Shown here: piece by piece, positions 1 to 64,000 of the stretch
How the letters are laid out: each line of letters starts with the position of its first letter
Numbering within the stretch: the first letter of the stretch is position 1
IMG/VR virus record: IMGVR_UViG_3300049846_000430
Location: 1-64,000 of that record
Length of the DNA stretch: 64,000 nt
From: a virus
Direction: 5' to 3' (one strand)
Notes under the pieces: generated by a model
What the model saw: the letters and a program-made list of their open reading frames with translations, nothing else
Told to the model about the DNA's origin: nothing
Database searches by the model: none
Translations under genes and position numbers: made by a program

Positions 1-97
1 CATCACGGTCCTACAAGGCAGGAGCGGCAGTAGTTTATACTAGTACCTTATATATATAGGTGTTCTTCTCTCTATGTATTTGTGTAACCCGGTTTGT

Positions 98-129
98 AAA
101 AAATAAGCCCCACCAGTCAAGGTGAGGCT
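98..129 (-). terminator. Rho-independent terminator (minus strand)
   Basis: 9-bp stem (106-114/121-129) followed on the minus strand by TATTTTTT. Confidence 0.7.
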
Positions 130-168
130 CTCATGTCTGAGATACTGGAGGGTAGCTTTCCCAGACAT
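98..168 (-). ncRNA. Putative ~70-nt small RNA (large-loop hairpin followed by intrinsic terminator)
   Basis: Minus strand reads TATATTTG (180-173), then the hairpin ATGTCTGGGA-[AAGCTACCCTCCAGTA]-TCTCAGACAT (168-133), then AGCCTCACC-TTGACT-GGTGGGGCT-TATTTTTT; both stems pair fully only on the minus strand (G-U pairs). Confidence 0.5.
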
Positions 169-172
169 ATTG

Positions 173-188
173 CAAATATATATCTTTG
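173..188. promoter_or_regulatory. Back-to-back Bacteroidota-type -7 promoter elements (TAnnTTTG on both strands)
   Basis: GCAAATATATATCTTTGC contains TATCTTTG on + (181-188) and TATATTTG on - (180-173); TAnnTTTG is the Bacteroidota primary sigma -7 consensus. Confidence 0.55.
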
Positions 189-192
189 CGGT

Positions 193-270
193 ATGACTGT
201 AGCACCCTTTGTTTTTATTTTTATTCTAGTGTGTATGTATATGTACCTGGAGCATGAGAGTAAAAAATAA
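193..270 (+). CDS. Putative 25-aa single-TM peptide (MTVAPFVFIFILVCMYMYLEHESKK)
   Basis: ATG 4 nt after the TATCTTTG element (leaderless); hydrophobic stretch followed by charged tail; below the ORF-track length cut-off. Confidence 0.35.
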   Translation: MTVAPFVFIFILVCMYMYLEHESKK

Positions 271-295
271 ACTTTTTTAATTTAAACTTTTATTG

Positions 296-303
296 TATGT
301 TTG
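296..303 (+). promoter_or_regulatory. Bacteroidota-type -7 promoter element TATGTTTG
   Basis: Matches TAnnTTTG, 19 nt upstream of the ATG at 323 that opens a long + strand operon. Confidence 0.55.
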
Positions 304-322
304 TGTTACAAAAGTTTAAACT

Positions 323-619
323 ATGTCAGAAGAAATCAACCAACCACAAGAACTCTCTAAAGAAGAGATTGCAAAAAGAAGAGCTGAGATCACATCTTTT
401 TACAAGGAGAGCATTGAGCATCTAAAGATCCAGGAGGAGTATGAGACTCTACTTCTGAAAATTGAAGAAGCTAGAGCTAAGAGGATTCAGGCTCAGATTG
501 CATTGGCCCAGTTTTATGGTGCTCAGGATTCTCACAATGAAGAAGCTGCTGATGACTTTGAAAGAGCTCAAGGCATGGAGCAGGATCTTCCTAAAAGAAC
601 TTTGAGAAGGACTGAGTAA
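323..619 (+). CDS. Hypothetical coiled-coil protein
   Basis: 98-aa E/K/Q-rich helical ORF, first gene of the operon. Confidence 0.75.
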   Translation: MSEEINQPQELSKEEIAKRRAEITSFYKESIEHLKIQEEYETLLLKIEEARAKRIQAQIALAQFYGAQDSHNEEAADDFERAQGMEQDLPKRTLRRTE

Positions 620-624
620 ACTCT

Positions 625-996
625 ATGGCTGTTGTTAACAGAGTAGAAGAGAAGGCAAAGGTTAGTATTGATGATACAATCCAGTATCAGATACTAACCT
701 ATTGCTTTTTCAGAGATGTTCAGATTAGTGGGTCTGATCTGAAGTGTTTGGCTGAACTGGCTAAGGCGGAGAGTGTTGAGCTCACCCAATTCTGTAAGGA
801 TGTTACTGACAAGGGAATATTTAAAAGTCCACAGTCAGCAAGGAATGCTATAACCAAGGCAGAGAAAAAGAACTTGGTTATAAAGAATGGGGTGAACAAG
901 AAAAAGATTTCAATCAATCCAGCCATGAATGTTCAGACCAAAGGTTTTGTTTTACTTGATTATAAGATATTAGGAAGTGAAACCCAAAAGTCATAA
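625..996 (+). CDS. Putative winged helix-turn-helix DNA-binding protein
   Basis: Helix-turn-helix-like SPQSARNAITKAEKKNLV followed by a beta-wing (KNG..KKKISINP). Confidence 0.55.
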   Translation: MAVVNRVEEKAKVSIDDTIQYQILTYCFFRDVQISGSDLKCLAELAKAESVELTQFCKDVTDKGIFKSPQSARNAITKAEKKNLVIKNGVNKKKISINPAMNVQTKGFVLLDYKILGSETQKS

Positions 997-1366
997 GATA
1001 TTCAAGAAGGGCATTGCAGAAGAAGTGGGTGTCCATCAAAATGTAGTTGATGACTTTATAGACTTTTATTATTCTAAGGTTAGAAAGAACTTGTCTGATC
1101 TAACCACACCTAGCATTACAGTAGCTGGGCTAGGTATCTTCCAGATAAGAAAGGGTAAGCTTAAGAAAGCAATCAAGAAAAACAAAGACATCATAGGTAA
1201 CCTTGAGAAGAGAACATATGATGGTATAGAGAAGCACATGGTGATAGTTGACAAACTAAAATCAATGGAAGCTGCTATGGGCATGATAGAAGAGGTAGAG
1301 GAGAAAAAGAAAGAATTTATAAAAAATAAAAATGAGAATAAAACAGGTACTAAAAGCAATCCGTAA
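977..1366 (+). CDS. HU/IHF-like DNA-binding protein
   Basis: IAEEVGVHQNVVDDFIDFYYSKVRKNL...SITVAGLGIFQIRK resembles the HU helices plus the GxGxF strand; very basic. Confidence 0.65.
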   Translation: MKPKSHKIFKKGIAEEVGVHQNVVDDFIDFYYSKVRKNLSDLTTPSITVAGLGIFQIRKGKLKKAIKKNKDIIGNLEKRTYDGIEKHMVIVDKLKSMEAAMGMIEEVEEKKKEFIKNKNENKTGTKSNP

Positions 1367-1655
1367 TGCGGACCAAATCTTTGAAGGTGTAAAGAACACT
1401 ATCTTCAAACAAGGAGATGTTGAACTCATTGCCAATGAGAGATGGAAGATTTGTAAGAACTGTGAGTTTCTTGATACTAAAGGAGACAAGTGTCTTATGC
1501 CTGGTACACAGCCATGCTGTGGAGAGTGTGGTTGCAGCATGGGATTTAAACTTAGGGCTTTATCATCCTCTTGCCCTAAAGACAAATGGTTTGCTGTAAT
1601 GACAGAAGAAGAAGAGGATAAACTAAATGACAGACTAGATGGCAATCAGCTTTAA
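1332..1655 (+). CDS. Small Cys-rich putative zinc-binding protein
   Basis: RWKICKNC...C...CCGECGC...CPKDKW pattern. Confidence 0.7.
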   Translation: MRIKQVLKAIRNADQIFEGVKNTIFKQGDVELIANERWKICKNCEFLDTKGDKCLMPGTQPCCGECGCSMGFKLRALSSSCPKDKWFAVMTEEEEDKLNDRLDGNQL

Positions 1656-2448
1656 AGAAGAAGGGCATCTTTACCAAAGCACAGATGGTGAAGACATCAA
1701 ATGGTTAAGTGTAACATCCTTTATAGGAATGTTCAAACCAAAGTTTGATCAACTGTCTCAGGCAAAGAAGTCTGCTAAGAACAAACACTCCAAGTGGTAT
1801 GGCATGGATCCTGCTGAAATTGTTAAGGCATGGGAAGCAGAAACAGACAGAGCCATAAAACTTGGTAACTGGTATCACAGCCAAAGAGAAGCTGATATAC
1901 TAGACTTTAAAACCATTGAACGTGATGGTATAGAAATACCTATTATCAAACCAGTAATTGAAGATGGTGTAAAGATTGCTCCCAATCAAAAGCTCACTGA
2001 TGGTATGTATCCTGAACATCTTGTTTATCTCAAGTCTGCCGGTCTATGTGGCCAGGCTGATCTAGTGGAGATCATAGATGGTACTATAAACATCACAGAT
2101 TACAAGACTAACAAGGAGATTAAGGAGTCTGGCTTTACTAATTGGGAAGGTATAACATCTAAAATGTACCATCCTGTTAGCCATCTGGATGATTGTAATT
2201 TAAACCACTATAACCTTCAGTTGAGTATTTATGCCTATATTATTAAAAAGCATAATCCAACTTTTAACATAGGTAGACTAACCATTCAGCATGTAAAGTT
2301 CAAACAGATTGGAACAGACTCAAAAGGATATCCAATTAATGAACATGTAAATGGTGAGCCGGTCATTGAAGATATCAAGATGTACAATCTACCTTATTTA
2401 AAAGATGAGGTGACAAGTCTGATAATGTGGCTAAAAGACAAAAAATAG
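1639..2448 (+). CDS. PD-(D/E)XK family (Cas4/RecB-like) exonuclease
   Basis: SVTS, GNWYH, E...GQADLV...ITDYKT catalytic motifs and the HYNLQLSIYAY (QxxxY) motif. Confidence 0.85.
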   Translation: MAISFKEEGHLYQSTDGEDIKWLSVTSFIGMFKPKFDQLSQAKKSAKNKHSKWYGMDPAEIVKAWEAETDRAIKLGNWYHSQREADILDFKTIERDGIEIPIIKPVIEDGVKIAPNQKLTDGMYPEHLVYLKSAGLCGQADLVEIIDGTINITDYKTNKEIKESGFTNWEGITSKMYHPVSHLDDCNLNHYNLQLSIYAYIIKKHNPTFNIGRLTIQHVKFKQIGTDSKGYPINEHVNGEPVIEDIKMYNLPYLKDEVTSLIMWLKDKK

Positions 2449-2648
2449 AATATCAATGGCCCAATGGTTACAAAGGACCAGTGAATACAACCATGGAGTT
2501 GTCCAAGTTGATTCACACTATCCATATTATAACCCCCAATGAAGAACAAATCTTTGAAGCATTACTATACTTTGACTACGTTAACTCTACTGAGATGCCT
2601 GAATTTACTAAACCAACCAACATAAAATTTAACTACAATGCTGATTAG
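2427..2648 (+). CDS. Hypothetical protein
   Basis: 73-aa ORF filling the gap between flanking genes, overlapping both; start uncertain. Confidence 0.45.
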   Translation: MAKRQKIEYQWPNGYKGPVNTTMELSKLIHTIHIITPNEEQIFEALLYFDYVNSTEMPEFTKPTNIKFNYNAD

Positions 2649-3156
2649 ACTATTTGACATTCAGAATGGAAAGGTAATTCCTACTGAACACTGCTATACA
2701 CTGAGTTTTTTAAAGGTGATCATGGATGAATATCCTGAGACATACCTTAATATATATCAATACCTTTATTATATGACCTGCCCCAATCCTGACAACAATC
2801 CATTTTTCAATGTACCGGAGAGTGAGAAGGAGGATATCATAATCCAGGAGATCAATATGGTGGAATCACCAGAAGATCCTATGATTATAAAGGCCCTGGC
2901 TATGTGTTCCAAGTTATATGAAACACCAACATACCGGGCATACAAAGGGATTAAGGCTATGCTTGATAGATTGGCCAGATACATGGAGACTACATCCATT
3001 GAACATGGTAGAGATGGTAACATTAATGCACTTGTAAATGCTGCTGCTAAGTTTGAACAGATCAGACAGTCTTACAAGGGAGCATTCAATGACATGAAAC
3101 AAGAACAAGAAAGCACTGTCCGTGGTGGGCAAGGCTTAGCATATGACCAATTATGA
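2638..3156 (+). CDS. Conserved phage protein upstream of TerL (candidate terminase small subunit)
   Basis: 172 aa, helical C-terminal half ending VRGGQGLAYDQL; position near TerL. The function is inferred from position only. Confidence 0.5.
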   Translation: MLIRLFDIQNGKVIPTEHCYTLSFLKVIMDEYPETYLNIYQYLYYMTCPNPDNNPFFNVPESEKEDIIIQEINMVESPEDPMIIKALAMCSKLYETPTYRAYKGIKAMLDRLARYMETTSIEHGRDGNINALVNAAAKFEQIRQSYKGAFNDMKQEQESTVRGGQGLAYDQL

Positions 3157-3395
3157 CACACAAAGAAAGAGCTGAAGAAATCTATCAGGAGATGTTTAAT
3201 ACAACACCTGACACATTGGCTTGGGGAACCAGACATAACATTGCTTTGGCAGCAGCAAAGAAAGCTGTGCACAGAATTTGCTTAGCATTGCCTGTATATC
3301 CATGTGATGATGTTACAATCACAACATCAAGAGGTGTGGTAGATTGTGCAATCTTGTATTGGAAAAATGTAAAACAAGAACTAGATAATTTATGA
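3153..3395 (+). CDS. Hypothetical phage protein
   Basis: 80 aa, ATGA overlaps with both neighbours (translational coupling). Confidence 0.7.
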   Translation: MTHKERAEEIYQEMFNTTPDTLAWGTRHNIALAAAKKAVHRICLALPVYPCDDVTITTSRGVVDCAILYWKNVKQELDNL

Positions 3396-3667
3396 GTAAC
3401 CAAATAGTAATTCCCGTAGGAAAGAAAGTACTGATCAAGCAGAAACAAGCTGAGATCTATTACCCTGGCACAAACATCATGATTCCGGAGACAGCAAGAA
3501 AGAAAGAATGTAAAGGTACAGTTGTAGGTGTGGGAGCTGAAGTAACAGAGATTAAGCCTGGTGATTCAATCATGTATGCTGATTATGCTGTACCAACAGC
3601 ACTAATCCATGAAGGTGAAGAGCATTTGCTTATTAATGCTGGAGATGTTTTTGTGATCTTTAAGTGA
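3392..3667 (+). CDS. groES: Co-chaperonin GroES (Cpn10)-like protein
   Basis: PVGKKVLIK...IMIPETARKK...GTVVGVG...IKPGDSIMY...EGEEHLLINAGDVF matches the Cpn10 signature. Confidence 0.85.
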   Translation: MSNQIVIPVGKKVLIKQKQAEIYYPGTNIMIPETARKKECKGTVVGVGAEVTEIKPGDSIMYADYAVPTALIHEGEEHLLINAGDVFVIFK

Positions 3668-5856
3668 TGTTCATAGAGGTACCAACATATGACAATGGAG
3701 TTTGGACAATTACATCCTTTGATACAAAAAAGGATTATGCAGACTTTATACTCCAGATATTTAAGGTGCCTGGGGAATACAACTTTAACAAGACCGCTCT
3801 TGTTTTTAATGAGCAGGCCAGAAACTTTACCAAATATGGTTTCTACTGCAGCAGTCCTTTTAGATCAAAGGATTATATAGACTACTGGGAAGATCAGAAG
3901 AACAAATGCAGAACCGGGGTTATCTATAAAGATGGCCCTGATACATGGTATCTCACCAGAGACTATTACATGTGGCTGAACTTTCTTCCAATCTTTGACA
4001 AAGAAGAAAAGAAATACGGCTTTGCAAAGGTTAGAGATGCACAGTATCACATGGCTCTTTATGAGTTGTTGGCTGAGTTGAACCATAAACACTCTGCTAT
4101 TCTAAAGAAACGTCAGATAGCAAGTTCTTACTTTCATATGGGTAAGATCATAAACCAATATTGGTTTGAAGAGGGTTCTATATGTAAGATAGGAGCTAGT
4201 CTTAAGGACTATATAAATGACAAGGGTTCATGGAAGTTTCTTGATGAATACAAGAGTTTCTTAAATGAACATACTGCGTGGTATAGACCATGTAATCCTG
4301 AAAAGGTTCTGTTATGGGAGCAAAAAATTGAGGTAAGAACCTCTGGTAATAGGAAGACAAGTAAAGGTCTTCATTCTAAAATACAAGGTGCATCATTTGA
4401 AAAGAGTCCAACTACTGGTGTAGGTGGTCCATGTACTTACTTCTTTCATGAAGAAGCAGGTATTGCACCTAAGATGAGTGAGACCTATGAATACTTGAGA
4501 CCAGCCATGGTATCAGGTATGATTACCACTGGTATGTTTATAGCAGCTGGATCTGTGGGTGATCTTGAACAATGTGAACCATTGAAAGATATGGTGCTCA
4601 ATCCTACAGCAAATGATATCTATGCTGTTGAGACAGATCTGATAGATGCTGATGGTACTATAGGTCTTGCTGGTTTGTTTATACCAGAACAATGGTCAAT
4701 GCCACCATTTATTGATGAGTATGGTAACTCACAAATAGAAGAAGCATTAGAAGCTATTACTGCGGAGAGGAAGGTGTGGAAAGCTGAATTAAGTGCTGAG
4801 CAATACCAACTGAGGATTTCACAAAAACCAACAAATATTCAGGAGGCATTTGCTTATAGGAAAGCATCAATCTTTCCTCAAGGACTTATTTCTAAGCAAC
4901 TCAAAAGAATTGATGACAAAGAATATTCTTATGAGCACATTGAACTCACCAGAATTAATGGAGAGGTTGTTCCAAACAGATCCAACAAACTACCAATCTC
5001 TTCATTTCCCATAGATAAAAAGATGACAGACAAGTCCGGTTGTCTTGTTGTCTGGGAAAGACCGGTTAAAGATCCTGGATTTGGCATGTACTATGCATCC
5101 ATTGACCCGGTTGGTGAGGGAAAGACCACCACATCTGACTCTCTTTGCAGTATATTTGTTTATAAGAATCCTGTTGAGATAAGCAGAGAAACAATAAATG
5201 GTCTTGAAACATTTATTGAGACAGACAAAATAGTGGCAGCATGGTGTGGTAGGTATGATGATATTAATGAAACCCATGATTTGCTATCTATGATAATAGA
5301 ATGGTACAATGCCTGGACTATTGTGGAAAATAACGTGAGTCTGTTTATTCAATACATGATATCTCAGAAAAGACAGAGATATCTAGTACCTAAAACTCAG
5401 ATACTTTTCTTGAAAGACTTAGGCTCTAATAACAATGTGTTTCAGGAATATGGCTGGAAAAACACCGGTACTCTATTCAAGACTCACTTGATATCATATG
5501 CTATTGAGTTTCTAAAAGAAAAGATAGATGAAGAAACTAATGAATATGGTGATGTTATAAAGTACACAGATGGGGTGGAGAGAATACCAGATGCTATGTT
5601 ACTTAAAGAAATGTTAGCATACTTTCCAGGTTTAAACGTGGATAGACTTGTAGCATTCTCAGCACTTATAGCATTTGCTAAAGTGCAGCAATCAAACCGT
5701 GGATATTTAAAAAGAACTGAATCTAATCCAAACAAATCCTTGGAAAAATCAGAAAATTTGTATAAATTAAAGTATTCCCCCTTTAAAAATTTGGAGAGGG
5801 GTGGAAGAAGTATGAGTAATAAACCAAAGAGATCAGCGTTTAAAAATTATAAATAA
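3664..5856 (+). CDS. terL: Terminase large subunit (ATG alternative start at 3667)
   Basis: Walker A-like LKKRQIASSY, Walker B YFFHEEAG, RNase H-like nuclease motif ASIDPVGEG and C-terminal NVDRLVA; directly upstream of the portal. Confidence 0.92.
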   Translation: MMFIEVPTYDNGVWTITSFDTKKDYADFILQIFKVPGEYNFNKTALVFNEQARNFTKYGFYCSSPFRSKDYIDYWEDQKNKCRTGVIYKDGPDTWYLTRDYYMWLNFLPIFDKEEKKYGFAKVRDAQYHMALYELLAELNHKHSAILKKRQIASSYFHMGKIINQYWFEEGSICKIGASLKDYINDKGSWKFLDEYKSFLNEHTAWYRPCNPEKVLLWEQKIEVRTSGNRKTSKGLHSKIQGASFEKSPTTGVGGPCTYFFHEEAGIAPKMSETYEYLRPAMVSGMITTGMFIAAGSVGDLEQCEPLKDMVLNPTANDIYAVETDLIDADGTIGLAGLFIPEQWSMPPFIDEYGNSQIEEALEAITAERKVWKAELSAEQYQLRISQKPTNIQEAFAYRKASIFPQGLISKQLKRIDDKEYSYEHIELTRINGEVVPNRSNKLPISSFPIDKKMTDKSGCLVVWERPVKDPGFGMYYASIDPVGEGKTTTSDSLCSIFVYKNPVEISRETINGLETFIETDKIVAAWCGRYDDINETHDLLSMIIEWYNAWTIVENNVSLFIQYMISQKRQRYLVPKTQILFLKDLGSNNNVFQEYGWKNTGTLFKTHLISYAIEFLKEKIDEETNEYGDVIKYTDGVERIPDAMLLKEMLAYFPGLNVDRLVAFSALIAFAKVQQSNRGYLKRTESNPNKSLEKSENLYKLKYSPFKNLERGGRSMSNKPKRSAFKNYK

Positions 5857-5858
5857 AC

Positions 5859-8615
5859 ATGCAAGTATTTAATGCAATGCAATTAAAGGCTGGTGCAAAA
5901 GCCCAGAGTGGATATCCAACCACTGCCAGTCTTACACAACCGGTACAATTCCTTCCTGCAAAAGAAAAAAATGATGACTGGGCGGCATGGAACCTAGACT
6001 GGCTTGAATTGCAGGGAATGTACTTCTTGAGAAAGAATGCCCGTAAACTTCTGAAGAACTACAAACTTGCAAAAGGTATTATTGATAAAACAGATTATAT
6101 CATTGAAGAAGACAATGAGTATAAGGATCTAGTGGATGTACTTACAAGAGAAGATAACTCTGCTCTTGAATTGAAGTTTTATCCTATCATTCCCAATGTA
6201 GTTAATGTACTTTGTGGTGAGTTCTCAAAGAGATTCAATAAAGTTCAATTCAGAGCTGTTGATGATCTTTCTTATAATGAGATGCTTGAGCAGAAGAGAA
6301 TGCAAGTTGAAGAAAACCTTCTTGCTGATGCTGAGCAAAAGTTAGTTCAGAGAATGATTGAGATGGGAGCTGATCCATCCAGTCCTGAAGTACAAGAGCA
6401 ACTTGCACCTGAGAATCTTAAAACACTTCCTGAGATTGAAGATTTTTTTAAGAAAGACTATAGATCTCTAGTAGAAGAATGGGCTACACATGTATATAAT
6501 GTGGATGAAGAAAGATTTAAAATGCAGGAGCTTGAAGAAAGAGGGTTCCGTGATATGCTTATTACTGATAGAGAGTTCTGGCATTTCAGAATGTTAGAAG
6601 ATGACTATGAGGTAGAGCTTTGGAATCCTGTTCTTACTTTTTATCAGAAGTCTCCTGATGCTAGATATATTTCAGAATCTAACTATGCTGGTAAGATTGA
6701 TCTGCTTACTGTAGCTGATGTAATAGACAAGTATGGTTATTTGATGAGTAAAGAGCAGCTTGAGTCTTTACAGAATATTTATCCTGCTAAGTCTGCTATA
6801 TATCAGGTATCAGGTTATCAGAATGATGGTACATACTATGATCCAAGCAGATCTCATGCATGGAATACTAACATGCCCGGTCTTGCATACAGACAGTTTG
6901 TAAGCCGGTGGGATACATCTCCTGAGTTTGGTGGTGATATTGTAACTGCTATTCTTGATGAAGGTGAAGATCTTCAGAACTGGCAGCAGGGTTCATTGAT
7001 GCGTGTAACTACAGTTTACTGGAAAACACAACGTAAGGTTGGTCATCTTATAAGAATAAAAGAAGATGGTGAGATTATCCAGGAACTTGTTGATGAAACT
7101 TACAAGATTACAGAAAAACCACTATATGATACCTCAGTATTTAAAAACAAAAACAAAGAAAACCTTGTTGCCGGTGAGCACATTGACTGGATCTGGATTA
7201 ATGAGGTATGGGGTGGTGTTAAGATTGGGCCAAATCTTCCAGCATTTTGGAGATCCAATATGTCTGACAACATCAATCCTATTTACTTAGGTGTTAATAG
7301 AAGTAAACCTGGACGGGTACCTTTCCAATTTAAAGGTGAAAAGACCTTATATGGATGTAAACTCCCTATAGAAGGAAGGGTATTCTCTGATAGAAACACC
7401 AGATCCACATCTCTTGTAGATCTGATGAAAGCATATCAGGTTGGTTATAACATGGTGAATAACCAGATAGCTGACATTCTTGTAGATGAATTAGGTACTG
7501 TAATTGTATTTGATCAGAATGCTCTTCCAAGACATTCAATGGGTGAAGACTGGGGTAAAGCAAACTATGCTAAAGCATACGTTGCTATGAAAGACTTTCA
7601 GATGCTTCCTTTGGATACATCTATTACAAACACAGAGAATGCCACAAACTTCCAGCATTATCAGACTCTTGATCTGCAACAGACAGGTAGATTGATGACA
7701 AGAATACAACTTGCAAATTATTTTAAGAGTCAGGCTTTTGAAGCTATTGGTGTCAATCCTCAGAGACTTGGTGCTCCTATTGCACAACAAACAGCAACTG
7801 GTGTAACACAAGCTTTGAATCAATCATATGCTCAGACTGAGATATACTTTACTCAGCACTCAGATCAGCTTATGCCAAGAGTGCATCAGATGAGAACTGA
7901 TCTTGCTCAGTATTATTATAGCAACAAACCCAGTTTGAGATTAAGTTACATAAGTAGTGAAGCTGAGAAAGTAAACTTTGTTATTAATGGCACAGATCTT
8001 TTACTTAGAGACTTCAATGTATTTGCTACAACCAAGACCAATCATAAGGCTATTCTTGATCAGTTGAAGCAATTGGCTATGACTAACAATACAAGTGGTG
8101 CTTCAATCTTTGATCTTGGAAATATCATCAAAGCTGAATCTATTGCTGAGGTTACTGGTATTCTTAAAGGTGCTGAAGAGAAAACAAACAACATCAGACG
8201 TGAAGAGATGGCTCAGCAACAGCAAATGCAGCAAGAAGCTCTGGCTGCTAAAGCTGAAGAGGAAAGAATGAAGCTTGAGTTTGAAGCTATGGAGAATGAG
8301 AAAGACCGTCAGAATGACATTACTATTGCAGAAATAAGAGCTGCTGGTTATGGTGCTGGGTTTGATATTAATCAAAACCAGATCAGTGACTATCAGGATG
8401 CAATGAAGCAGGTAAAAGAAGATGCACGGTACAGAGAAGATATAAGCTTCAAGAAAGAACAAGCAGCTATAAAGAACTCTATGGGTAAGAGCAAACTTGA
8501 CATAGATAGAGAGAAGCTAGCCACTGAAAGAGATATAGCAAACAAACAACTTGAGATTGCCCGTGTGAATAAAAACAAGTATGATGTGAAGGATGAGAAG
8601 AAGCCTAAGAAGTAA
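5859..8615 (+). CDS. Portal protein
   Basis: 918 aa after TerL; FYPIIPNVVNVLCGE and SLVDLMKAYQVGYNMVNNQI segments, AIGVNPQRLG, long coiled-coil C-terminal barrel. Confidence 0.88.
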   Translation: MQVFNAMQLKAGAKAQSGYPTTASLTQPVQFLPAKEKNDDWAAWNLDWLELQGMYFLRKNARKLLKNYKLAKGIIDKTDYIIEEDNEYKDLVDVLTREDNSALELKFYPIIPNVVNVLCGEFSKRFNKVQFRAVDDLSYNEMLEQKRMQVEENLLADAEQKLVQRMIEMGADPSSPEVQEQLAPENLKTLPEIEDFFKKDYRSLVEEWATHVYNVDEERFKMQELEERGFRDMLITDREFWHFRMLEDDYEVELWNPVLTFYQKSPDARYISESNYAGKIDLLTVADVIDKYGYLMSKEQLESLQNIYPAKSAIYQVSGYQNDGTYYDPSRSHAWNTNMPGLAYRQFVSRWDTSPEFGGDIVTAILDEGEDLQNWQQGSLMRVTTVYWKTQRKVGHLIRIKEDGEIIQELVDETYKITEKPLYDTSVFKNKNKENLVAGEHIDWIWINEVWGGVKIGPNLPAFWRSNMSDNINPIYLGVNRSKPGRVPFQFKGEKTLYGCKLPIEGRVFSDRNTRSTSLVDLMKAYQVGYNMVNNQIADILVDELGTVIVFDQNALPRHSMGEDWGKANYAKAYVAMKDFQMLPLDTSITNTENATNFQHYQTLDLQQTGRLMTRIQLANYFKSQAFEAIGVNPQRLGAPIAQQTATGVTQALNQSYAQTEIYFTQHSDQLMPRVHQMRTDLAQYYYSNKPSLRLSYISSEAEKVNFVINGTDLLLRDFNVFATTKTNHKAILDQLKQLAMTNNTSGASIFDLGNIIKAESIAEVTGILKGAEEKTNNIRREEMAQQQQMQQEALAAKAEEERMKLEFEAMENEKDRQNDITIAEIRAAGYGAGFDINQNQISDYQDAMKQVKEDARYREDISFKKEQAAIKNSMGKSKLDIDREKLATERDIANKQLEIARVNKNKYDVKDEKKPKK

Positions 8616-8769
8616 GAATTCACACATTAAAAATTTAAAATTAAGGGTAGTAAAAAAAGTTAGCTATATACTACACAAAATTAGTGTAGGGGTTCAAATT
8701 TATTAAGTTTAATTATTGAACTTTGCCTATATTAATTATGTACATAACAAACATAAAACCAACACAGTT

Positions 8770-10044
8770 ATGAGCACAGACAATAAAACAATTGAAAGTA
8801 ATGTCAACCAAGTGGAAATTGACATAGATGAGATGTTCAACGGAGCACCTGGAGCACAAGCAATAACACTGCCTGCTGCAGAGCCACCTAGGAAATCAAT
8901 CTTTGCTAAGAATGACACCGGGGTTGATATGAGTTTCACAGAACCAACTAATAACCCTGATGGCAGTGGTGATCCTGATGACGGTGATGATTTATCTGGT
9001 AACCCAGGTAGCACACAAGGAACCACCCAAAAGGTAGCAGTTGATGATCTTCTAGATTCATTTGCTAATGCAGATGATGAAGGAGATGAAGTAAAAAGAG
9101 GAAGAAAACCTATCTCTGGTATCGGTGATGTATTTCAGAAACTGATAAAAGATGAAAAGATTGTTCCCTTTGAAGATGACAAGCCTTTTGAGGAATATAC
9201 TCTTAAGGATTGGGAGGAACTGATTGAAGCTAATTTGGAAGAGAAAGCCAATCAAGCTAGAAAAGAAACTCCAAAACAGTTCTTTGAAAGTTTGCCCCAG
9301 GAACTCCAGATTGCTGCAAGATATGTAGCTGATGGTGGTAATGATCTTAAAGGATTATTTTCAACTCTTGCCGCTGTAGAAGAGACAAGAGAACTTGATC
9401 CTAGAGATGAAAGAGATCAGGAATACATTATCAGAGAATATCTTGGTGCAACCGGGTTTGGTACAACTGAAGAAATTGATGAAGAAATCTCTACATGGAG
9501 AGATCTTGGTAAGCTTGAACAACAAGCAATGAAGTTCAAACCAAAATTGGACAGAATGCAGGAAGAAGTTGTTATGCATAAGCTTCAAGAACAAGAGCTC
9601 AGAAAGAGACAACAGCAACAAGCTTCTCAGCAGTACATGGAAAATGTGTATCACACCTTGAAAGATGGAACACTTGGTGAGTTGAAAGTTGACCGTAAAA
9701 CACAAGCAATGCTTTATAATGGTCTGGTTCAGCCCAACTATCCTTCCGTAACAGGAAAGAACACAAACCTATTGGGGCATCTTCTTGAGAAGTATCAGTT
9801 TGTAGAACCAAACTATACACTTATCTCAGAAGCACTGTGGTTACTCTCTGATCCTGAAGGATATAAATCTAAGATCATGGAAAAGGGTGCAATCAAAAAC
9901 ACAGAAGCTACTGTTAGAAAACTCAAGACTGAACAAGCTAACTCTCAGGCAAGTTCTTCTTACAATGATGAAGAAGAAGATCAAAGGAGAGCAGCACCAA
10001 GTAAGAAATTACCTAGAGCAAAAAACATATTTTCAAGATTTTAA
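8770..10044 (+). CDS. Acidic scaffold-like/capsid assembly protein (crAss gene77-like position)
   Basis: Disordered acidic N-terminus plus coiled coils between portal and MCP; ATG at 8770 preferred over the TTG at 8716, which overlaps a promoter-like motif. Confidence 0.65.
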   Translation: MSTDNKTIESNVNQVEIDIDEMFNGAPGAQAITLPAAEPPRKSIFAKNDTGVDMSFTEPTNNPDGSGDPDDGDDLSGNPGSTQGTTQKVAVDDLLDSFANADDEGDEVKRGRKPISGIGDVFQKLIKDEKIVPFEDDKPFEEYTLKDWEELIEANLEEKANQARKETPKQFFESLPQELQIAARYVADGGNDLKGLFSTLAAVEETRELDPRDERDQEYIIREYLGATGFGTTEEIDEEISTWRDLGKLEQQAMKFKPKLDRMQEEVVMHKLQEQELRKRQQQQASQQYMENVYHTLKDGTLGELKVDRKTQAMLYNGLVQPNYPSVTGKNTNLLGHLLEKYQFVEPNYTLISEALWLLSDPEGYKSKIMEKGAIKNTEATVRKLKTEQANSQASSSYNDEEEDQRRAAPSKKLPRAKNIFSRF

Positions 10045-10074
10045 AAAGAACACATATTAAATAAATAATATACT

Positions 10075-11694
10075 ATGGCAACTCCAGTTTTAAACAATGG
10101 GATTTTCCTCAGAGACACTAACTACAAAGCAAGTTCTCATGTGGATTCTTATCACTTGACCCAGATGCTTGGTTCTGCTGAACCTATGGATCTTGGTCCC
10201 GTAGACATTTGGGCTATGACACAGAAGGTAGAAATGCCTCTGTATCAAATGGCTTCTTTTGGCGGTAAGAATACCATCTTGGTTGACAATGCACGTGGTG
10301 AGTACAAGTGGCAAACCCCTATCGCTCAAGACCTGCCCTTCATTGTGGCTGACATTGAGCCTGCTAACACAGAAAAAGGTGTAGATGGTACTACCTTCAT
10401 GATCAAACTTTCTAAGAGAGCTTTTGGTCATGGTGACATCATCACCTATGACAAGTACAACGGCTTGGAAATGTACATCACTGCTGCGGATATCATCCCT
10501 GCTGGTGACGGTTACATCTACACTGTTCAGCTTGTTAACAACAACAACTCTGCTTTCCTGGATAATGTTTATCTGACTCCTGGAACCAAGTTCTTCCGTA
10601 AGGGTTCTGCCCGTGGAGAGTATGGTGAGCGTTTCTCAGACATGGAAACCGGTTCTGGCTTCCGTGAATTCTACAACTTTGTAGGTGGTGCTGAAGCTCA
10701 CGTACACTATAGCATTTCTAGCCGTGCTGATCTGATGATCAAAGGTGGCCTGAATGCTGATGGTACTGTTCCTGTAACTGAGATCTGGAGAAACTTCAAC
10801 CAAGATCAGTATGATCCCTCAATCTCTAACATTGAGCAGTTGGTTACTAACATGGGTAAAGCCGGTGCTAGAAAAGCATTTGAAAACGGAACCCTGTCAC
10901 GTACCTTCTTGACCAATTTGGAAGCTGCTCACTTGAGCAAGATTGCAAATGACATTGAAACTTACCTGATGTGGGGTAAAGGTGGTAGAATCAAACAGGA
11001 TGGTCCGGATGATATCCGTCTGTCTGTAGGTTTGTGGAGCCAGCTTGACAACTCATTCAAGCGTGTTTACAACAAATCAAGCTTTAGCCTGGACATGTTC
11101 AAATCTGAACTGTACAACTTCTACCAGGGTAAGGTTGAGTTCAAAGGTCCAGATCCCCAGCGTAAGCTGATTGTTCAGACCGGTATTGGTGGTATGCAGT
11201 TGATCAACAAAGCCATTGCTAATGAAGTATATGGTACTGGTCTGGTGCAGAATGCCGTTGAACTTGGTGCTGTAACTGGTAAAGGTATGGATCTTGACTT
11301 TGGATTTGCTTACACCAGCTTCACTATTCCTTTCTTGGCTAACGTGAAGTTTGTGTTGAATCCTGCATTTGACAACCTGCACACCAATGATATTGAAAAC
11401 CCTCTGATTGATGGTCGTCCTTTGAGCTCTTACAGCTTCATCATCTTTGATGTAACTGAAGAAGGAAATGACAATATCTATCTGCTGAAATTGTCTTGGG
11501 ACAATCAGTTGAAGTGGTTCTATCAGAACGGTACCATGGATTACATGGGACGTACTCAAGGTTTTGCTAGCTCAGGTCAGTTCAATGGTTACAGAGTTTA
11601 CATGACTCAAACCATGCCTGCTATCTGGGTAAAAGACCCCACTAAAGTTCTGAAGATTGTTATGAGAAACCCTGTAACAGGAGGCTCATTCTAA
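10075..11694 (+). CDS. Major capsid protein
   Basis: 539 aa, position after portal and scaffold, strongly biased high-expression codons (CTG, CGT, AAC, TTC), followed by a strong terminator. Confidence 0.88.
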   Translation: MATPVLNNGIFLRDTNYKASSHVDSYHLTQMLGSAEPMDLGPVDIWAMTQKVEMPLYQMASFGGKNTILVDNARGEYKWQTPIAQDLPFIVADIEPANTEKGVDGTTFMIKLSKRAFGHGDIITYDKYNGLEMYITAADIIPAGDGYIYTVQLVNNNNSAFLDNVYLTPGTKFFRKGSARGEYGERFSDMETGSGFREFYNFVGGAEAHVHYSISSRADLMIKGGLNADGTVPVTEIWRNFNQDQYDPSISNIEQLVTNMGKAGARKAFENGTLSRTFLTNLEAAHLSKIANDIETYLMWGKGGRIKQDGPDDIRLSVGLWSQLDNSFKRVYNKSSFSLDMFKSELYNFYQGKVEFKGPDPQRKLIVQTGIGGMQLINKAIANEVYGTGLVQNAVELGAVTGKGMDLDFGFAYTSFTIPFLANVKFVLNPAFDNLHTNDIENPLIDGRPLSSYSFIIFDVTEEGNDNIYLLKLSWDNQLKWFYQNGTMDYMGRTQGFASSGQFNGYRVYMTQTMPAIWVKDPTKVLKIVMRNPVTGGSF

Positions 11695-11712
11695 CAAGCT
11701 GTCCAAGTAGAG

Positions 11713-11745
11713 AAGGGGGGATGGGTAATGCCTCCCCCTTTTTTT
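11713..11745 (+). terminator. Rho-independent terminator after MCP
   Basis: AAGGGGGGA...TCCCCCTT stem followed by a T-run. Confidence 0.85.
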
Positions 11746-11813
11746 ACTTACAGTTTACTTGTTTATTACAAGAAAATTGGTTAAATTATCTATAACTAAT
11801 AAAGAATAAAGTC

Positions 11814-12275
11814 ATGACTATATACACTAAAGCTCCTTTTAAACACGTAACAGAGTTTAATAACTTACCAATCTCAGATCTTTTTAATACTCCAGAATTT
11901 GTTGAAGCAGTAAATAATCTTGTTCCTACACCCTCTTTACCTTCTTATAAAGTATATACTGCTTTAATATCACAAAACGGTACAAACGATCCTACTGCTG
12001 TAATATTAGAAAATACTCTTACTGCACCAGTAACTTTTTCTAGAGGTAGTACTGGAACTTATTATATAACTTGTTCTGAATTTAATTTTTTCACAGTAAA
12101 CAAAACATTTATTTGTCCTATTGTTACAGACGCTGTTCTTAAAAGGTATACAATGAGACCAATAAATCCAACAACTATTGAGTTACAAACATATAATGAT
12201 TTTAGTCTTACTCCTCCAGTTTCTTCAGATGGTTTGTTAAGTGATGATGGATTAGAAATAAGAGTTTATAATTAA
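11814..12275 (+). CDS. Putative head fibre/decoration protein A
   Basis: N-terminal MTIYTKAPFKHVTEFNNL..LFNTPEF shared with 12345..13550; C-terminal beta-rich domain (YKVYTALISQNGT..P...LENTL). Confidence 0.6.
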   Translation: MTIYTKAPFKHVTEFNNLPISDLFNTPEFVEAVNNLVPTPSLPSYKVYTALISQNGTNDPTAVILENTLTAPVTFSRGSTGTYYITCSEFNFFTVNKTFICPIVTDAVLKRYTMRPINPTTIELQTYNDFSLTPPVSSDGLLSDDGLEIRVYN

Positions 12276-12286
12276 ATAAAAATAGA

Positions 12287-12340
12287 ATGACTATTTACAA
12301 AGCCCCAACCCGATATCTAATAAAAAACAATAATATTTAA
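12287..12340 (+). pseudogene. Truncated remnant of a third head-fibre paralogue (MTIYKAPTRYLIKNNNI)
   Basis: Begins MTIY-KAP like both flanking genes, then diverges and stops after 17 codons. Confidence 0.5.
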
Positions 12341-12344
12341 AGTC

Positions 12345-13550
12345 ATGACAATATATTCAAAAGCTCCGTTCAAACATGTGACTGAGTTCACTAATTTGAC
12401 AACTGAAGAACTTTTTGCTACACCAGAGTTTAAATCTGCTGTACTAGCTGCTGCCGGTGGTGGTGGTGGTCTTGAAGGCACTAATTATATTTATGTAGCT
12501 GCTAATGGTACAGATGTAGAGAATGCTGCTGAACTTCAAGCTGCTTATACTACTGCTCAAGGAATGTCTCCTTCTGCTACCAACAGAATTACAATTGTAG
12601 CTGCTCCTGGATATTATAATTTTGGAAACACTCCTTTTATAATGAACACAGACTACATTGATTTGGTATCTCTTGACGGTAATAGAAGTATTATATTTAA
12701 TGCTCCTTATGCTAGTCCTTTTTATTCATCAGGAACAATTATACTTGATTTTGTAAGTAATGTTTATGTAAAAGGTGTTGATGTACAAACTAAAGCATTT
12801 GCTATTGAAACATATTATCTTGGAGTAACAGTTGAAAACTGCAAAGGAGGACAATTTTCTTTTAGTTCTTCTTTTTTTAATATGGGTTCTAAGTTTGTAG
12901 ATTGTGAAGGTGGAAATAACTCATTTGGTGGTAATACTGGAACTTCATACGGAACTTTTATAAGATGTAAAGCAGGATCTTATTCTTTTGGACTTACTGC
13001 TTCAGGAACATTTACGGATTGTACAAGTGGAGGATTCAGTTTTGGTTATAATGGAACCGCTAGTGGAACTTTTACAAACTGTACTTCTACTGGAAGTTTA
13101 TCTTTTGGTGGAAGTTATTCATCAGGAACAGCAAGTGGTACTTTTTTAAATTGTAAATCTGTTGATGTTTCATTTGGCCTGCTTGCTTCTGGTACTTTTA
13201 CTAACTGTACGGCAGGTAATGACTCTTTTGGTTATTTTGGAACTGCTAGTGGTACTTTTACCAATTGTGTAGGGTTAAGCCAGTGTTTTGGATATGGTGG
13301 AAATGCAAGTGGTAATTTTTATAACTGTAGAGGTACATCTGTAGCTTTTGGTGCTGGAGGAACTGCTAGTGGATCTTTTAATAGTTGTGTAGCAACTTCT
13401 GCGTCTTTTGGAGGAAATGGAGGAACTCTTACGGGTAAACTTTATTATTGCAGATTAACTCAATCAGGTCAGAACTTTCCAACAGTATCAGGAGGAGGAA
13501 TAACTAGACTTTGTATTACTGGAAGTAATGTTGAAAATAATCAAGGATAA
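12345..13550 (+). CDS. Putative head fibre/adhesin B with beta-solenoid repeats
   Basis: Same N-terminal anchor as 11814..12275, a GGGGG linker, then ~10 repeats of SFG-x(2-6)-ASGTFTNC. Confidence 0.65.
   Translation: MTIYSKAPFKHVTEFTNLTTEELFATPEFKSAVLAAAGGGGGLEGTNYIYVAANGTDVENAAELQAAYTTAQGMSPSATNRITIVAAPGYYNFGNTPFIMNTDYIDLVSLDGNRSIIFNAPYASPFYSSGTIILDFVSNVYVKGVDVQTKAFAIETYYLGVTVENCKGGQFSFSSSFFNMGSKFVDCEGGNNSFGGNTGTSYGTFIRCKAGSYSFGLTASGTFTDCTSGGFSFGYNGTASGTFTNCTSTGSLSFGGSYSSGTASGTFLNCKSVDVSFGLLASGTFTNCTAGNDSFGYFGTASGTFTNCVGLSQCFGYGGNASGNFYNCRGTSVAFGAGGTASGSFNSCVATSASFGGNGGTLTGKLYYCRLTQSGQNFPTVSGGGITRLCITGSNVENNQG
12850..13455 (+). repeat. Coding tandem repeats (~18-24 aa, SFG..TASGTFTNC)
   Basis: Recurrent GCTAGTGGNACTTTTACNAAYTGT-like units in the DNA. 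Confidence 0.8.
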
Positions 13551-13555
13551 ATAAT

Positions 13556-13885
13556 ATGAAAAATTTACAATCTATAGAAGAGGCTAAGTGGGTAGAACTA
13601 GTTTCTATCCAACTTACAGATGCTGAAAAATCAGTATTAGAATCACCAGAAAAATCTGATGAAAAACTTGCGTTGATTGAAAAGATCAAAACAGATAGTA
13701 AAAAATCTGTTAGTGCTACTATTGCAAGTAAAGCAAAGTCTAAGTACAACGAAATTAAACCAAGTTTGAAAGAAACTGATGTTTATGAACTTATTGCTGC
13801 AGATTTTATGTATGATGATGCTAATATTACATCAGGTATTTTGAATTGCAGAATCAATGCAGAGCATATTCAAGTCAGATTTTAA
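13556..13885 (+). CDS. Hypothetical protein (possible fibre chaperone/partner)
   Basis: 109-aa ORF 5 nt downstream of the repeat protein. Confidence 0.65.
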   Translation: MKNLQSIEEAKWVELVSIQLTDAEKSVLESPEKSDEKLALIEKIKTDSKKSVSATIASKAKSKYNEIKPSLKETDVYELIAADFMYDDANITSGILNCRINAEHIQVRF

Positions 13886-13900
13886 CATGTCAAAAACTTT

Positions 13901-13918
13901 TGCCGGGTAACTCCGGCA
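13901..13918. other. Intergenic GC-rich hairpin TGCCGG-GTAACT-CCGGCA
   Basis: Perfect 6-bp inverted repeat at the end of the fibre cassette; no clear U-tract, so the role (weak terminator or processing site) is unresolved. Confidence 0.5.
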
Positions 13919-13950
13919 TTAGAAACTCAAAAAGATAATACATAATTATG

Positions 13951-13958
13951 TATTTTTG
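13951..13958 (+). promoter_or_regulatory. Bacteroidota-type -7 element TATTTTTG
   Basis: Matches TAnnTTTG, 33 nt upstream of ATG 13992. Confidence 0.4.
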
Positions 13959-13991
13959 ACAACTAGAAAAACCAACCCAAAAACCAAATAT

Positions 13992-15008
13992 ATGAGTGAT
14001 TACACTATTGTAGAAAAGTACCAGCAAACCAAAAGCACAGTGGTTGCAGTACGTCCTTATTTTGATTCAGCTAGACAAAATATGGGATTAGAGAAGTATG
14101 GCATGGCTCTTCATGACGGAGTTTATCATGAAGAGTCTTTAGCATGTCTTGAGCTTAACGGAGTTAAAAGATTTGTAACTGGACTGAATGAATTTGCTCC
14201 AGATGTAAAGATGCTTCCTGCTGCTGAGAAAGAAGCTAAGATTAAAGAGATCAGAAAAGTTGTAGCTCAACTTGAGCAAGAACTTGCTGCAAATGTGATT
14301 GATGTTGAAGACAAAGAGTTTTGGAACAAAGTCATGTTGTTAAAACCTGACAATGACAAGTTCTGGTCTAGAATTAGTTTGCGTTGTGGTAATGATCCTG
14401 TTTATCTGGATCCTGAAAAAGATCCTTATGATCTAATCAAGCTTTATGCAATCAATGCTGGTGGCTTTAGTATTGTAGCCAAATCTTTAAAAGCTGCTAA
14501 GAAGATGATCAATCCTCCTAAGTTTTACTTAGATCAGGTTGAAGAAACCATTGGCACTAGAACTGAATATGCTAAGGTTAGAAATAAAGCTCTTGCTGAA
14601 CTGCAGAAACTTTATGACAAGGACACTGTAAAACTCATGTATGTTGCTAAAGTGCTTGATGCTGATAGCACTCAGTATACTAAGTCTACACCCAATGATA
14701 TTGTTTATGAAAACATGGACAATTACATTAACGGTTCTGGTGTAGAGAGTAACAAACAGAAAGCTGCTGAAAACTTCCTGGAAGTTGCAAAAGAGAACAT
14801 GCAGAATCTTAAAATCAGAGCTCTGGTAAAAGATGCTTTGTTTTATAGATACATTGCAAGCAAACCCAGTGGATGGATTGAAATGCTGGATAGTAGTGAG
14901 AAGCTTGGTAAAAGACCCTCAGAGGTTGTTGAGTATCTCAAGAATCCCCAGCATGATGACGTTCTTACTAATCTCTTGAGCAAAGTGGAGGTTTACTGGA
15001 ACATGTAA
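13992..15008 (+). CDS. Conserved crAss-like capsid-block protein (gene75-like position)
   Basis: First core gene after the MCP/fibre cassette; ATG 13992 preferred over TTG 13956. Confidence 0.6.
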   Translation: MSDYTIVEKYQQTKSTVVAVRPYFDSARQNMGLEKYGMALHDGVYHEESLACLELNGVKRFVTGLNEFAPDVKMLPAAEKEAKIKEIRKVVAQLEQELAANVIDVEDKEFWNKVMLLKPDNDKFWSRISLRCGNDPVYLDPEKDPYDLIKLYAINAGGFSIVAKSLKAAKKMINPPKFYLDQVEETIGTRTEYAKVRNKALAELQKLYDKDTVKLMYVAKVLDADSTQYTKSTPNDIVYENMDNYINGSGVESNKQKAAENFLEVAKENMQNLKIRALVKDALFYRYIASKPSGWIEMLDSSEKLGKRPSEVVEYLKNPQHDDVLTNLLSKVEVYWNM

Positions 15009-15019
15009 TTTAACATCAA

Positions 15020-15727
15020 ATGAATAATACTACCCTTCAAATAAAACTCAAACAAAGGCTTAACAAACTTGCCAGCAATGACTATGATAACATAGAATGC
15101 TGGCAGATTGTTGAAGCTTTTAATAAAGCACAAGTTGAATGGGTACGTAGGCAGCTCCATGGTGGGAATGTTTACAAGGAAGGTGATGAAATGTCAAAGA
15201 GAAGAATTGATGATCTTCAAAACTTACTTGTTGAATTTAATCTCACAGGAACTGAGTTTGATGATTATTTTGAGTCTAACAACTTTCCAGTTGGTGATTT
15301 TCTTGAATACAAAAGAATAACAGTTCAAGCTACTTCTAAATGTTGTCCTGATCCAAGAAACATGGTTGTGTATCTTGGTGAGGAAGCAAATAGAGATCTT
15401 TATATGAGAGACCCTCTCAAGAATCCAAGTTTTGAGTGGGGTGAAACATTCTGCACATTTTTAGGTAATAGGGTCAGGGTTTATAGGAAACCAGATTTTA
15501 ATCTTGTAAACCCTGTCCTTACCTATTATAGACAACCGGTAAATATTCAAATTGCTACTTGTCAGAACCCTTATACTGGGGTTATTAGTGTGGTAGATGT
15601 TATCTGTGAGTTTAAAGATGATATAGTTGAGCTACTGTTAGATGATACTGCTTCATTGATAGCAGGGGATATTGATAACTTCAATCAGTATACAAGAAAT
15701 CAGCAGGCTGCAGAAAGGAATAACTAA
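15020..15727 (+). CDS. Putative tail ring/head-tail connector protein
   Basis: LNKLASNDYDNI...FNKAQ N-terminal helices and LTYYRQP...CEF...ELLLDDTA C-terminus, typical of crAss-like ring/adaptor proteins. Confidence 0.6.
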   Translation: MNNTTLQIKLKQRLNKLASNDYDNIECWQIVEAFNKAQVEWVRRQLHGGNVYKEGDEMSKRRIDDLQNLLVEFNLTGTEFDDYFESNNFPVGDFLEYKRITVQATSKCCPDPRNMVVYLGEEANRDLYMRDPLKNPSFEWGETFCTFLGNRVRVYRKPDFNLVNPVLTYYRQPVNIQIATCQNPYTGVISVVDVICEFKDDIVELLLDDTASLIAGDIDNFNQYTRNQQAAERNN

Positions 15728-15735
15728 TCAATACA

Positions 15736-17115
15736 ATGGATTTAGTTTACCTCTTTAAAGGTGGCAGTAAAACAGAATTGTTTCTCAGTATCAAAAGTGT
15801 CTGGAACTTTGTAAAAGAATATAGACATATTTATGTTGTTGGAGACTATGTTAGCTTTCCAACAGTTAAAAATATAATATCTCTTCAACACGGTACTAGC
15901 AGATACAATAATTCTTATTTAAAGATTGTTGATGCATGTAATCATCCTGATATAACTGATGACTTTCTCTTAATGAATGATGACTTTATCTTTTTGAAGC
16001 CGGTTCATGTAAATGATATTCCCACTTATTATCTTGAAGGAGAGATTGAAAGATTAAGCACCAATCTAAAAGATACCAGACATTCTCTGTTTAAGAATAC
16101 CGTAGAGCATCTTAAGTCTGAAGGCAAACCTTTAAATCATTTTGATGTGCACTTTCCTATGGTTATAAACAAAAAGAAATTTTTGTCTATGCCATCAGAT
16201 AAAGAGTATGCATATAGAAGTCTTTATGGTAATTTGTTTTCTGAAAATTTAAAACATCTGGATCAAGGTGACAATGTTTGCAAAACACTTCCTGAGTTCT
16301 CTAAAAAGTTTGAAACATTTTCAATCATATCTACACATAATCATCTGATACAAGAGGCTAAGTTAAATGTAGTTTCAAAAATCAAAAAGCTTTTTTCATC
16401 AAAGCTTTATATCTCAATGACAAGTACTCCACCCAGATTCAAGTACTTACCTGAAGTAATAAAGAACTTAAAGCAGCAGACCAGACCTTTTGAAAAGATT
16501 ATTCTAAATATTCCCAAGGAATATAAAAGATATCCTGGTGAGTATCAGCTTCCAGAAGAAGTATTGAATGATGAAAAGGTTTATGTGAACTATGTAGATC
16601 TGGATCTTGGACCCATAACAAAGATTCTTCCTGTAAAAGATCTTGAGTTTATTAATGATATGGATTTGATTTTTACTGTAGATGATGACATTGAATATGC
16701 AAAAAACACAATTCATAGATTTATGAATGAGTTTGAAAGAGAAGAAAGAGAGTATGCTATTACCGGTAGAGGCTTAATAATAAAAGGTAGAAAAGCTTTT
16801 AGAGATGGTGAGATTATTACCAGATTCTTACAAGGCTATTCTGGTTGTCTTTATAGAAAAGTGTACTTTAAAAACTTTTCTGAAGAGTATCTAAATCTTG
16901 TTCTTAACAAAAGAGAATGCTTTGTGTCTGATGATATTGTGATCAGTGCCTGGTTAGAAAAGGAAAACATAAAAATAAAAAATCTCAAATTTACTGTAGG
17001 CAAAGATCTTAAATCACTGGACTATGGATTGCAAGAAGACAGACTTAGTATTGAAAGAAGTAATGATGTCAGTGTGTATGTAACAGCAATGAAACAATTA
17101 AATATCAAAATATAA
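15736..17115 (+). CDS. Bifunctional Stealth-like phosphotransferase / GT-A glycosyltransferase
   Basis: N-half: DLVYL, ELFLSIKSV, FLLMNDDFIF, HFPMVINK (Stealth conserved-region-like). C-half: ISMTSTPPR, DLGPITKILP, TVDDDIEY (DxD), GYSGCLY, SDDIVISAWL. Confidence 0.7.
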   Translation: MDLVYLFKGGSKTELFLSIKSVWNFVKEYRHIYVVGDYVSFPTVKNIISLQHGTSRYNNSYLKIVDACNHPDITDDFLLMNDDFIFLKPVHVNDIPTYYLEGEIERLSTNLKDTRHSLFKNTVEHLKSEGKPLNHFDVHFPMVINKKKFLSMPSDKEYAYRSLYGNLFSENLKHLDQGDNVCKTLPEFSKKFETFSIISTHNHLIQEAKLNVVSKIKKLFSSKLYISMTSTPPRFKYLPEVIKNLKQQTRPFEKIILNIPKEYKRYPGEYQLPEEVLNDEKVYVNYVDLDLGPITKILPVKDLEFINDMDLIFTVDDDIEYAKNTIHRFMNEFEREEREYAITGRGLIIKGRKAFRDGEIITRFLQGYSGCLYRKVYFKNFSEEYLNLVLNKRECFVSDDIVISAWLEKENIKIKNLKFTVGKDLKSLDYGLQEDRLSIERSNDVSVYVTAMKQLNIKI

Positions 17116-17540
17116 TGGAAAAGACTTTAAAAAAAGGAGTTGAACCTTCAAAGAAAAACAAGGTTGACTCAATGACAGCAGATCTTGTTGAAGAGTTAAT
17201 GAATGCATCAACAAGCTTTCACAAGTTACATCTTCAGGTTGAAGGTATTGGATCTTTTGCTGCACACAAAGCACTTAATGAAATTTATGATGCATTACCT
17301 GGTCTTGCAGATTCTATTGCTGAAGGATATCAAGGTGCTGCAGAAAAACTTCTTGTGTATAATGATCAAGGTCCTGTAATCTTAAAATCTGTGAAAGATG
17401 CAATCAGTTATCTTAGAGACATTACTGATATGGTTAATGAACTTCAGAAAGTAATGCCTTATTCAGAGATTGTAAATACACTTGATACAGTAAAGGATGC
17501 AGTGAATTCTGCCAAGTACAAATTAATTTTCTTAAAATAA
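17115..17540 (+). CDS. Dps/ferritin-like four-helix bundle protein
   Basis: HKLHLQVEG..SFAAHKALNEIYDAL..LADSIAEGYQG matches ferritin-like metal-ligand spacing. Confidence 0.75.
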   Translation: MEKTLKKGVEPSKKNKVDSMTADLVEELMNASTSFHKLHLQVEGIGSFAAHKALNEIYDALPGLADSIAEGYQGAAEKLLVYNDQGPVILKSVKDAISYLRDITDMVNELQKVMPYSEIVNTLDTVKDAVNSAKYKLIFLK

Positions 17541-17561
17541 TTTGCATATTTGAATTCCTTG

Positions 17562-17571
17562 TTGTATATTA
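17562..17571 (+). promoter_or_regulatory. Putative phage late promoter motif TTGTATATTA
   Basis: Identical 10-mer also at 18915, 19930 and 39266, each intergenic and upstream of a structural gene. Confidence 0.55.
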
Positions 17572-17607
17572 AATTATAATATTTGTTAAACCCCTAAAAT
17601 AAAAACT

Positions 17608-18852
17608 ATGGCCTATTTTAATCATGCTTTTTACAAAAGCTTCGTAGTAGCCAGCGTAGACACTGCTGGTGGAACTAAAACCAAAGACCTGGCTCCCGGT
17701 GAGTTGGCTCTTGTTAATGGATCAAACTGGACTAGTGTTGCTGCACTTCCAGTTCCCTCAATGGCTTACCTGGTTCAAGGTAGCTACCACACCAAGGATA
17801 ACATTGGAAACAATCCTGGCAACGGTGGTTACTCTGAGTCTGTAAAGTCAAAGGGTATCAATCCCAAGTTCATCACCCGTATTTGGGAATCTGACTGTTG
17901 CACTGCTTCTCCTGCTACTGTATGCATTGAAGTTGGACCTACCTGTGCTCCTTGCGGATCTAACCTGTTTCTGCGTATTGATGTTAAAGGTGCTCCTGCT
18001 CTGCGTTTCTTGAATCACAATGCTTATGCAATTGGTGATAGCTCAGGAAGTGCTGCTCAAGGTAATGTCCCCGGCATTTGCTGTGTAGAAGGACAAACCT
18101 ATCTGGATCCTGCTGTAGCTTTGGCTAAAGCTGCTGACATGCTGTTGCAAGATCCCATCATTGCTCCTTTTGTAAAAGAAAAGACTGGTGGTGGAATTAC
18201 CGTTCAATCTGGTGTTCTGGCTCCAGTTACTTACACCATTGCTCAGGTTCTTGATGGTACTTACGTTCCTTCATTGGATCCTGTAGCTGATGAGATCAGT
18301 GCTGAGGTTTGTTTCCAAGGTGCTTATGTAGACACCAAGTTTGGTGATTGCTCATTTGATACCCGTGACTACTATGGCAAAGAGCCCGTTCAGCTGATTG
18401 GTTCAGTTCTGAATGAAACTGGTGATCCTTGTAATGATTGCGGTGTTGTAACTACCACTCCTGGTACTATGCAGCAGACTTCAGGTGAAACAGTTTTGAG
18501 AGAAATCTTGATGACTGAAAACTACATGCAGTCTCCTTACAACCAGGGCAATCCTGATTCTGCACGTATCCGTGAGATTGAAGGTTCAACTGACATCCTG
18601 AATGCTGTTGACCGTAATGCTCTTTACAAAGGATACTATGTTCAGCATAGCATTCCCCGTCTGAACAATCCTACCGGTGTATTTGACAATGATCAGTATG
18701 TTTACCAGATCTTTGTTAAGTGTAGTGATCTTGCAACTCAGGCTCAGGTTGAAACCCTGTTGACTGAACTGGCAACTGCTGCTGAACTTTCTGGTAATCC
18801 TATTACCATTGAGAACAACATTGACACTTGTCCTCTTGGTTACTACTACTAA
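17608..18852 (+). CDS. Abundant virion structural protein (auxiliary capsid protein-like)
   Basis: High-expression codon bias like the MCP; own promoter motif and terminator; position in the crAss-like capsid block. Confidence 0.6.
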   Translation: MAYFNHAFYKSFVVASVDTAGGTKTKDLAPGELALVNGSNWTSVAALPVPSMAYLVQGSYHTKDNIGNNPGNGGYSESVKSKGINPKFITRIWESDCCTASPATVCIEVGPTCAPCGSNLFLRIDVKGAPALRFLNHNAYAIGDSSGSAAQGNVPGICCVEGQTYLDPAVALAKAADMLLQDPIIAPFVKEKTGGGITVQSGVLAPVTYTIAQVLDGTYVPSLDPVADEISAEVCFQGAYVDTKFGDCSFDTRDYYGKEPVQLIGSVLNETGDPCNDCGVVTTTPGTMQQTSGETVLREILMTENYMQSPYNQGNPDSARIREIEGSTDILNAVDRNALYKGYYVQHSIPRLNNPTGVFDNDQYVYQIFVKCSDLATQAQVETLLTELATAAELSGNPITIENNIDTCPLGYYY

Positions 18853-18866
18853 GATGTTTCTTTGAT

Positions 18867-18900
18867 AAAAAAGGGGTGGGATTTTTCTCATCCCTTTTTT
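18867..18900. terminator. Rho-independent terminator (possibly bidirectional)
   Basis: AAAAAA-GGGGTGGGA-TTTT-TCTCATCCC-TTTTTT. Confidence 0.85.
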
Positions 18901-18914
18901 ATTTTATTATTTCT

Positions 18915-18924
18915 TTGTATATTA
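18915..18924 (+). promoter_or_regulatory. Putative late promoter motif TTGTATATTA
   Basis: Immediately after a terminator and 29 nt before ATG 18954. Confidence 0.55.
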
Positions 18925-18953
18925 GATATAGGTATCTTAACAAATTTTACTAA

Positions 18954-19505
18954 ATGGCTGAAAAACATATTCTGAGCTTAGAGGTCCCAACGGTGGCAAA
19001 CTGTGATATTTTAACAATAAGGGATACCAGTCAGTACAGTGACAAATTACCAGTTGACTGTCCTGAGCTTTTAGTTACACCTCCGGGATTCAATGTTCCG
19101 GCTTTAATCAATGTTGTACCAAACTCAACAATGAATCTTACTGCCTGTGATCTTGACATACAGGGAGAAAACTGTGGAACTGTTACTACACCACTACCTG
19201 ATGGTGTTTATATAATCAAATATAGTGTTGCTCCAAATGACAAAGTGTATGTTGAATACAATCACTTGAGAGTAACAAGCTTGATGAACATGTATTATCA
19301 GGCACTTTGTAATATTGATCTTACAGCATGTGAACCAATGAGTGATAGAAGAGATGTAATTTCTGAAATGAGATACATCAGAACACTTATTGATGGAGCA
19401 GTGGCAAATGTTGAATATTGCCAAAGTCCAGCTAAAGGTATGGATATTTATAACTTTGCAAAGAAAAGACTACAGAAGCTAAACTGTAAGATTGTAGGAT
19501 GCTAA
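18954..19505 (+). CDS. Putative tail hub/structural protein
   Basis: Beta-rich N-domain with LPDGVYIIKYSV, helical Cys-containing C-domain; structural block. Confidence 0.5.
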   Translation: MAEKHILSLEVPTVANCDILTIRDTSQYSDKLPVDCPELLVTPPGFNVPALINVVPNSTMNLTACDLDIQGENCGTVTTPLPDGVYIIKYSVAPNDKVYVEYNHLRVTSLMNMYYQALCNIDLTACEPMSDRRDVISEMRYIRTLIDGAVANVEYCQSPAKGMDIYNFAKKRLQKLNCKIVGC

Positions 19506-19531
19506 CAATGTAACCAATAAAAAACCAATAT

Positions 19532-19714
19532 ATGACTTGTAAAAACTGTAACAAAGCATTTACCTGTGGATGTCAAAAGGCAAAAGCTGCAGATGGATCC
19601 AATGTACACAAAACATGTTTAAATGAGTACAACAACAAAACAGGTGGAAATGTCACACCTAGTAATTCATTAACTAAAACAATTCAACAAGCAAGAAGAA
19701 AAACAAATGGGTAA
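19532..19714 (+). CDS. Small Cys-rich protein
   Basis: CKNC....CGC...HKTC motif, 60 aa. Confidence 0.65.
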   Translation: MTCKNCNKAFTCGCQKAKAADGSNVHKTCLNEYNNKTGGNVTPSNSLTKTIQQARRKTNG

Positions 19715-19913
19715 CGCAGATCAGTTTATCATTAAGAAGATTAAGATGGAGCAGGACTTTGCTGCTGCTGTTTATAGGAACTTTAGAGAAGTTGCTTATG
19801 GTATAGAATCTTGTTGTGATAAAAATCTTGAAGATATAGTTATCCAAAAAGAACTTTGTGATTGGCAAGAGATAATGCCTGTAGATACATCTTGTGAACC
19901 AAAGTGCCCTTGA
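19707..19913 (+). CDS. Small hypothetical structural-block protein
   Basis: 68 aa, YGIESCC motif, overlaps the upstream stop. Confidence 0.65.
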   Translation: MGNADQFIIKKIKMEQDFAAAVYRNFREVAYGIESCCDKNLEDIVIQKELCDWQEIMPVDTSCEPKCP

Positions 19914-19929
19914 TTGAATTGAAAAAAAA

Positions 19930-19939
19930 TTGTATATTA
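19930..19939 (+). promoter_or_regulatory. Putative late promoter motif TTGTATATTA
   Basis: Intergenic, 44 nt upstream of ATG 19984. Confidence 0.55.
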
Positions 19940-19983
19940 TACTATAAGCTACAGGAACCCACACCAAAATAAAAAAAATATTC

Positions 19984-22900
19984 ATGATACCAGTAAATAA
20001 CGGAAGCCAACTACCTTGTTCACCAACATCCTCTAACTGTGTTATATGGCAGGGTCCTGATATTCCATGCATTAATCTTTGCAATGGTGACACTGTAAGT
20101 GATGTTATTGCTAAACTAGCAAGTGAACTTTGTAACATAATTGATGAAGCTTGTCAGTGTGAACCAAGCTTAACAGGTTTGGATTTGAAGTGCATATTAC
20201 CTTCAGGTCAAACACCTCCTCAAACTTTAACTGGTGTACTGCAGTTGATCATTGATTATCTGTGTAGTGTTATTCAAGGTCCTGGTGGTGGAGAAATTGT
20301 TGTTGTTCAACTTCCTCCTTGCTTATATTATAATGATCCTGTAACAGGTAATCCTATTACTGCTCTTCCAATTGATCAGTATGCTGCTTATTTGGCTAGT
20401 AAGATCTGTAACATTCTGACAAGTATTACAATCATTAATCAGACAATTCTTGATATTGAATCAAGACTTGTGGTTCTTGAAAACTGTGTACTTCCTTGTA
20501 GCCCTAGTGGTGGTGAGACTCAAGTAATTTCTCAGTGTATTATTCCTGGTGGATTGCCTGTAAATGTATCTACATTGCTTCTTGGTCTTGAATCTGCTTT
20601 TTGTAATCTTCAAAATGCAACAGGTGATCCTGCAACTATTAGCCAAACTATTAATCAACAGTGTTTGTATGGTAGTAGCCAAAAACTTTCAGGAGTTGGA
20701 ACCTATTCTGGTGTAACCGGATGGCAAGCATCACCTAGCACACTTGCACAATCTGTTAGAAATATCTGGATTATACTGTGTGATATGTATGCTGCTATTA
20801 CAGACATTAAAGATAATTGCTGTGATACAGGATGTGATACTGTACAGTTTGGATTTACTTATAATGTAGTTAATGATGGATTTGGTGTACCTACAAGTCT
20901 GAACTTAAACTTTACTAGTTCAAATATTCCTGCTGCATATAATGACTGTGGTGGAAGCACAACCATTACTATCACTGACTCAGGTGGAAATACAATTACT
21001 CAGGTAGCAAACATAAAAGCTTTGTCAACAAATCCTACCGGGGTGACAATTGCTTTAGCAGGTTTAAATGTTTATCAGTCACTTTTTGTTGCAATAAATT
21101 TCTGCGTAACAGATGGTATCAATCTTTGTTCTGAGTCCAGCACACAGATTGTTCCTTTGCAGATTCCTTGCCCTGTAAGCTATACAATTACACCAACTAC
21201 TAATACTGTAGCTGTTTCATTTTTAAATGGTCTTGGTTCTGGTGTATCATATGTAGTTAAAGTTACTGATACAACTACAAGTGCTCTTGCTGGATCATAT
21301 ACAGTAAACAGTCCTGGTGGTTCTGTAAGTCATACATTTACAGGTTTAGCTGTAGGAACTACATATACCGTTACTGTTGATATTGTTAGTGGCACTACTA
21401 CAAGAATATGTAATGCTGGTACATTTACAACTTTAGGTGCGGTGTGTGCTGATATAGTTTGTACTACTGTAGATCCAATGCTTACAATGGCTAATGCTGA
21501 CATTGTACTAGGATTCACTGGTGATATACCCGGATCTCCTACAGGTTCTGCAACTTATTATGGTTACAATATTGCTTCTAACAAGCTTATTGTAGAGACT
21601 CTTACTCAAGACTGTGGTGCACCTACAATCTCAAGTCCAAGTATAACTTTGGGTGGAACTGTAACTCTTACACTTTCTTGGCCTTTTTCTGTAGTTAGTG
21701 AAGTAGATATTACTACTGAATACAGTGCTGATAATGTTACATGGGCCGGTGCAACTACTGGTGCAACAGGACCAAGAACTATTGCTACTGGTATAACAAC
21801 TGGTCAGGTATACATAAGAGCTGTCACAAACTGCTCTGGTCCTGATACAAGTTTATATGCTGTAATTGCATATGACTTTGCAACAGGTCAATGGAGAACT
21901 TTAGCTGCTCCTGATAATATGAGTAACAGCACAAGCATGCTTGGCTCACCAAATTTTCCATATGGCACAGATCTGTACAATCCTGATTTAACTTGCGGTC
22001 TTTCTACATATACAGTTCCAGGATTTGCTACAACAGGTAGATGGTTTTACTTTGGTCAAGTTTATGTAGGTAGCACAATTTACTATGCATATGCTGGTTG
22101 GACTGATAATACTTCACCAACTCCAGATTCCGTTGCATCACTTGTACTTTGCTGTGAGTGTCCTGCTTATATCATAGGTACACCTAGAATTCCTTATAGT
22201 GAGTATGAAGCTGTTTATTGTAACTATGGTAACAATATTACATTTACATTAGACTATATACTTGGTAGTGGTACTCCAGTATGGACTATTACAAACAATG
22301 CAACAAATGGTACAGTTGTACATTTAGGTGGTAACTCATTTGAGTATACAAATACTACATCTAGTTATGGTGATACTGTAACTATAAGTCTTACATCTTC
22401 TACAGGATGTGGAGTATCTTCAAGAGTTGTACAAATTCAACTGTTTCCGTGTAATCTTAATCTTAGATCTAGTACAGAAGATATCTATGCTTTTATAGAT
22501 ACTAATACCGTAACCTTGGCTGAAGGTCCTGAAATAGTAACAGCACTTGGAAATGTTTCTTCAGGTCTTGGTTTTTACGGATGGACTGGTAATATGTATA
22601 TAATACCTGTACAAGATTCTAAATGGCTTGGATATCAAAAAGCTATTGTTGATGACGGTGCTAGTGCATTACTTGATCCTGCTGTTGCTTGGACTGCATT
22701 ATCAGTTCTTCCAACATCCTGGACTGGTGGTGCTGTAGTAAATAAAAATAGAGGATTTGTTATTGCATTTTCTAATGAATCATATTCTGATTATCATGAT
22801 ATTAGTTTAGCAGCCGGATGGGGTGCAGGTCCTACACTTCAACCAACTACTAACTATAAAGAGAACTATCAGGAATTTTTTGATTCTCAAAATGGACCTT

Positions 22901-23592
22901 CTGGTGTTTGGCCTGCTGTTACATACATGTCAACTTGGGCATCTACACTTAATTTTTCAGGTCCTCAGTTTCCGGAAGGATTTACAGGTATTTACTATCC
23001 TGTAAACAATAGTCCAGCAAATGCTACAGCTGCTGCTATTCTGCAGGGTCTTGCTTGTTATACAGCAGAAATGATTCCTCCTGGAAAGTACGGTGTACAA
23101 ACTGCAGTTGATGTAACAGCATATCTTATGACCGGTGTTACACCTTCAGCTACTAATCCGTATCAAGGTGCTCTTACAAATAATCCATTGCTTACCATAA
23201 GTGGATTATGGAATCAAGGATGGATGATGTTCTTAAATCAAAAAGAACCATGGACTTATGATACTGCACCTGGGTCAGATAAAGTTGATGTTGATATTCT
23301 TTATACAGCTTCTAGTTGTTCTAGTGGGACATTACCTGTTGTTCCTGAAACAAGATACAGAGTGGTTGATTGTGCAACAAATGAATCATTTTATGTAGCT
23401 GGTATAACAGGAGGTCCTTACAATATTGACGAAGTTCTCAAACTTACTAATCTTGGACCTGGAACACCTACCTGGCCTAACGGTACTGATTTATGTGTTA
23501 AGATTGTTTCACTTGTATCAGATACATTCCCCACATTCCCAGTAATTATAGCTTCTGGTCCTTATGCTAACTGTGGACTTTGCCCACCCTAA
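19984..23592 (+). CDS. Large Cys-rich tail fibre/spike-like protein with FN3/Ig-like domains
   Basis: N-terminal CSPTSSNCVIWQGPDIPC..CNGDTVSDVIAKL domain, FN3-like HTFTGLAVGTTYTVTV, T/S/G-rich beta content. Confidence 0.65.
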   Translation: MIPVNNGSQLPCSPTSSNCVIWQGPDIPCINLCNGDTVSDVIAKLASELCNIIDEACQCEPSLTGLDLKCILPSGQTPPQTLTGVLQLIIDYLCSVIQGPGGGEIVVVQLPPCLYYNDPVTGNPITALPIDQYAAYLASKICNILTSITIINQTILDIESRLVVLENCVLPCSPSGGETQVISQCIIPGGLPVNVSTLLLGLESAFCNLQNATGDPATISQTINQQCLYGSSQKLSGVGTYSGVTGWQASPSTLAQSVRNIWIILCDMYAAITDIKDNCCDTGCDTVQFGFTYNVVNDGFGVPTSLNLNFTSSNIPAAYNDCGGSTTITITDSGGNTITQVANIKALSTNPTGVTIALAGLNVYQSLFVAINFCVTDGINLCSESSTQIVPLQIPCPVSYTITPTTNTVAVSFLNGLGSGVSYVVKVTDTTTSALAGSYTVNSPGGSVSHTFTGLAVGTTYTVTVDIVSGTTTRICNAGTFTTLGAVCADIVCTTVDPMLTMANADIVLGFTGDIPGSPTGSATYYGYNIASNKLIVETLTQDCGAPTISSPSITLGGTVTLTLSWPFSVVSEVDITTEYSADNVTWAGATTGATGPRTIATGITTGQVYIRAVTNCSGPDTSLYAVIAYDFATGQWRTLAAPDNMSNSTSMLGSPNFPYGTDLYNPDLTCGLSTYTVPGFATTGRWFYFGQVYVGSTIYYAYAGWTDNTSPTPDSVASLVLCCECPAYIIGTPRIPYSEYEAVYCNYGNNITFTLDYILGSGTPVWTITNNATNGTVVHLGGNSFEYTNTTSSYGDTVTISLTSSTGCGVSSRVVQIQLFPCNLNLRSSTEDIYAFIDTNTVTLAEGPEIVTALGNVSSGLGFYGWTGNMYIIPVQDSKWLGYQKAIVDDGASALLDPAVAWTALSVLPTSWTGGAVVNKNRGFVIAFSNESYSDYHDISLAAGWGAGPTLQPTTNYKENYQEFFDSQNGPSGVWPAVTYMSTWASTLNFSGPQFPEGFTGIYYPVNNSPANATAAAILQGLACYTAEMIPPGKYGVQTAVDVTAYLMTGVTPSATNPYQGALTNNPLLTISGLWNQGWMMFLNQKEPWTYDTAPGSDKVDVDILYTASSCSSGTLPVVPETRYRVVDCATNESFYVAGITGGPYNIDEVLKLTNLGPGTPTWPNGTDLCVKIVSLVSDTFPTFPVIIASGPYANCGLCPP

Positions 23593-23607
23593 TTAAATAA
23601 ATAAAAA

Positions 23608-24183
23608 ATGGCTTGTAATACTTGTAACAACTGCGGAAACTCATCCCCATGTGGATGTAAAGATCATGGTCTAACCACACCTTGTGGCTATACTGACTGT
23701 GGACCGGGTAATGAAAGATGTGATGATATTCAGTGTGCTGAATGTGTAAGTTATTGTGGAACCACCTTTAGACTTGAAACTGAAGGTGGCAGACTTGAAG
23801 TTCAGCAAGGAGAAAGATTAGATAGTATACTGCAAAAACTTTCCCTAATTATTGTTAATGGATTAGGTCCTTGTACTGCTACAGATGTACATCACGCACC
23901 TTACAATGTTTATGCTCAAAACATTACCGGAACAACTGCAACAATTGTTTGGAGTGGAACATCATCTTTGACAGCTGCATTGGATATCTATTATAGGGTT
24001 GATGCACTAATACCCGGCCCATGGATTCAGGCAAACACACTTGGAATATCTCCATTGGTAAACAATTTTACTATAACCAACTTAACACCCGGTGTTAAAT
24101 ATGTTGTTTACATAAAATCAGAAGACACATTTGCTAATCCATGTGATTCAGTGCAGATAGTATTTACCACTGTTTTACTGTAA
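23608..24183 (+). CDS. Cys-rich protein with C-terminal fibronectin type III domain
   Basis: APYNVYAQNITGTTATIVW...FTITNLTPGVKYVVYIKS FN3 signature; N-terminal Cys cluster. Confidence 0.75.
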   Translation: MACNTCNNCGNSSPCGCKDHGLTTPCGYTDCGPGNERCDDIQCAECVSYCGTTFRLETEGGRLEVQQGERLDSILQKLSLIIVNGLGPCTATDVHHAPYNVYAQNITGTTATIVWSGTSSLTAALDIYYRVDALIPGPWIQANTLGISPLVNNFTITNLTPGVKYVVYIKSEDTFANPCDSVQIVFTTVLL

Positions 24184-24189
24184 GATACT

Positions 24190-24253
24190 AGTGATAGTTT
24201 GTTGGTTACCTATCATTCTGTTGAGAGGGGTCTTGGAAACAAGACCTCTTTTA
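24190..24253 (+). ncRNA. Putative 3'-UTR structured RNA: large-loop hairpin plus terminator
   Basis: AGTGATAG-[TTTGTTGGTTAC]-CTATCATT hairpin followed by a GAAA-capped terminator. Confidence 0.35.
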
Positions 24254-24256
24254 TTT
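24223..24256 (+). terminator. Rho-independent terminator
   Basis: GAGGGGTCTTG-GAAA-CAAGACCTCT-TTTATTT. Confidence 0.85.
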
Positions 24257-24330
24257 AAGATGCTGTAACCATAACTTTGTAAAAAGAGTCAGTTGCAGAA
24301 CTGCTTATTTTTTTGTAAATTATAATATAT

Positions 24331-24891
24331 ATGATCAGCAACTTTAAAAAACCAAACGTCAAAGGTCCAAGATTCAGAACACAAAGCTTAAGTTTATTGA
24401 ACAATGACATCTGTAAGGAGTTTAAAGAACTAAAACCCGCATATGCAAACATTGACAACAATAAGCTTAAGAAGATCATAAAGCTTTATAATGAAGCTTT
24501 ATGGAAAGCTGTTATTGCACATAGAGATGGAGTAGAGTTGCCAGAATCACTTGGTTATATTTTTATTGGTACATGTCCCCCAGCAAAAGGAGTAAACATT
24601 GATTACTCACTTTCTAAAGAATATGGAAAGGTTTTGCAGAATAAGAACTGGGATACTGATGGAAATATAGGTAAGATCTTTTACACCAACTGGTCTACCA
24701 AGTATAGATTTAGAAATAGAGATCTTTGGGGATTTGTAGCATGCAGGAATTTTAAAAGGTGTGTTGCAAAAGAATACCCAAAGGATTGGACCAAATACTT
24801 AAAAATGAAAAATAAATTCAGAATAGCTCAATTGTTTCTTAAAAGCACAGACAAAGAAACTCTTGAGAAATATGATGAATTTGAAAATTAA
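24331..24891 (+). CDS. IHF/HU-like protein (crAss tail-block IHF homologue)
   Basis: LKKIIKLYNEALWKAVIAHRDGVELPESLGYIFI resembles the HU/IHF core; position before the tail ring genes as in crAss-like phages. Confidence 0.6.
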   Translation: MISNFKKPNVKGPRFRTQSLSLLNNDICKEFKELKPAYANIDNNKLKKIIKLYNEALWKAVIAHRDGVELPESLGYIFIGTCPPAKGVNIDYSLSKEYGKVLQNKNWDTDGNIGKIFYTNWSTKYRFRNRDLWGFVACRNFKRCVAKEYPKDWTKYLKMKNKFRIAQLFLKSTDKETLEKYDEFEN

Positions 24892-24896
24892 ATATA

Positions 24897-25562
24897 ATGA
24901 CAACCATTGCTGAAGTAATATCAAGAATACGGAATGAGGTAAAAGCAGAATCTCAAGATGCTTTTGTTACTGACCGGTATGTATACAGCTTAATAAATAA
25001 GTTTGCCCAACTCTATATGAGAAGGCAGGATGTATCTAACAAGTTGATGAGATTCAACTCTGTGTGGAAAGTTCTTCCTTATATAGAACTTATTGAGGTA
25101 GATAAGATAGAAGCTGAGTGTGTAGGAGTTTATAGTGGTTGCACATTCATGAGAACCAAAGATAAACTTCCCAAGATGATAGAAGGATACTGGGGTCCTT
25201 TGATTAGGAGTGTTACTTCCATAGATGGTTCAACATCACTTCAACCAACATATCCTTCTACATTTGTCTCAATGACAAAGACTAGCACATTCAGATACAA
25301 CACAACCAAGTACTTTTGGTATTTGAATGGTTATATCTATGTTCCTAATGTTACATGGAATGCAATCAAACTTGAAGGTGTATTTGATTCTGATATTTCA
25401 GAATGGCTTTGTGATGAGAAGTGTATTCCCAGATATGAACAACAAATGAATATTCCGGAAGCAATGTTTGCTGAAATTGAACAGCAAGTATTAGCAACCA
25501 TGATAAATACTTTTAGACTTCCTAGTGAAGACTCAGATAACAAACTTAATCCAAATAGATAA
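24897..25562 (+). CDS. Putative tail ring protein
   Basis: MTTIAEVISRIR N-terminal helix, KYFWYLNGYIYV strand, helical C-terminus. Confidence 0.6.
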   Translation: MTTIAEVISRIRNEVKAESQDAFVTDRYVYSLINKFAQLYMRRQDVSNKLMRFNSVWKVLPYIELIEVDKIEAECVGVYSGCTFMRTKDKLPKMIEGYWGPLIRSVTSIDGSTSLQPTYPSTFVSMTKTSTFRYNTTKYFWYLNGYIYVPNVTWNAIKLEGVFDSDISEWLCDEKCIPRYEQQMNIPEAMFAEIEQQVLATMINTFRLPSEDSDNKLNPNR

Positions 25563-26449
25563 TGGGAGTTTCAAATAAATACAGAACCTTTGATCAATTA
25601 CTTGAAGATGTAAATGTTGACTTTTCAAGTTTTTCACTTGAAGGTATGATAGAACCTCAGCAACTTATAAAGGTTGCATTGAGGGTTAACTATGATCTAG
25701 GAGTAAGAATTAACAGAACTAAAGAAGCAGTATTGGATGTTGAACATTCTAAGACAAAACTTCCTTGGGATTTTGCATATATGAATTATGCATTTTTATG
25801 TGGAGATTATGAGATATATAGCGAAATGCCTTCTGGCACTTACATTGACACTACTAATCCTGTTCCTTATGTTCCTGATCCTGGTTATACTGGACCGTGT
25901 AATGACCCTACTTGTAATGATGTATGTGTAATTAAGTCATGTGATAACAGCAAGCAGTACCAGCTTGTACAGAAAGTAAATGGTGGACAGTATAGAAAGT
26001 ATACAAGCTTTATGCAATTGCAGTTCTCAAATACCCATAAGTCTTTGTGTGATTGCCCAAACATAAACATACAGTCTCCTAATATTGCTGAGATAAGAGA
26101 TGGTTTCATTTTAACCAATTTTGAAACTGGCAAGATTTACATCAACTATCAGAGTTCAATGGAAGATCCTGATGGTAATCTTTTAGTTCTTGATCATCCT
26201 TATTGCAATGAATATTATGAATATGCTCTTAAGCAAAGAATTCTTGAAAATCTTGTGTTTGCCGGAGAGAATGTTGTAAATCAACTAAGCATGATAGAAG
26301 CAAGACTAAGAGCTGCTAGAAACAATGCATTATCATTTGTGAATACACCAGACTTCCAAGAGATGAAGAAAATGTGGTGGACTAACAGAAGAGCACAATA
26401 CCATAACTACTACAACATGTTTAAAAGCTATCCTCAAATAGGATATTAA
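25562..26449 (+). CDS. Tail tubular/ring protein (P22 gp4-like position)
   Basis: IRDGFILTNFETGKIYINY...DPDGNLLVLDHP...YYEYALK motif; directly upstream of the tail stabilisation gene. Confidence 0.65.
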   Translation: MGVSNKYRTFDQLLEDVNVDFSSFSLEGMIEPQQLIKVALRVNYDLGVRINRTKEAVLDVEHSKTKLPWDFAYMNYAFLCGDYEIYSEMPSGTYIDTTNPVPYVPDPGYTGPCNDPTCNDVCVIKSCDNSKQYQLVQKVNGGQYRKYTSFMQLQFSNTHKSLCDCPNINIQSPNIAEIRDGFILTNFETGKIYINYQSSMEDPDGNLLVLDHPYCNEYYEYALKQRILENLVFAGENVVNQLSMIEARLRAARNNALSFVNTPDFQEMKKMWWTNRRAQYHNYYNMFKSYPQIGY

Positions 26450-26453
26450 GGTC

Positions 26454-29400
26454 ATGGCGGAAAATAACTTTACAAACACCTCATCTATAGAAACCAATGT
26501 TTTTATAAAAGGGATGGTTAAAGATCCTAATGCCTCTTTTGTGCAAAAGGATAACTGGACACATGCCCGTAATACAGTTAACAATTCTGTTGATGGTGAT
26601 GTTGCTGTTATAGGTAATGAACCATCAAACATTCAATGTGCAAGTATACCATATCCAATCATTGGAGCTATTCACACATATAGAGATCAGTGGGTCATAT
26701 TTGCAACAGATGATGTAAACTCTGAGATTGGTTTATTTGATGACAGTGAATGTAAGTATACAACTCTTATTAATGCCCCGTGTCTTAACTTTAATAGAAA
26801 GCATCTTATTACTGGTGCTGCTAAAGAAAACTTTGATTGTACCTGGCAGGTTTATTGGGATGATGGAAACAATCCTTCCAGAACTTTAAATATAGATAGA
26901 ATACCTTACATAAGATTTATTGTATCTCCACCTGGAGCTGATTGTGTTGAATATGCAGATACAACAGAACTTGATTGTGAGAAAATAAGATTAGCACCAT
27001 TACTTACTACTCCGTGTGTAAAGCTTACAAAAGCAGCAGATGGAGGTCAGTTAAGAAATGGTTCTTTTCAGGCATTTATTGCATACACAGTAAATGGTCA
27101 GAGACAAACTGATTACATTGGTGTTTCTAATGTACAGAGTTTGTTTGATCATAATGATCTTGCAGGATCTTTACATATCAGTGTAACCAATCTTGATAAG
27201 GAATTTGATTACTATGAGCTTGTAATACTTAGTAATAACACTCAGAATACTGTTGCTAAAAGAATTGGTTTATACAGTACAGAGCAATCTGATATTACAA
27301 TAGACTATATTGATCAGTCTCTTGTTAGTGTACCTCTTGAGGTTTTACCTCTAAGATCTCCAGCATATGAGAAGTCAGAGCAAATGTACACAGTTAATGA
27401 CTGGCTTATAAGATCTGGTCCTACTGAACAATTTGATTTTAACTACCAACCCCTTGCAAATCAAATTCAAACTAACTGGGTAGTAGCTGAGTATCCTGAG
27501 AACTATTATTACAAAGGTGGTAATAGTACAGGATTCATGAGAGATGAGCAGTATGCTTTTTTTATAAGATGGATATACAATACTGGTGAAAGATCATCTT
27601 CATATCACATACCAGGAAGAGGACCAAGAGTAGTTGGTCAGAATCAGTTTGGAGATTTTATTGATGAGACAGCAATTAATGTTGGTCAAAATTCACTTTC
27701 ACCGGATGAGTATAACTTTCAGGTATTTAATACTGCTACTCAAACAGCTGGACCTTTAAACATTCCAACAGATGATGGTGGTGTTATCATTGCTAAAGGT
27801 GATATGGCATACTGGGAATCTACAGAAAGATACCCAGCTACAAGACCAGACATTTGGAATGCAAACAACAACCCTGCGGCTCCATGGGCAACAAGCGGTA
27901 ATCCTCAGCATGATCTCTGTGGTAAACCTATTAGGCATCATAAAATGCCTTCAGAAGAAACGTCACCATTATTAGTAATTCATAATACTACTAACAAGAC
28001 AATTAGAATTCTTGGTGTTGAGTTTAGTAACATAGCTCTTCCAAGATTTAATGATGGATCTATAATTCCAAACATTGTTGGTTATGAATTACTAAGAGGA
28101 TCTAGAGAAGGTCAAAAGTCAATCTTGGCAAAAGGAATATTCCGTAATATGCGGGCTTATACAATTCCTGATGCAGAGAATGATGCTATTAAACTTGAAG
28201 GCTTATATCCTAATTACCCTTATAATGATCTTAGAGCTGATGTTTATTTCCATGATGGAACAGGCGGTAAAAGAACTGATAAGTGTGAAAATAGTTTCAG
28301 CAGTTCAAAAAGCAATTATCCACCTATAACTGGTTTTAAACAAGATGTATTTACATTCCATGGCCCAGACTTAATGTTCAAAAGACCATTCTTGAGTGCT
28401 TATGAAACAAGATTATATGGTGCACTACATGGAGATGCTGTTGGATATTTTATAAAATCAGAGAATCATCCTCAAAATAAACTGCTTAGAAATGGTGGTG
28501 TATTATTAGCTGCTATTATAGGAATTGGTTATGCAATCAGTCAAATACAAGGAACAAGAAGTGAAACATTTGATCCTGCAACTACAGCAATAAGTTCAAC
28601 TACTGGTACAATACTTGGACAGACTACCGGAAATATCGGTCCAGTAGGAGTAAACCTTCCTTTTGCTGCTGGTATATCAACAGCTGCAGGAATTGCATTA
28701 AATACACTAATGAATGTTCCAATTACTGGTGTAAATACGTTTTATTTAAATCCTTTAACTTCAGATGCATCAAAACTCCCATCTTTAGTAGATGGTAATG
28801 CTACTAATGCAGCTGCATTTGCTGTAAATATTAACTCTCATGCTCAAGCAGGTTTAACTCCAGGATTAATAGGCGGTAAATACAGTCTTAATTATACATA
28901 TAATAGTCCTACATCATCTTTGCCACAACTTTTAAAAGGCGTATTTTCTGTTGCTGTATTAAGTATAACAAATATTGCCATTGGTGCTCAAGAGATTATT
29001 GACCTTTTATATAATCTTGTAGCATTTAGTGACTTTGCATATAAGCATAACTCACATGGTCTTTATAGTGAATATGCAAAGACTCTTGATCAAAACACAA
29101 TCTATAGAAGTAAGAATACAGATTCAAATTATATAGGAAGTAGTTTTCAAGGATTTGGTGCATCTTATAAGATTAACAATCTATTTAGACCAGGTACAGT
29201 TGCAGTAGAAACACAGAATTCTTTTTCTATTCCTGAAGTATTTACCGGCTTACCAATAAAAGACATATCTAGATATACAATAGGTGGAGATGCTACTGAT
29301 GACTTTGGTAATACTTTTATGAATGATCCTGGTCAAAAGCAGAAAAAGAAAATTTCAGCTTTGTATGGAGCTCTCAAGTTTGGTTTTGAAAATCAATATG

Positions 29401-32400
29401 GTCAGTTGGATGGTATTAAACAAGTTCAGATGCGTGGATGCATTGAACTTGTTGAAACTAATAATCCATTAAAGAAATATACATCTCAAGCAATATTTTC
29501 TGGTGACACATATGTTGGTAGATATACAGAGAAGACTATCATGCCAATCTTTACAGATTTTCTGTATGGTCAACCTGATCAATATCCGTATGACTATCTG
29601 AAAAGAGTGAATATTCCTTATCCAAGATTTTGGATGGATACAAGAAAATATGATACATCTGCTTTAGCTAGAGCAATAATGGCTCCTGGTATATTGTTTG
29701 GTATTAATGGAACAACTATAAACAACTTATTACCTAATGATTTATTTTATTTGGATAGAGGTTCTGGAACATGTAGTATTTTTGATCAAATTGTAGATAA
29801 AGATGATCTTAACTCTGCATTTGCAATGCGTACAGCATATATGTACACACATTGCAGTGGTATTCAAGATTTTTATATTGAATCAGAAATAAACCTTGCA
29901 CAAAGAGATTGGGAAGATGATCCTAGATATAGACACTATGATCCATATGAGTACAACAATGTAGATGATCTGTTTAATGCTGCTATTATCAGAGATGGTA
30001 ATTTCTACAAGTATGACTACTCTTTAAGTATAAGCAGGTTCCTAACTAATTTTTCAAGCTTTGGTAACATGCAGATGAGGGACTATGATCCTTTAGTTGC
30101 AGAGAAATGTTACAGCTACTATCCTAAGAGATTGATATATTCTTTGCAGGCTCAGCTTGAAGCAAAGAAGGATTTCTGGAGAGTATTTCTGCCCAACAAT
30201 TATAAAGACTTTAAGAGTAAGGTTAATGTAATAAAACCAATCAACAAGAGTGGTGCTCTTATATTCTTCCCTTATTTGTCACCACAAATGTTCCAGGGTC
30301 TTGATACTCTTGAAACAGATCTTGGTACTAAACTTACTATTGGTGATGGTGGTCTATTTAGTCAACCATTCCAGAATGTTGCAAACTCAGATCTTCCAAA
30401 TGAATATGGTTCATGTGAAAGTTCAAGAAGTGTAATCAATACACCTTTTGGTTTATTCTTTATTTCACAAGCACAAGGTAAAGTATTCCAATACACCGGC
30501 AATCTTGTAAACATTGCTAATGCTGGAATGAAATGGTGGTTTAATAAGTACTTGCCATCTGTGCTTATAAGACAATTCCCAGAACTTGAAGATTCAAAAC
30601 TTTCAGATAACCCGGTTATTGGTATAGGATGTCAAGCAATATATGATATCAATGATGATATAGTTTACTTTACTAAGAAAGACTATGCTGTAAGAGAAGA
30701 GTATTTGAACATTATGTCCTATGATCCAGTAACACAAAAGTTTCTTTTGAATAGTACAACTGTAGTTCCTCTTGGTGATCCTCTTTTCTTTGAGAACTGT
30801 TCATGGACTGTATCATATGATCCTAAAGCAAATGCTTGGATATCATTCCATGATTGGCATCCTGATTTGGTTCTTCCTAGCATAAGACACTTCTTAACAG
30901 CAAAAACTCAAGCAACAAATGAACCTCAGTGTCCTCCTAACTACAATTATAATCCTGTTACAGGCAAATGTGAAAGAACACAGCAAATAACAGAGAAAGC
31001 CCCAGTGGTTGTTAATGAAGTAATTTCTCCTATTGTTGGTAGTCCTTCTGGATGTTTTATTGATATTGTTATAGCTGTTGATGTATCATTAAGTACTGGA
31101 GGTGCAAGTGCTCCAATTGGTCAAGCGGAAAGATTATTTGTAACAGAATTTATAAATCATCCTACTATACAAGCAGGAATGACTGCTGGTAAAATCCAAA
31201 TAGGATTTGTTACATATGCACAATCCGTTAATATATGGGCAGATCCACTTACAGGAATTACAATGAGTAATACTGTAACTGCTGTTGATGCTGATGCGTT
31301 TCTTGTTAGTAATTTTGCTTCTCCAGGTGCTGGGACAGATCTTATTGATGCAATGAATGATGCTCAGAATGTTTTAAATGCTAAGGGTAATTCTTCATTA
31401 GGAAGTAGAGTTGTTCAGCCAAGTTTTAAGCAACACATGATTGTTCTTACTGATCTTGATAATTCTCCTCCTATATTTGCGGGAGTTGGTTGTCAATATC
31501 AGTCAGTAACATTTGGACCTCCATGTACTGGAAACTATAGGCAGTTTGTAAGTGCTGTATATGTTGATGCAACTAATCCTGTTCCAACATCAACTATTCT
31601 TTCAGAAATTACTTGTGGTCAACCAAGTCTTGAGTATGGAATTGCGGGAAATAATCTTGGAGATGTAGAAAATATTGTAAATGATATTGCAAATTTTACA
31701 TGTGAACCAGGTGGATATTCTTGCTCATGTCCTGCTGGATATACACTTGTATATAAAGATCTTAATAAAAATACATATACCTCGCCAACTGGAGTTTGTC
31801 ATCCTGAGTATGAAAGACTGTGTAGAAAAGTGACATGCAATTGTCCACCACCTCCTTTCCCAGGATCTGTTACTACACAATCAGGTATATGTGATGATGT
31901 ATATTTAGTTGGTGATCCAAACTACGTCAATAACAATCCTGTAATATGCAAGTACTACACATTACAACAGACACCTCCAAGTTATACACTTGGCACATTG
32001 TGGAGACATAATGACCGTTGTGATTCTTATTCTAACTTCTATGGTATTTCTTATCCATGGGAAGTTGAATTTACAGAAACCACCGGTCAGAATGTAAATA
32101 CTCTAAGAAGTATTGAATATCAGTTGGAGTGTTATGTGTATAAGGGTGATCTTATAAATGAATGTGGTGATGATAGATGGCATGATCTGGATTGGAACTT
32201 TGATGAAGCCATTATATACAACACAGAACAAGTTTCAGGATTACTTAGACTTGAACTTAATCCTAAAGATGATCCCTTTGGTATGATGCAGTATCCTATC
32301 ATAGGTCCAAGTGATATCAGGATTCTTTTCTCTAAAGAAGAACAGAAGTACAGATTTAATCAGTTCTGGGATATTACTAAAGACCGTGGTGAATTTACAT

Positions 32401-32606
32401 CTGCACAAGACAGGATTTTCTTTACTCAACTTAACGGATATATACGTGATCTTAATGCAGCTAATATGAATTATCAGAAGCCTTCAGATCAACGTAAGAA
32501 GTTCAGACACTACTACAATAGAGTTATTCTTAGAAGACAAAACTCTGAGAATAGAAAAATGCTCCTTAAATTAGCAAACACAAAACTTAATCTTTCATTC
32601 AGATAA
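26454..32606 (+). CDS. Tail stabilisation / muzzle protein with inserted vWA and Cys-rich domains
   Basis: FIKGMVKD...WTHARN...GNEPSN N-terminus, GFMRDEQYAFFIRW, WTVSYDPKANAWISFHDWHP and LWRHN C-terminal motifs; DVSLS MIDAS insertion. Confidence 0.75.
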   Translation: MAENNFTNTSSIETNVFIKGMVKDPNASFVQKDNWTHARNTVNNSVDGDVAVIGNEPSNIQCASIPYPIIGAIHTYRDQWVIFATDDVNSEIGLFDDSECKYTTLINAPCLNFNRKHLITGAAKENFDCTWQVYWDDGNNPSRTLNIDRIPYIRFIVSPPGADCVEYADTTELDCEKIRLAPLLTTPCVKLTKAADGGQLRNGSFQAFIAYTVNGQRQTDYIGVSNVQSLFDHNDLAGSLHISVTNLDKEFDYYELVILSNNTQNTVAKRIGLYSTEQSDITIDYIDQSLVSVPLEVLPLRSPAYEKSEQMYTVNDWLIRSGPTEQFDFNYQPLANQIQTNWVVAEYPENYYYKGGNSTGFMRDEQYAFFIRWIYNTGERSSSYHIPGRGPRVVGQNQFGDFIDETAINVGQNSLSPDEYNFQVFNTATQTAGPLNIPTDDGGVIIAKGDMAYWESTERYPATRPDIWNANNNPAAPWATSGNPQHDLCGKPIRHHKMPSEETSPLLVIHNTTNKTIRILGVEFSNIALPRFNDGSIIPNIVGYELLRGSREGQKSILAKGIFRNMRAYTIPDAENDAIKLEGLYPNYPYNDLRADVYFHDGTGGKRTDKCENSFSSSKSNYPPITGFKQDVFTFHGPDLMFKRPFLSAYETRLYGALHGDAVGYFIKSENHPQNKLLRNGGVLLAAIIGIGYAISQIQGTRSETFDPATTAISSTTGTILGQTTGNIGPVGVNLPFAAGISTAAGIALNTLMNVPITGVNTFYLNPLTSDASKLPSLVDGNATNAAAFAVNINSHAQAGLTPGLIGGKYSLNYTYNSPTSSLPQLLKGVFSVAVLSITNIAIGAQEIIDLLYNLVAFSDFAYKHNSHGLYSEYAKTLDQNTIYRSKNTDSNYIGSSFQGFGASYKINNLFRPGTVAVETQNSFSIPEVFTGLPIKDISRYTIGGDATDDFGNTFMNDPGQKQKKKISALYGALKFGFENQYGQLDGIKQVQMRGCIELVETNNPLKKYTSQAIFSGDTYVGRYTEKTIMPIFTDFLYGQPDQYPYDYLKRVNIPYPRFWMDTRKYDTSALARAIMAPGILFGINGTTINNLLPNDLFYLDRGSGTCSIFDQIVDKDDLNSAFAMRTAYMYTHCSGIQDFYIESEINLAQRDWEDDPRYRHYDPYEYNNVDDLFNAAIIRDGNFYKYDYSLSISRFLTNFSSFGNMQMRDYDPLVAEKCYSYYPKRLIYSLQAQLEAKKDFWRVFLPNNYKDFKSKVNVIKPINKSGALIFFPYLSPQMFQGLDTLETDLGTKLTIGDGGLFSQPFQNVANSDLPNEYGSCESSRSVINTPFGLFFISQAQGKVFQYTGNLVNIANAGMKWWFNKYLPSVLIRQFPELEDSKLSDNPVIGIGCQAIYDINDDIVYFTKKDYAVREEYLNIMSYDPVTQKFLLNSTTVVPLGDPLFFENCSWTVSYDPKANAWISFHDWHPDLVLPSIRHFLTAKTQATNEPQCPPNYNYNPVTGKCERTQQITEKAPVVVNEVISPIVGSPSGCFIDIVIAVDVSLSTGGASAPIGQAERLFVTEFINHPTIQAGMTAGKIQIGFVTYAQSVNIWADPLTGITMSNTVTAVDADAFLVSNFASPGAGTDLIDAMNDAQNVLNAKGNSSLGSRVVQPSFKQHMIVLTDLDNSPPIFAGVGCQYQSVTFGPPCTGNYRQFVSAVYVDATNPVPTSTILSEITCGQPSLEYGIAGNNLGDVENIVNDIANFTCEPGGYSCSCPAGYTLVYKDLNKNTYTSPTGVCHPEYERLCRKVTCNCPPPPFPGSVTTQSGICDDVYLVGDPNYVNNNPVICKYYTLQQTPPSYTLGTLWRHNDRCDSYSNFYGISYPWEVEFTETTGQNVNTLRSIEYQLECYVYKGDLINECGDDRWHDLDWNFDEAIIYNTEQVSGLLRLELNPKDDPFGMMQYPIIGPSDIRILFSKEEQKYRFNQFWDITKDRGEFTSAQDRIFFTQLNGYIRDLNAANMNYQKPSDQRKKFRHYYNRVILRRQNSENRKMLLKLANTKLNLSFR

Positions 32607-32607
32607 T

Positions 32608-35190
32608 ATGCAAAAGTCTTTTAGATACTCTGACAGAAGAGGATTACCAGGTGGTCCAAATGAAGAATCCTCTTTTGGTGAGGGATTTATTGTCAGTGAA
32701 AGAGGTCAATGGGATTATCCGGGTATGAATACTCTGGTTCCTACAGATGGCAACATTACAATGCAGGGTGTTCCATATCCGGTAATGGCACAACCCGTAT
32801 ATCCAGATTGGGCACAGCCTGCTATTGGACCCGCAACAATGATGTATCCAGATCAAGATTATTATTTTCCTGGTGCAGTGGCTGTTGCAGAAACACCTAT
32901 GGCAAGATATGGTGGTGGGTTAAGAAAGTATCAAACTGGTAAAGAAGTTAATAATAATGCTGCAGTTAGCAATGGTAATCTTCCTTATGATCCTAATTGG
33001 CAAGATATCAAAACACTAGAGGAAATAAGGATTTCTCCTTATATGAGAATGAGGTCACAACTTGATACTCCTGAAGCAAGAGATCAATGGATAGATGAAA
33101 ATCTCCCAAAGTTCTCAAGATCAATGGGTATTAATAGAGATAACTGGAATCCAAATGAATGGGAAAAATATCAGAAGCACATAAACACAAAACTTGCAGA
33201 AGATATTTTTAAAAGAAAACCTTTTACTGCTGGTGATGGAAGTAGATTGGAGAATTTAAAAAGATATACACCTGAAGAACTGAATATCATTAAAGGATCT
33301 AGTTATGCGAATAAAATTGAACCTACTGTTTGGGAAAAATTTGAACAAGGTTTATTATCTATTGGTAATGTTGGAAGTCCTGTTAAGTTTAAAAATGAAA
33401 ATTTAACTCAAGAGGAAGCAAGACAAGAAAGTACTCCTTTAAATCTACTTCAACCACTTTCTATTCCACAAAAAATGGTTCAGGCTGGTTTTGAGAGAAT
33501 AAGACCTACTGTAACTGGGGGGTATACTATGTCAGAAGCTTTGTCTGGTGTGGAGAATGATGCACCAATGGCTGACAAATTTTATACAGATCCTCTCAAT
33601 TTTGTTGGTATGGGGTTATTTAAAGGTTTAGGTACAGGCTCAACAATAGGAAGAAATATTGGTAGATTTGGTGAAGCTGTAAATTATGTACCAGAAGATA
33701 TTGCAGGTTTTGCTAATATTGGATCTGATGCAGCAACCACTGCTTCAAAAATTAATCCTAAAGCCACACAGTTGACATTTGATTTTGGTCTTCCAAAAGC
33801 TCCTGTTAATGATGATCCATTTGGAGTTTACACTTCAGCTGAAAAATTAATTAATGATCTTCAGAAGATAAAAGAAACAGAAAAAAATGTTAAAAATCTA
33901 AGTGATTATGAAAACACAATACAGGAAGTTTTTGGAGGTCTTGAGGGTTATAAAAAAGCAAAAAATTTATATAAAGGGGATAATTCTGAATATTTAACAT
34001 TTGATCAACTTGTAGAAAAAATAAAAGGAAAAGCTTCTGAAAACATAAAGCAAAGTTCTTTAAATCTTCAAAAACCTATTACTTCTGAAAAAATAACTTA
34101 TCAGAAACCATTAAGTACTGATCAGGAGTATATTGATTGGGCAAATAAAATTCATCCAGATTTGGCCCGTATAGCTACACCAGAAGAACTTAGACAAGCT
34201 CATATTGAGGCCCTTGATTATTTTGGTAAAAGCCCTGTTGGACTTGAGGGTAAAGAATATGGAATGTATATGAGGAATAAATTTGCTGATAGAATTCCAT
34301 CATATACATATCCAACATCATATGATTTTGAAGGAAACATTTTACATTTTCCTCCTGATCATCCACATACTTCTTTTATGCCTTGGGGAACAGCTGAAAC
34401 CGCATCATTAAAACATGGCAATAGGTATACTACACTACTAGATGATATATTGAGAAATCAAGGTTATAGTACTCAATTTTTAACACCTCAAGAAGTAAAT
34501 GCAATTTATGGATATGCTAAAGGTTATGATGCACCAATAAACGGTGTATTAAGAGCTCAATCTGCTCAGTATAACCCTTCTTTATTAAATAGTCTTAATC
34601 TTTCTCTTAAAACTAAACCAGGATCTAAAACTGCTGAATTTTATGGTGACATTGCTGAGATGCTTAATCAAGGTATTCAAAGAAATAAACTAAGAAATCC
34701 AATCTCAGTTAAGAGAGGCATTGGTTCAGATTATAATGTTGAATTACTTCATCCTACAACTTTTGAACCTACTGGTCAAATAGTAAAAAGATCAGAACTC
34801 AATGTAGGAGATATTTTTAAAGATGCTTCATTTTTATCTTCAAGTCATCAAGGACCTCTTTATGAGTGGGGAACACCTGGACTTTCAGAATATATAGATT
34901 TACCAGGAGGAGGTATTCAATCATATGCATACCCAAATGCTTTATCTTGGTCTCCATTTTTAAATGAGTTTGAATTTATTTTGCCAAAAAATCTTGTACG
35001 TAGGGTAGAATTAATTACTGATAATCCAATGTCTGCTGGATACAAGTATAGAACTTCTATTTTAAATCCATATCAAATGGGAGGCACTGAAGATGAATCA
35101 GATGAACAATTTCCAATGGGTGCAATGAATGTAAACATACAAGATATACCTGATGATGTGCTTGCAATAATGATAGCCAATAACAGATAA
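32608..35190 (+). CDS. Putative ejected cargo protein with C-terminal ADP-ribosyltransferase domain
   Basis: AIYGYAKGYDAPINGVLR, VKRG (R), FLSSS (S) and NEFEFILP (ExE) motifs of the R-S-E ART clade; flanked by RYGGG and YQMGG motifs. Confidence 0.7.
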   Translation: MQKSFRYSDRRGLPGGPNEESSFGEGFIVSERGQWDYPGMNTLVPTDGNITMQGVPYPVMAQPVYPDWAQPAIGPATMMYPDQDYYFPGAVAVAETPMARYGGGLRKYQTGKEVNNNAAVSNGNLPYDPNWQDIKTLEEIRISPYMRMRSQLDTPEARDQWIDENLPKFSRSMGINRDNWNPNEWEKYQKHINTKLAEDIFKRKPFTAGDGSRLENLKRYTPEELNIIKGSSYANKIEPTVWEKFEQGLLSIGNVGSPVKFKNENLTQEEARQESTPLNLLQPLSIPQKMVQAGFERIRPTVTGGYTMSEALSGVENDAPMADKFYTDPLNFVGMGLFKGLGTGSTIGRNIGRFGEAVNYVPEDIAGFANIGSDAATTASKINPKATQLTFDFGLPKAPVNDDPFGVYTSAEKLINDLQKIKETEKNVKNLSDYENTIQEVFGGLEGYKKAKNLYKGDNSEYLTFDQLVEKIKGKASENIKQSSLNLQKPITSEKITYQKPLSTDQEYIDWANKIHPDLARIATPEELRQAHIEALDYFGKSPVGLEGKEYGMYMRNKFADRIPSYTYPTSYDFEGNILHFPPDHPHTSFMPWGTAETASLKHGNRYTTLLDDILRNQGYSTQFLTPQEVNAIYGYAKGYDAPINGVLRAQSAQYNPSLLNSLNLSLKTKPGSKTAEFYGDIAEMLNQGIQRNKLRNPISVKRGIGSDYNVELLHPTTFEPTGQIVKRSELNVGDIFKDASFLSSSHQGPLYEWGTPGLSEYIDLPGGGIQSYAYPNALSWSPFLNEFEFILPKNLVRRVELITDNPMSAGYKYRTSILNPYQMGGTEDESDEQFPMGAMNVNIQDIPDDVLAIMIANNR

Positions 35191-35191
35191 C

Positions 35192-38100
35192 ATGAACTGG
35201 AAAGAATTTACAATGAAGTATGGTGGTGGACTCACTAAGTATCAAAAGAGAGGTGAGTTCAATTGGAAGACATATAAGGATGTAGGCATACAGACTTTAC
35301 CAAGTAAATCTCAAATAGTTGCTGCTCAAGGACAACAAAGGGATAATGTCTATGTTAATCCTGTTGTAAAAAATGCAGCTCAGTTGCAAAGGATAAATCA
35401 AATAGAGGAAGAAGAAAGACAAAGAAGAATTCAAGAAACTGCAGATAGAGTGCGAGGCACACTAAGAGCAACTACTGATGCAGATATAGAAGCTCAAAAT
35501 AGAGAAGACTATACACTTACAGGAAGAGCAAGAAGTCTTGGTAGAGGAGATTTTAACCCTTTAGTTGTAGCAGCCAGTGCTGCAGATTTGATTAATCCTG
35601 CTTCCTATTGGTATGCCGGTAAAGATTTTGGAAGAGGTGTAAAACAAACTGGAGAAGGGATAGTTAATCTAGATCCAGAACAAATAGGTTCTGGATTATT
35701 ACAAACAGGATTAAGTGCTTTACAATTGTATCCCGGAGCATCTACTGCCAGATCTGTTATAAAAGGAGCTGCTCCACGTCTATTTGGTTCTACAATGTCC
35801 AGTCAAGCTAATGATTTTTTAAGATCTGTAAGATCAATGGATGACTTTGCTACTGGCTCGCCATCTGTTTATAGAACTCAGCCAGGATTAAGTTCAGGAC
35901 CAATAAGTTCAACACCTGCTATATCAAGAGTTGGTAGTACTTCTGGACAAGCATTTATCCCATCTGCAAAACAAACCGGTAAGTATTCTCCTAGTATTGT
36001 TAGTGATTTAAGCTCGTTTTTTGCTCCATTTAATCCTAAAAATTTACAAACAAATTCCGGATTAGAATGGATGAAGCAGTGGTATTCAGATCCTGATATT
36101 ATAAGAAGAACTGAAGGTAATTTTCCAAAAGGATTTTCAAAATTTTCAATTATAATGGATTCCGATAATATTGGATCTAAAGCTCTAAAACATTTTAAAA
36201 ATAAATTAAATGCATATGAACCAAAAAATTATATTGATTTATTGAAAGATCGTGGGTTAAAAAAATATCTTCAAGCAAGTATGGGAAGTAAAGGACTTTC
36301 TGCTGGCTATCCTTCAGGTATATATGTCAATAGGACAGCTGCATTTCCTTTTGACAAGAGAGGATTAGAATCTACCAGAGTACATGAATTAACTCATTTA
36401 ATAGAGCATAATGGTGCTATTTTTAATGATGATAACATTAAGTCATTACTAAAACCTTTTGGATATTCTTCCTTATCTGAAGTTCCTGAAAATAAAACTT
36501 TGAGTTTTATAGATAGAGAAATAAGGGGTATTAATCCTGAATATTATTTAGAGCCTAGTGAAATACATGCTAGAATGAATCAAGGAAGATTTAATTTTAA
36601 TCTTACACCAAAAGATCAATTTACCACTAAAATGTTTGATGAAATATCTAAAAAATATGATTGGTATGGAATGGGAAGATATATAAAAGATAAAGATGCT
36701 TTTATAGATTTAATGAATAATTTTTGGGCAATACCTGCAACAGTTGGTATTGGTGCCGGAGCTTATCAACAGTTTAATCAAAAACCTCAAGGAACTTATC
36801 AGTATGGTGGTCCTACTATAGATTTAAAGCTTCCTCAGTTTGAAGAAGATAAACCCAGACCTTTCTTTGAAATGAGTGGTGCTGGCACTGGACCACAATA
36901 TGATATGTTTGGTTATGGTTATATTCCTCTTGGTAAGAACTTAGGTATATCTGCAGATCTAATGAGATGGAAAGAAGGAGATTGGCGTGGTGGTAGATAT
37001 GGTATAAGCGGAAACATAAACATTCCAATTAACAGAGGTGAGAGAAGAACACGTCCGGATATGAAAGATCCAGTAATGTATCAATATGGAGGAGCATCAA
37101 GAGCTGATACTTTAAATCTTTTAGCAAATACTAGAGCAGTTCGGAATTATTATACGGGAAGGGACTATACACCTGATGTAAATTATACTGGACGTAACTT
37201 GGTAAGCCCGTCAACATCAATGTATAAAAATATATGGGAGGCTTTAAAAGCAGATAGAAGTGGTTTTATAGCTACCAATGCTGCATATGGTATTGTAACA
37301 CCCTCAGGTCAAAGAAAATTAAGTATGAGTGATTACTATAGACCAATTGACCGTAATAAATTTTATCAAAGGGAAGATCAAAATCTTATTTTAGATACTA
37401 GAGCTCCAATGCAACTTTATGATAAGAGAATTGAACCTACTGGTGTATTGGGATATACTAATATAAAACCAAGTGATCCTATGTCATCAGATATAATTCA
37501 TTTTTATACTTATGATCCTATATCTATTACACCTTGGGATATGCTTAGTACAAAACAGAAAAAGCAAAGGATTAATAAGTATGGTGTTTCTGGCACTCCT
37601 TATGAAAGTAAGCAAGACTTTATAGAAAAGACATCTGATCAAGAAGTTATTAGAAAACAAAAACTTCTCAAAGAAGCTGGCTTATATAAAGGGGAAATTG
37701 ATGGTGACTGGGGAACCGGTTCTGAGAAAGCTTGGAAAAAGTATATGGAATTAAATACAATTCCAACAACTACAAATACTTCAAACACCATATCAGAGAC
37801 TCAAGTAATTCCCAGCACCCCAAGATTTAATATTCAAGGTATTATAGCAGATCAATATGTTCCAGATGCAAAAGATCAAACATCTAGAGAATATAGATAT
37901 AGGATAAATACTGATAAAGGTTTTGATGTAATTAAAAGCAAAAAAGATTTTGAAGAATGGAAACAAAGAAATGCAGCAGAGTATCAACCTTATTATCAAA
38001 GATCAACAAATGCTCCTATAGACTATAATAAAGGAAGAATACAAGAATATCTAGAAACACCCACCCTAATGTATACTGGAGATGGTACAAGAAGAAGTGG

Positions 38101-39244
38101 CGGTGAATCATCATATCAGTATGGAGGTGGTTTTTTACCTACAAGATATACTTCTAATCCTTATGATCCTGCAATAAAAAATTTCAATGATAGTTTAAAT
38201 TTATACAAAGGATATGTAATGCAGGATTATTTGATGGGTCCAAAAAATGAAAGAATATCTCCTGGAACTCGTATATCTTGGACACCAGCAGAATTAAAAA
38301 AGGATAGAACTAAAAAGTGGAATCCAGTTTTAAAACAAAAGATTGCTGATGATTTTCAAAATCAAGAAGAAATGTTTGCATCTGATTTTGTAAATGAAAA
38401 TAATAAAAAACTAGTAAGATACTATAAATCTCTTGGATTTACAGATGATAATATAATGTATCATACATCTGCAGATCTAGTTCATCCTACAATTAGAGCA
38501 ATAGGTACTTACATGGATGGTTCAGCATTAAGTCCTATTTATAAAAAACCAGTTCAACCTGTAAAATATGCTGATCCAAAAGTGGTAGAAAAACAAAAAA
38601 TACTTAAAGATGCGGGGCTTTACACAGGAGAATTAGATGGCGTGTGGGGGAGTGGTTCTAAAAAAGCGTGGGAAGAATATACAAAAAGAAATACTACTCC
38701 TAGATCATTAGATGGGATGACTGAAGTTACATATCCTACTTCTACTATGATAGAAACTACAAAGTTAGATCCTAACGGCAATCCTGTAACAGAAATACAT
38801 TATTATGATGATCTTAGAACCAGAGAAAGAAAAGATCCAAAAGTTCAGAAATATTTAGTACAGACATATAATCAAATGTCCACACCATATAAGAAGGCAG
38901 CTGTTGCAAAATATGGTGATCCTAGCAAAGTTCCTTTTCAGGGTGTAAACATATATGAATTAAATCCTAATCCTTATATGAAAGAAGAAGGAGGTGAAAC
39001 AAATCTGTTTAACTGGAACAATTTAGATCAATGGTTTAAGAATGGTGGTGAGTCAGACTTTGTAAATAACATTTACAGTGATTACATGGATGGTGTTTAT
39101 GATGGTACACCTTTGGAAGAGAATGCCAAGAAAGTGTATGATAAATTAAACACTATATACTATAGGCAAGCAAAGGAATCAGGTATGACTCCACCAAACT
39201 ACATTATGACCAATGTAATTAAAAAAGCTTTGAAACCTTCATAA
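35192..39244 (+). CDS. Putative ejected polyvalent cargo protein: zincin metallopeptidase plus two peptidoglycan-binding modules
   Basis: HELTH (36383) with downstream EIHAR (36560); two QKxLKxAGLYxGExDGxWGxGSxKAW repeats (37658, 38594); modules separated by YQYGG. Confidence 0.7.
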   Translation: MNWKEFTMKYGGGLTKYQKRGEFNWKTYKDVGIQTLPSKSQIVAAQGQQRDNVYVNPVVKNAAQLQRINQIEEEERQRRIQETADRVRGTLRATTDADIEAQNREDYTLTGRARSLGRGDFNPLVVAASAADLINPASYWYAGKDFGRGVKQTGEGIVNLDPEQIGSGLLQTGLSALQLYPGASTARSVIKGAAPRLFGSTMSSQANDFLRSVRSMDDFATGSPSVYRTQPGLSSGPISSTPAISRVGSTSGQAFIPSAKQTGKYSPSIVSDLSSFFAPFNPKNLQTNSGLEWMKQWYSDPDIIRRTEGNFPKGFSKFSIIMDSDNIGSKALKHFKNKLNAYEPKNYIDLLKDRGLKKYLQASMGSKGLSAGYPSGIYVNRTAAFPFDKRGLESTRVHELTHLIEHNGAIFNDDNIKSLLKPFGYSSLSEVPENKTLSFIDREIRGINPEYYLEPSEIHARMNQGRFNFNLTPKDQFTTKMFDEISKKYDWYGMGRYIKDKDAFIDLMNNFWAIPATVGIGAGAYQQFNQKPQGTYQYGGPTIDLKLPQFEEDKPRPFFEMSGAGTGPQYDMFGYGYIPLGKNLGISADLMRWKEGDWRGGRYGISGNINIPINRGERRTRPDMKDPVMYQYGGASRADTLNLLANTRAVRNYYTGRDYTPDVNYTGRNLVSPSTSMYKNIWEALKADRSGFIATNAAYGIVTPSGQRKLSMSDYYRPIDRNKFYQREDQNLILDTRAPMQLYDKRIEPTGVLGYTNIKPSDPMSSDIIHFYTYDPISITPWDMLSTKQKKQRINKYGVSGTPYESKQDFIEKTSDQEVIRKQKLLKEAGLYKGEIDGDWGTGSEKAWKKYMELNTIPTTTNTSNTISETQVIPSTPRFNIQGIIADQYVPDAKDQTSREYRYRINTDKGFDVIKSKKDFEEWKQRNAAEYQPYYQRSTNAPIDYNKGRIQEYLETPTLMYTGDGTRRSGGESSYQYGGGFLPTRYTSNPYDPAIKNFNDSLNLYKGYVMQDYLMGPKNERISPGTRISWTPAELKKDRTKKWNPVLKQKIADDFQNQEEMFASDFVNENNKKLVRYYKSLGFTDDNIMYHTSADLVHPTIRAIGTYMDGSALSPIYKKPVQPVKYADPKVVEKQKILKDAGLYTGELDGVWGSGSKKAWEEYTKRNTTPRSLDGMTEVTYPTSTMIETTKLDPNGNPVTEIHYYDDLRTRERKDPKVQKYLVQTYNQMSTPYKKAAVAKYGDPSKVPFQGVNIYELNPNPYMKEEGGETNLFNWNNLDQWFKNGGESDFVNNIYSDYMDGVYDGTPLEENAKKVYDKLNTIYYRQAKESGMTPPNYIMTNVIKKALKPS

Positions 39245-39265
39245 TTAGCTTATTTGATGTTTAAT

Positions 39266-39275
39266 TTGTATATTA
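39266..39275 (+). promoter_or_regulatory. Putative late promoter motif TTGTATATTA
   Basis: Intergenic, 10 nt upstream of ATG 39286. Confidence 0.55.
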
Positions 39276-39285
39276 GTATTATACT

Positions 39286-42200
39286 ATGGCCAGCAAAAGA
39301 TTAAGTAAAAAATACTATCAGACAGGGGGTGACACATCTCCTGCACCTGATATTCATCCCGACATGATTGAGATTGTTCAGGCTGTTGAGGCTTCTCTTC
39401 AATCTGGACTTGCTCCTCAAGAAGTTGTATTGCATCTTGCTGGTCAGGGGTATAGAGAAGATGAAATAAGTTTTGCTTTTGAGCAAATGGGTTATGATCC
39501 TGCTGCCATTGCTACAATAATGCAAGCTGCAGAAGCAATGTATAACCAACAGTCTCAGCAGCAAATGCAACCAGGTATGGAACCCGGAATGGAACCTGGT
39601 ATGGAGCAACCTATGGAACCTGGAATGGAAGGTCCTATGCCTCCAGTAACGGAAGCTGAGATGCAAGCTCAAATGGCTCAGGCTGCTTCACCACAATCAA
39701 ATGTGGGTAGCATGGAAGATGAAGGTATTTCAAAAGAAGAACTTGCTACAGCTTTACAAAGAGCTGCTTCTAAAGCTTTAGCTAGAAGAGGTAGAGAAAT
39801 GCAATATGGTGGTTTGCTTCTTCCTGGTGAACATGCTTATGATCCTGTTGCTACTGTGAGTCAGGAAATGGGTAAGAGATTTTACTATCCATATGTTCCC
39901 GGTCCTGGAGATTTAGGAGGTGCATTGTCTACTGCTGTTGGTTCTATTGGAAATTTGTTTTCAGGACGTGTTGGTGCAGATGGTTTACAAGAAGGAACTT
40001 TCAGAGACCTTGGTGCAAAAAGTGCAAGGTTTCAAAGATCTAAACCAATGCAGTATACTTACAATGTTAAATTAGATCCTAATGACAAGAATCAGTATGC
40101 TGCAGATATGGAAGATATGTATGCTGCTTCTAGAGGAGAAGGCAAGTTGAGAACTAAAGAACAGTATCAACAAGATGTAAATAAGTATTCAAGAACTAAT
40201 TTTAATACAGATACTGGCAAGTATGATGTTCTTTATACTAGCAGAGAATTTGACCCAAGTCTTTTAGGAAATAAACAGGTTGATCCTTATGAAGGATTTA
40301 GAAAGAAGAGTATTTCATTTGCTGATTGGAAAAGAAGAATGGATCCTGAGACTCTCAGCCTTCTTAGAGAAAATGAAATAAATGCACCAAAAGGAACAAC
40401 TATAGGTATATCTCCACAAGGTTCACCAACATCATATATTTCTGGCAAAGAGAATCCATACTGGTATAATACTATGATGGGATTAAACACACTCAAATCA
40501 AATCAACATGGAAATATGAGGGTGTCAGGTTATATGAAAGCAGAGGGTGGTCCTTTTAATGAAACTGAATATACACCCATTGATCCAGAACCAAAACGTG
40601 TGTTAAGTGGAATTCCTTATAAGGAGGAAGATTATGAATTTGCAGATCCAATAAGAAGAAGAGAATTAAGAGCTTATAAAAAGTATCAAAGGCTTCCTGA
40701 AGATCAAAAGACTAATCCTTTTTATAGAACACATGATGTAAAGCGTTCCGGTCTTAAAAGATACTGGGAAGATATTCCTGATATTGATTATAATAAAGCT
40801 CTTCAAGGAACTACATTTGGTCAGTTTATTAGTAGAGCCAATTCTTTAAAAAGTAGGGGGGATCAGTTTGGTAATATATATGAAACAGGACCTCATCCTA
40901 TAGAAACTGGATATATGCCAAGAAACATTTGGACATCACCAACTACTGGTATTTCATTATATCCTGATGATGATCCAAACAATATACTTAAGCAAATGGA
41001 TGACGCATCAGCTGATAATTTTAAACCATATATTTATTTTTTACAACCAGATGATCAAACTGTTTTACCAGCAAATGTTGGATATCAAACTATTGTAGGA
41101 GGATCTGGAGCAATAAAAGGTCCTGAGAATTTAAAAAATCAAGATAAAAATCTTATTGATATAATGGGTTTTGGAAGTGAGGATATTCCAGCTGATAAAT
41201 ATCAAAAAACATTTGGTTATAATACTGATCTTATAAGAGTAACTACACCGCAAAGAAATAAAATTGCTGGAGTTACAGCAATTGATAAAGATGTTAATGA
41301 TTATCTTCATAAGATATATCAACAATATCAAAATGAAGATTTAAGCAAACTGTCAAAAGAAGAACGTGATGATGTAAAGTTAAAAAGAGAAGCTGAGGTT
41401 AAAAAATATCTTTTAGAGAAAGCGGGTCTTGATCCTGCACAGTATATGAGTACACTCATGCACTATAACTACACATCTCCTGAAATATATTCTGACATCA
41501 ACAGACCAGGCTTTACAGTTTTTGATCAGTATGGTGATGTGTATGATAAAAGAAAAAGAGACATGCCAGAGTTTATGAAAAGAATGAACACTAAAAAGTA
41601 TGGTGGTTATCTTCGTAAAGCTCAATTTGGTTATGAAAGTATGGGTGATAGAATGGATATGTTTGGAGTTGAAACTTCAGATCCAAAGATGTATTCTTCT
41701 GCAATAGCTTATGGTAAAGTAGATCCCCCAGATTTTTCAGGTTATGCACCAAGAGGCGTATACAGTTCTGCAATTCCTAATTCAGGTCTTTCACCTGTAG
41801 GTATGGTTAATATTCCAACAAGAAGAACGCCTGCCACTAGCTCAGTTCCTACAACTACTCCTTCTATTTCACCAGGTGTTGCTGTTTCTACTCCAAAACC
41901 AACGGATGAGATTAGCTCTGTAACAGCACCTACTGCAAGAGAAGCTTATGAGCCCATGAAGCCAAAAGAAAAAAGTGTAATAGTTCCGTCTGATGGTAAA
42001 ACATCTAAATCTTCAGCAGCCTCATTAAATCCTTTAGCTAAACCAGTTGATGTATCTAGATCAGTATCTGGCACAAGTGAGCTATATGACCCATTTGGTG
42101 TACCTACAGAGTTTGATAATCCTAAAATGACATCATCAGCTTTAGCTCTTGGTAAAACAACTGGTACTACAACAACTACACCAGCATCTCAACCAGAGGT

Positions 42201-42597
42201 AACAAAAAAGCTTAATCCTGAACAGTGGTTAAATAGACAACTCCAAAGACCGGGTATAAAAGCTTATGGTGATGTATCAAAAGCTGTTGTTGATACAGCT
42301 AACTTTGTAAACGAAGCATTTAAAGAAAGAGAACGTGCAGCATATGATAGCAGACTTAGAGAGATGACTGCAGCAGATAATGTATATGGTATTATCTTTG
42401 ATAATGAAAGAGGGGACTGGGATCCTAATTCAGGATTATTAAAAGTTGATAAATACGTACCTTATAGGATGCCTGACCAATTTAGACCTATAGCTGGAAG
42501 AGTTAAGTTTGGTGGTCAGAAAGATGATGTCTTTAATGTAGACATGAAAACACTTACACAATTAATTGCAGCTGGTGCTGATATTGAGATATTATAA
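39286..42597 (+). CDS. Putative ejected cargo protein (modular, low-complexity linkers)
   Basis: 1103 aa; five xxxGG motifs, M/Q/P/E-rich and P/S/T-rich linkers; C-terminal LIAAGADIEIL. Confidence 0.65.
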   Translation: MASKRLSKKYYQTGGDTSPAPDIHPDMIEIVQAVEASLQSGLAPQEVVLHLAGQGYREDEISFAFEQMGYDPAAIATIMQAAEAMYNQQSQQQMQPGMEPGMEPGMEQPMEPGMEGPMPPVTEAEMQAQMAQAASPQSNVGSMEDEGISKEELATALQRAASKALARRGREMQYGGLLLPGEHAYDPVATVSQEMGKRFYYPYVPGPGDLGGALSTAVGSIGNLFSGRVGADGLQEGTFRDLGAKSARFQRSKPMQYTYNVKLDPNDKNQYAADMEDMYAASRGEGKLRTKEQYQQDVNKYSRTNFNTDTGKYDVLYTSREFDPSLLGNKQVDPYEGFRKKSISFADWKRRMDPETLSLLRENEINAPKGTTIGISPQGSPTSYISGKENPYWYNTMMGLNTLKSNQHGNMRVSGYMKAEGGPFNETEYTPIDPEPKRVLSGIPYKEEDYEFADPIRRRELRAYKKYQRLPEDQKTNPFYRTHDVKRSGLKRYWEDIPDIDYNKALQGTTFGQFISRANSLKSRGDQFGNIYETGPHPIETGYMPRNIWTSPTTGISLYPDDDPNNILKQMDDASADNFKPYIYFLQPDDQTVLPANVGYQTIVGGSGAIKGPENLKNQDKNLIDIMGFGSEDIPADKYQKTFGYNTDLIRVTTPQRNKIAGVTAIDKDVNDYLHKIYQQYQNEDLSKLSKEERDDVKLKREAEVKKYLLEKAGLDPAQYMSTLMHYNYTSPEIYSDINRPGFTVFDQYGDVYDKRKRDMPEFMKRMNTKKYGGYLRKAQFGYESMGDRMDMFGVETSDPKMYSSAIAYGKVDPPDFSGYAPRGVYSSAIPNSGLSPVGMVNIPTRRTPATSSVPTTTPSISPGVAVSTPKPTDEISSVTAPTAREAYEPMKPKEKSVIVPSDGKTSKSSAASLNPLAKPVDVSRSVSGTSELYDPFGVPTEFDNPKMTSSALALGKTTGTTTTTPASQPEVTKKLNPEQWLNRQLQRPGIKAYGDVSKAVVDTANFVNEAFKERERAAYDSRLREMTAADNVYGIIFDNERGDWDPNSGLLKVDKYVPYRMPDQFRPIAGRVKFGGQKDDVFNVDMKTLTQLIAAGADIEIL
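39565..39639 (+). repeat. 12-bp coding tandem repeat (MEPG)n
   Basis: MQPGMEPGMEPGMEQPMEPGMEGPM. Confidence 0.8.
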
Positions 42598-42599
42598 CA

Positions 42600-45500
42600 A
42601 TGGCAAAAATCAGAGTAAAAAATCTGCCGGAAGGCTTTGAGATTAAAAATGGCAAGGTTGTCAAGAAGATGGCATTTGGTGGTCATACCACTGGTGATCA
42701 ATCTGAGTATGGTTTAGTTACTATACCATCATCCAGATATGATACATTCTTCAATAATGAAAAACAACCAGATGTAAGATATAGTATATCTGCTGTACCA
42801 AGAGATGTAGCTAACGTAGAAGCTGAAGGTGGTGAGACAGTTCTTGCTGATCTTAATAATGACGGAAGCTTTGGTCTTTATGATATAAAAGGAAAAAGAC
42901 ATAGCAATGGTGGAGTGCCTTTATACATGCCTCCTCAATCATTCTTTTATTCTGATACCCCAACAATGAAGTTTAAAAGAGATGAGCTTGCTGACTTTGG
43001 GATTAAATCAAAGAAAGGAATAACACCGGCTAAGATTTCAAAGATGCCGGGTTTTCAAATCAATGAATACTATGGTGCACTTAAAGATGAGTTTGTTGAT
43101 CCTATTATGAGGAATAGTGCAGAGCTTATGATTAATAAGAATCAAATGAATCTCTCTAAACTGGCATTTGCACAGGAAGCTAAAAAGAAATTTGAAGATG
43201 GTGTTCCTACAGCTTCCTATCCTTATCTTGCTTCCCAGGGTCAAGATCCTATTGAGTTTACACAAAGAATAGAAGAGATAAGCAGACAAGAGGCTGAGAT
43301 GAAAGCTTTAGCTTCTCTACCTCCAGATCAACTTCAACAGTTGATGATGCTTAGAGACTTTTTAGCCCAGGCTCAAGCTGAACAACAAGCAATGGCTCCA
43401 GTTAATATGGCACAAAATGGACCTATGGCTGTACCTGCTGCTCAGTATGGCGGTTCTCCATTTGAAGGAATGGAGATGGATATTCATGATCAATATACTA
43501 CAGAAGATGAGGCAATGCTAGGTAATGAAGATTTTGGTGCTATGCGGACTGGTGGTGAAGAGATGGAAGATGAAGAATATTCAAGGCAGAGTGGTGAAGG
43601 AGAACAGGTTGTTGTTGGAGAATATCAAACACAGAACTTTGATCTATGTCCCAGAGCTAGTGAGCTTTATGAAGAGATTGCAGAAGAAGGTGAGGATATT
43701 GCTATTGCACAAGAATCAGCAGCATTGCATGATCAATTGTTTGGCATAGAAAGAAATGCTATTGCTCAGGATTATGCTACAAAAGAAGATGTAGCTAATG
43801 CAAAAGAATTGGCAAGACAAATTATGGGCTTGGCTAAAGAGATGGGTTTGCTTAAAGCTCACAACTATATTAAAGACCATGTTAAAAAGATTGAAGAATT
43901 GGCTGGTAACATGGAAGAAAAAAGATATGGTGGTCAAAAAGATCTTCCCAAGTTTCAAGATAATGGTGAATGGAATTGGCAAGTAGATGCTCAAGGAAGT
44001 CCTATTGTAACAACTATTGATCCTGCTACAGGTTTTCCTATTGTTCCTCAAAATGGTACACCTGCTCAACCCCCAATTGTTCCTGATCCTTCTAAGACTA
44101 CAGTTGTAACTCAAAACGCAGTTGTTGGAACAAATAACCCAAGTCCTGATCAAGCATATGATGGTACACCAGCTTTAAAGGATTATTATGATTTGGAAAG
44201 ACTGCTTAAATCAAAAGATCCTAAATGGGTAGCCACAACAGATAGAGCTTATGAATTAGTTAAAGTTGCTGCAAAAAAATATAACTTTCCTCTTCCTTCT
44301 AAGGAGGAGATGATTGATAAATTTTTGAAGTATCAGAAAAACAACTATACTATTAAAGCAATTGCAACACCTGCTGAAAGACAGTTAAAAGGTTATGATA
44401 ATGAAGCTGCTGCTCTTGGCTATGGTGATTATGATAAGACTAATCAAAATACTCAGAGATTCATGGATGATTTGCAAAAAAGAAATAAAGCATATCCTGG
44501 GTATAAAATTGATCCAACTGAAACAAAACAAATTCAAGCTTTCTTTCAAGCTCTTTATTTAGCTGATAGAAATAATGCTGAACCATATCTTGATGTTTTT
44601 TATGAAGGTCCTAATCAAAATACCAACTGGGCTCAGAATCAGGAAATTTCTGATATTGATGCTTATTATGGAAACAATACAATCAACCAATTTGGAAAAG
44701 TAAGAGAACCAATAAAACCACCTCCTCCTAATAAAAAAGAAGGTTGTCCTTGTATAGATCCTTCTGGTAAATATACAGGAACTTATTCTAAGGACTGTTG
44801 TCCTACCCCTGGTGAGTTCAAAAGAAAATACACACCACCCCAATATCAATTCTGGGCTCAGGATGTTATTAAGGCAAATGCTATTGCTCAGCGTGATAGA
44901 AGAATGTTCATGCCTTGGCAACCTGCAGTAGGTATACCTCAAGTTGATTATATACTTGAAGATCCTACTAGAGAGATTGCTGCTAATCTTGAAGCTTACA
45001 ATATAGGCGTTCAAGGTGCAGGTGCATTTGGTGGACCACAAGCTCTTGCTGCTAGAACAGCACAAGGTACCGGTAAAGCTTTTGCTGCAAATGCAAATAC
45101 ACTTGCTAATGTAAATAGCAGAAACGTAGCAACAGTAAATGCTGGTAAAGCTCTTAATGCTCAGTTCCAGGAAAGAGGAATGAGAGAAGAAAGAGACAGA
45201 CGTGTTAAGGAGTATGATGATACACAGAAAGTTCTTCAAGAGTTTCTGAATGAAAGAAACTATGACAGAGAGAAGTTTGCTGATGCATATGCTAACATGC
45301 TCACCAATGCTGCTTACACATATGACCTTAACACTCTGAATCCTTACTATAACATTATGCCTGCTACCGGTGGTATTATTCAAATGACTAACACCAAAGG
45401 ACCATTCAAGCCCACACAACAAGGTGCTTCAACTCCTATGTATGAGCAACTTGAAAAGAAAGCTGTTGAACTTAATAACAAAGGTGTTCCTGAAAAGGTA

Positions 45501-45677
45501 ATAACTCAGATTCTAAAAAGTATGGCTGGTGAATCAATAACTACAGATGAAGAAGATGCAGTTATGGAAGCAATGAGAAAAAGTCTTAATTTTCCATTTA
45601 CTCCTACTAAAGCAAGAGGTGGAGAGAAGATGAAAAAATATGCAATACCTTTTTATACAGGCAAGATAGGATATTAA
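42600..45677 (+). CDS. Putative ejected cargo protein (crAss-like cargo with EAEGGE...GKRHSNGG domain)
   Basis: ANVEAEGGETV...GKRHSNGGVPL N-domain, coiled-coil C-terminus, multiple xxxGG motifs; two genes upstream of the RNAP polyprotein. Confidence 0.65.
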   Translation: MAKIRVKNLPEGFEIKNGKVVKKMAFGGHTTGDQSEYGLVTIPSSRYDTFFNNEKQPDVRYSISAVPRDVANVEAEGGETVLADLNNDGSFGLYDIKGKRHSNGGVPLYMPPQSFFYSDTPTMKFKRDELADFGIKSKKGITPAKISKMPGFQINEYYGALKDEFVDPIMRNSAELMINKNQMNLSKLAFAQEAKKKFEDGVPTASYPYLASQGQDPIEFTQRIEEISRQEAEMKALASLPPDQLQQLMMLRDFLAQAQAEQQAMAPVNMAQNGPMAVPAAQYGGSPFEGMEMDIHDQYTTEDEAMLGNEDFGAMRTGGEEMEDEEYSRQSGEGEQVVVGEYQTQNFDLCPRASELYEEIAEEGEDIAIAQESAALHDQLFGIERNAIAQDYATKEDVANAKELARQIMGLAKEMGLLKAHNYIKDHVKKIEELAGNMEEKRYGGQKDLPKFQDNGEWNWQVDAQGSPIVTTIDPATGFPIVPQNGTPAQPPIVPDPSKTTVVTQNAVVGTNNPSPDQAYDGTPALKDYYDLERLLKSKDPKWVATTDRAYELVKVAAKKYNFPLPSKEEMIDKFLKYQKNNYTIKAIATPAERQLKGYDNEAAALGYGDYDKTNQNTQRFMDDLQKRNKAYPGYKIDPTETKQIQAFFQALYLADRNNAEPYLDVFYEGPNQNTNWAQNQEISDIDAYYGNNTINQFGKVREPIKPPPPNKKEGCPCIDPSGKYTGTYSKDCCPTPGEFKRKYTPPQYQFWAQDVIKANAIAQRDRRMFMPWQPAVGIPQVDYILEDPTREIAANLEAYNIGVQGAGAFGGPQALAARTAQGTGKAFAANANTLANVNSRNVATVNAGKALNAQFQERGMREERDRRVKEYDDTQKVLQEFLNERNYDREKFADAYANMLTNAAYTYDLNTLNPYYNIMPATGGIIQMTNTKGPFKPTQQGASTPMYEQLEKKAVELNNKGVPEKVITQILKSMAGESITTDEEDAVMEAMRKSLNFPFTPTKARGGEKMKKYAIPFYTGKIGY

Positions 45678-45715
45678 ACCTTTAAAGTTTAATATGAAAA
45701 ACTTTTAAAACTTAA
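45676..45715. promoter_or_regulatory. Tandem imperfect palindromes (AAACYTTTAAARYTTAA), possible operator
   Basis: AAACCTTTAAAGTTTAA (45676) and AAACTTTTAAAACTTAA (45699); similar 17-mer at 269-285. Confidence 0.3.
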
Positions 45716-45737
45716 AAAATTTTAGTACCTTAAAGAT

Positions 45738-48700
45738 ATGGCAACATACATACCAGGCGTTCAAGGATATTACCCAGAGTTTGAGCCGTTTGTACCAGAC
45801 TACAAATTTCTCTCTGGTGTATTAGATCAGAGAACAGATAGGTATAACACAAACTATAAAGCTCTCAATGATCTATATAGTAAAGTTGTTTACGCAGATC
45901 TCACTAGAGATGACTCAATTGAGATGAGAGACCAATATGCAAACTTGTTAGCACCTAAGCTAGAACAAGTTGCATCAATGGATTTATCAATTCAACAGAA
46001 TGTAGATGCAGCAAAAGCATTATTCCAACCATTTTATGATAATGATCTGATTGTAAAAGATCTTGTTGCTACTCAGCAGTATAAGAAAGAACTTGGTTAT
46101 GCCAATAGTCTTCTTGAATCAAGTGATAAAAAAACAAGAGAACAGTATTGGCAGACTGGTGTTGAAGCAATGCAATATCAGATGCAGGATTTTAAACAAG
46201 CTGATCCTGGTAAAGCACTTAAGATGGGTCTTCCCAAGTATGTACCCAATGTGAACCTGTTTGATATGTCTATGCAGGTTCTTAAAGATGCCGGTCTTTC
46301 TGTAGAACAGTCAAGTTTTGATCCTAAAGATCCTCATAAGACATGGATTATAAAACAAAAAAATGGCAGTCTTGTAACTCCTATAGCTTTTGAAACTGTA
46401 AAAAGAACACTGTTAGATGACCCAAGACTTATCAATGCTTACTATACAGATGCATATGTTAAGTCTAGAAAGTTTGCTGAAGATGGCATGGCACAAGGTC
46501 AGTTTACCACAGTAGATGAGGGTAGAACTGCATGGGCTAATAACATTATTGCAGATATTCAAGCTAAGACACTTAGGCAAAATGAAAAGACACAAACAAA
46601 AGTTAAAGAAGCTGGTGATGTAAAGAAAAACTGGGAGCAATATCAGAGACAATATGGTGTAGTTCCTGGTTCAGATGAAGATCTTGCCATGATAGAAGCT
46701 CTTGCCAAATATGATGGTGAAAGAGCCAGATTAAAATCTGAAGAAGATATTTTGCAAGAATCACAAGATCCAGCACCTTCAGATGAAACTCTTATAAGCA
46801 AAGCTTATAACATGCTTATGTCTTATAACATATCTGATGATATGATGGCTGCTGCTAAAGCGTTTAGCATGAAAGATGCAAGCTTGACATTTGAAGCAAA
46901 TCCATACAGGACAATGGAGCTTGAGCATGAGCATGATTTTGCAAAAATGCGGATGCAGTTTCAGCATGATAAAGACATGGCTGATTATAAACTCAAGAAA
47001 GATAAAGAACTTGAGGATTATAAAAACAGATTTGCATCAATGATATCTGCAGCATTCAATCCACTTGCTCTTCTTGGTAATGAAAAGACAACCATTGGTG
47101 ATAAAGATGGTGATGGAGAGTTGGATACAGATTTTGATGTAGTAGAATTCAATAAAAAAGCTCAGGCTGCTGTAATGAATGATGTTGCTAAATCAAAAAT
47201 TGATGCAATTAAGAAAGCTCATATAGCAACAGAAAGTTTAAAAGCTGATGGTGGCAAACCTCAAATGATTACCATTGAAACACAAAATGGTAAACAGATG
47301 ATGGATATGAACCAGTTTGAGAAAGAAATGCTCAAGCCTGGTAATGAGAGGTTTCTTGCTGATGTTTATTCTTCTTATAAGAATAAGATTAATAATGCTC
47401 AAAAGGAAAACCCACTTCTTCTTAATGCAGATAATAATAAAACATTTAGAGAATTAAAAAATAGTTTTCTTGATGCTGACACCAAAATGGCTGCTGTTGT
47501 AAGCGGTGAGAAAGAAATGGCAAAGGTGTATAATGATAATCTTCAGAATGTTGTTCAAACTGAGTATGGAAAACCAATCAAAGAAATGCAAGAAAAAGGT
47601 ATTCCTATGATTGTTACATCTCCCACAAAGAAAGCATTTGATTATCAAGAAGCTTTGAAAAATGCACCAACTACAGAAACACCAATGCAAAGACAAGCAA
47701 GGGTTGCAAATGCAACTATGCCTGATGACTTTACAAATTGGTTTATGGGTGGTGCACAACCCAGACTTTTAACTAAAGAAGAGTATAGGAATGATTTTGC
47801 AAAAAAATATAATGCTGGGCAAATAAAAGGTGTTAGTCCAAAAACTATGGGCAGTGATATTTCTAATTCACCATCAGCTAGAGCAACAACAGCTATGGGT
47901 GGTTGGCTTGTTCTTAATCTTGATGAAAGTGGAAGAGTTTCTGGACAAAGTGTTGTTGATATGGCAGATGAGCATTATAATGCTCAAATAAAAATTTTGA
48001 ATAAAACACTAAACGGTGCTATTACTCCAACTAGAACAGCAGATGGCAAAGAAACTGGTGTATTTAAAACATTTGGTTTTGATCAGTGGATGAGAGGTGC
48101 ACCTGTAAATGAAATGACAACGGGTAATATAACTACATTTCCTACATATTCAACATTTGTAAATCCTACAGCACTAGATGAAAAATCTACAGCAGCTCTT
48201 GTTGATTTTGCAAAACAATATGTGAATTCTCCAAATGCTGTTGTTATAAGTGGTGATCTTACAGGTGTAAGTGAAACACCCACTGAATCTGATGATAATG
48301 CCAAAAAGATTTTAGGACAAGCCATTCTTGATATACAAAAAGCTGCTTTAAATCCTAAAGCAAAAGAAGGTGAAAAAACACCAACATTCAGAATTAAGTA
48401 TGCACCTGTATATGGTGCACCTTCAGGTGATAGACAAAATGCTGCTTATGTTCTTGAATTTGACAAAGAATATATAAAGACTTTTGCTGCTTCAGAAGAT
48501 AAAGCCTATATAGGTAATGATGAAGTTGATGACTACACCAAAATAACTATGATGTTTCCAAGAGAAACAGATCTTAGTTCTAGAAATGCTGAAGCATACA
48601 ACTTTTCATTTGTACAGAATAACATCCAAAGATCTCCTGAAAGAAACTACACATATGTATCCCCCAATGGTGGTAAACTAAATGTCTTTCAAGATGGGAA

Positions 48701-48941
48701 TAATTGGATGTATAATATGAACACTTTAGTTTATGATCCAAAAACATCTAATCTTGTTACACAAGATATTCTTCCTGCTATGCCTCTTTCATATGCAGAT
48801 GGTTCAGCGGTAAAAAGAAATGATTTGGATAGAATTGTTAATGGTTTACAATACACATTAGATGGAATTGCAGAAGAAAATACAAAGGCAATGAATTTGT
48901 ATAAAAGGAATATCTTTGCTCAACTAAACAAGAATCAATAA
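45738..48941 (+). CDS. Large ejected virion protein preceding the RNAP polyprotein
   Basis: 1067 aa, helical N-half (MATYIPG...PFVPDY); position matches crAss-like ejection proteins. Confidence 0.65.
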   Translation: MATYIPGVQGYYPEFEPFVPDYKFLSGVLDQRTDRYNTNYKALNDLYSKVVYADLTRDDSIEMRDQYANLLAPKLEQVASMDLSIQQNVDAAKALFQPFYDNDLIVKDLVATQQYKKELGYANSLLESSDKKTREQYWQTGVEAMQYQMQDFKQADPGKALKMGLPKYVPNVNLFDMSMQVLKDAGLSVEQSSFDPKDPHKTWIIKQKNGSLVTPIAFETVKRTLLDDPRLINAYYTDAYVKSRKFAEDGMAQGQFTTVDEGRTAWANNIIADIQAKTLRQNEKTQTKVKEAGDVKKNWEQYQRQYGVVPGSDEDLAMIEALAKYDGERARLKSEEDILQESQDPAPSDETLISKAYNMLMSYNISDDMMAAAKAFSMKDASLTFEANPYRTMELEHEHDFAKMRMQFQHDKDMADYKLKKDKELEDYKNRFASMISAAFNPLALLGNEKTTIGDKDGDGELDTDFDVVEFNKKAQAAVMNDVAKSKIDAIKKAHIATESLKADGGKPQMITIETQNGKQMMDMNQFEKEMLKPGNERFLADVYSSYKNKINNAQKENPLLLNADNNKTFRELKNSFLDADTKMAAVVSGEKEMAKVYNDNLQNVVQTEYGKPIKEMQEKGIPMIVTSPTKKAFDYQEALKNAPTTETPMQRQARVANATMPDDFTNWFMGGAQPRLLTKEEYRNDFAKKYNAGQIKGVSPKTMGSDISNSPSARATTAMGGWLVLNLDESGRVSGQSVVDMADEHYNAQIKILNKTLNGAITPTRTADGKETGVFKTFGFDQWMRGAPVNEMTTGNITTFPTYSTFVNPTALDEKSTAALVDFAKQYVNSPNAVVISGDLTGVSETPTESDDNAKKILGQAILDIQKAALNPKAKEGEKTPTFRIKYAPVYGAPSGDRQNAAYVLEFDKEYIKTFAASEDKAYIGNDEVDDYTKITMMFPRETDLSSRNAEAYNFSFVQNNIQRSPERNYTYVSPNGGKLNVFQDGNNWMYNMNTLVYDPKTSNLVTQDILPAMPLSYADGSAVKRNDLDRIVNGLQYTLDGIAEENTKAMNLYKRNIFAQLNKNQ

Positions 48942-48944
48942 GAA

Positions 48945-51900
48945 ATGGAATTAAACAATAACATGATTCCGGTTGCTCCGGACAATATGCCTTCAGCTGA
49001 TCAGCAACTAAATGGCAACCCTTATGTGATTGATGCTGCTCCTGGTACCGACCCTTCTGAAAATTTTAACTTCCAACCTGTAAGTGATTTTTTTGAATCT
49101 CCTACAAATAGTGATCTTGTTATTGGTGTTGATGAAGATTATCTCAACATGCTAAGACCTCTTAGCACATCAGTAAACAAATATATTAATCCTCCCAATG
49201 GCAATTTAAGGAATCCTTATCCTACTTACGCCAGTGACACATATAACCCCTATTCTCAACAGAGAGGTCTTAATCTATCAACTAGAGAAGGAAGACTTGC
49301 TGCATTAAAAAATCCAGGAGCAACAGCTGAAATATTTACTCCCGGTGGGCCAGCACAACCTGAAATAGCTGATCCTGTTTATTCATCTATAAGAGATACA
49401 AACTTTGATAGATACTATGCTCACCCAAAGTTTGAAGAACTTGGTTGGCAACCATATGCCAATAATGAGGAATACTATAATGCCAACTCATCTACATGGG
49501 ATGATTCTGTTAGAATGTGGGGTCAGTTTAGTGGATTATTTGGTACTGGTTTTGTAAGTGGTTACCGTTCTATTGCTGATCTTTTTGATGGTGATGACTA
49601 TTTATCAACTGCTGACTTAGATAGTGCTACAGAATTCTCAGATGCAATGAGAATAGGTATGTCATCAAGAGAAGGTTTTATGGCAGGAATTAATAATTTT
49701 GCACTTAACTCTGCTTATACCTTCGGTATTATTGGCAGCATAGCAGCAGAAGAACTTGCTTTAGCTCTTATGGCTTCAACAGGTGTTGGTGCAATTCCGG
49801 CAGCTGCAAGAACAGGTGCAAATGTGACAAGAGCTGGAAGAGCTATAGTAAATTTCTTTGATGTAGGTAAAGCATTAAATGCCACAAGACAAATGCTTAA
49901 AGGTCTTAATCAAGCTGATAGAGCAAGAGACTTTTATAACACAATGAGATCTGGTGGTAAGTTTGTTGGTGATTTCTTTTTACCTGAAACTATGGCCGCA
50001 ATCAGATCTATGAACACAACACAAAATGGTGTTCAAAATCTTTCAAATTTATCTAAAGCTGCAAGAGGATTTGGTGGTTTCTATAGAGATTTAAGAGGTA
50101 TTAATCTTGCCATGTCTGAATCTAAGCTTGAGGCAGGTATGGTGTATAATGATAAGTTTGCTGATATATCCGCAAATCTTAATGAAAAGAATGGTGGTAC
50201 AGGATTAACTCCCACTGATGTTGCTAAAGCACATGATGTTGCAGCTAAATCATCATTTGCCACTCTATGGTGGAATGCTCCATTAATTTACCTGAGTAAT
50301 AAGATTGTTCTTGGTACTGCACTTGGCGGTATGAATAAAACTCTGGGAAGAGTATTTGATGAAAAACTTACAGGCTTTGGTAAAAGACTAATTAGAACTA
50401 AACCATTAACTGATGCTAGTGGTAAGATATCAAGAGATGTTTTTGAAGATGCTGGTGAAGGAATGTTTGGTGGTCTTTTACCATCAATGAAAAGAATTAA
50501 AGGATACACTGTTGGTGGATCTCTTAAAGCAGCAGGACATGGTGCCGCAAGATACTTTGCTGCAAACTTAACTGAAGGTGCTCAAGAACTTGCACAAGAA
50601 GCTATTGCTGTTGGTACTAAAGATTACTATACTCAATTGTTTGAAGATCCTGCAGCTGCCGGTTATGATGTATTTAAAACAGCATTGAGTTCTGCAATAA
50701 GTAGTCAAATGAATGCTCAAGGTTTTGAAACATTCATGTCTGGATTTATGATGGGTGGTGTAGTACAAGGTCCTCAGAAACTATTGTTTCAGGGACTGCC
50801 TAATGCTATGCAGTATACCTTTAATAGAGAGGCATATGATAAATACAAAACTGCTAAGAATGATTACATTCAGAACCTTGTAAAGACTCATAATGAAGCA
50901 TGGAATACTATGGCTGATGATCCAACAGCAATGTTTGATCCTACTAAACTAAACTTCCTGGTTCAGAAACAAGTGGCTTCAGAGATGAAGCAGTCTGCAT
51001 ATGTAGATGATGTTTTTGGTTTTATTGATGCAAAAGACTTTGGTAAGTTTAATCAGATGTATACCATTTTTAGCAATGGTACAGCAAATCAATTTAAAGA
51101 TCAACTTCAAGGATTTCAATCATTAACTGATGAAGAACTTAACCAAGCATTTCCTGGATTTAAAGCTGACATCAAGAGTGGAAAGTTTAGAGAAAGAATA
51201 GACACTACTCTTAATCAAATTGATGAAACTGAAAAAGCTTATAATGATGCTCAAAATAAATTTCAAAATCCTTTTGATAGTAGAAAATTCAAAAAGGGTA
51301 CAAAAGAGTTTATAGATGAAGCATTGAAAGAAAGAGCTTTTGAACATGCCAAGTATCTTTACATGTTTACACAGGATGGCTTTAAAAGAGCTGTTGAAAG
51401 AGCAGAAAGTATTTACAGTGAAATGGCATCTGAACCGGTAATTTCAAAGATTGCCGCTAATGATCTATCTGTTCTTATGGATATAGATAGTATTAATAAT
51501 GAGTTAGCTGTACTTTTAAAAGAAGCATCAATTGAAGCAACAACTCCAGAAGAAGAAAAAATTGCTGCTGATAAGACTGAAAGGATGATGCATTTAACTG
51601 AAATCAAAAAAGTTCTTACAGATCCCGGCAACCTAAACTCTAATGGTATTCTTGATAGAAGAAAGATTAATAAGCTTTACAAACCATTTCAGAATTATGT
51701 AAACTTCTTGGCTAAGAGTAAGAATGACTTTGTGAATAAGGATGCTGTTGTAAATGCCCTTAAGAAAATCTCTGATTATAACGCACTTAAAGAGAGAGCT
51801 AAAGTTTATGATAAAGCTATTGAGTATCTGAATAATCCAGAAAGACTTACTGAAATGGTTAATAGAACCAGAGCCATTTTTGAAGACTTATTCCGGAACA

Positions 51901-54900
51901 ATAAAACAATGTTTGAAAAGAACATTAAGAAGCATGTTAAAAATCTTGAAGCAAATGAATTCTTAAACAAGCTTGTTAAGATTGGTGTATATCCAAATGC
52001 TGATCAAGTTGTTGAGTTCTTAAAAACAGGTGATGTAAATGTGTTAAAAGAATTCTTTTCTGAAGACGGGGTTGTAGATGTCATGAATGATCCCAAAAGA
52101 TTTCTTCAAATTGCAGGTCTTGTCAGAAGTTATAATGAAATAACTGGTAAAGAAGAGGTAAAAGAAGAGACAGAAGAAGAACCTGAAGAAGAAGCAGCTG
52201 AACCAGGAGCTAAACAAAAAAGCTTTGAAGATACATTAGATGATCTAGATATAGATACTAGCAGCATGCCTGGTGTTAAACCAAAACCAGCAAAAGAAAC
52301 AGTAGTTGAAACCAATGATCCAAGTCAATCTCCTTATGGTAAAAAGATTCTTGAGGAGGTATACAATAAATATAGAGCTGAGCAGCTTGCTATTGGTAAT
52401 ACATACTTGCCATATAATGAATGGGCCAAGACTGAAAAAACTCAAACTGTAATTGCAGCACTTCAAGCACTTAAGGTAGCATGGGCAAAGACTGTTACTA
52501 AAGAATCTCTAGCTAAACGTGGTACTGATGTTTCAACTCCTCAACTTGCAGAAGCTGCAATTAAGTTTGTAATAAAGCAGGATGTTGGATTTTCTCAATG
52601 GCTGCAGTCAAAGAAAGATGAACCATCAGTTAGAAAAGTTCTTGATGAAGCAGGTCTAACATTTGATGCGTTGGCACCAGTTGCACCGGGTAAAAATGAA
52701 GGTAAAGATTCTGTTGTTAAAGATAAGAAGAATACCAAGTGGCACAAGAAAGGTCCGGGTGTAAATATTCTTAAAATTACTAGTAGTGATAATGAGGGTA
52801 ATAAAACTACTTATTATCAGTTGGTAGATAATAATGGTGATGGTCTTTCAGAAGCAATACTAAAAGCTGCCGGTGTATCAATAAACGGTACTTATAGTAA
52901 AGCTAAAGCTGCAGAAGAAGCTCAGAAAAAGATTCTTGATGCTATGCCTGATACTACACCATTTCAATTTGATGGTGTAATGGTAAGATTTGGTGCCACT
53001 GTTACAGATAATAAAGGTAAAGAGTTTATTGTTCTTGGCACACCATCTAAAGTTGCAAAAGGTGGCAAGTTGTTTCTTTTACCAAAAGAGAAACAAACTT
53101 TAAAAGGAGTTAAAGAAAGAGAAAAAGCCTCAATAAAAGTTTCAGAAGGTGAGTTTAATGGATTCTATACTGTAGAAGATCTTAAGTTTAGTGAGCCAGT
53201 TGACAAAAATGTAAGTAAGCTCACTGTTGTTGATCTTCTTAAAAGCTATCCCCGTAACAATAGAGGTGAAGAAAGGGCTGAAGCTCAAAAAAGATTTGAT
53301 ATCATTATGAATGCTGTTACAGCAGAAGAATTTGAAAATGATATTGAATTTGTTGTTAGAAGAAATGAGGGTGCTGGTTCAGAAACAGGTCCATATAGAG
53401 CTGGTAGTAAAGAGCCTAACCCACAAATAATAAAGACAACTGAGACATACAACATTGGAATAAGAATTGGTAATCCAGCATTACAACAAAGACTGGATGC
53501 AATGCTTGAAGAAAAAGGATTTGTTCCTAGTGATTCTGCTGATGGTATCATTGGTTTCATGCCTAATAACTCATATAAACTTCTTGATAAAAATGGCAAG
53601 CAAATCAGTATTTTATCTCTTGATCCAGAAAACTTTGATCAATACTTTGGTGGAAGAGGTACTCTTCAAGACATAAAGACTGCCTATGCTACACAGCAAC
53701 TTCTTGTGAATGCTATCTCAGAACTAATAGGTGAGGCTAGTTTTGCAGTTGTAAAACCTTCTGAGTTAAAAGACAAGGTAACTTTTAGTTTCCAAAGTTT
53801 ATACAAGCAAGATGCATTACCAATATCACTAGATCAGCTTAATGATTATTACGGTACTGAAGATGGCAAAGGTTACACTGTTGATGGTAAGAATGTAATC
53901 ATATATGATAACAAAAGAGTTAGAACAGAAAAAGGATATAGTTATAGCACAACAGTTGTAAGTAATTTAAAACCTGGTAAAAGACTCAGTGATCTATCTG
54001 ACAAGATTGAAGATGAACTAAAAGCTTCAGGTAAATGGGAAAAAGCAACTGACCCAGTGGCAGGTCTTGGCCGTTATGTTATTGTAATAAGACAACCCAA
54101 TGGTGAACTTACTCTTGCTCAGCTTAAACAAAACAAGATAGATAAAGAAGAAGTATATGGATTTATTAAAGAACTTGTGCAAAGAGCTCAGGATACAGTT
54201 GACAATAACATTGAAAATATTGATGATCTTCCAAGAAATGCTTTAGGGGTTATAACAAATACCAAAGATGCTAGAGCTAAGAATCTGGATTATAATTATA
54301 AATGGAATGAAGAATTTAACAACAAGTTTTATCTGGCTGAGATGCCCGGTATAGATGTTGAAATGAAAGTAACAGCTTGGGGAAGAATTGAAATTTCATT
54401 TTATGACAAAAAAAATAAAGAATCATTAACTGCCGCTCCTCTGAAAATATTCCCAGAGCTATTTGCAAAAGCACTTGCAGATCCTCAAGAACTTTTAGAT
54501 AAGATTCAGAGTCTTTTAGATTCGGATCCAACCCTTAAGAAACAAAAAATTTCTGTTCAACCTCAAAACTTTAGAGCATCATTTCCTGAAAGCAGAGATG
54601 CTCAAGTAATTATTGATAATACAAAAACTCAACTTGATCCTAGAGTAAGATTTGATTATAAGATTATTGTTACAGGTGATTCAAGTCAAGTTCAAGCATT
54701 GGCTAACATCTCTACTCCAATTACTCCAGAAGATATTACTGCTGCTCAAGGACCAGTTTCTGAAGATACATTAGAACATATTGCTAAAAAGCTTAATACT
54801 CCTGGTTCTACACTTTCTAAGTATGAACAAGAGATCTATAACATCAATCAATCTAGAATTGAAAAGATAAGAAAAGATCTTGCCGGTAAATCAAGTCTTG

Positions 54901-57900
54901 ATACAAGTGAGGATACATATGATGGTATTAATCAGATGTCTGATGATGAATTCAACAGCTATGCTGATGATGAGTTTATGATGCTTCCTCTTGACATTAA
55001 GAATCAAATTGCTGCTAAAATTCTAAAGACTGGTGTAGCAAGTCTCTCAGCTAGAGAGAGGCAAGTAATGAACAGTGATGCCGGCTCCATGATCAATGGA
55101 TTAGTATCTAAACTTGTAAGTGAAGCTGTAAACACACCTTCAGAAGTTGCACCTGTAACTGAAGAAACTTTTACTCAAGGTAATGAAATAGAACAGATCA
55201 AAGCTGAAATTGCATCATTGAAGTTACAAATTGATGCAAGAGAAGAGTTACTTATGAAAGAGTCTTCTAATCCTAAAGAAAGCTTTACTAAAATAAATAA
55301 TGATTCAGAACTTAAAGCTTTAAAGAAACGAAGAAATGATCTAAACAATAAACTTATAGCAAATAAAATCCTTCCAGCAGCACCTCTTACCCCGTATGAT
55401 GGTGAGACAATTCAGCAGTTTGTAGATTGGGCAACAAATAATCTTCCTGACTTTATTAGCATTGCTGATATAAACACACTTAGAGGTAACCTCATGGGTA
55501 AAGGTGTTAGAGTTGGTGCTTTTGTTTTGAGTCTTGCTGATATTGCTGGTGGTATAAATGTACAGGGTACTCTCTATACCGGGGCATCATCACCTTTTAG
55601 ATACCACGAAGCATTCCATGCTGTGTTTAGAATGCTGCTTACTGATGAGCAGATAAAAAAATACTTGGCTCTTGGTAAGAAAGAACTGCTTGCTAAATAC
55701 AAAGCTGAGGGTAAGAGCTACCAGGCTGAGATGGAGAAGTTTAGAAACACTGCTCCCATGTATAGAGAGATGACTCCTGAAAGACTTGAGCAAGAATTCA
55801 TTGAAGAATACTTGGCTGATAAGTTTGAAGAGTTCAAAAAGTCTCCCGCAAAAACTCAAACAGCTCCGGAAATAAAATCTCTTTTCCAAAGAATCATTGA
55901 GTGGATTAAATCAATCTTTAAAAGATTTACAAAGAATGAACTGAATAGCCTGTATGAAAACATTGATTCTGGTAAGTACAGAACTACTGCTGTCCAGGAT
56001 AATATGTTTACCAACTCTCTAGTTAAAGGAATAACAGTAGAAGCAAACAAACTTATTCCAATTGAAACATATGAAGATGAAAGAGGTAATATAGGTTATA
56101 AGTATATGGATCCAGCTGCAGCAGATGGTTTAATTGCAAACATTGCTGCAATGTATATTTCAAGAGAAGACAAAGCTATTGCTGCAAGTAAGAATGGTCT
56201 TATAAACCGTGGTGAGATTCTTGATGAAACAATAATTGACTTCATGGTAATGTATAACCCAGAAGCCGAACATAATTCAACACTTGATAGAAGTTTATGG
56301 GCACCTTTATTTGAAAAATTCAATGCATTAAAGGATTATACTGAGTTTGTAAAACAAGGTGTTATTGAAAGACTTGCATTACTTGATGTATCAGCAGAAG
56401 AAGGAGCATATGATTTTGAACAGTTTGAACAAGAGGCTGGTCTGAGAAATGTATCTGACTATAAAAGAGGTGTTGAACAAATAGGTGGTTTTGAATCTAT
56501 CTCAAAAGAATTAAGAAGATACATAGGTTCTACAACCATCACCAATGCTGATGAGTTTGGTAATACAGAACTTACTCCTGGTGAATCATTAATTGTTCCT
56601 GTTGATTTTAATGAAGCTTATAATGGTATTCTCAAAGCTGTAAAGAACACAACAAATCCGTTAGATTTCTTTACCAAAATGTATTTCTTTGGGCAAACTA
56701 ATAGGCAAACTGAAGCAGTTGTTAGAAGATTGTTTCAAGATATTGGGGTTACTGATGAACAAATTCTTAATGATGATCTTCCAGCAAGTGTAAAAAATCC
56801 TTTGTTATTTCAGAGAGTTCTTAAAGGTTTTGAAAGCTTTAGACTTGACTATATTTTTATACACACCAATCCTAAAGATGGTAAGACCTATATATATAGT
56901 GCAGCAAACAGAGATGATACAAGTGCTCAGATAGATAGATGGTCTGCTGCTTATGATATTAAATTCCAAAACATGGTAAATAATATCAAGACATGGAGAG
57001 AAACAAAAAGAATACTTGCTAGAGTTGAAAAATATTTTAACCCTGCTGAAGCTTTTGAAACCTTGTCTGATAGGAGACTACAGATCATATCTAGATACTT
57101 ATCAAGAAATCTTTATGAACTCACTGGTATTAAACTAAGTGCTGGTTATATTGAATTTAGTATTGCTTCCGGAATTATAAACAAAACCAGATATCAGAAT
57201 GCTCTGTTAAGAGCAAATCAAAAATCTGAAGCATTAAATTATGATGATATCAAACAGTTTGCAATTCAGATAGAAGCTGCTTACAATGATGCAATCAAAA
57301 ACAGAGGTTACACCTCAATATTCTCTGATACTGCGGGTGTAGGTATGCCGGCCAGATTAAGAAGAATGGCTTTTGGTAATGCACCTTTTGATGAGACAAT
57401 AGGTAATAGTGTATTCAAAAACCCTAATGGTGATCTTGTATATGCTCACCAGGCTGCTACATATCATCTTAAAGCAATTACAGATCTTAATGACGTTGAG
57501 ACTCTTGAAAGACTTCAAGAATCAGATCCTTTCTTATTCAATAACATTCTTCTTAATAGTCCAGCATTTAAAGCTCTTGCTGCAGAAGATAGGCTTAGAG
57601 TGCTAAGGGTAGCAGGTTCTAAGAAGAGTGCTCTTGATAAAACAGATGAAGGTAATTATGCTGAAACAGGAGGTATAAACGTAAATGATGAAGCTACAAC
57701 TTATGGTGATTCTTCACCAAGACAGTTTATACTTAATTTGATAAACTCCTACACCTACAACTACAATCATACAACCGGTAAGAATGATACTATAATTGCT
57801 ATTGATCCTATCACTGGGGAAGAAAAAGAAACTGCTATTGCTCCATCTTTGATCCGTGTAATTGAAGCATCAAATACGGGTGATATGACAGGGTTACCTG

Positions 57901-60900
57901 TTATTCAAACTATTACAACAGATGATAACGGGGAAACTGTTCTTAAAGATGAGACTATTGACATGTTCTATGATGAAGTGAAAAGAGAATATGAAAGAAT
58001 AAGAAGAGAAGGTAAAGAAGAAACTAGAACAAAAGATCTTCTTGAAGGATACAATGCTAAAGATGGAGTGAGGGTTGATAAGAATGCTGATTCTAAAGAT
58101 GATCAATCTAGAGCATATAAGTTTACTAAGACTGGTACACTTCTAAAAGAATTTGAAGGAACTGCGGGTGATAAATCTAAGATCAAAGATCCAACAATGC
58201 CTGAAGAAACTGCTCAAAGATTAGTAGAGGGTACTCAAAGTATTATTGTAAGAAGAGCAAAAGCTGCTAGTACCATTGGTCTTACAAGAAAAGGAGCTTC
58301 AGGTTCAGCTACTGTTACAACTAAAGATAAAAAAGGCAATGATGTAAATACCGGGTTTACTATTATAAACCGTGGCCAGGTGATAGTTACTGAAAAGAAC
58401 TTCAAAAAAATCTTAGATTCTCTTGGAGATGCTGTTTCTGTAGATAAAACAGATACCCATAAGTATAAGTTTGAATATAAAAATAAAGTTGGTTATGTAG
58501 AAACTCCTGACTTAGCAAGCTTCTTGAATGGGTATGAGCCATTCTATGTATATGACATGTACAAGGAAGGAACTGAAATACCCAAGAATGTTCTTAAGGA
58601 TATTGAAAAATCTGACTCACAACCAATTGATTATAAATCAAGACTTGAAGCATATGCTAGAAATTCTGATGTAGAAGATTTGTCTTTTGAAGAGGCTATA
58701 GTTAAAATGAATACTACTGTAGCTGATTTCAAACAATTCTTAAATACTAGATTGATGGATGAATTCAAAGAATTCAGTAAGACACTTGATGAAATTAAAG
58801 CAAAAAAAGGATTAAGTAAGTTTGTAACATTTGGTTTAACCAATGAAGATGGCAGAACAAATTCTGAAACTGCAAGGGCCGCTGCTCAGTTGAATCTTAC
58901 AACTGATGTTGAATACAATCTTATGCAGATATTCTTCAATGATTGGTTGAATACTAAAGCTTTAAATCAAATTCTTCTTGGTGATTCAGCAATGAGTTTG
59001 AAAGATGCTGTTGATGAGATTAAAAGAGCTAAGATGCAGAATGCCGCTGGTAAAAGTGCAGCTGCAACTATCATAGCTCCGGAGTATGGTATCAATCACA
59101 TCTTCCAACAGATGAGTTTGTTTACATTTACTGACACTGAGTTTGAAAAAATCTACAGTGGTGCCAATGCAAAAGGTGAAAGAGGTGATGCTCAGATGTA
59201 TCTTACACCTAAAGGACTTAGATATATTCTCTTTGGTCTTGGCAACTTAAATGAAGCTCAAGTAAAACTTCTTGATAAAATTGAAAGAGGTGATAAGATA
59301 ACAGCTGATGAATTCTTTGGTACAGTTGGAGAAGATGGTTTTAAAGATCAAGGTGCTGTATTTAACTCACTCAAGCTTGTATATGGTGATGGTAAAACAT
59401 ATCTGAAGATGTCTGCGGTAATTCTTACCAAAGAACTTACATCCAGAAAAGTGAATGGTCAGTGGGTAGCAAAAGAAACCAGAAAAGAACTTCATAATAT
59501 GCGTGTGAAGTTAGAGCAGTTTGAAGAAGAAAATCAGACTGTAACAATTGCTGGTGGAAGATCTGCTGTAAAAATGTTAAAGCAGAATGTACTTAGAGAT
59601 ACGGATATGTTCTCTGAAGGATTGCTATCTAAAGACAATGCAACTATTCTAGATACAAACTTTATGAGATTACAGCTGGTCAATCCTTCCAACAAAATTG
59701 TAATTACAGATCCAACTCAGATGAAAACTTTGATTACATCTGAACAAAGTGATAATGTTGAAGTACTTCTTCCTGGATCTGATAAAGTAACCACACTTGG
59801 TGCTATTCGTGAGAAATATAATGAAGCTATATCAAATAGATCTAAACTCAAGTTCATTAACAGAAGAAACTTGATATTTAACTTTGATATTGATGTTGCA
59901 ATGGATGAATTGCATAAGAGTGTTAAATCTGGTCAGATTACTGCTAACTTGTTCAGCTTTCTACAATATGCAACAGAGAGTTTAAAAGCATCACAGTCTT
60001 CATCTAACATTCTTGAATTCTTTAATCCAGAGAACCAAGACAGATATAATCTCAATAATCCTCTTACCATTACAAAGTTTGAACAGTTGTTTCTCAGATA
60101 CTTTAATAATGGTGTATTTAGTGAAAAGATTCCTGGTCATTCAGTTGCTTTGATGTCTGATGTTGGAGTTAAGATTTATAGAAGAGTCTTCTCTGTAGAA
60201 ACACTTGAGGATGGTACCATTGTTCCAGATAGGTTTGAAGTAATTAGGGAAAAGGTTTGGGAAGCCATGCCGGATAAACCTCCAGTTGTTTTTGATGTAA
60301 CTGATAATCCAACTCTGCAGGGTCTTGAAGAAGCTATTAAAGCTAGTGGTAAAAAAGGTGTTGTTATCATTGATAATCTAAGACATAATCTCAAAGAGTA
60401 CAATGAGAAAGGTAAATATACAAAAACAAGATATTCTGAAGCATTAATACCAGCTCACTTCAAAGATGTAATGACACATGTTGAGGATTCTGTTGATGAT
60501 CCTAAGAGTGCTGAAGAAATTACACAAGAATGGAAAGCATGGATTAATGAAGAAAGATGGTCACCAAAAGCAAAAGCTTACATTATCAGACAAAACATTG
60601 AAGACTTTGACCGTAATAGATCAAAGAAAGAATTTGCTAAAGCATTTGGTTATACTTATGAAGAGAATGAAAAAGGTAATGTTAAGTTTACTGCTAGAGA
60701 AAAGAGTAAGTATATGAATGAGATTCCGGATGCTGTAGCTAAAATGTTTGGTATCCGTATTCCTTCACAGGATAAACACTCTGCTGTAAATATTAAAGTA
60801 GTTGACTTCTTACCAGTATTCTATGGATCAACCGGTATATTCCCTCCACAACTCATTGAGATATCTGGAGCTGACTTTGACATTGATAAACTCTATATAC

Positions 60901-63900
60901 ACATCAAACAGTGGTTTATGGAGAATGGAGATTTTGTTGAGTACGGTACTGCAAAAAATGACAAAGATGGATATCAGCAATACATTAACTATGTAAACCA
61001 GGAAGTTTATAAAGGTGGTTCCGCATTTGCCGAGGCATTTGAGAAGTATATGAGTGATCAAGGTGTAACTGAAAGAAATCAATTAAGTATTGAGGATATC
61101 CTTGATGCAAGAGATGCTGGCTTTAATGCTGATGCAGTAGATGCTCTTATGATGCTTGGTCTTCCTGTAACACTTAAACAGTACAAAGCTTATAAGAAAA
61201 AGAATCAATCAGAGCCATATGAAGCTCCTTATAACAACCAAGTTTTAGATTATAAGTTTGCTCTACTTGGTAATGAGCATGTAACAAATACTCCTGGACG
61301 TAATGTTCCAATATCATATGAACCTGCTGATCTAGAACCTTTAAAAGAGGTTTGGGATTTTATTAAGGATGAACTTCCTGAACTTGCTGAATTGGTAAAA
61401 GAAGAAGGGGTTGATATTGATAATCTCTTTGGTAAACTTAAAGCTTGGACCAATAACAAAGAAGGTGCAAACTCAATTGGTGCTGTGGTACTTCCAAACA
61501 TTTACTTGAGTTTGATGAAAGAGTATGATATTTCAATTAGACGTGAGAAAGTAGGTAAGCTTGGTGAGACAATTCCTCAGATTACTCTTAATGGTTACAC
61601 ATTCAGACACTTTGGTAAAGATCCAGAAGATCCTCAAATAACTGGTAACTATGAAATTGTTGATGGTAAAGAAAATAAAAATGGTGCAAGAAGACAGTAT
61701 GTAATATCTGCTTTGATTACAGCAATGACAGATAACGCCAAAGAAAGACTTGCTGCTAAACTTGGTCTGAACAAAGACGCACTTGCTGTTGTTGCAAACC
61801 TTACTGCTTTGGGTGTTCCAATTAAAACTTCCATTCTTTTGATTAACAATCCAATCATTAAGGAAGAATATTTTAATGCTGTAAACAAAGAAGATCCTTA
61901 TGATCCAGGTATTAAATCTCTTATCAGAAGAAGACTTAAAAACTTAGATGAGGTATTTGGCCCAGATATTCCTTTGGTTCCTGTTACAGATGATCTTTTA
62001 AAAGAATCTATTATTAATGCTAGAGTTTTTAATGACTTTAGTCAATCAAAATCATTTAATGTTAATATACTTAAAGAGCTGAAAAAGGAAAATCTTTACA
62101 CACTTACTGATGCATCAATTGATAAATCAATACTTACTCAGTTCTATAATGCTCATAAACTTAAAACCTTTACCGGCAACATTGGAAATATTGTAAACTT
62201 AGTTTCTGATATTGGATCTTCTTTTGAAGATATTATAGGCAGAGAAGAGTCAATTAGAAAACTTGGTCTTGAGTTAAATGATGAAGATTTTGAAAATCTT
62301 GTTGATGATGATGATGCACCTGTACCTATAGATGTAAGAAAGTTGTTTAAGGGAGATACTTGGCAGGCTACTTATTACAAAATGTATAAGGAACTGACAG
62401 AGCAATTGCTTCCTACAGTATTCTTAAGTCAGACCAAAGCCTTTAAAAATATTTATGAAAAACTTAAGGCTGCTTTCTTGGGCGGTGATGATAGTAATTT
62501 CTTCATGACTCCAGAAAGACTTAATAAAATGAGTAAGGACTTCTTGTCTTATCTGACTATTAAGTCATATATGCAGGAACTTGGCAGATCAAATGGTATC
62601 AGAAAACAATCATTGGCTTCTCTTACTAATGAGCTTATATACCCACAAGCAAACTCAGATATTAACATCAACAAGATCATAAGTAATCTTAAAGCTAAGT
62701 ATGAAGCTGAGGGTAGAACTAATTATTTCTTGCAGGCTTTTGCTTACAATGACCCGGCTAGTAGTCCTAAAAACAATACAGGTCTTGATACAGTTATTGC
62801 ATCTACGTTTGCTAAACTTAGTGAAGCTCAGAAAATTAAAGTGCAAGATGGGTTTATTGATCTGTATGGTCCGGCTGAAACAAGGCTGGATGCATTGCAC
62901 ATCCTTCACTACATAATGGTAAAAGATGGTCTTCAGTTTGCTTATGGTACACTCCTAGATGCTATTACACCTTTTATACTTGACAAATACTTAAGTACAA
63001 TTAACAATACGCATAAGGCTTTTGAAACTGGTGTTGACACCAAAGCTTTTGAAACTGTATTTGGCATGGACTATGAAGATTTGATAAATGATTTCATCAT
63101 GAACTATATGGAATCAAACAAAAACAATTACCTGCTGAAGACAATAAAAAGTGTAGTTAATAAAAAGAACATACCAGTTTATAATCCTATTGTTAGTGAT
63201 GCTCAAATAACAGGTACTCTTACTTTAGGAGAAGTTGTATCTAACCCACAAAACTTTTATGTCTTTGGAGAAAACCAAAATGAAGAAGGTTATGTTGATC
63301 AGTTAGCTGTTAGGGGTCAGAGTAATACTTTTGGTCTTATTTTTAAAAAGGGTTTTGCTAGAAATAAAGAAAACTATTTTAAAGATAAAGAACTGGATGA
63401 ATTTGTTAAAATTTTTAGTGCTGGTATAGCATTTCTTAAAACTGTTGAAAAACCAATTCTATTTCCGGCAAGAATTATTGGTGCAAATGACAGAGAGTAT
63501 ATGCAGAAAAATACTCCTGAAATTTACAAGCATATCAAAAATACACTGATAGACAACTTTGATTACGATATTGATGGAGTTGAAAAAGTTGCAGGCACTG
63601 TTAGCAAAGCTGAGGCAGCAAAATCTCCTATAAGAATTGACAAGAGTGGTGCCGCAGAGAAATTATATATAGATTTGTATAATGGTATCTACCAAATTAA
63701 TATAGATGCTGAAGGTACCAAAATTCAAAGAAATGCTGTAGCAGGTCCTAAACAAAAAGAAATGAGAGAGGCAAATCAAAAGTATATACAAGATGCTGGT
63801 TTCAAAACAAGAACATTCATTAAAAAGGAAGGGGATAAAAAAGAATTTACCACAGAAATAATTTTACCTCCATACTTTAGAATTGAACATAAGAATCAGC

Positions 63901-64000
63901 TTGATGAAAGAACTTATGATTTTTATAAATTGGTTAAAGTCTATACATCAACAGGAATTGATACACAAAACTTGATATCAAAAGATCCAAACCGATTGCA
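48945..64000 (+). CDS. Giant virion polyprotein (>5000 aa, 3'-truncated by the window edge): hydrophobic N-domain, zincin, crAss-type two-barrel RNA polymerase
   Basis: ATG 48945, 3 nt after the previous stop. In-frame motifs HEAFH (55605)...EEYLAD (55803), DEIKR (~59013), GIRIPSQ (60750), GADFDIDK (D at 60873) and AMTDNAKE (~61722). Absent from the ORF track, consistent with no in-window stop codon. Confidence 0.9.
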   Translation, partial: MELNNNMIPVAPDNMPSADQQLNGNPYVIDAAPGTDPSENFNFQPVSDFFESPTNSDLVIGVDEDYLNMLRPLSTSVNKYINPPNGNLRNPYPTYASDTYNPYSQQRGLNLSTREGRLAALKNPGATAEIFTPGGPAQPEIADPVYSSIRDTNFDRYYAHPKFEELGWQPYANNEEYYNANSSTWDDSVRMWGQFSGLFGTGFVSGYRSIADLFDGDDYLSTADLDSATEFSDAMRIGMSSREGFMAGINNFALNSAYTFGIIGSIAAEELALALMASTGVGAIPAAARTGANVTRAGRAIVNFFDVGKALNATRQMLKGLNQADRARDFYNTMRSGGKFVGDFFLPETMAAIRSMNTTQNGVQNLSNLSKAARGFGGFYRDLRGINLAMSESKLEAGMVYNDKFADISANLNEKNGGTGLTPTDVAKAHDVAAKSSFATLWWNAPLIYLSNKIVLGTALGGMNKTLGRVFDEKLTGFGKRLIRTKPLTDASGKISRDVFEDAGEGMFGGLLPSMKRIKGYTVGGSLKAAGHGAARYFAANLTEGAQELAQEAIAVGTKDYYTQLFEDPAAAGYDVFKTALSSAISSQMNAQGFETFMSGFMMGGVVQGPQKLLFQGLPNAMQYTFNREAYDKYKTAKNDYIQNLVKTHNEAWNTMADDPTAMFDPTKLNFLVQKQVASEMKQSAYVDDVFGFIDAKDFGKFNQMYTIFSNGTANQFKDQLQGFQSLTDEELNQAFPGFKADIKSGKFRERIDTTLNQIDETEKAYNDAQNKFQNPFDSRKFKKGTKEFIDEALKERAFEHAKYLYMFTQDGFKRAVERAESIYSEMASEPVISKIAANDLSVLMDIDSINNELAVLLKEASIEATTPEEEKIAADKTERMMHLTEIKKVLTDPGNLNSNGILDRRKINKLYKPFQNYVNFLAKSKNDFVNKDAVVNALKKISDYNALKERAKVYDKAIEYLNNPERLTEMVNRTRAIFEDLFRNNKTMFEKNIKKHVKNLEANEFLNKLVKIGVYPNADQVVEFLKTGDVNVLKEFFSEDGVVDVMNDPKRFLQIAGLVRSYNEITGKEEVKEETEEEPEEEAAEPGAKQKSFEDTLDDLDIDTSSMPGVKPKPAKETVVETNDPSQSPYGKKILEEVYNKYRAEQLAIGNTYLPYNEWAKTEKTQTVIAALQALKVAWAKTVTKESLAKRGTDVSTPQLAEAAIKFVIKQDVGFSQWLQSKKDEPSVRKVLDEAGLTFDALAPVAPGKNEGKDSVVKDKKNTKWHKKGPGVNILKITSSDNEGNKTTYYQLVDNNGDGLSEAILKAAGVSINGTYSKAKAAEEAQKKILDAMPDTTPFQFDGVMVRFGATVTDNKGKEFIVLGTPSKVAKGGKLFLLPKEKQTLKGVKEREKASIKVSEGEFNGFYTVEDLKFSEPVDKNVSKLTVVDLLKSYPRNNRGEERAEAQKRFDIIMNAVTAEEFENDIEFVVRRNEGAGSETGPYRAGSKEPNPQIIKTTETYNIGIRIGNPALQQRLDAMLEEKGFVPSDSADGIIGFMPNNSYKLLDKNGKQISILSLDPENFDQYFGGRGTLQDIKTAYATQQLLVNAISELIGEASFAVVKPSELKDKVTFSFQSLYKQDALPISLDQLNDYYGTEDGKGYTVDGKNVIIYDNKRVRTEKGYSYSTTVVSNLKPGKRLSDLSDKIEDELKASGKWEKATDPVAGLGRYVIVIRQPNGELTLAQLKQNKIDKEEVYGFIKELVQRAQDTVDNNIENIDDLPRNALGVITNTKDARAKNLDYNYKWNEEFNNKFYLAEMPGIDVEMKVTAWGRIEISFYDKKNKESLTAAPLKIFPELFAKALADPQELLDKIQSLLDSDPTLKKQKISVQPQNFRASFPESRDAQVIIDNTKTQLDPRVRFDYKIIVTGDSSQVQALANISTPITPEDITAAQGPVSEDTLEHIAKKLNTPGSTLSKYEQEIYNINQSRIEKIRKDLAGKSSLDTSEDTYDGINQMSDDEFNSYADDEFMMLPLDIKNQIAAKILKTGVASLSARERQVMNSDAGSMINGLVSKLVSEAVNTPSEVAPVTEETFTQGNEIEQIKAEIASLKLQIDAREELLMKESSNPKESFTKINNDSELKALKKRRNDLNNKLIANKILPAAPLTPYDGETIQQFVDWATNNLPDFISIADINTLRGNLMGKGVRVGAFVLSLADIAGGINVQGTLYTGASSPFRYHEAFHAVFRMLLTDEQIKKYLALGKKELLAKYKAEGKSYQAEMEKFRNTAPMYREMTPERLEQEFIEEYLADKFEEFKKSPAKTQTAPEIKSLFQRIIEWIKSIFKRFTKNELNSLYENIDSGKYRTTAVQDNMFTNSLVKGITVEANKLIPIETYEDERGNIGYKYMDPAAADGLIANIAAMYISREDKAIAASKNGLINRGEILDETIIDFMVMYNPEAEHNSTLDRSLWAPLFEKFNALKDYTEFVKQGVIERLALLDVSAEEGAYDFEQFEQEAGLRNVSDYKRGVEQIGGFESISKELRRYIGSTTITNADEFGNTELTPGESLIVPVDFNEAYNGILKAVKNTTNPLDFFTKMYFFGQTNRQTEAVVRRLFQDIGVTDEQILNDDLPASVKNPLLFQRVLKGFESFRLDYIFIHTNPKDGKTYIYSAANRDDTSAQIDRWSAAYDIKFQNMVNNIKTWRETKRILARVEKYFNPAEAFETLSDRRLQIISRYLSRNLYELTGIKLSAGYIEFSIASGIINKTRYQNALLRANQKSEALNYDDIKQFAIQIEAAYNDAIKNRGYTSIFSDTAGVGMPARLRRMAFGNAPFDETIGNSVFKNPNGDLVYAHQAATYHLKAITDLNDVETLERLQESDPFLFNNILLNSPAFKALAAEDRLRVLRVAGSKKSALDKTDEGNYAETGGINVNDEATTYGDSSPRQFILNLINSYTYNYNHTTGKNDTIIAIDPITGEEKETAIAPSLIRVIEASNTGDMTGLPVIQTITTDDNGETVLKDETIDMFYDEVKREYERIRREGKEETRTKDLLEGYNAKDGVRVDKNADSKDDQSRAYKFTKTGTLLKEFEGTAGDKSKIKDPTMPEETAQRLVEGTQSIIVRRAKAASTIGLTRKGASGSATVTTKDKKGNDVNTGFTIINRGQVIVTEKNFKKILDSLGDAVSVDKTDTHKYKFEYKNKVGYVETPDLASFLNGYEPFYVYDMYKEGTEIPKNVLKDIEKSDSQPIDYKSRLEAYARNSDVEDLSFEEAIVKMNTTVADFKQFLNTRLMDEFKEFSKTLDEIKAKKGLSKFVTFGLTNEDGRTNSETARAAAQLNLTTDVEYNLMQIFFNDWLNTKALNQILLGDSAMSLKDAVDEIKRAKMQNAAGKSAAATIIAPEYGINHIFQQMSLFTFTDTEFEKIYSGANAKGERGDAQMYLTPKGLRYILFGLGNLNEAQVKLLDKIERGDKITADEFFGTVGEDGFKDQGAVFNSLKLVYGDGKTYLKMSAVILTKELTSRKVNGQWVAKETRKELHNMRVKLEQFEEENQTVTIAGGRSAVKMLKQNVLRDTDMFSEGLLSKDNATILDTNFMRLQLVNPSNKIVITDPTQMKTLITSEQSDNVEVLLPGSDKVTTLGAIREKYNEAISNRSKLKFINRRNLIFNFDIDVAMDELHKSVKSGQITANLFSFLQYATESLKASQSSSNILEFFNPENQDRYNLNNPLTITKFEQLFLRYFNNGVFSEKIPGHSVALMSDVGVKIYRRVFSVETLEDGTIVPDRFEVIREKVWEAMPDKPPVVFDVTDNPTLQGLEEAIKASGKKGVVIIDNLRHNLKEYNEKGKYTKTRYSEALIPAHFKDVMTHVEDSVDDPKSAEEITQEWKAWINEERWSPKAKAYIIRQNIEDFDRNRSKKEFAKAFGYTYEENEKGNVKFTAREKSKYMNEIPDAVAKMFGIRIPSQDKHSAVNIKVVDFLPVFYGSTGIFPPQLIEISGADFDIDKLYIHIKQWFMENGDFVEYGTAKNDKDGYQQYINYVNQEVYKGGSAFAEAFEKYMSDQGVTERNQLSIEDILDARDAGFNADAVDALMMLGLPVTLKQYKAYKKKNQSEPYEAPYNNQVLDYKFALLGNEHVTNTPGRNVPISYEPADLEPLKEVWDFIKDELPELAELVKEEGVDIDNLFGKLKAWTNNKEGANSIGAVVLPNIYLSLMKEYDISIRREKVGKLGETIPQITLNGYTFRHFGKDPEDPQITGNYEIVDGKENKNGARRQYVISALITAMTDNAKERLAAKLGLNKDALAVVANLTALGVPIKTSILLINNPIIKEEYFNAVNKEDPYDPGIKSLIRRRLKNLDEVFGPDIPLVPVTDDLLKESIINARVFNDFSQSKSFNVNILKELKKENLYTLTDASIDKSILTQFYNAHKLKTFTGNIGNIVNLVSDIGSSFEDIIGREESIRKLGLELNDEDFENLVDDDDAPVPIDVRKLFKGDTWQATYYKMYKELTEQLLPTVFLSQTKAFKNIYEKLKAAFLGGDDSNFFMTPERLNKMSKDFLSYLTIKSYMQELGRSNGIRKQSLASLTNELIYPQANSDININKIISNLKAKYEAEGRTNYFLQAFAYNDPASSPKNNTGLDTVIASTFAKLSEAQKIKVQDGFIDLYGPAETRLDALHILHYIMVKDGLQFAYGTLLDAITPFILDKYLSTINNTHKAFETGVDTKAFETVFGMDYEDLINDFIMNYMESNKNNYLLKTIKSVVNKKNIPVYNPIVSDAQITGTLTLGEVVSNPQNFYVFGENQNEEGYVDQLAVRGQSNTFGLIFKKGFARNKENYFKDKELDEFVKIFSAGIAFLKTVEKPILFPARIIGANDREYMQKNTPEIYKHIKNTLIDNFDYDIDGVEKVAGTVSKAEAAKSPIRIDKSGAAEKLYIDLYNGIYQINIDAEGTKIQRNAVAGPKQKEMREANQKYIQDAGFKTRTFIKKEGDKKEFTTEIILPPYFRIEHKNQLDERTYDFYKLVKVYTSTGIDTQNLISKDPNRL

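Follow-up and report, generated by a model that had tools for sequence, protein, structure and literature searches.

A conserved glycine-containing peptide motif marks the joints between modules in the probable cargo proteins of a divergent crAss-like phage

The window analyzed here (64,000 nucleotides, positions 1 to 64,000 of IMG/VR record IMGVR_UViG_3300049846_000430) comes from a divergent, uncultured crAss-like podophage. Between a muzzle-like gene, which gives weak but collinear BLASTP matches to crAss001 gp44, and the RNAP genes lie four consecutive large ORFs, here called B to E. Because this slot is syntenic with the one that holds the cargo proteins of crAss001, B–E are probably cargo (ejection) proteins.

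26454..32606, + strand: muzzle-like gene, 2050 aa, PHROG virion structural families (upstream context)
32608..35190, + strand: ORF B, 860 aa; made up of the C-like family's N-terminal module, a module shared widely, an ADP-ribosyltransferase (ART) passenger and an acidic/amphipathic conserved tail
35192..39244, + strand: ORF C, 1350 aa; passenger modules, then the C-terminal module conserved in the C-like family
39286..42597, + strand: ORF D, 1103 aa; conserved aa 1 to ~450 and ~960-1103 around a variable middle
42600..45677, + strand: ORF E, 1025 aa; two conserved domains, N (aa 1 to ~257) and C (~523-977), with the junction and a variable middle between them

These four large proteins, probably carried in the particle and injected, are strings of exchangeable modules, i.e., "polyvalent" proteins in which family-specific conserved ends surround a series of passenger cassettes. 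The initial annotation is supported in its proposal of modular proteins in this slot, which is syntenic with crAss001, and of a motif marking their joints. Among the cassettes of this genome are helical bundles, peptidoglycan-binding repeats, an ADP-ribosyltransferase, and an HExxH module, and among those of relatives SLT, LysM, YkuD, lysozyme, and ART-PolyVal (the last in 2 of 32 C-like relatives, with a weak match in the 2224-aa ORF of this genome). A single gene in relatives matches B and C combined, the border between the two reading TAAcATG here, and 548 homologues of E were found.

All 18 GG positions that the initial annotation had listed are where it placed them, within the four + strand ORFs. 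In 1000 within-protein shuffles of B–E (4338 aa), GG alone was not enriched (34 observed vs 27.2 ± 4.9 expected; 93 shuffles reached 34), whereas [YF]GG (13 vs 2.5 expected) and [QKRA][YFMT]GG (16 vs 1.2) were matched by 0/1000 shuffles. Further, [MY].[YFMT]GG occurs nine times in B–E and never in the remaining 31,888 aa of the proteome, and the residue at -1 of GG is aromatic in 13/30 cases in B–E against 13/120 elsewhere (Fisher p = 1.3e-4), such that enrichment holds for aromatic-GG with its context and fails for GG by itself. The second element that had been proposed, L-x-K-[YAF]-Q, is real (four vs 0.16 expected, one per ORF and immediately following YGG), but is a degenerate second half of the full motif described below. 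Since both context and second element are enriched, ~4 full motifs and ~9 clear half motifs in B–E are real; most copies in this genome are bare xYGG half motifs that lack LPKAQ. KEEGG, KAEGG, MRTGG, and KARGG are weak members, while FKNGG, YQTGG, VKFGG, and MAFGG are GGs kept across each protein family. Twelve further GGs in B–E were missing from the earlier list, and those tested sit within folded domains. The muzzle-like gene has ten GGs, none in motif context, and no motif copy was found in the 5222-aa and 2224-aa cargo proteins or in the RNAP proteins, which act in the cytoplasm. Elsewhere in the genome, two small basic proteins carry motif copies 6-30 aa apart.

The features of B and C are as follows.

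32608..32922, + strand: B aa 1-105, N-terminal module conserved in the C-like family, with its end at the motif (22 HSPs)
32902..32949, + strand: full junction motif in B, ARYGG-G-LRKYQ-TG-KE (read from the sequence, as is that of C)
34474..35022, + strand: ADP-ribosyltransferase passenger, B aa 623-805 (Pfam PF03496, E = 2e-5, 24.5 bits vs cut-off 23.4)
35071..35187, + strand: YQMGG half motif and conserved 34-aa C-terminal tail of B
35213..35260, + strand: full junction motif at the N-terminus of C, MKYGG-G-LTKYQ-KRGEF
36383..36397, + strand: HELTH (HExxH) seen in the sequence of C at aa 398, putative zincin
36797..36811, + strand: YQYGG half motif, copy 1, C aa 536-540
37079..37093, + strand: YQYGG half motif, copy 2, C aa 630-634
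37637..37732, + strand: peptidoglycan-binding module 1, C aa 816-847 (Pfam PF01471, E = 3.2e-5; PHROG endolysin families)
38114..38128, + strand: YQYGG half motif, copy 3, C aa 975-979
38552..38698, + strand: probable peptidoglycan-binding module 2, C aa 1121-1169 (PHROG 17001 endolysin match; repeats the sequence of module 1)
38990 (first Gly), + strand: KEEGG in C, weak member
39035..39241, + strand: FKNGG and the conserved ~65-aa C-terminal module of the C-like family (~40 HSPs)

Two of the passenger modules named earlier were confirmed, the ART by PF03496, which its homologues P0121 and P0122 also carry, and the peptidoglycan-binding module by PG_binding_1 (PF01471), the PHROG endolysin-family match being a likely second copy. 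The "zincin" comes down to a bare HELTH, with no support in Pfam, PDB sequences, or the Atlas and a single hit among relatives. The 22 HSPs of B aa 1-105 fall on the N-termini of the relatives' gene upstream-but-one of E, most ending at ~aa 102-116, and its core (aa 26-103) recurs as an internal cassette in P0166-P0168, exactly between two xKxGG sites. The tail of B is kept from YQ[LM]GG on in P0123, P0176, and P0177 despite differing middle parts. Likewise, the ~40 HSPs of the C-terminal module of C hit relatives' C-termini, many beginning at aa 1282-1285, with G1285 nearly invariant and G1286 invariant in the family.

For D and E, the features are given with their AlphaFold2 context.

39313..39330, + strand: YYQTGG at the N-terminus of D, family-conserved GG, in pLDDT<50 segment 1-19
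39799..39813, + strand: MQYGG half motif, D aa 172-176, in low-confidence segment 156-186, right after helix 150-171
40546 (first Gly), + strand: KAEGG in D, weak member
41593..41640, + strand: full junction motif in D, KKYGG-Y-LRKAQ-FG-YE, in low-confidence segment 765-799, right after helix 749-767
42502..42594, + strand: VKFGG and conserved 26-aa C-terminal tail of D (ending LIAAGADIEIL), with helix 1087-1095
42669..42683, + strand: MAFGG of E (GG..TGDQ), in low-confidence loop 25-58
43440..43454, + strand: AQYGG in E, first half of the family junction, in disordered segment 258-355
43551 (first Gly), + strand: MRTGG in E, weak member
43656..43904, + strand: inserted four-helix module, E aa 353-435, pLDDT 85-93
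43920..43973, + strand: full junction motif in E, KRYGG-QKD-LPKFQ-DNGEW, coinciding with low-confidence segment 440-458
45609..45674, + strand: KARGG and basic C-terminal tail of E, in low-confidence tail 978-1025

In the model of E, segments of pLDDT<50 cover 27% of the chain and hold 5/5 motif sites, and 4/4 non-motif GGs are in folded parts; 5/5 sites of D are in low-confidence segments as well, though these cover 57% of a model of low confidence overall (mean 55). In three modelled cases a helix ends 4-8 residues ahead of YGG. The motif sites thus fall in predicted disordered linkers between folded modules, and the earlier statement that motifs lie at module borders, not inside them, holds in both models. 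The four-helix module of E, bracketed by AQYGG/MRTGG and KRYGG..LPKFQ, is present in the alignment only in the close relatives P0001-P0005. At the level of families, G14 of D is nearly invariant across 40 D-like proteins, as are G1076 and the C-terminal tail; in E, G28 is invariant and G27 nearly so, the junction consensus is PMAxYGxELPKAQxG, and the tail consensus is KKGKEIKKYAVPFYTGKxGy, with only G1008 invariant.

Among 59-80 related IMG/VR phages, the full form of the motif is Phi-[KR]-Y-G-G-S-L-P-K-A-Q-x-G; more generally it is Phi-[KRQ]-[YF]-G-G, to which the full version adds x-L-P-K-[AYF]-Q-x-G-x-E. In 59 related loci, full-motif density per 1000 aa is 0.81 in C-like, 1.09 in D-like, and 0.60 in E proteins vs 0.06 in muzzle-like and 0.05 in F proteins, and there are 64 instances of strict [LIMV]P[KR][AYF]Q in the three cargo families vs none in muzzle-like/F, i.e., the motif is confined to the three cargo gene families following the muzzle gene. 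In 32 non-redundant copies, positions -3, -2, -1, +2, +9, and +11 are conserved beyond the residues fixed by the search, giving a footprint of ~15 residues with at least eight conserved positions, in which L, P, K, A, Q, and the spaced G are nearly invariant across very divergent phages. The strict DNA pattern GG-x-LPKAQ-x-G was found in at least 120 IMG/VR stretches, and among the matches listed many are on 100-125 kb contigs and several stretches have two or three copies; the motif is conserved in >100 related viral contigs. In relatives it also stands immediately ahead of LysM (L003) and SLT (L031) domains. No description of it was found in the searchable literature.

The motif coincides with points of cassette swap, insertion, or loss among related phages, and the proposed swapping of modules at motifs is borne out by alignments and breakpoints. 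Where protein pairs of ≥65% identity differ by the replacement of ≥40 aa in one stretch, the upstream breakpoint is ≤3 aa from a motif in 43.5% of cases (null 6.4%, maximum 16.5%) and at LPKAQxG in 30.6% (null 1.1%), though a few conserved junctions, the E junction above all, dominate this statistic and the boundaries are therefore not phylogenetically independent. For example, P0166 and P0167, 78-87% identical in the modules that they have in common, are set apart by insertions of cassettes exactly at GG; in this genome, B aa 1-105 stops at ARYGG, and FKNGG is where the C-terminal module of C begins. Third-codon-position identity of motif copies is only slightly higher within one genome than between genomes (0.64 vs 0.54, n = 36), and there is therefore no strong DNA-level recombination signal.

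Several known systems invite comparison. In polymorphic toxins, short demarcation motifs (VENN in CdiA, PxxxxDPxGL in Rhs) border the delivery part and the variable passengers, with variation beginning right after them, as at the junction motif; the latter differs in sequence, in marking several joints per protein and internal as well as C-terminal cassettes, and in its setting, a virion instead of a secretion system. The T4 capsid targeting sequence is a short peptide governing the loading of internal proteins into the head (cf. phiKZ-type inner-body processing), and some motif copies likewise lie 10-30 aa from the N-terminus, but most are internal; the motif is unrelated to the L/I-x-E or S/A/G-x-E of the T4/phiKZ systems, and no T4/HK97-type prohead protease was found in a search whose only such profile was S78. 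Polyvalent proteins, in the accessible text of Iyer, Burroughs, Anand, de Souza, and Aravind (2017, PMC5512222), are large proteins of phages and conjugative elements that, like B–E, combine unrelated effector domains (ART, lysozyme/transglycosylase, LPD), adjoin or are fused to N4-like virion RNAP, and were proposed to be co-delivered with DNA, with processing predicted. B–E differ in that one conserved peptide delimits passengers between conserved end modules; the accessible text of PMC5512222 describes no junction motif (the word "linker" has no hits), and the hallmark MPTase-PolyVal profile has no match in this genome.

A structural parallel is crAss001 cargo protein C1 (gp45; Pfam PF25725), whose gene likewise comes right behind the muzzle gene, in the same slot; the protein has four A[YF]GG motifs (0/3000 shuffles) and, like E, ends in a K-x-GG basic tail. 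In the accessible text of Bayfield et al. (2023, PMC10172136), only residues 214-245 (tail-barrel rings) and 425-552 (portal) were resolved by cryo-EM; the first segment starts 4 aa after an A[YF]GG and the second right at one, residues 425-428 (AFGG) being modelled continuous with the domain. An Atlas feature search with the N domain of E gave crAss_CARG1 clusters as a lead (score 0.92). However, gp45 lacks the LPKAQ half, that text does not mention the motif, and neither the PF25725 profile against this genome nor the E-family HMM against gp45 gave a match; with no detectable sequence homology, the gp45 argument is an analogy for E and D.

We favor, with a probability of about 0.5, an uncut hinge or docking handle that is also a universal joint for cassette exchange. 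A serious if rather unlikely alternative is a maturation or release cleavage site, at which a protease of the phage or the host would act, either inside the capsid or once ejection has taken place, such that passenger enzymes would be freed from packaging-anchor end modules and the small basic proteins chopped into peptides, as in adenovirus precursor processing or for phiKZ/T4 internal proteins. Gly-Gly in exposed linkers is also what the adenovirus protease, ASFV pS273R, and C39 double-glycine leader peptidases recognize; the motif sites lie in such linkers at a distance of 10-65 aa from the termini, the end modules that they flank are conserved and resemble anchors, and the two small basic proteins, dense in copies, recall adenovirus core-protein precursors. 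Further, one ancestral gene was naturally split into B and C right at motifs, so chain continuity across the joint is dispensable. One candidate enzyme is a DUF2201_N putative metallopeptidase with a VWA domain, which adjoins a MoxR-like ATPase (E = 8e-17); further candidates are the HExxH strings of C and, according to the initial annotation, of the 5222-aa ORF, although the putative HELTH module of C, with one hit among relatives, is too rare to be the constant counterpart of so conserved a motif. Against cutting, the genome profile search gave no match to adenain (C5) or Ulp1 (C48), both of clan CE, HK97-type prohead protease (S78), or MPTase-PolyVal; the E junction, which is the best conserved, mostly has a single Gly (44/57 non-redundant cases) and seldom GG (4/57); the two giant cargo proteins are motif-free; and conservation reaches 8-9 positions past GG, a footprint that to our knowledge exceeds any known viral protease site. 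Thus, the di-glycine cleavage interpretation of the initial annotation is not supported; the docking tag that it named as the other option is the one that we prefer. Zincin autoproteolysis of polyvalent proteins was predicted in the accessible text of Iyer et al. 2017 (PMC5512222), whereas the main text of crAss001 papers does not mention cleavage and the gp45 model is continuous through AFGG-W, which by analogy would favor the uncut handle. In turn, bare xYGG half motifs look closer to a short protease site than to a long handle, copies 6-30 aa apart are odd for docking, and a cut chain would account more simply for gp45 lying to either side of the portal.

We consider it improbable that the motif is only a passive universal linker and recombination joint with neither partner nor protease, a helix-capping Gly turn and short extended stretch that would separate folding units and let joint recombination yield in-frame foldable chimeras. 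The clustering of breakpoints, the helix ends ahead of YGG, and the tolerance of any neighboring module fit such a linker, but it would need no near-invariant residues across very divergent phages, and both the weak DNA-level signal and the motif-free multi-module cargo proteins of the same virion speak against it. A post-ejection role in the host envelope (a handle for oligomerizing a trans-envelope channel, a site for a host periplasmic factor, or peptidoglycan attachment for cell-wall enzymes) is very improbable: the three motif-bearing families are those that carry periplasm-acting SLT, LysM, PG_binding, YkuD, and lysozyme domains in relatives and the RNAP proteins lack the motif, but this is purely circumstantial, the ART passenger and small basic proteins misfit the periplasm, and we know of no envelope-targeting motif that resembles it.

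Under the hinge-or-handle reading, the motif would combine a Gly hinge with a peptide handle that is not cut and may be bound by a conserved virion or ejectosome partner, e.g., the portal, tail-barrel rings, muzzle, or a conserved cargo domain. Loading, threading through the tail, and release would then still work for any cassette with a handle on either side, and because all modules share one joint, in-frame cassette exchange would be tolerated and fixed at these joints.

The window covers the first 64 kb of a virus record consisting of a single 113.4-kb contig, whose terminase, portal, and capsid genes matched PHROG families, and whose portal was closest, among deposited ones, to those of Leptolyngbya phage Lbo-JY46 (33%), the Cellulophaga phages phi17:2/phi4:1 (26%), and gut crAss-like phages (22-25%). 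Only the portal yielded such distant relatives: the deposited-phage collection gave no match in DNA and protein searches that used the region, C and E as queries, and neither did IMG/VR close-relative scans with C alone or D alone. The product of E had 548 homologues in metagenomes, and an IMG/VR scan with an E alignment recovered 80 syntenic loci in the order muzzle-like, C-like, D-like, E, F (F being the gene that follows E). The genes concerned are as follows.

26454-32606: ORF A, 2050 aa, with a weak, collinear BLASTP match to the crAss001 muzzle protein gp44
32608-35190, plus strand: ORF B, putative cargo protein
35192-39244, plus strand: ORF C, putative cargo protein
39286-42597, plus strand: ORF D, putative cargo protein
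42600-45677, plus strand: ORF E, putative cargo protein
48945 to genome position 64613: 5222-aa ORF, with weak, collinear BLASTP matches to crAss001 gp47 and gp50
genome positions 64617-71291 (L082:617-7288, in the numbering of a separate stretch of the genome): 2224-aa ORF resembling crAss001 gp49 (E = 5e-31)

In the 5222-aa ORF, one chain unites a gp47-like region (aa 2160-2345) with a gp50-like region (aa 3924-3990, E = 3e-13), the counterparts of two distinct crAss001 genes, and it also carries a DUF7831 domain near aa 4760-4870. Because the flanking ORFs match gp44, gp47 and gp50, and gp49 collinearly, B-E with F appear to fill the slot, flanked by the muzzle gene and the virion RNA polymerase genes, in which crAss001 encodes cargo proteins C1 and C2 (PMC10172136). 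From this synteny with gp44-gp50, we infer that B-E are virion components that enter the host together with the DNA. They occupy the same slot as C1 (gp45) but fail the sequence tests of that family: PF25725 (crAss_CARG1) had no match in the genome at E <= 10, the E-family HMM did not match gp45 significantly, and BLASTP of B-E against gp45 and gp46 found nothing, and the feature search of the Atlas offers no more than a lead to crAss_CARG1 (0.92). Separately, a 401-aa protein encoded just after the capsid gene (12345-13550) is 15.7% Gly with ASGTF(T/L)NC...SFG-type repeats; the pattern is suggestive of a beta-helix or fibre repeat, and Pfam and PHROG searches with it returned no match.

The initial annotation had listed 18 di-glycine motif sites in B-E, all of which proved to be where it had put them, with about 13 being convincing members of one motif. 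Its expectation of enrichment held for di-glycine in context and failed for di-glycine alone (34 observed vs 27.2 ± 4.9 in shuffles). B-E contain 13 copies of [YF]GG, compared with 2.5 in shuffles (0 of 1000 reached 13), nine of [MY].[YFMT]GG, compared with none in the remaining 31.9k aa of the proteome, and four of L.K[YAF]Q (0.16 in shuffles), the last occurring once in each ORF and each time immediately following a YGG. Twelve further di-glycines in B-E had not been listed, and those that could be placed sit within folded domains.

In relatives, the motif is fuller and sharper, reading Phi-[KR]-Y-G-G-S-L-P-K-A-Q-x-G-x-[GE] with a conserved footprint of ~15 residues, and L-x-K-[YAF]-Q in the window is a degenerate form of its second half. 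The full motif was concentrated in the three cargo families, and the strict form [LIMV]P[KR][AYF]Q occurred 64 times in these vs 0 in the two flanking families.

Copies of the full motif per 1000 aa in gene families of the related loci
C-like: 0.81
D-like: 1.09
E: 0.60
muzzle-like: 0.06
F: 0.05

A strict GG-x-LPKAQ-x-G DNA pattern was found in at least 120 IMG/VR stretches, mostly contigs of 50-125 kb among the matches listed. The best-conserved junction is that of the E family (PMAxYGxELPKAQxG), where 57 non-redundant cases comprised 44 with a single Gly, four with GG, and nine with no Gly, while GG is retained in the C-like and D-like copies. Two variants recur: D-x-x-x-CHKCGG-x-x-LPKAQ in C-like genes (aa ~132-324 in loci L002, L033, L036, L040, L043-L045, L055, L064, and L078), which resembles half of a zinc knuckle joined onto the motif, and YLANRDxVIKRE(M/L)AKAQ-x-GGET in D-like genes. 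Outside the window (72274-73678 of the genome; L082:8274-9675) lie two very basic proteins of 261 and 205 aa (K+R 22-23%) with six and eight di-glycines, respectively, most in MKxGG-type context and some 6-30 aa apart; among these are the full forms MKRGGSIPKKQDGG and MKSGGSMIKKQDGG as well as a variant reading CMKCGG. Both proteins terminate in GG followed by a basic tail, and neither had a Pfam match.

Weaker copies were seen in cultured phages, i.e., FQTGGYAKFQNAG and an N-terminal MKIRIIGLPKAQIG in Lbo-JY46, four [FY]Q-x-GG plus a C-terminal KWGGKKR in Cellulophaga phi17:2 gp041 (a virion structural protein by annotation), and four A[YF]GG in crAss001 gp45 (0 of 3000 shuffles). The N-terminus of E is itself strongly conserved (MAKI+I..LP.GFE...KK...GG..TGDQ; 42600-42700), and since a cargo-slot protein of Lbo-JY46 (L081, CDS 12868-14322) begins with MKIRIIGLPKAQIG, the start of E may be a motif-related handle. 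No mention of LPKAQ in a phage context was found in the literature searched, and a literature search for Lbo-JY46 gave no result.

What the motif marks became apparent from homologues, where module swaps at the motifs had been anticipated and where breakpoints and cassette indels do coincide with them. Each cargo family has a variable middle between conserved end modules. Residues 1-105 of B correspond to the N-terminal module of the relatives' single C-like gene and end at ARYGG, and the last ~65 aa of C correspond to its C-terminal module and start at FKNGG; given these matching ends, B plus C is a single gene that has been split at a joint (gene junction TAAcATG). Three B-type proteins from elsewhere (P0123, P0176, and P0177) retain the start of B together with its tail beyond YQ[LM]GG, but their middles differ, and the core of the B N-terminal module lies inside P0166-P0168 exactly between two xKxGG sites. 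Between P0166 and P0167, shared modules are 78-87% identical and cassettes are inserted exactly at GG. These two proteins come from a different phage group in metagenomes, have a C-terminal DUF6321, hold a longer unit at their joints (GG-x(3-5)-WEIIED), and begin MAKWEIIED..KKQTGG, as if with one more joint copy.

We quantified this in protein pairs by asking how often a replaced or inserted stretch of >=40 aa between HSPs of >=65% identity had its boundary within 3 aa of a motif, which replaced a looser test on all HSPs that had given a weak signal (8.5% vs 5.2%).

Boundaries within 3 aa of a motif, with null mean and null maximum
Upstream, any motif: 43.5% (null mean 6.4%, maximum 16.5%)
Upstream, LPKAQxG only: 30.6% (null mean 1.1%, maximum 4.7%)
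Downstream, any motif: 18.2% (null mean 6.6%, maximum 17.0%)

The boundaries are not phylogenetically independent, which leaves the effect size uncertain, while the exact single cases (P0166-P0168 and B/C) stand on their own. Third-position identity of the motif copies was 0.64 within loci vs 0.54 between them (n = 36), which does not make a convincing case for DNA-level recombination repeats.

Structure prediction likewise bore out the view that the motifs lie at module borders and not inside modules. An AlphaFold2 model of E from a 100-sequence alignment had two confident conserved domains, with all five motif-type sites (aa 27, 284, 318, 444, and 1007) in segments of pLDDT <50 and all four conserved non-motif di-glycines (aa 77, 104, 811, and 924) within folded regions. 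One four-helix module modelled with confidence (aa 353-435), present in the closest relatives only, is exactly flanked by AQYGG/MRTGG and KRYGG..LPKFQ. The D model had lower overall confidence than E, and 5/5 of its motif sites fell in low-confidence segments; in the two models, three copies sit a few residues past a helix end. In relatives, the motif lies 6-40 aa ahead of LysM and SLT domains.

Of the modules initially proposed, the ART of B (PF03496, aa 623-805) was confirmed by Pfam at 24.5 bits, just over the curated cut-off of 23.4, and peptidoglycan binding in C by one Pfam repeat, a second being likely from a PHROG match; the zincin came down to a bare HELTH, for which Pfam, PDB sequences, and the Atlas gave no support. 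Passengers in 32 C-like proteins were LysM (13), SLT (12), PG_binding_1 (7), YkuD (7), ART-PolyVal (2), and Phage_lysozyme (1), and the variable middle of certain E homologues contains SLT, GH108, or glucosaminidase. E itself had no significant match in a profile search of PDB sequences or a Foldseek search of PDB structures. A ~210-aa module of B (aa 137-347; 33016-33648) recurs at varied positions in ~50 metagenome proteins of 565-990 aa, at 39-51% identity in most; many of these have no nearby GG motif, so the module is a mobile one ranging beyond this phage group. The tail of D (42517-42594) is near-invariant and amphipathic (...LIAAGADIEIL), that of B resembles it and ends in DDVLAIMIANNR (35086-35187), and both lie 10-25 aa after GG; they could be C-terminal docking helices.

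In their make-up, these proteins match the polyvalent class (Iyer et al. 2017, PMC5512222), with B combining ART with other modules and C combining PG_binding repeats with an HExxH module. Among the hallmark domains, the zincin MPTase-PolyVal (PF18818) was unmatched in the genome, ART-PolyVal occurred in relatives and below threshold in the 2224-aa ORF (aa 544-620, 22.6 bits vs a cut-off of 31.2), and LPD23, LPD1, and LPD26 are weak leads only. In the accessible text of PMC5512222, the word "linker" is absent and no junction motif is described. The motif also recalls the demarcation motifs of polymorphic toxins, in that homology likewise ends right after a short conserved peptide, but its sequence differs from VENN and PxxxxDPxGL, making this a functional resemblance and not membership.

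Our leading reading, with a probability of about 0.5, is that the motif stays uncut and acts as a hinge or docking handle, at the same time providing a universal joint. The initial reading as di-glycine cleavage sites lost ground, and we now regard cleavage as rather unlikely. Profiles for Peptidase_C5 (adenain) and Peptidase_C48 (Ulp1) had no match in the genome at E <= 10, the HK97-type prohead protease (S78) and MPTase-PolyVal profiles were likewise unmatched in the genome, no peptidase turned up when B-F, the giant ORFs, and the majority of the large structural-module proteins were scanned against Pfam, and the HELTH module is not conserved among relatives. Cleavage is further disfavored by the single Gly in 44/57 E junctions, by a conserved footprint of ~15 residues, and by the lack of any copy in the 5222- and 2224-aa cargo proteins, those most in need of processing. 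GG-specific systems (adenain, pS273R, and C39) differ in the invariant Gly-Gly of their substrates and in their cognate cysteine protease (C5 and C48 profiles), and the T4-type capsid targeting sequence differs in being an N-terminal leader removed by a prohead protease, most copies here being internal. Residues 214-245 (tail-barrel rings) and 425-552 (portal) are the only resolved parts of gp45 (PMC10172136); the first starts 4 aa past AYGG(207-210), and because the second begins right at AFGG(425-428), its Gly-Trp bond is modelled intact. The crAss001 papers and supplements consulted reported no fragment, band assignment, or motif-spanning peptide for gp45.

In favor of cleavage, the sites are exposed and close to chain ends, the anchor-like end modules suit a release mechanism, the viable B/C split makes chain continuity across a joint dispensable, and the two small basic proteins carry many close-spaced copies, including a full one. 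Autoproteolysis of polyvalent proteins has also been predicted (PMC5512222), and a candidate peptidase exists, a DUF2201_N "putative metallopeptidase" that also has a VWA domain and is encoded next to a MoxR-like AAA ATPase. This pair (90888-93329 of the genome, minus strand; L083:6891-9329) lies in the early/replication block, with E = 8e-17 for DUF2201_N, E = 3e-17 for the VWA-like DUF2201 domain of the same protein, and a weak Pfam match for the ATPase, and holds the only peptidase-like profile match found in the genome. The residue after GG (tested for Pro at P1') was uninformative in distribution, the set being mixed with in-domain di-glycines.

A specific and slightly more doubtful version is that the motif is an address label for a dedicated processing system, in which a conserved phage peptidase, such as the DUF2201-type metallopeptidase or an HExxH module of the RNA polymerase polyprotein, would read Y-G(-G)-x-LPKAQ-x-G as its target and cleave the cargo chains either inside the capsid or once they have been ejected. 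Eukaryotic viruses process polyproteins; here, if this were true, a tailed phage would deliver a programmable effector set by polyprotein processing, which would explain one crAss001 cargo protein on both sides of the portal. That the motif is a passive linker between modules seems to us improbable, and a role in the host envelope is very improbable. We also considered DNA binding of the AT-hook type and Lys-Gln cross-linking, and discarded both: conservation of L, P, A, Q, and a spaced G suggests a specific peptide-protein interface, and ejection would be impossible for cross-linked cargo.

In gut and marine samples, crAss-like phages belong to the most abundant viruses, and to our knowledge, little is understood of how several megadaltons of protein are loaded into each particle or of which ones are injected. 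One peptide at every cargo joint provides a simple sequence rule to find cargo proteins in metagenomes and to split their passenger modules, and a concrete experimental handle on loading and ejection, with the same motif type present in cultured phages (crAss001 gp45, Cellulophaga phi17:2 gp041, and Lbo-JY46). Should the motif prove to be cut, a phage protease-substrate system of a new kind would come to light. As a joint, it gives a view of how injected enzymes diversify through cassette exchange at a universal joint.

Follow-up and report, generated by a model that had tools for sequence, protein, structure and literature searches.

A putative ADP-ribosyltransferase cassette in a cargo-type protein gene of a crAss-like phage

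Few known phages are as abundant as the crassviruses, and structural work on phage crAss001 reportedly revealed megadaltons of stored cargo protein. RNA polymerase aside, we know of no enzymatic function that has been assigned to this cargo. In crAss001, the gene block between the muzzle and the RNA polymerase encodes the cargo proteins gp45 and gp46, both of which were confirmed by mass spectrometry (PMC10172136). Virion-packaged ADP-ribosyltransferases (ARTs) are already known from other phages, namely T4 Alt and the MuF fusions. Alt is an ART of the R-S-E clade that is made late, is carried in the particle and hits host proteins at the onset of infection (PMC5512222). MuF polymorphic toxins and polyvalent proteins combine a conserved part for virion incorporation with variable effectors, including ARTs (PMC5576092; PMC5512222), and a polyvalent protein is defined as a single virion-associated chain that unites at least two domains with disparate biochemical activities (Iyer et al. 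2017).

Here, we analyzed a window of 64,000 nt (positions 1 to 64,000 of IMG/VR record IMGVR_UViG_3300049846_000430) from a distant, uncultured crAss-like virus with a 113-kb genome (completeness 97%), in which an initial annotation had placed a virion-delivered ART. What is new in this locus is that a predicted R-S-ExE ART forms a cassette within a crassvirus-type cargo protein.

Genome context and an exchangeable segment in P0001

Homologues of the terminase, portal, capsid, muzzle and virion RNA polymerase were detected in the phage genome, which bears out the earlier assignment to the crAss-like phages. A Bacteroidota host is plausible because Shine-Dalgarno use in this genome is almost nil. 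The ART gene, identified from the ORF list, its translation and its homologues, occupies nt 32608..35190 (this and all other features described here lie on the plus strand) and encodes a cargo-type protein of 860 aa, P0001. Directly upstream, nt 26454..32606 encode a 2050-aa homologue of the crAss001 muzzle protein gp44, which was collinear with gp44 by BLASTP (E 2e-6; aa 17-253 with 9-242 and aa 1321-1434 with 1122-1228) and matched a PHROG of virion structural proteins; its stop codon lies 2 nt upstream of the P0001 start. Downstream, a mosaic ORF of 1350 aa in the cargo slot (35192..39244) starts 2 nt past the P0001 stop; it contains three YQYGG motifs and a stretch that resembles peptidoglycan-binding or lysin sequences. 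Because these neighboring starts and stops are only 2 nt apart, P0001 is probably co-expressed with the structural genes. The cargo block is closed by a giant ORF of more than 5018 aa (48945..63998), which appears to be a fusion of a gp47-like protein with a gp50-like virion RNA polymerase. This ORF was identified by BLASTP to crAss001 gp50 (E 4e-13) and gp47 (E 6e-6), and Pfam found neither a zincin nor an RNA polymerase family in it. The position next to the muzzle is constant, as the gene carrying the N-terminal module of P0001 was directly 3' of the muzzle gene in 14 of 14 IMG/VR contigs.

P0001 begins with a near-invariant module (aa 1-110; 32608..32937) that ends in ARYGGGLRKYQTG and is almost identical across 9 orthologues; its end marks the left junction of the variable part. 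It is followed by a conserved helical domain, here called domain B (aa 137-350; 33016..33657), which is common to about 50 phage proteins at 40-50% identity and has a helical core modeled by AF2 with a pLDDT of 75-89. A linker of variable sequence (aa 351-604; 33658..34419; pLDDT mostly <60), which is either helical or disordered and common only to P0002, P0003 and P0052, leads to the predicted ART domain (aa 605-821; 34420..35070). The YQMGG motif (35071..35085) opens a conserved acidic C-terminal tail (aa 822-860; 35071..35187), which contains 8 D/E versus 1 K/R and ends in IPDDVLAIMIANNR; its final 14 residues are invariant in the 9 orthologues regardless of what lies in the middle. One enzymatic domain was recognized in P0001, in which aa 111-620 are poorly modeled (AF2 pLDDT 56, low confidence). 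Pfam returned nothing besides the ART family PF03496 at E<=1, and the sole PHROG match (0.077) was to a family of unknown function. A tblastn search with the whole of P0001 against 50,697 deposited phage records found nothing.

Comparison with the sister phage L017, a contig obtained from freshwater-type samples, showed that the middle of the gene has been exchanged. Both phages have the same gene, with flanks that are 92% (left) and 82% (right) identical in DNA, and their middle parts differ. On the left, identity of 91.7% ends at nt 32933, at the peptide ARYGGGLxKYQ, and on the right it restarts at nt 35074, exactly at QMGG, so that the DNA breakpoints fall at KYQ|TG and |QMGG. Since the L017 orthologue has no ART and the breakpoints are sharp, this module can be swapped and has its right junction at YQMGG, as the initial annotation had proposed. 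Its placement of the end of the module just before YQMGG also held: the last predicted ART strand, TSILN (aa 814-818), ends four residues ahead of Y822. A single YxxGG in the P0001 ORF is unremarkable by itself, as one was reached in 87 of 300 shuffles. The motif carries weight because of its conservation in orthologues and the confinement of YQxGG to cargo ORFs: 9 orthologues that differ in their middle parts all keep Q823, G825 and G826, and the five occurrences of YQxGG in a six-frame translation of the window all fall inside three adjacent cargo ORFs. A related motif, NPY-x-x-GG, comes after about half of 48 ART modules, and in the adjacent 1350-aa ORF, DNA identity to L017 (98.8%) restarts 6 codons ahead of the first YQYGG. 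The GC content of the cassette is 32-33% and that of its flanks 34-38%, which gives no hint of recent foreign origin. A GNAT-like cassette in L017, suggested by an ESM-Atlas lead, was confirmed neither by Pfam nor by a PDB profile.

Relatives of P0001 connect this type of ART to virion cargo. The protein P0093, picked out by phmmer --max as a relative bearing the crAss_CARG1 portal-binding domain, carries domain B (E 1.5e-28), an ART and CARG1 (E 4e-16 to gp45; Pfam 3.4e-21) in a single chain; P0001 domain B is 41% identical to its aa 111-285. In P0094, a tail lysozyme is joined to the same type of ART, and in L022 a 2141-aa protein encoded right after the muzzle contains a related ART. Structural matches to the ART model in BFVD included fusions of MuF/minor-capsid proteins with ARTs, as well as Alt. 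Gene position, together with a crassvirus cargo domain in P0093, indirectly suggests that P0001 is delivered by the virion. A scan of genome contigs returned pattern matches only, with no confirmed relative and no clue to the host.

The ART domain and its predicted active site

The evidence for the ART fold comes from family profiles and from modeling. PF03496 (ADPrib_exo_Tox) matched whole P0001 with 24.5 bits, only 1 bit over the cut-off of 23.4, and the domain alone with 28.1 bits; the same family was matched by 40 of 48 ART relatives, at best with 7e-17. A search of the PDB with the single sequence found no match; a profile was required, and it recovered Certhrax (1.9e-7), Lmo0066, C3stau, C3larvin, CdtA and iota Ia. 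The domain was modeled by AF2 with a pLDDT of 84.9 and a pTM of 0.83. The structure search that had been proposed as a check on the ART-like fold supported it: Foldseek matched the model to C3/VIP2/iota/Certhrax-type structures at E of about 1e-8, and VIA-align gave Z 14-16 over 170-179 aligned residues (model residues 16-230) with an rmsd of about 3 A. All of the top 50 VIA-align entries were ARTs of the C3/iota/CDTa/VIP2/Certhrax type, and the modeled domain has the ART fold with its N-terminal helical subdomain.

The peptides quoted in the initial annotation all lie in frame 1 of the P0001 ORF, from EVNAIYGY (nt 34492; aa 629) onward, and most of their positions were exact. VKRG is present and starts at 34708, and the position given for it, 34711, is that of its K codon. 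Its arginine, R703 (34714..34716), is the predicted NAD-binding arginine of strand 1; it is invariant in 48 of 48 sequences and aligns with the catalytic arginines in Certhrax and Lmo0066. FLSSS starts at 34831, as stated, and contains the counterpart of the S-T-S motif, S744-S-S (34837..34845), in which S744 is invariant over the 48 sequences and the middle residue is S in P0001 and T in more than 90% of the relatives. NEFEFIL starts at 34963, again as stated, and contains the ExE of the ARTT loop, E787-F-E789 (34966..34974; E787 from 34966 and E789 from 34972). Both glutamates occur without exception in the 48 sequences and align with the catalytic QxE/ExE of C3stau, with the aromatic F784 at position -3. 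These residues follow one another in the order that is correct for the family, at spacings of 41 (R703 to S744) and 43 (S744 to E787) residues, and the R-S-ExE arrangement described earlier was thus found throughout the 48 relatives.

Conservation extends beyond these four residues. The PN-loop proline, P766, is likewise invariant, and together with R, S, E, E and the Y..IN..LR helix it forms a (near-)invariant set over 48 sequences with identity down to about 27%, which points to purifying selection on the active site. On these alignments and models, aa ~605-821 of P0001 are predicted to be a mono-ADP-ribosyltransferase of the C3/VIP2 type with intact R-S-ExE catalytic motifs. The modified residue would most likely be arginine, although some ExE enzymes act on small molecules or nucleic acids.

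Proposed role and alternative explanations

We propose, with a probability of roughly 0.62, that P0001 is a packaged and ejected cargo protein with an exchangeable ART that acts on host proteins. Fold, motifs, gene position, domain sharing and the swap are what we observed; packaging, ejection, activity, target and modified residue are what we infer from them. According to this proposal, P0001 would be made late, alongside the virion proteins, and the particle would hold it as cargo for ejection, with the constant N-terminal module and the acidic tail presumably serving incorporation and ejection. Between these constant ends would sit an exchangeable cassette, here the putative R-S-ExE enzyme of the C3/VIP2 clade. 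Upon infection, P0001 would be extruded via the tail, either together with the DNA or before it, and would then refold in the cytoplasm, where it would consume host NAD+ to ADP-ribosylate at least one host protein, most likely at arginine. The outcome would be that a host function is disabled or redirected, for takeover or for anti-defence.

We consider it unlikely that the ART is active on something other than protein, i.e. that it modifies small molecules or nucleic acids, or that it is mainly an NADase, e.g. for blunting NAD+- or ADPr-signal-dependent defence or for marking phage or host DNA or RNA. Such activities do occur in the R-S-E clade, where pierisin and ScARP modify guanine; the Vis toxin, which was crystallized with agmatine, is among the fold neighbors, and Lmo0066, which matched the model best in structure, is an ART toxin used between bacteria for which the literature that we searched gave no target. 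However, those of the nearest relatives of solved structure for which targets are known (C3, iota, CDTa, C2I, VIP2 and Certhrax) all modify proteins, and the aromatic-x-x-E-x-E of the ARTT loop is a protein-arginine signature.

Somewhat less probable still is an ART that travels with the virion and works in the producer cell or in the particle, and not as an early, injected effector. It would then act on phage proteins, e.g. the capsid, the virion RNA polymerase or further cargo, or on late functions of the host. The P0001 gene is late and structural, and a search of the phage genome limited to Macro and ARH found no eraser or immunity protein of these kinds, so that the ART would be free to act once folded in the producer cell. 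Against such a function, constant termini with a middle that is exchanged among near-identical phages fit a fast-evolving, host-directed effector better than a housekeeping modifier, and L017 manages without the ART. Finally, it is very improbable that the domain has lost catalysis and persists in the cargo protein only as filler or for a structural or binding role, as its marginal Pfam score and its S-S-S in place of S-T-S are outweighed by the active-site residues, PN-loop proline and Y..IN..LR helix kept across 48 sequences.

If P0001 is indeed an injected, host-directed ART, a toxin-type ART with an intact active site in the cargo slot is a specific candidate, open to assay, for an effector that crass-type phages inject, and crAss-like cargo proteins may carry swappable effectors. 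The swap between near-identical phages at sharp junctions suggests that these proteins serve as carriers in which takeover or anti-defence modules are rapidly exchanged. It would also mean that the R-S-E (Alt/VIP2) clade now reaches multidomain virion proteins, among which a 2017 survey reportedly had none. A tentative extension, which we regard as possible and rather doubtful, is that crAss-like phages use the large genes from the muzzle to the virion RNA polymerase as a polymorphic system for delivering effectors. In it, constant terminal signals for packaging and ejection and short [aromatic]-Q/K-x-GG junctions would frame exchangeable cassettes, and the GG junctions would be proteolytic release sites in the particle or host as well as recombination joints. 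If this were true, the ART would be one such cassette, with the GNAT-like cassette as an unconfirmed lead only.

Comparison with described systems

By gene position, the described counterpart of P0001 is gp45, cargo protein 1 of crAss001. Like P0001, it occupies the slot after the muzzle and before the virion RNA polymerase; the two are similar in size (842 versus 860 aa), contain aromatic-x-x-GG motifs and consist of helical or disordered sequence. However, gp45 has no enzyme domain, and P0001 has the predicted ART. BLASTP between the two found zero similarity, PF25725 (crAss_CARG1) had no match at E<=10 across the whole 113-kb genome, and no transmembrane helix was found in P0001 (best 19-residue Kyte-Doolittle mean of 0.88 versus 1.73 in gp45). 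Because it is without gp45 similarity, PF25725 and a transmembrane helix, P0001 does not appear to be a strict orthologue of cargo protein 1. A homologue search with gp45 itself returned only copies that were 96-100% identical.

The initial annotation had described the effector as Alt-like, which holds for the functional analogy and the shared fold (Foldseek E 1.6e-6 to an Aeromonas phage Alt), but not for close kinship, since BLAST similarity to deposited phages is absent. A tblastn search with the ART domain found nothing at E<=1 among 50,697 phage records, and Alt ranked 27 among the BFVD Foldseek matches, beneath MuF and VIP2-like entries. The idea that this ART is closer to T4 Alt, ModA or ModB than to other R-S-E ARTs was rejected, as tblastn, PHROG and the Foldseek rank all speak against it. 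Furthermore, Alt belongs to the head of a myovirus and is targeted to the capsid and processed by a route of its own, whereas the P0001 ART would be a tail/capsid cargo cassette of the crassvirus type.

With C3 exoenzymes, Certhrax, Plx2A, Lmo0066, iota, CDTa, C2I and VIP2, the ART domain shares the fold, the Y..IN..LR helix, the R, the STS, the PN loop and the ExE of the ARTT loop, although its identity to the C3-, Certhrax- and iota-type toxins is 14-20%. In contrast to the C3/iota-type toxins, P0001 has no secretion signal or B-component adaptor that could be recognized ahead of the ART, in a part that AF2 modeled as helical with low confidence. The phage would eject P0001 into a bacterium, not into eukaryotic cells.

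P0001 resembles the MuF toxins and polyvalent proteins in that it, too, pairs a conserved part with a variable effector, and its relatives likewise combine domains, as in the lysozyme-ART chain of P0094 and the 2141-aa protein of L022. It differs from MuF toxins in having no MuF domain and in that its variable part is internal, with constant ends on both sides. Nor was an immunity gene found beside P0001, where the adjacent gene is the 1350-aa cargo ORF, or in the genome by the search for Macro and ARH. In polymorphic toxins, short junction motifs, VENN in CdiA and PxxxxDPxGL in Rhs, border the conserved part and the toxin domain. P0001 also has a short peptide at the exact border between conserved and exchangeable sequence, but this motif differs in sequence, flanks the cassette on both sides and recurs within the neighboring cargo genes.

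The ADP-ribosyltransferase domain of P0001

P0001, identified from the ORF list and its translation, is the 860-aa product of ORF 32608-35190 on the + strand. Every peptide quoted in the initial annotation, which had proposed an ADP-ribosyltransferase (ART) here, lies in its frame: EVNAIYGY (nt 34492), VKRG (nt 34708, with R703 at 34714), FLSSS (nt 34831, with S744 at 34837), NEFEFIL including E787 and E789 (nt 34963), and YQMGG (35071-35085), all on the + strand. Four lines of evidence (Pfam, alignment, PDB profile and AF2 structure) concur in identifying the domain, from its sequence and predicted fold, as an ART. P0001 aa 623-805 matched PF03496 (ADPrib_exo_Tox) with 24.5 bits, exceeding the 23.4-bit cut-off, and the isolated domain scored 28.1 bits. 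An exhaustive search yielded 47 cluster representatives with the ART domain; in the 48-row alignment, K694, R703, F742, S744, P766, E787, E789, L792 and P793 were invariant, and the Y..G.D..IN helix motif, T745, N820, P821 and Y822 nearly so. P0001 has S-S-S in place of S-T-S, a conservative change that leaves the invariant first serine in place. Compared with solved structures, the alignment profile matched Certhrax (1.9e-7), Lmo0066 (1.6e-6) and C3stau (1.8e-5), as well as C3larvin, Plx2A, CdtA and iota Ia, and its R, STS, PN-loop and ExE columns lined up with those of the solved ARTs.

The AF2 model of aa 591-830 (pLDDT 84.9, pTM 0.83) gave Foldseek E-values of ~1e-8 to Plx2A, C3bot, Certhrax, Lmo0066, Vis and VIP2. 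VIA-align returned Z scores of 14-16, with 170-179 residues aligned at ~3 A across model residues 16-230, and all 50 of the matches listed were ARTs of the C3/VIP2-type clade. The structural alignments therefore place the ART fold at P0001 aa ~605-820, and both methods put the model among ARTs and not in some other fold. The ARTT loop has the aromatic-x-x-E-x-E form (F784...E787-F-E789). This form goes with arginine, not asparagine, targets (iota, C2 and VIP2 versus C3), which suggests that the P0001 ART may target arginine.

Cassette exchange and GG-motif junctions

The initial annotation had further described the ART as a swappable module closed by YQMGG. Nine orthologues are almost identical over aa 1-105 at the N-terminus, and their tail, Q823-x-G-G ... 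IPDDVLAIMIANNR, is invariant; their middles are of at least four unrelated types, with the ART present in only three of the nine. In the sister contig L017, gene order is kept, and DNA identity to the window is 91.7% over 31728-32933, ending at ...ARYGGGL(R/T)KYQ, absent over the variable cassette (32934-35073), and 82% over 35074-35941, beginning at the Q of YQMGG. In the next gene, identity of 98.8% (36779-40415) begins six codons before the first YQYGG. From these breakpoints, the ART lies in a cassette with both borders at GG-motif peptides. The sharp breaks and the patchy occurrence of the ART bear out the swappable module; its closure by YQMGG agrees with the AF2 model, in which the final ART strand, TSILN (aa 814-818), is followed by P-Y-Q-M-G-G.

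NPY is conserved in almost all of the 48 ART modules. In roughly half of them Y-[KQ]-x-G-G comes next, frequently repeated a few residues downstream; in the remainder a Gly/Ala-rich hydrophobic stretch follows. Several aromatic-x-x-GG motifs also occur in cargo protein 1 (gp45) of crAss001. A single YxxGG within P0001 is statistically unremarkable; the weight of YQMGG comes instead from its conservation and from the confinement of YQxGG to three adjacent cargo ORFs (5 of 5 occurrences in the six-frame translation of the window). The motif may be a recombination joint alone, or a cleavage or docking site as well.

Relative to L017, the neighbouring cargo genes are mosaic like P0001: between window 35192-42597, the two ORFs past the ART gene, and L017:3931-11288, blocks of 82-99% DNA identity alternate with unrelated stretches. 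The sister phage has another cassette in place of the ART (L017:1443-3929, protein P0006 aa ~640-790), for which ESM-Atlas pointed to GNAT acetyltransferases (score 0.80; TM 0.5-0.57 by row), a lead that neither Pfam nor PDB profile comparison supported.

The phage and the carrier protein

The source virus record (113.4 kb, rated 97% complete) fits the crAss-like phage originally proposed: its genes for the terminase (3664), the portal (5859) and the major capsid protein (10075) have crAss-type PHROG matches, and homologues of the muzzle and the virion RNA polymerase are present. The best relatives of the portal are those of Leptolyngbya phage Lbo-JY46 (33%), Cellulophaga phi17:2/phi4:1 (26%) and gut crAss-like phages (22-25%). 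Shine-Dalgarno motifs are nearly absent from the 25 nt upstream of 28 window start codons (4 weak matches), regions that are A/T-rich. Such start regions are usual for Bacteroidota and their phages, and the near-absence is compatible with a Bacteroidota-type host without proving one; a scan of genome contigs for a host clue found none.

The muzzle homologue (ORF 26454-32606) is collinear with, and weakly similar to, crAss001 gp44. It is a single 2050-aa ORF in the window; the related contigs L001-L014 and L022 have two genes, one of 1575-1881 aa (incomplete at the L022 start) and one of ~288 aa equivalent to the last ~200 aa of the window's ORF. A giant ORF (48945-63998, >5018 aa) matches crAss001 gp47 and gp50. 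Its gp47-like (aa 2160-2345) and gp50-like (aa 3924-3990) parts are fused in one chain; in crAss001 these are encoded by separate virion RNA polymerase genes. Its only Pfam match is DUF7831, near the window's end.

The crAss001 gene order is gp44 muzzle, gp45 cargo 1, gp46 cargo 2 and gp47; gp45-gp50 were detected in virions by mass spectrometry, and portions of gp45 are visible in capsid and tail alike (PMC10172136). Since P0001 starts 2 nt past the muzzle stop, it occupies the gp45 slot. Strict orthology to gp45 was ruled out: BLAST found no similarity between P0001 and crAss001 gp45, no crAss_CARG1 domain was matched across the whole 113.4-kb genome, and no transmembrane helix was found in P0001.

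Domain sharing and post-muzzle position nevertheless tie P0001 to the cargo class. In 14 of 14 related IMG/VR contigs, the gene with the N-terminal module (aa ~27-105) adjoins the muzzle gene, directly downstream. P0093, an 1807-aa ART relative, matches domain B, the conserved helical stretch of P0001, at aa 111-285 (41% identity, E 1.5e-28), the ART at aa 436-592, and the gp45 portal-binding CARG1 domain at aa 1169-1305 (E 4e-16; Pfam 3.4e-21), and by these matches is a bridge between P0001-type and gp45-type proteins. The same ART is joined to a phage tail lysozyme in P0094 and accompanies the N-terminal module in a 2141-aa post-muzzle protein of L022. P0001 aa 111-620 are modelled as helices and disorder, like the reported crAss001 cargo.

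The L022 gene (L022:5130-11555, contig JACCDQ011026320.1) directly follows the split muzzle gene. In its product the ART occupies aa 352-540, another stretch resembles aa 700-803 of window ORF 35192, and the P0001 N-terminal module lies close to the C-terminus (aa 1918-2005). This module (GQWDYPGMNTLVPTDGNITMQGVPYPV...), carried by window 32608-32937 (P0001 aa 26-105), also lies internally or near the C-terminus of the large phage proteins P0012, P0022, P0029, P0051 and P0053, some of which end in DUF6321. The analysis yielded neither a family nor a fold for the module.

Proposed function and comparison with known systems

In the best-supported reading, P0001 would be made late, incorporated into the virion by its constant ends, extruded via the tail at infection and refolded in the host cytoplasm, where the ART would mono-ADP-ribosylate one or more host proteins in an NAD+-dependent manner, probably on arginine. 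We infer packaging and ejection from gene position and domain sharing. Because the phage carries its own RNA polymerase, shutdown or redirection of host machinery, or disarming of a defence protein, would be reasonable aims, neither of them favoured. No Macro/ARH eraser was found in the phage genome. Alternatively, the ART might have a non-protein substrate or an NADase role, or it might act within the producer cell or the particle; a catalytically dead domain is unlikely because the active site is invariant.

Altogether, our results support the initial annotation in both observation and interpretation. Three forms of phage ART are known to be carried in virions: T4 Alt, MuF-toxin fusions (PMC5576092) and polyvalent proteins (PMC5512222; PMC9503650). 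Structural neighbours of the ART model in BFVD were minor capsid/MuF-ART fusions, with Alt at rank 27. No BLAST-detectable member of the P0001 ART subfamily occurs in 50,697 deposited phage genomes, and full-text literature searches found no paper describing an ART in Crassvirales cargo. R-S-E clade ARTs, to which that of P0001 belongs, are absent from genuine polyvalent proteins according to Iyer et al. (PMC5512222). Unlike in all three forms, the carrier here appears to be a crassvirus-type cargo protein, and the cassette is internal, with constant ends on either side. Virion-carried phage ARTs were thus already known, and the novel element is an R-S-E ART as an internal cassette of a probable crassvirus-type cargo protein.
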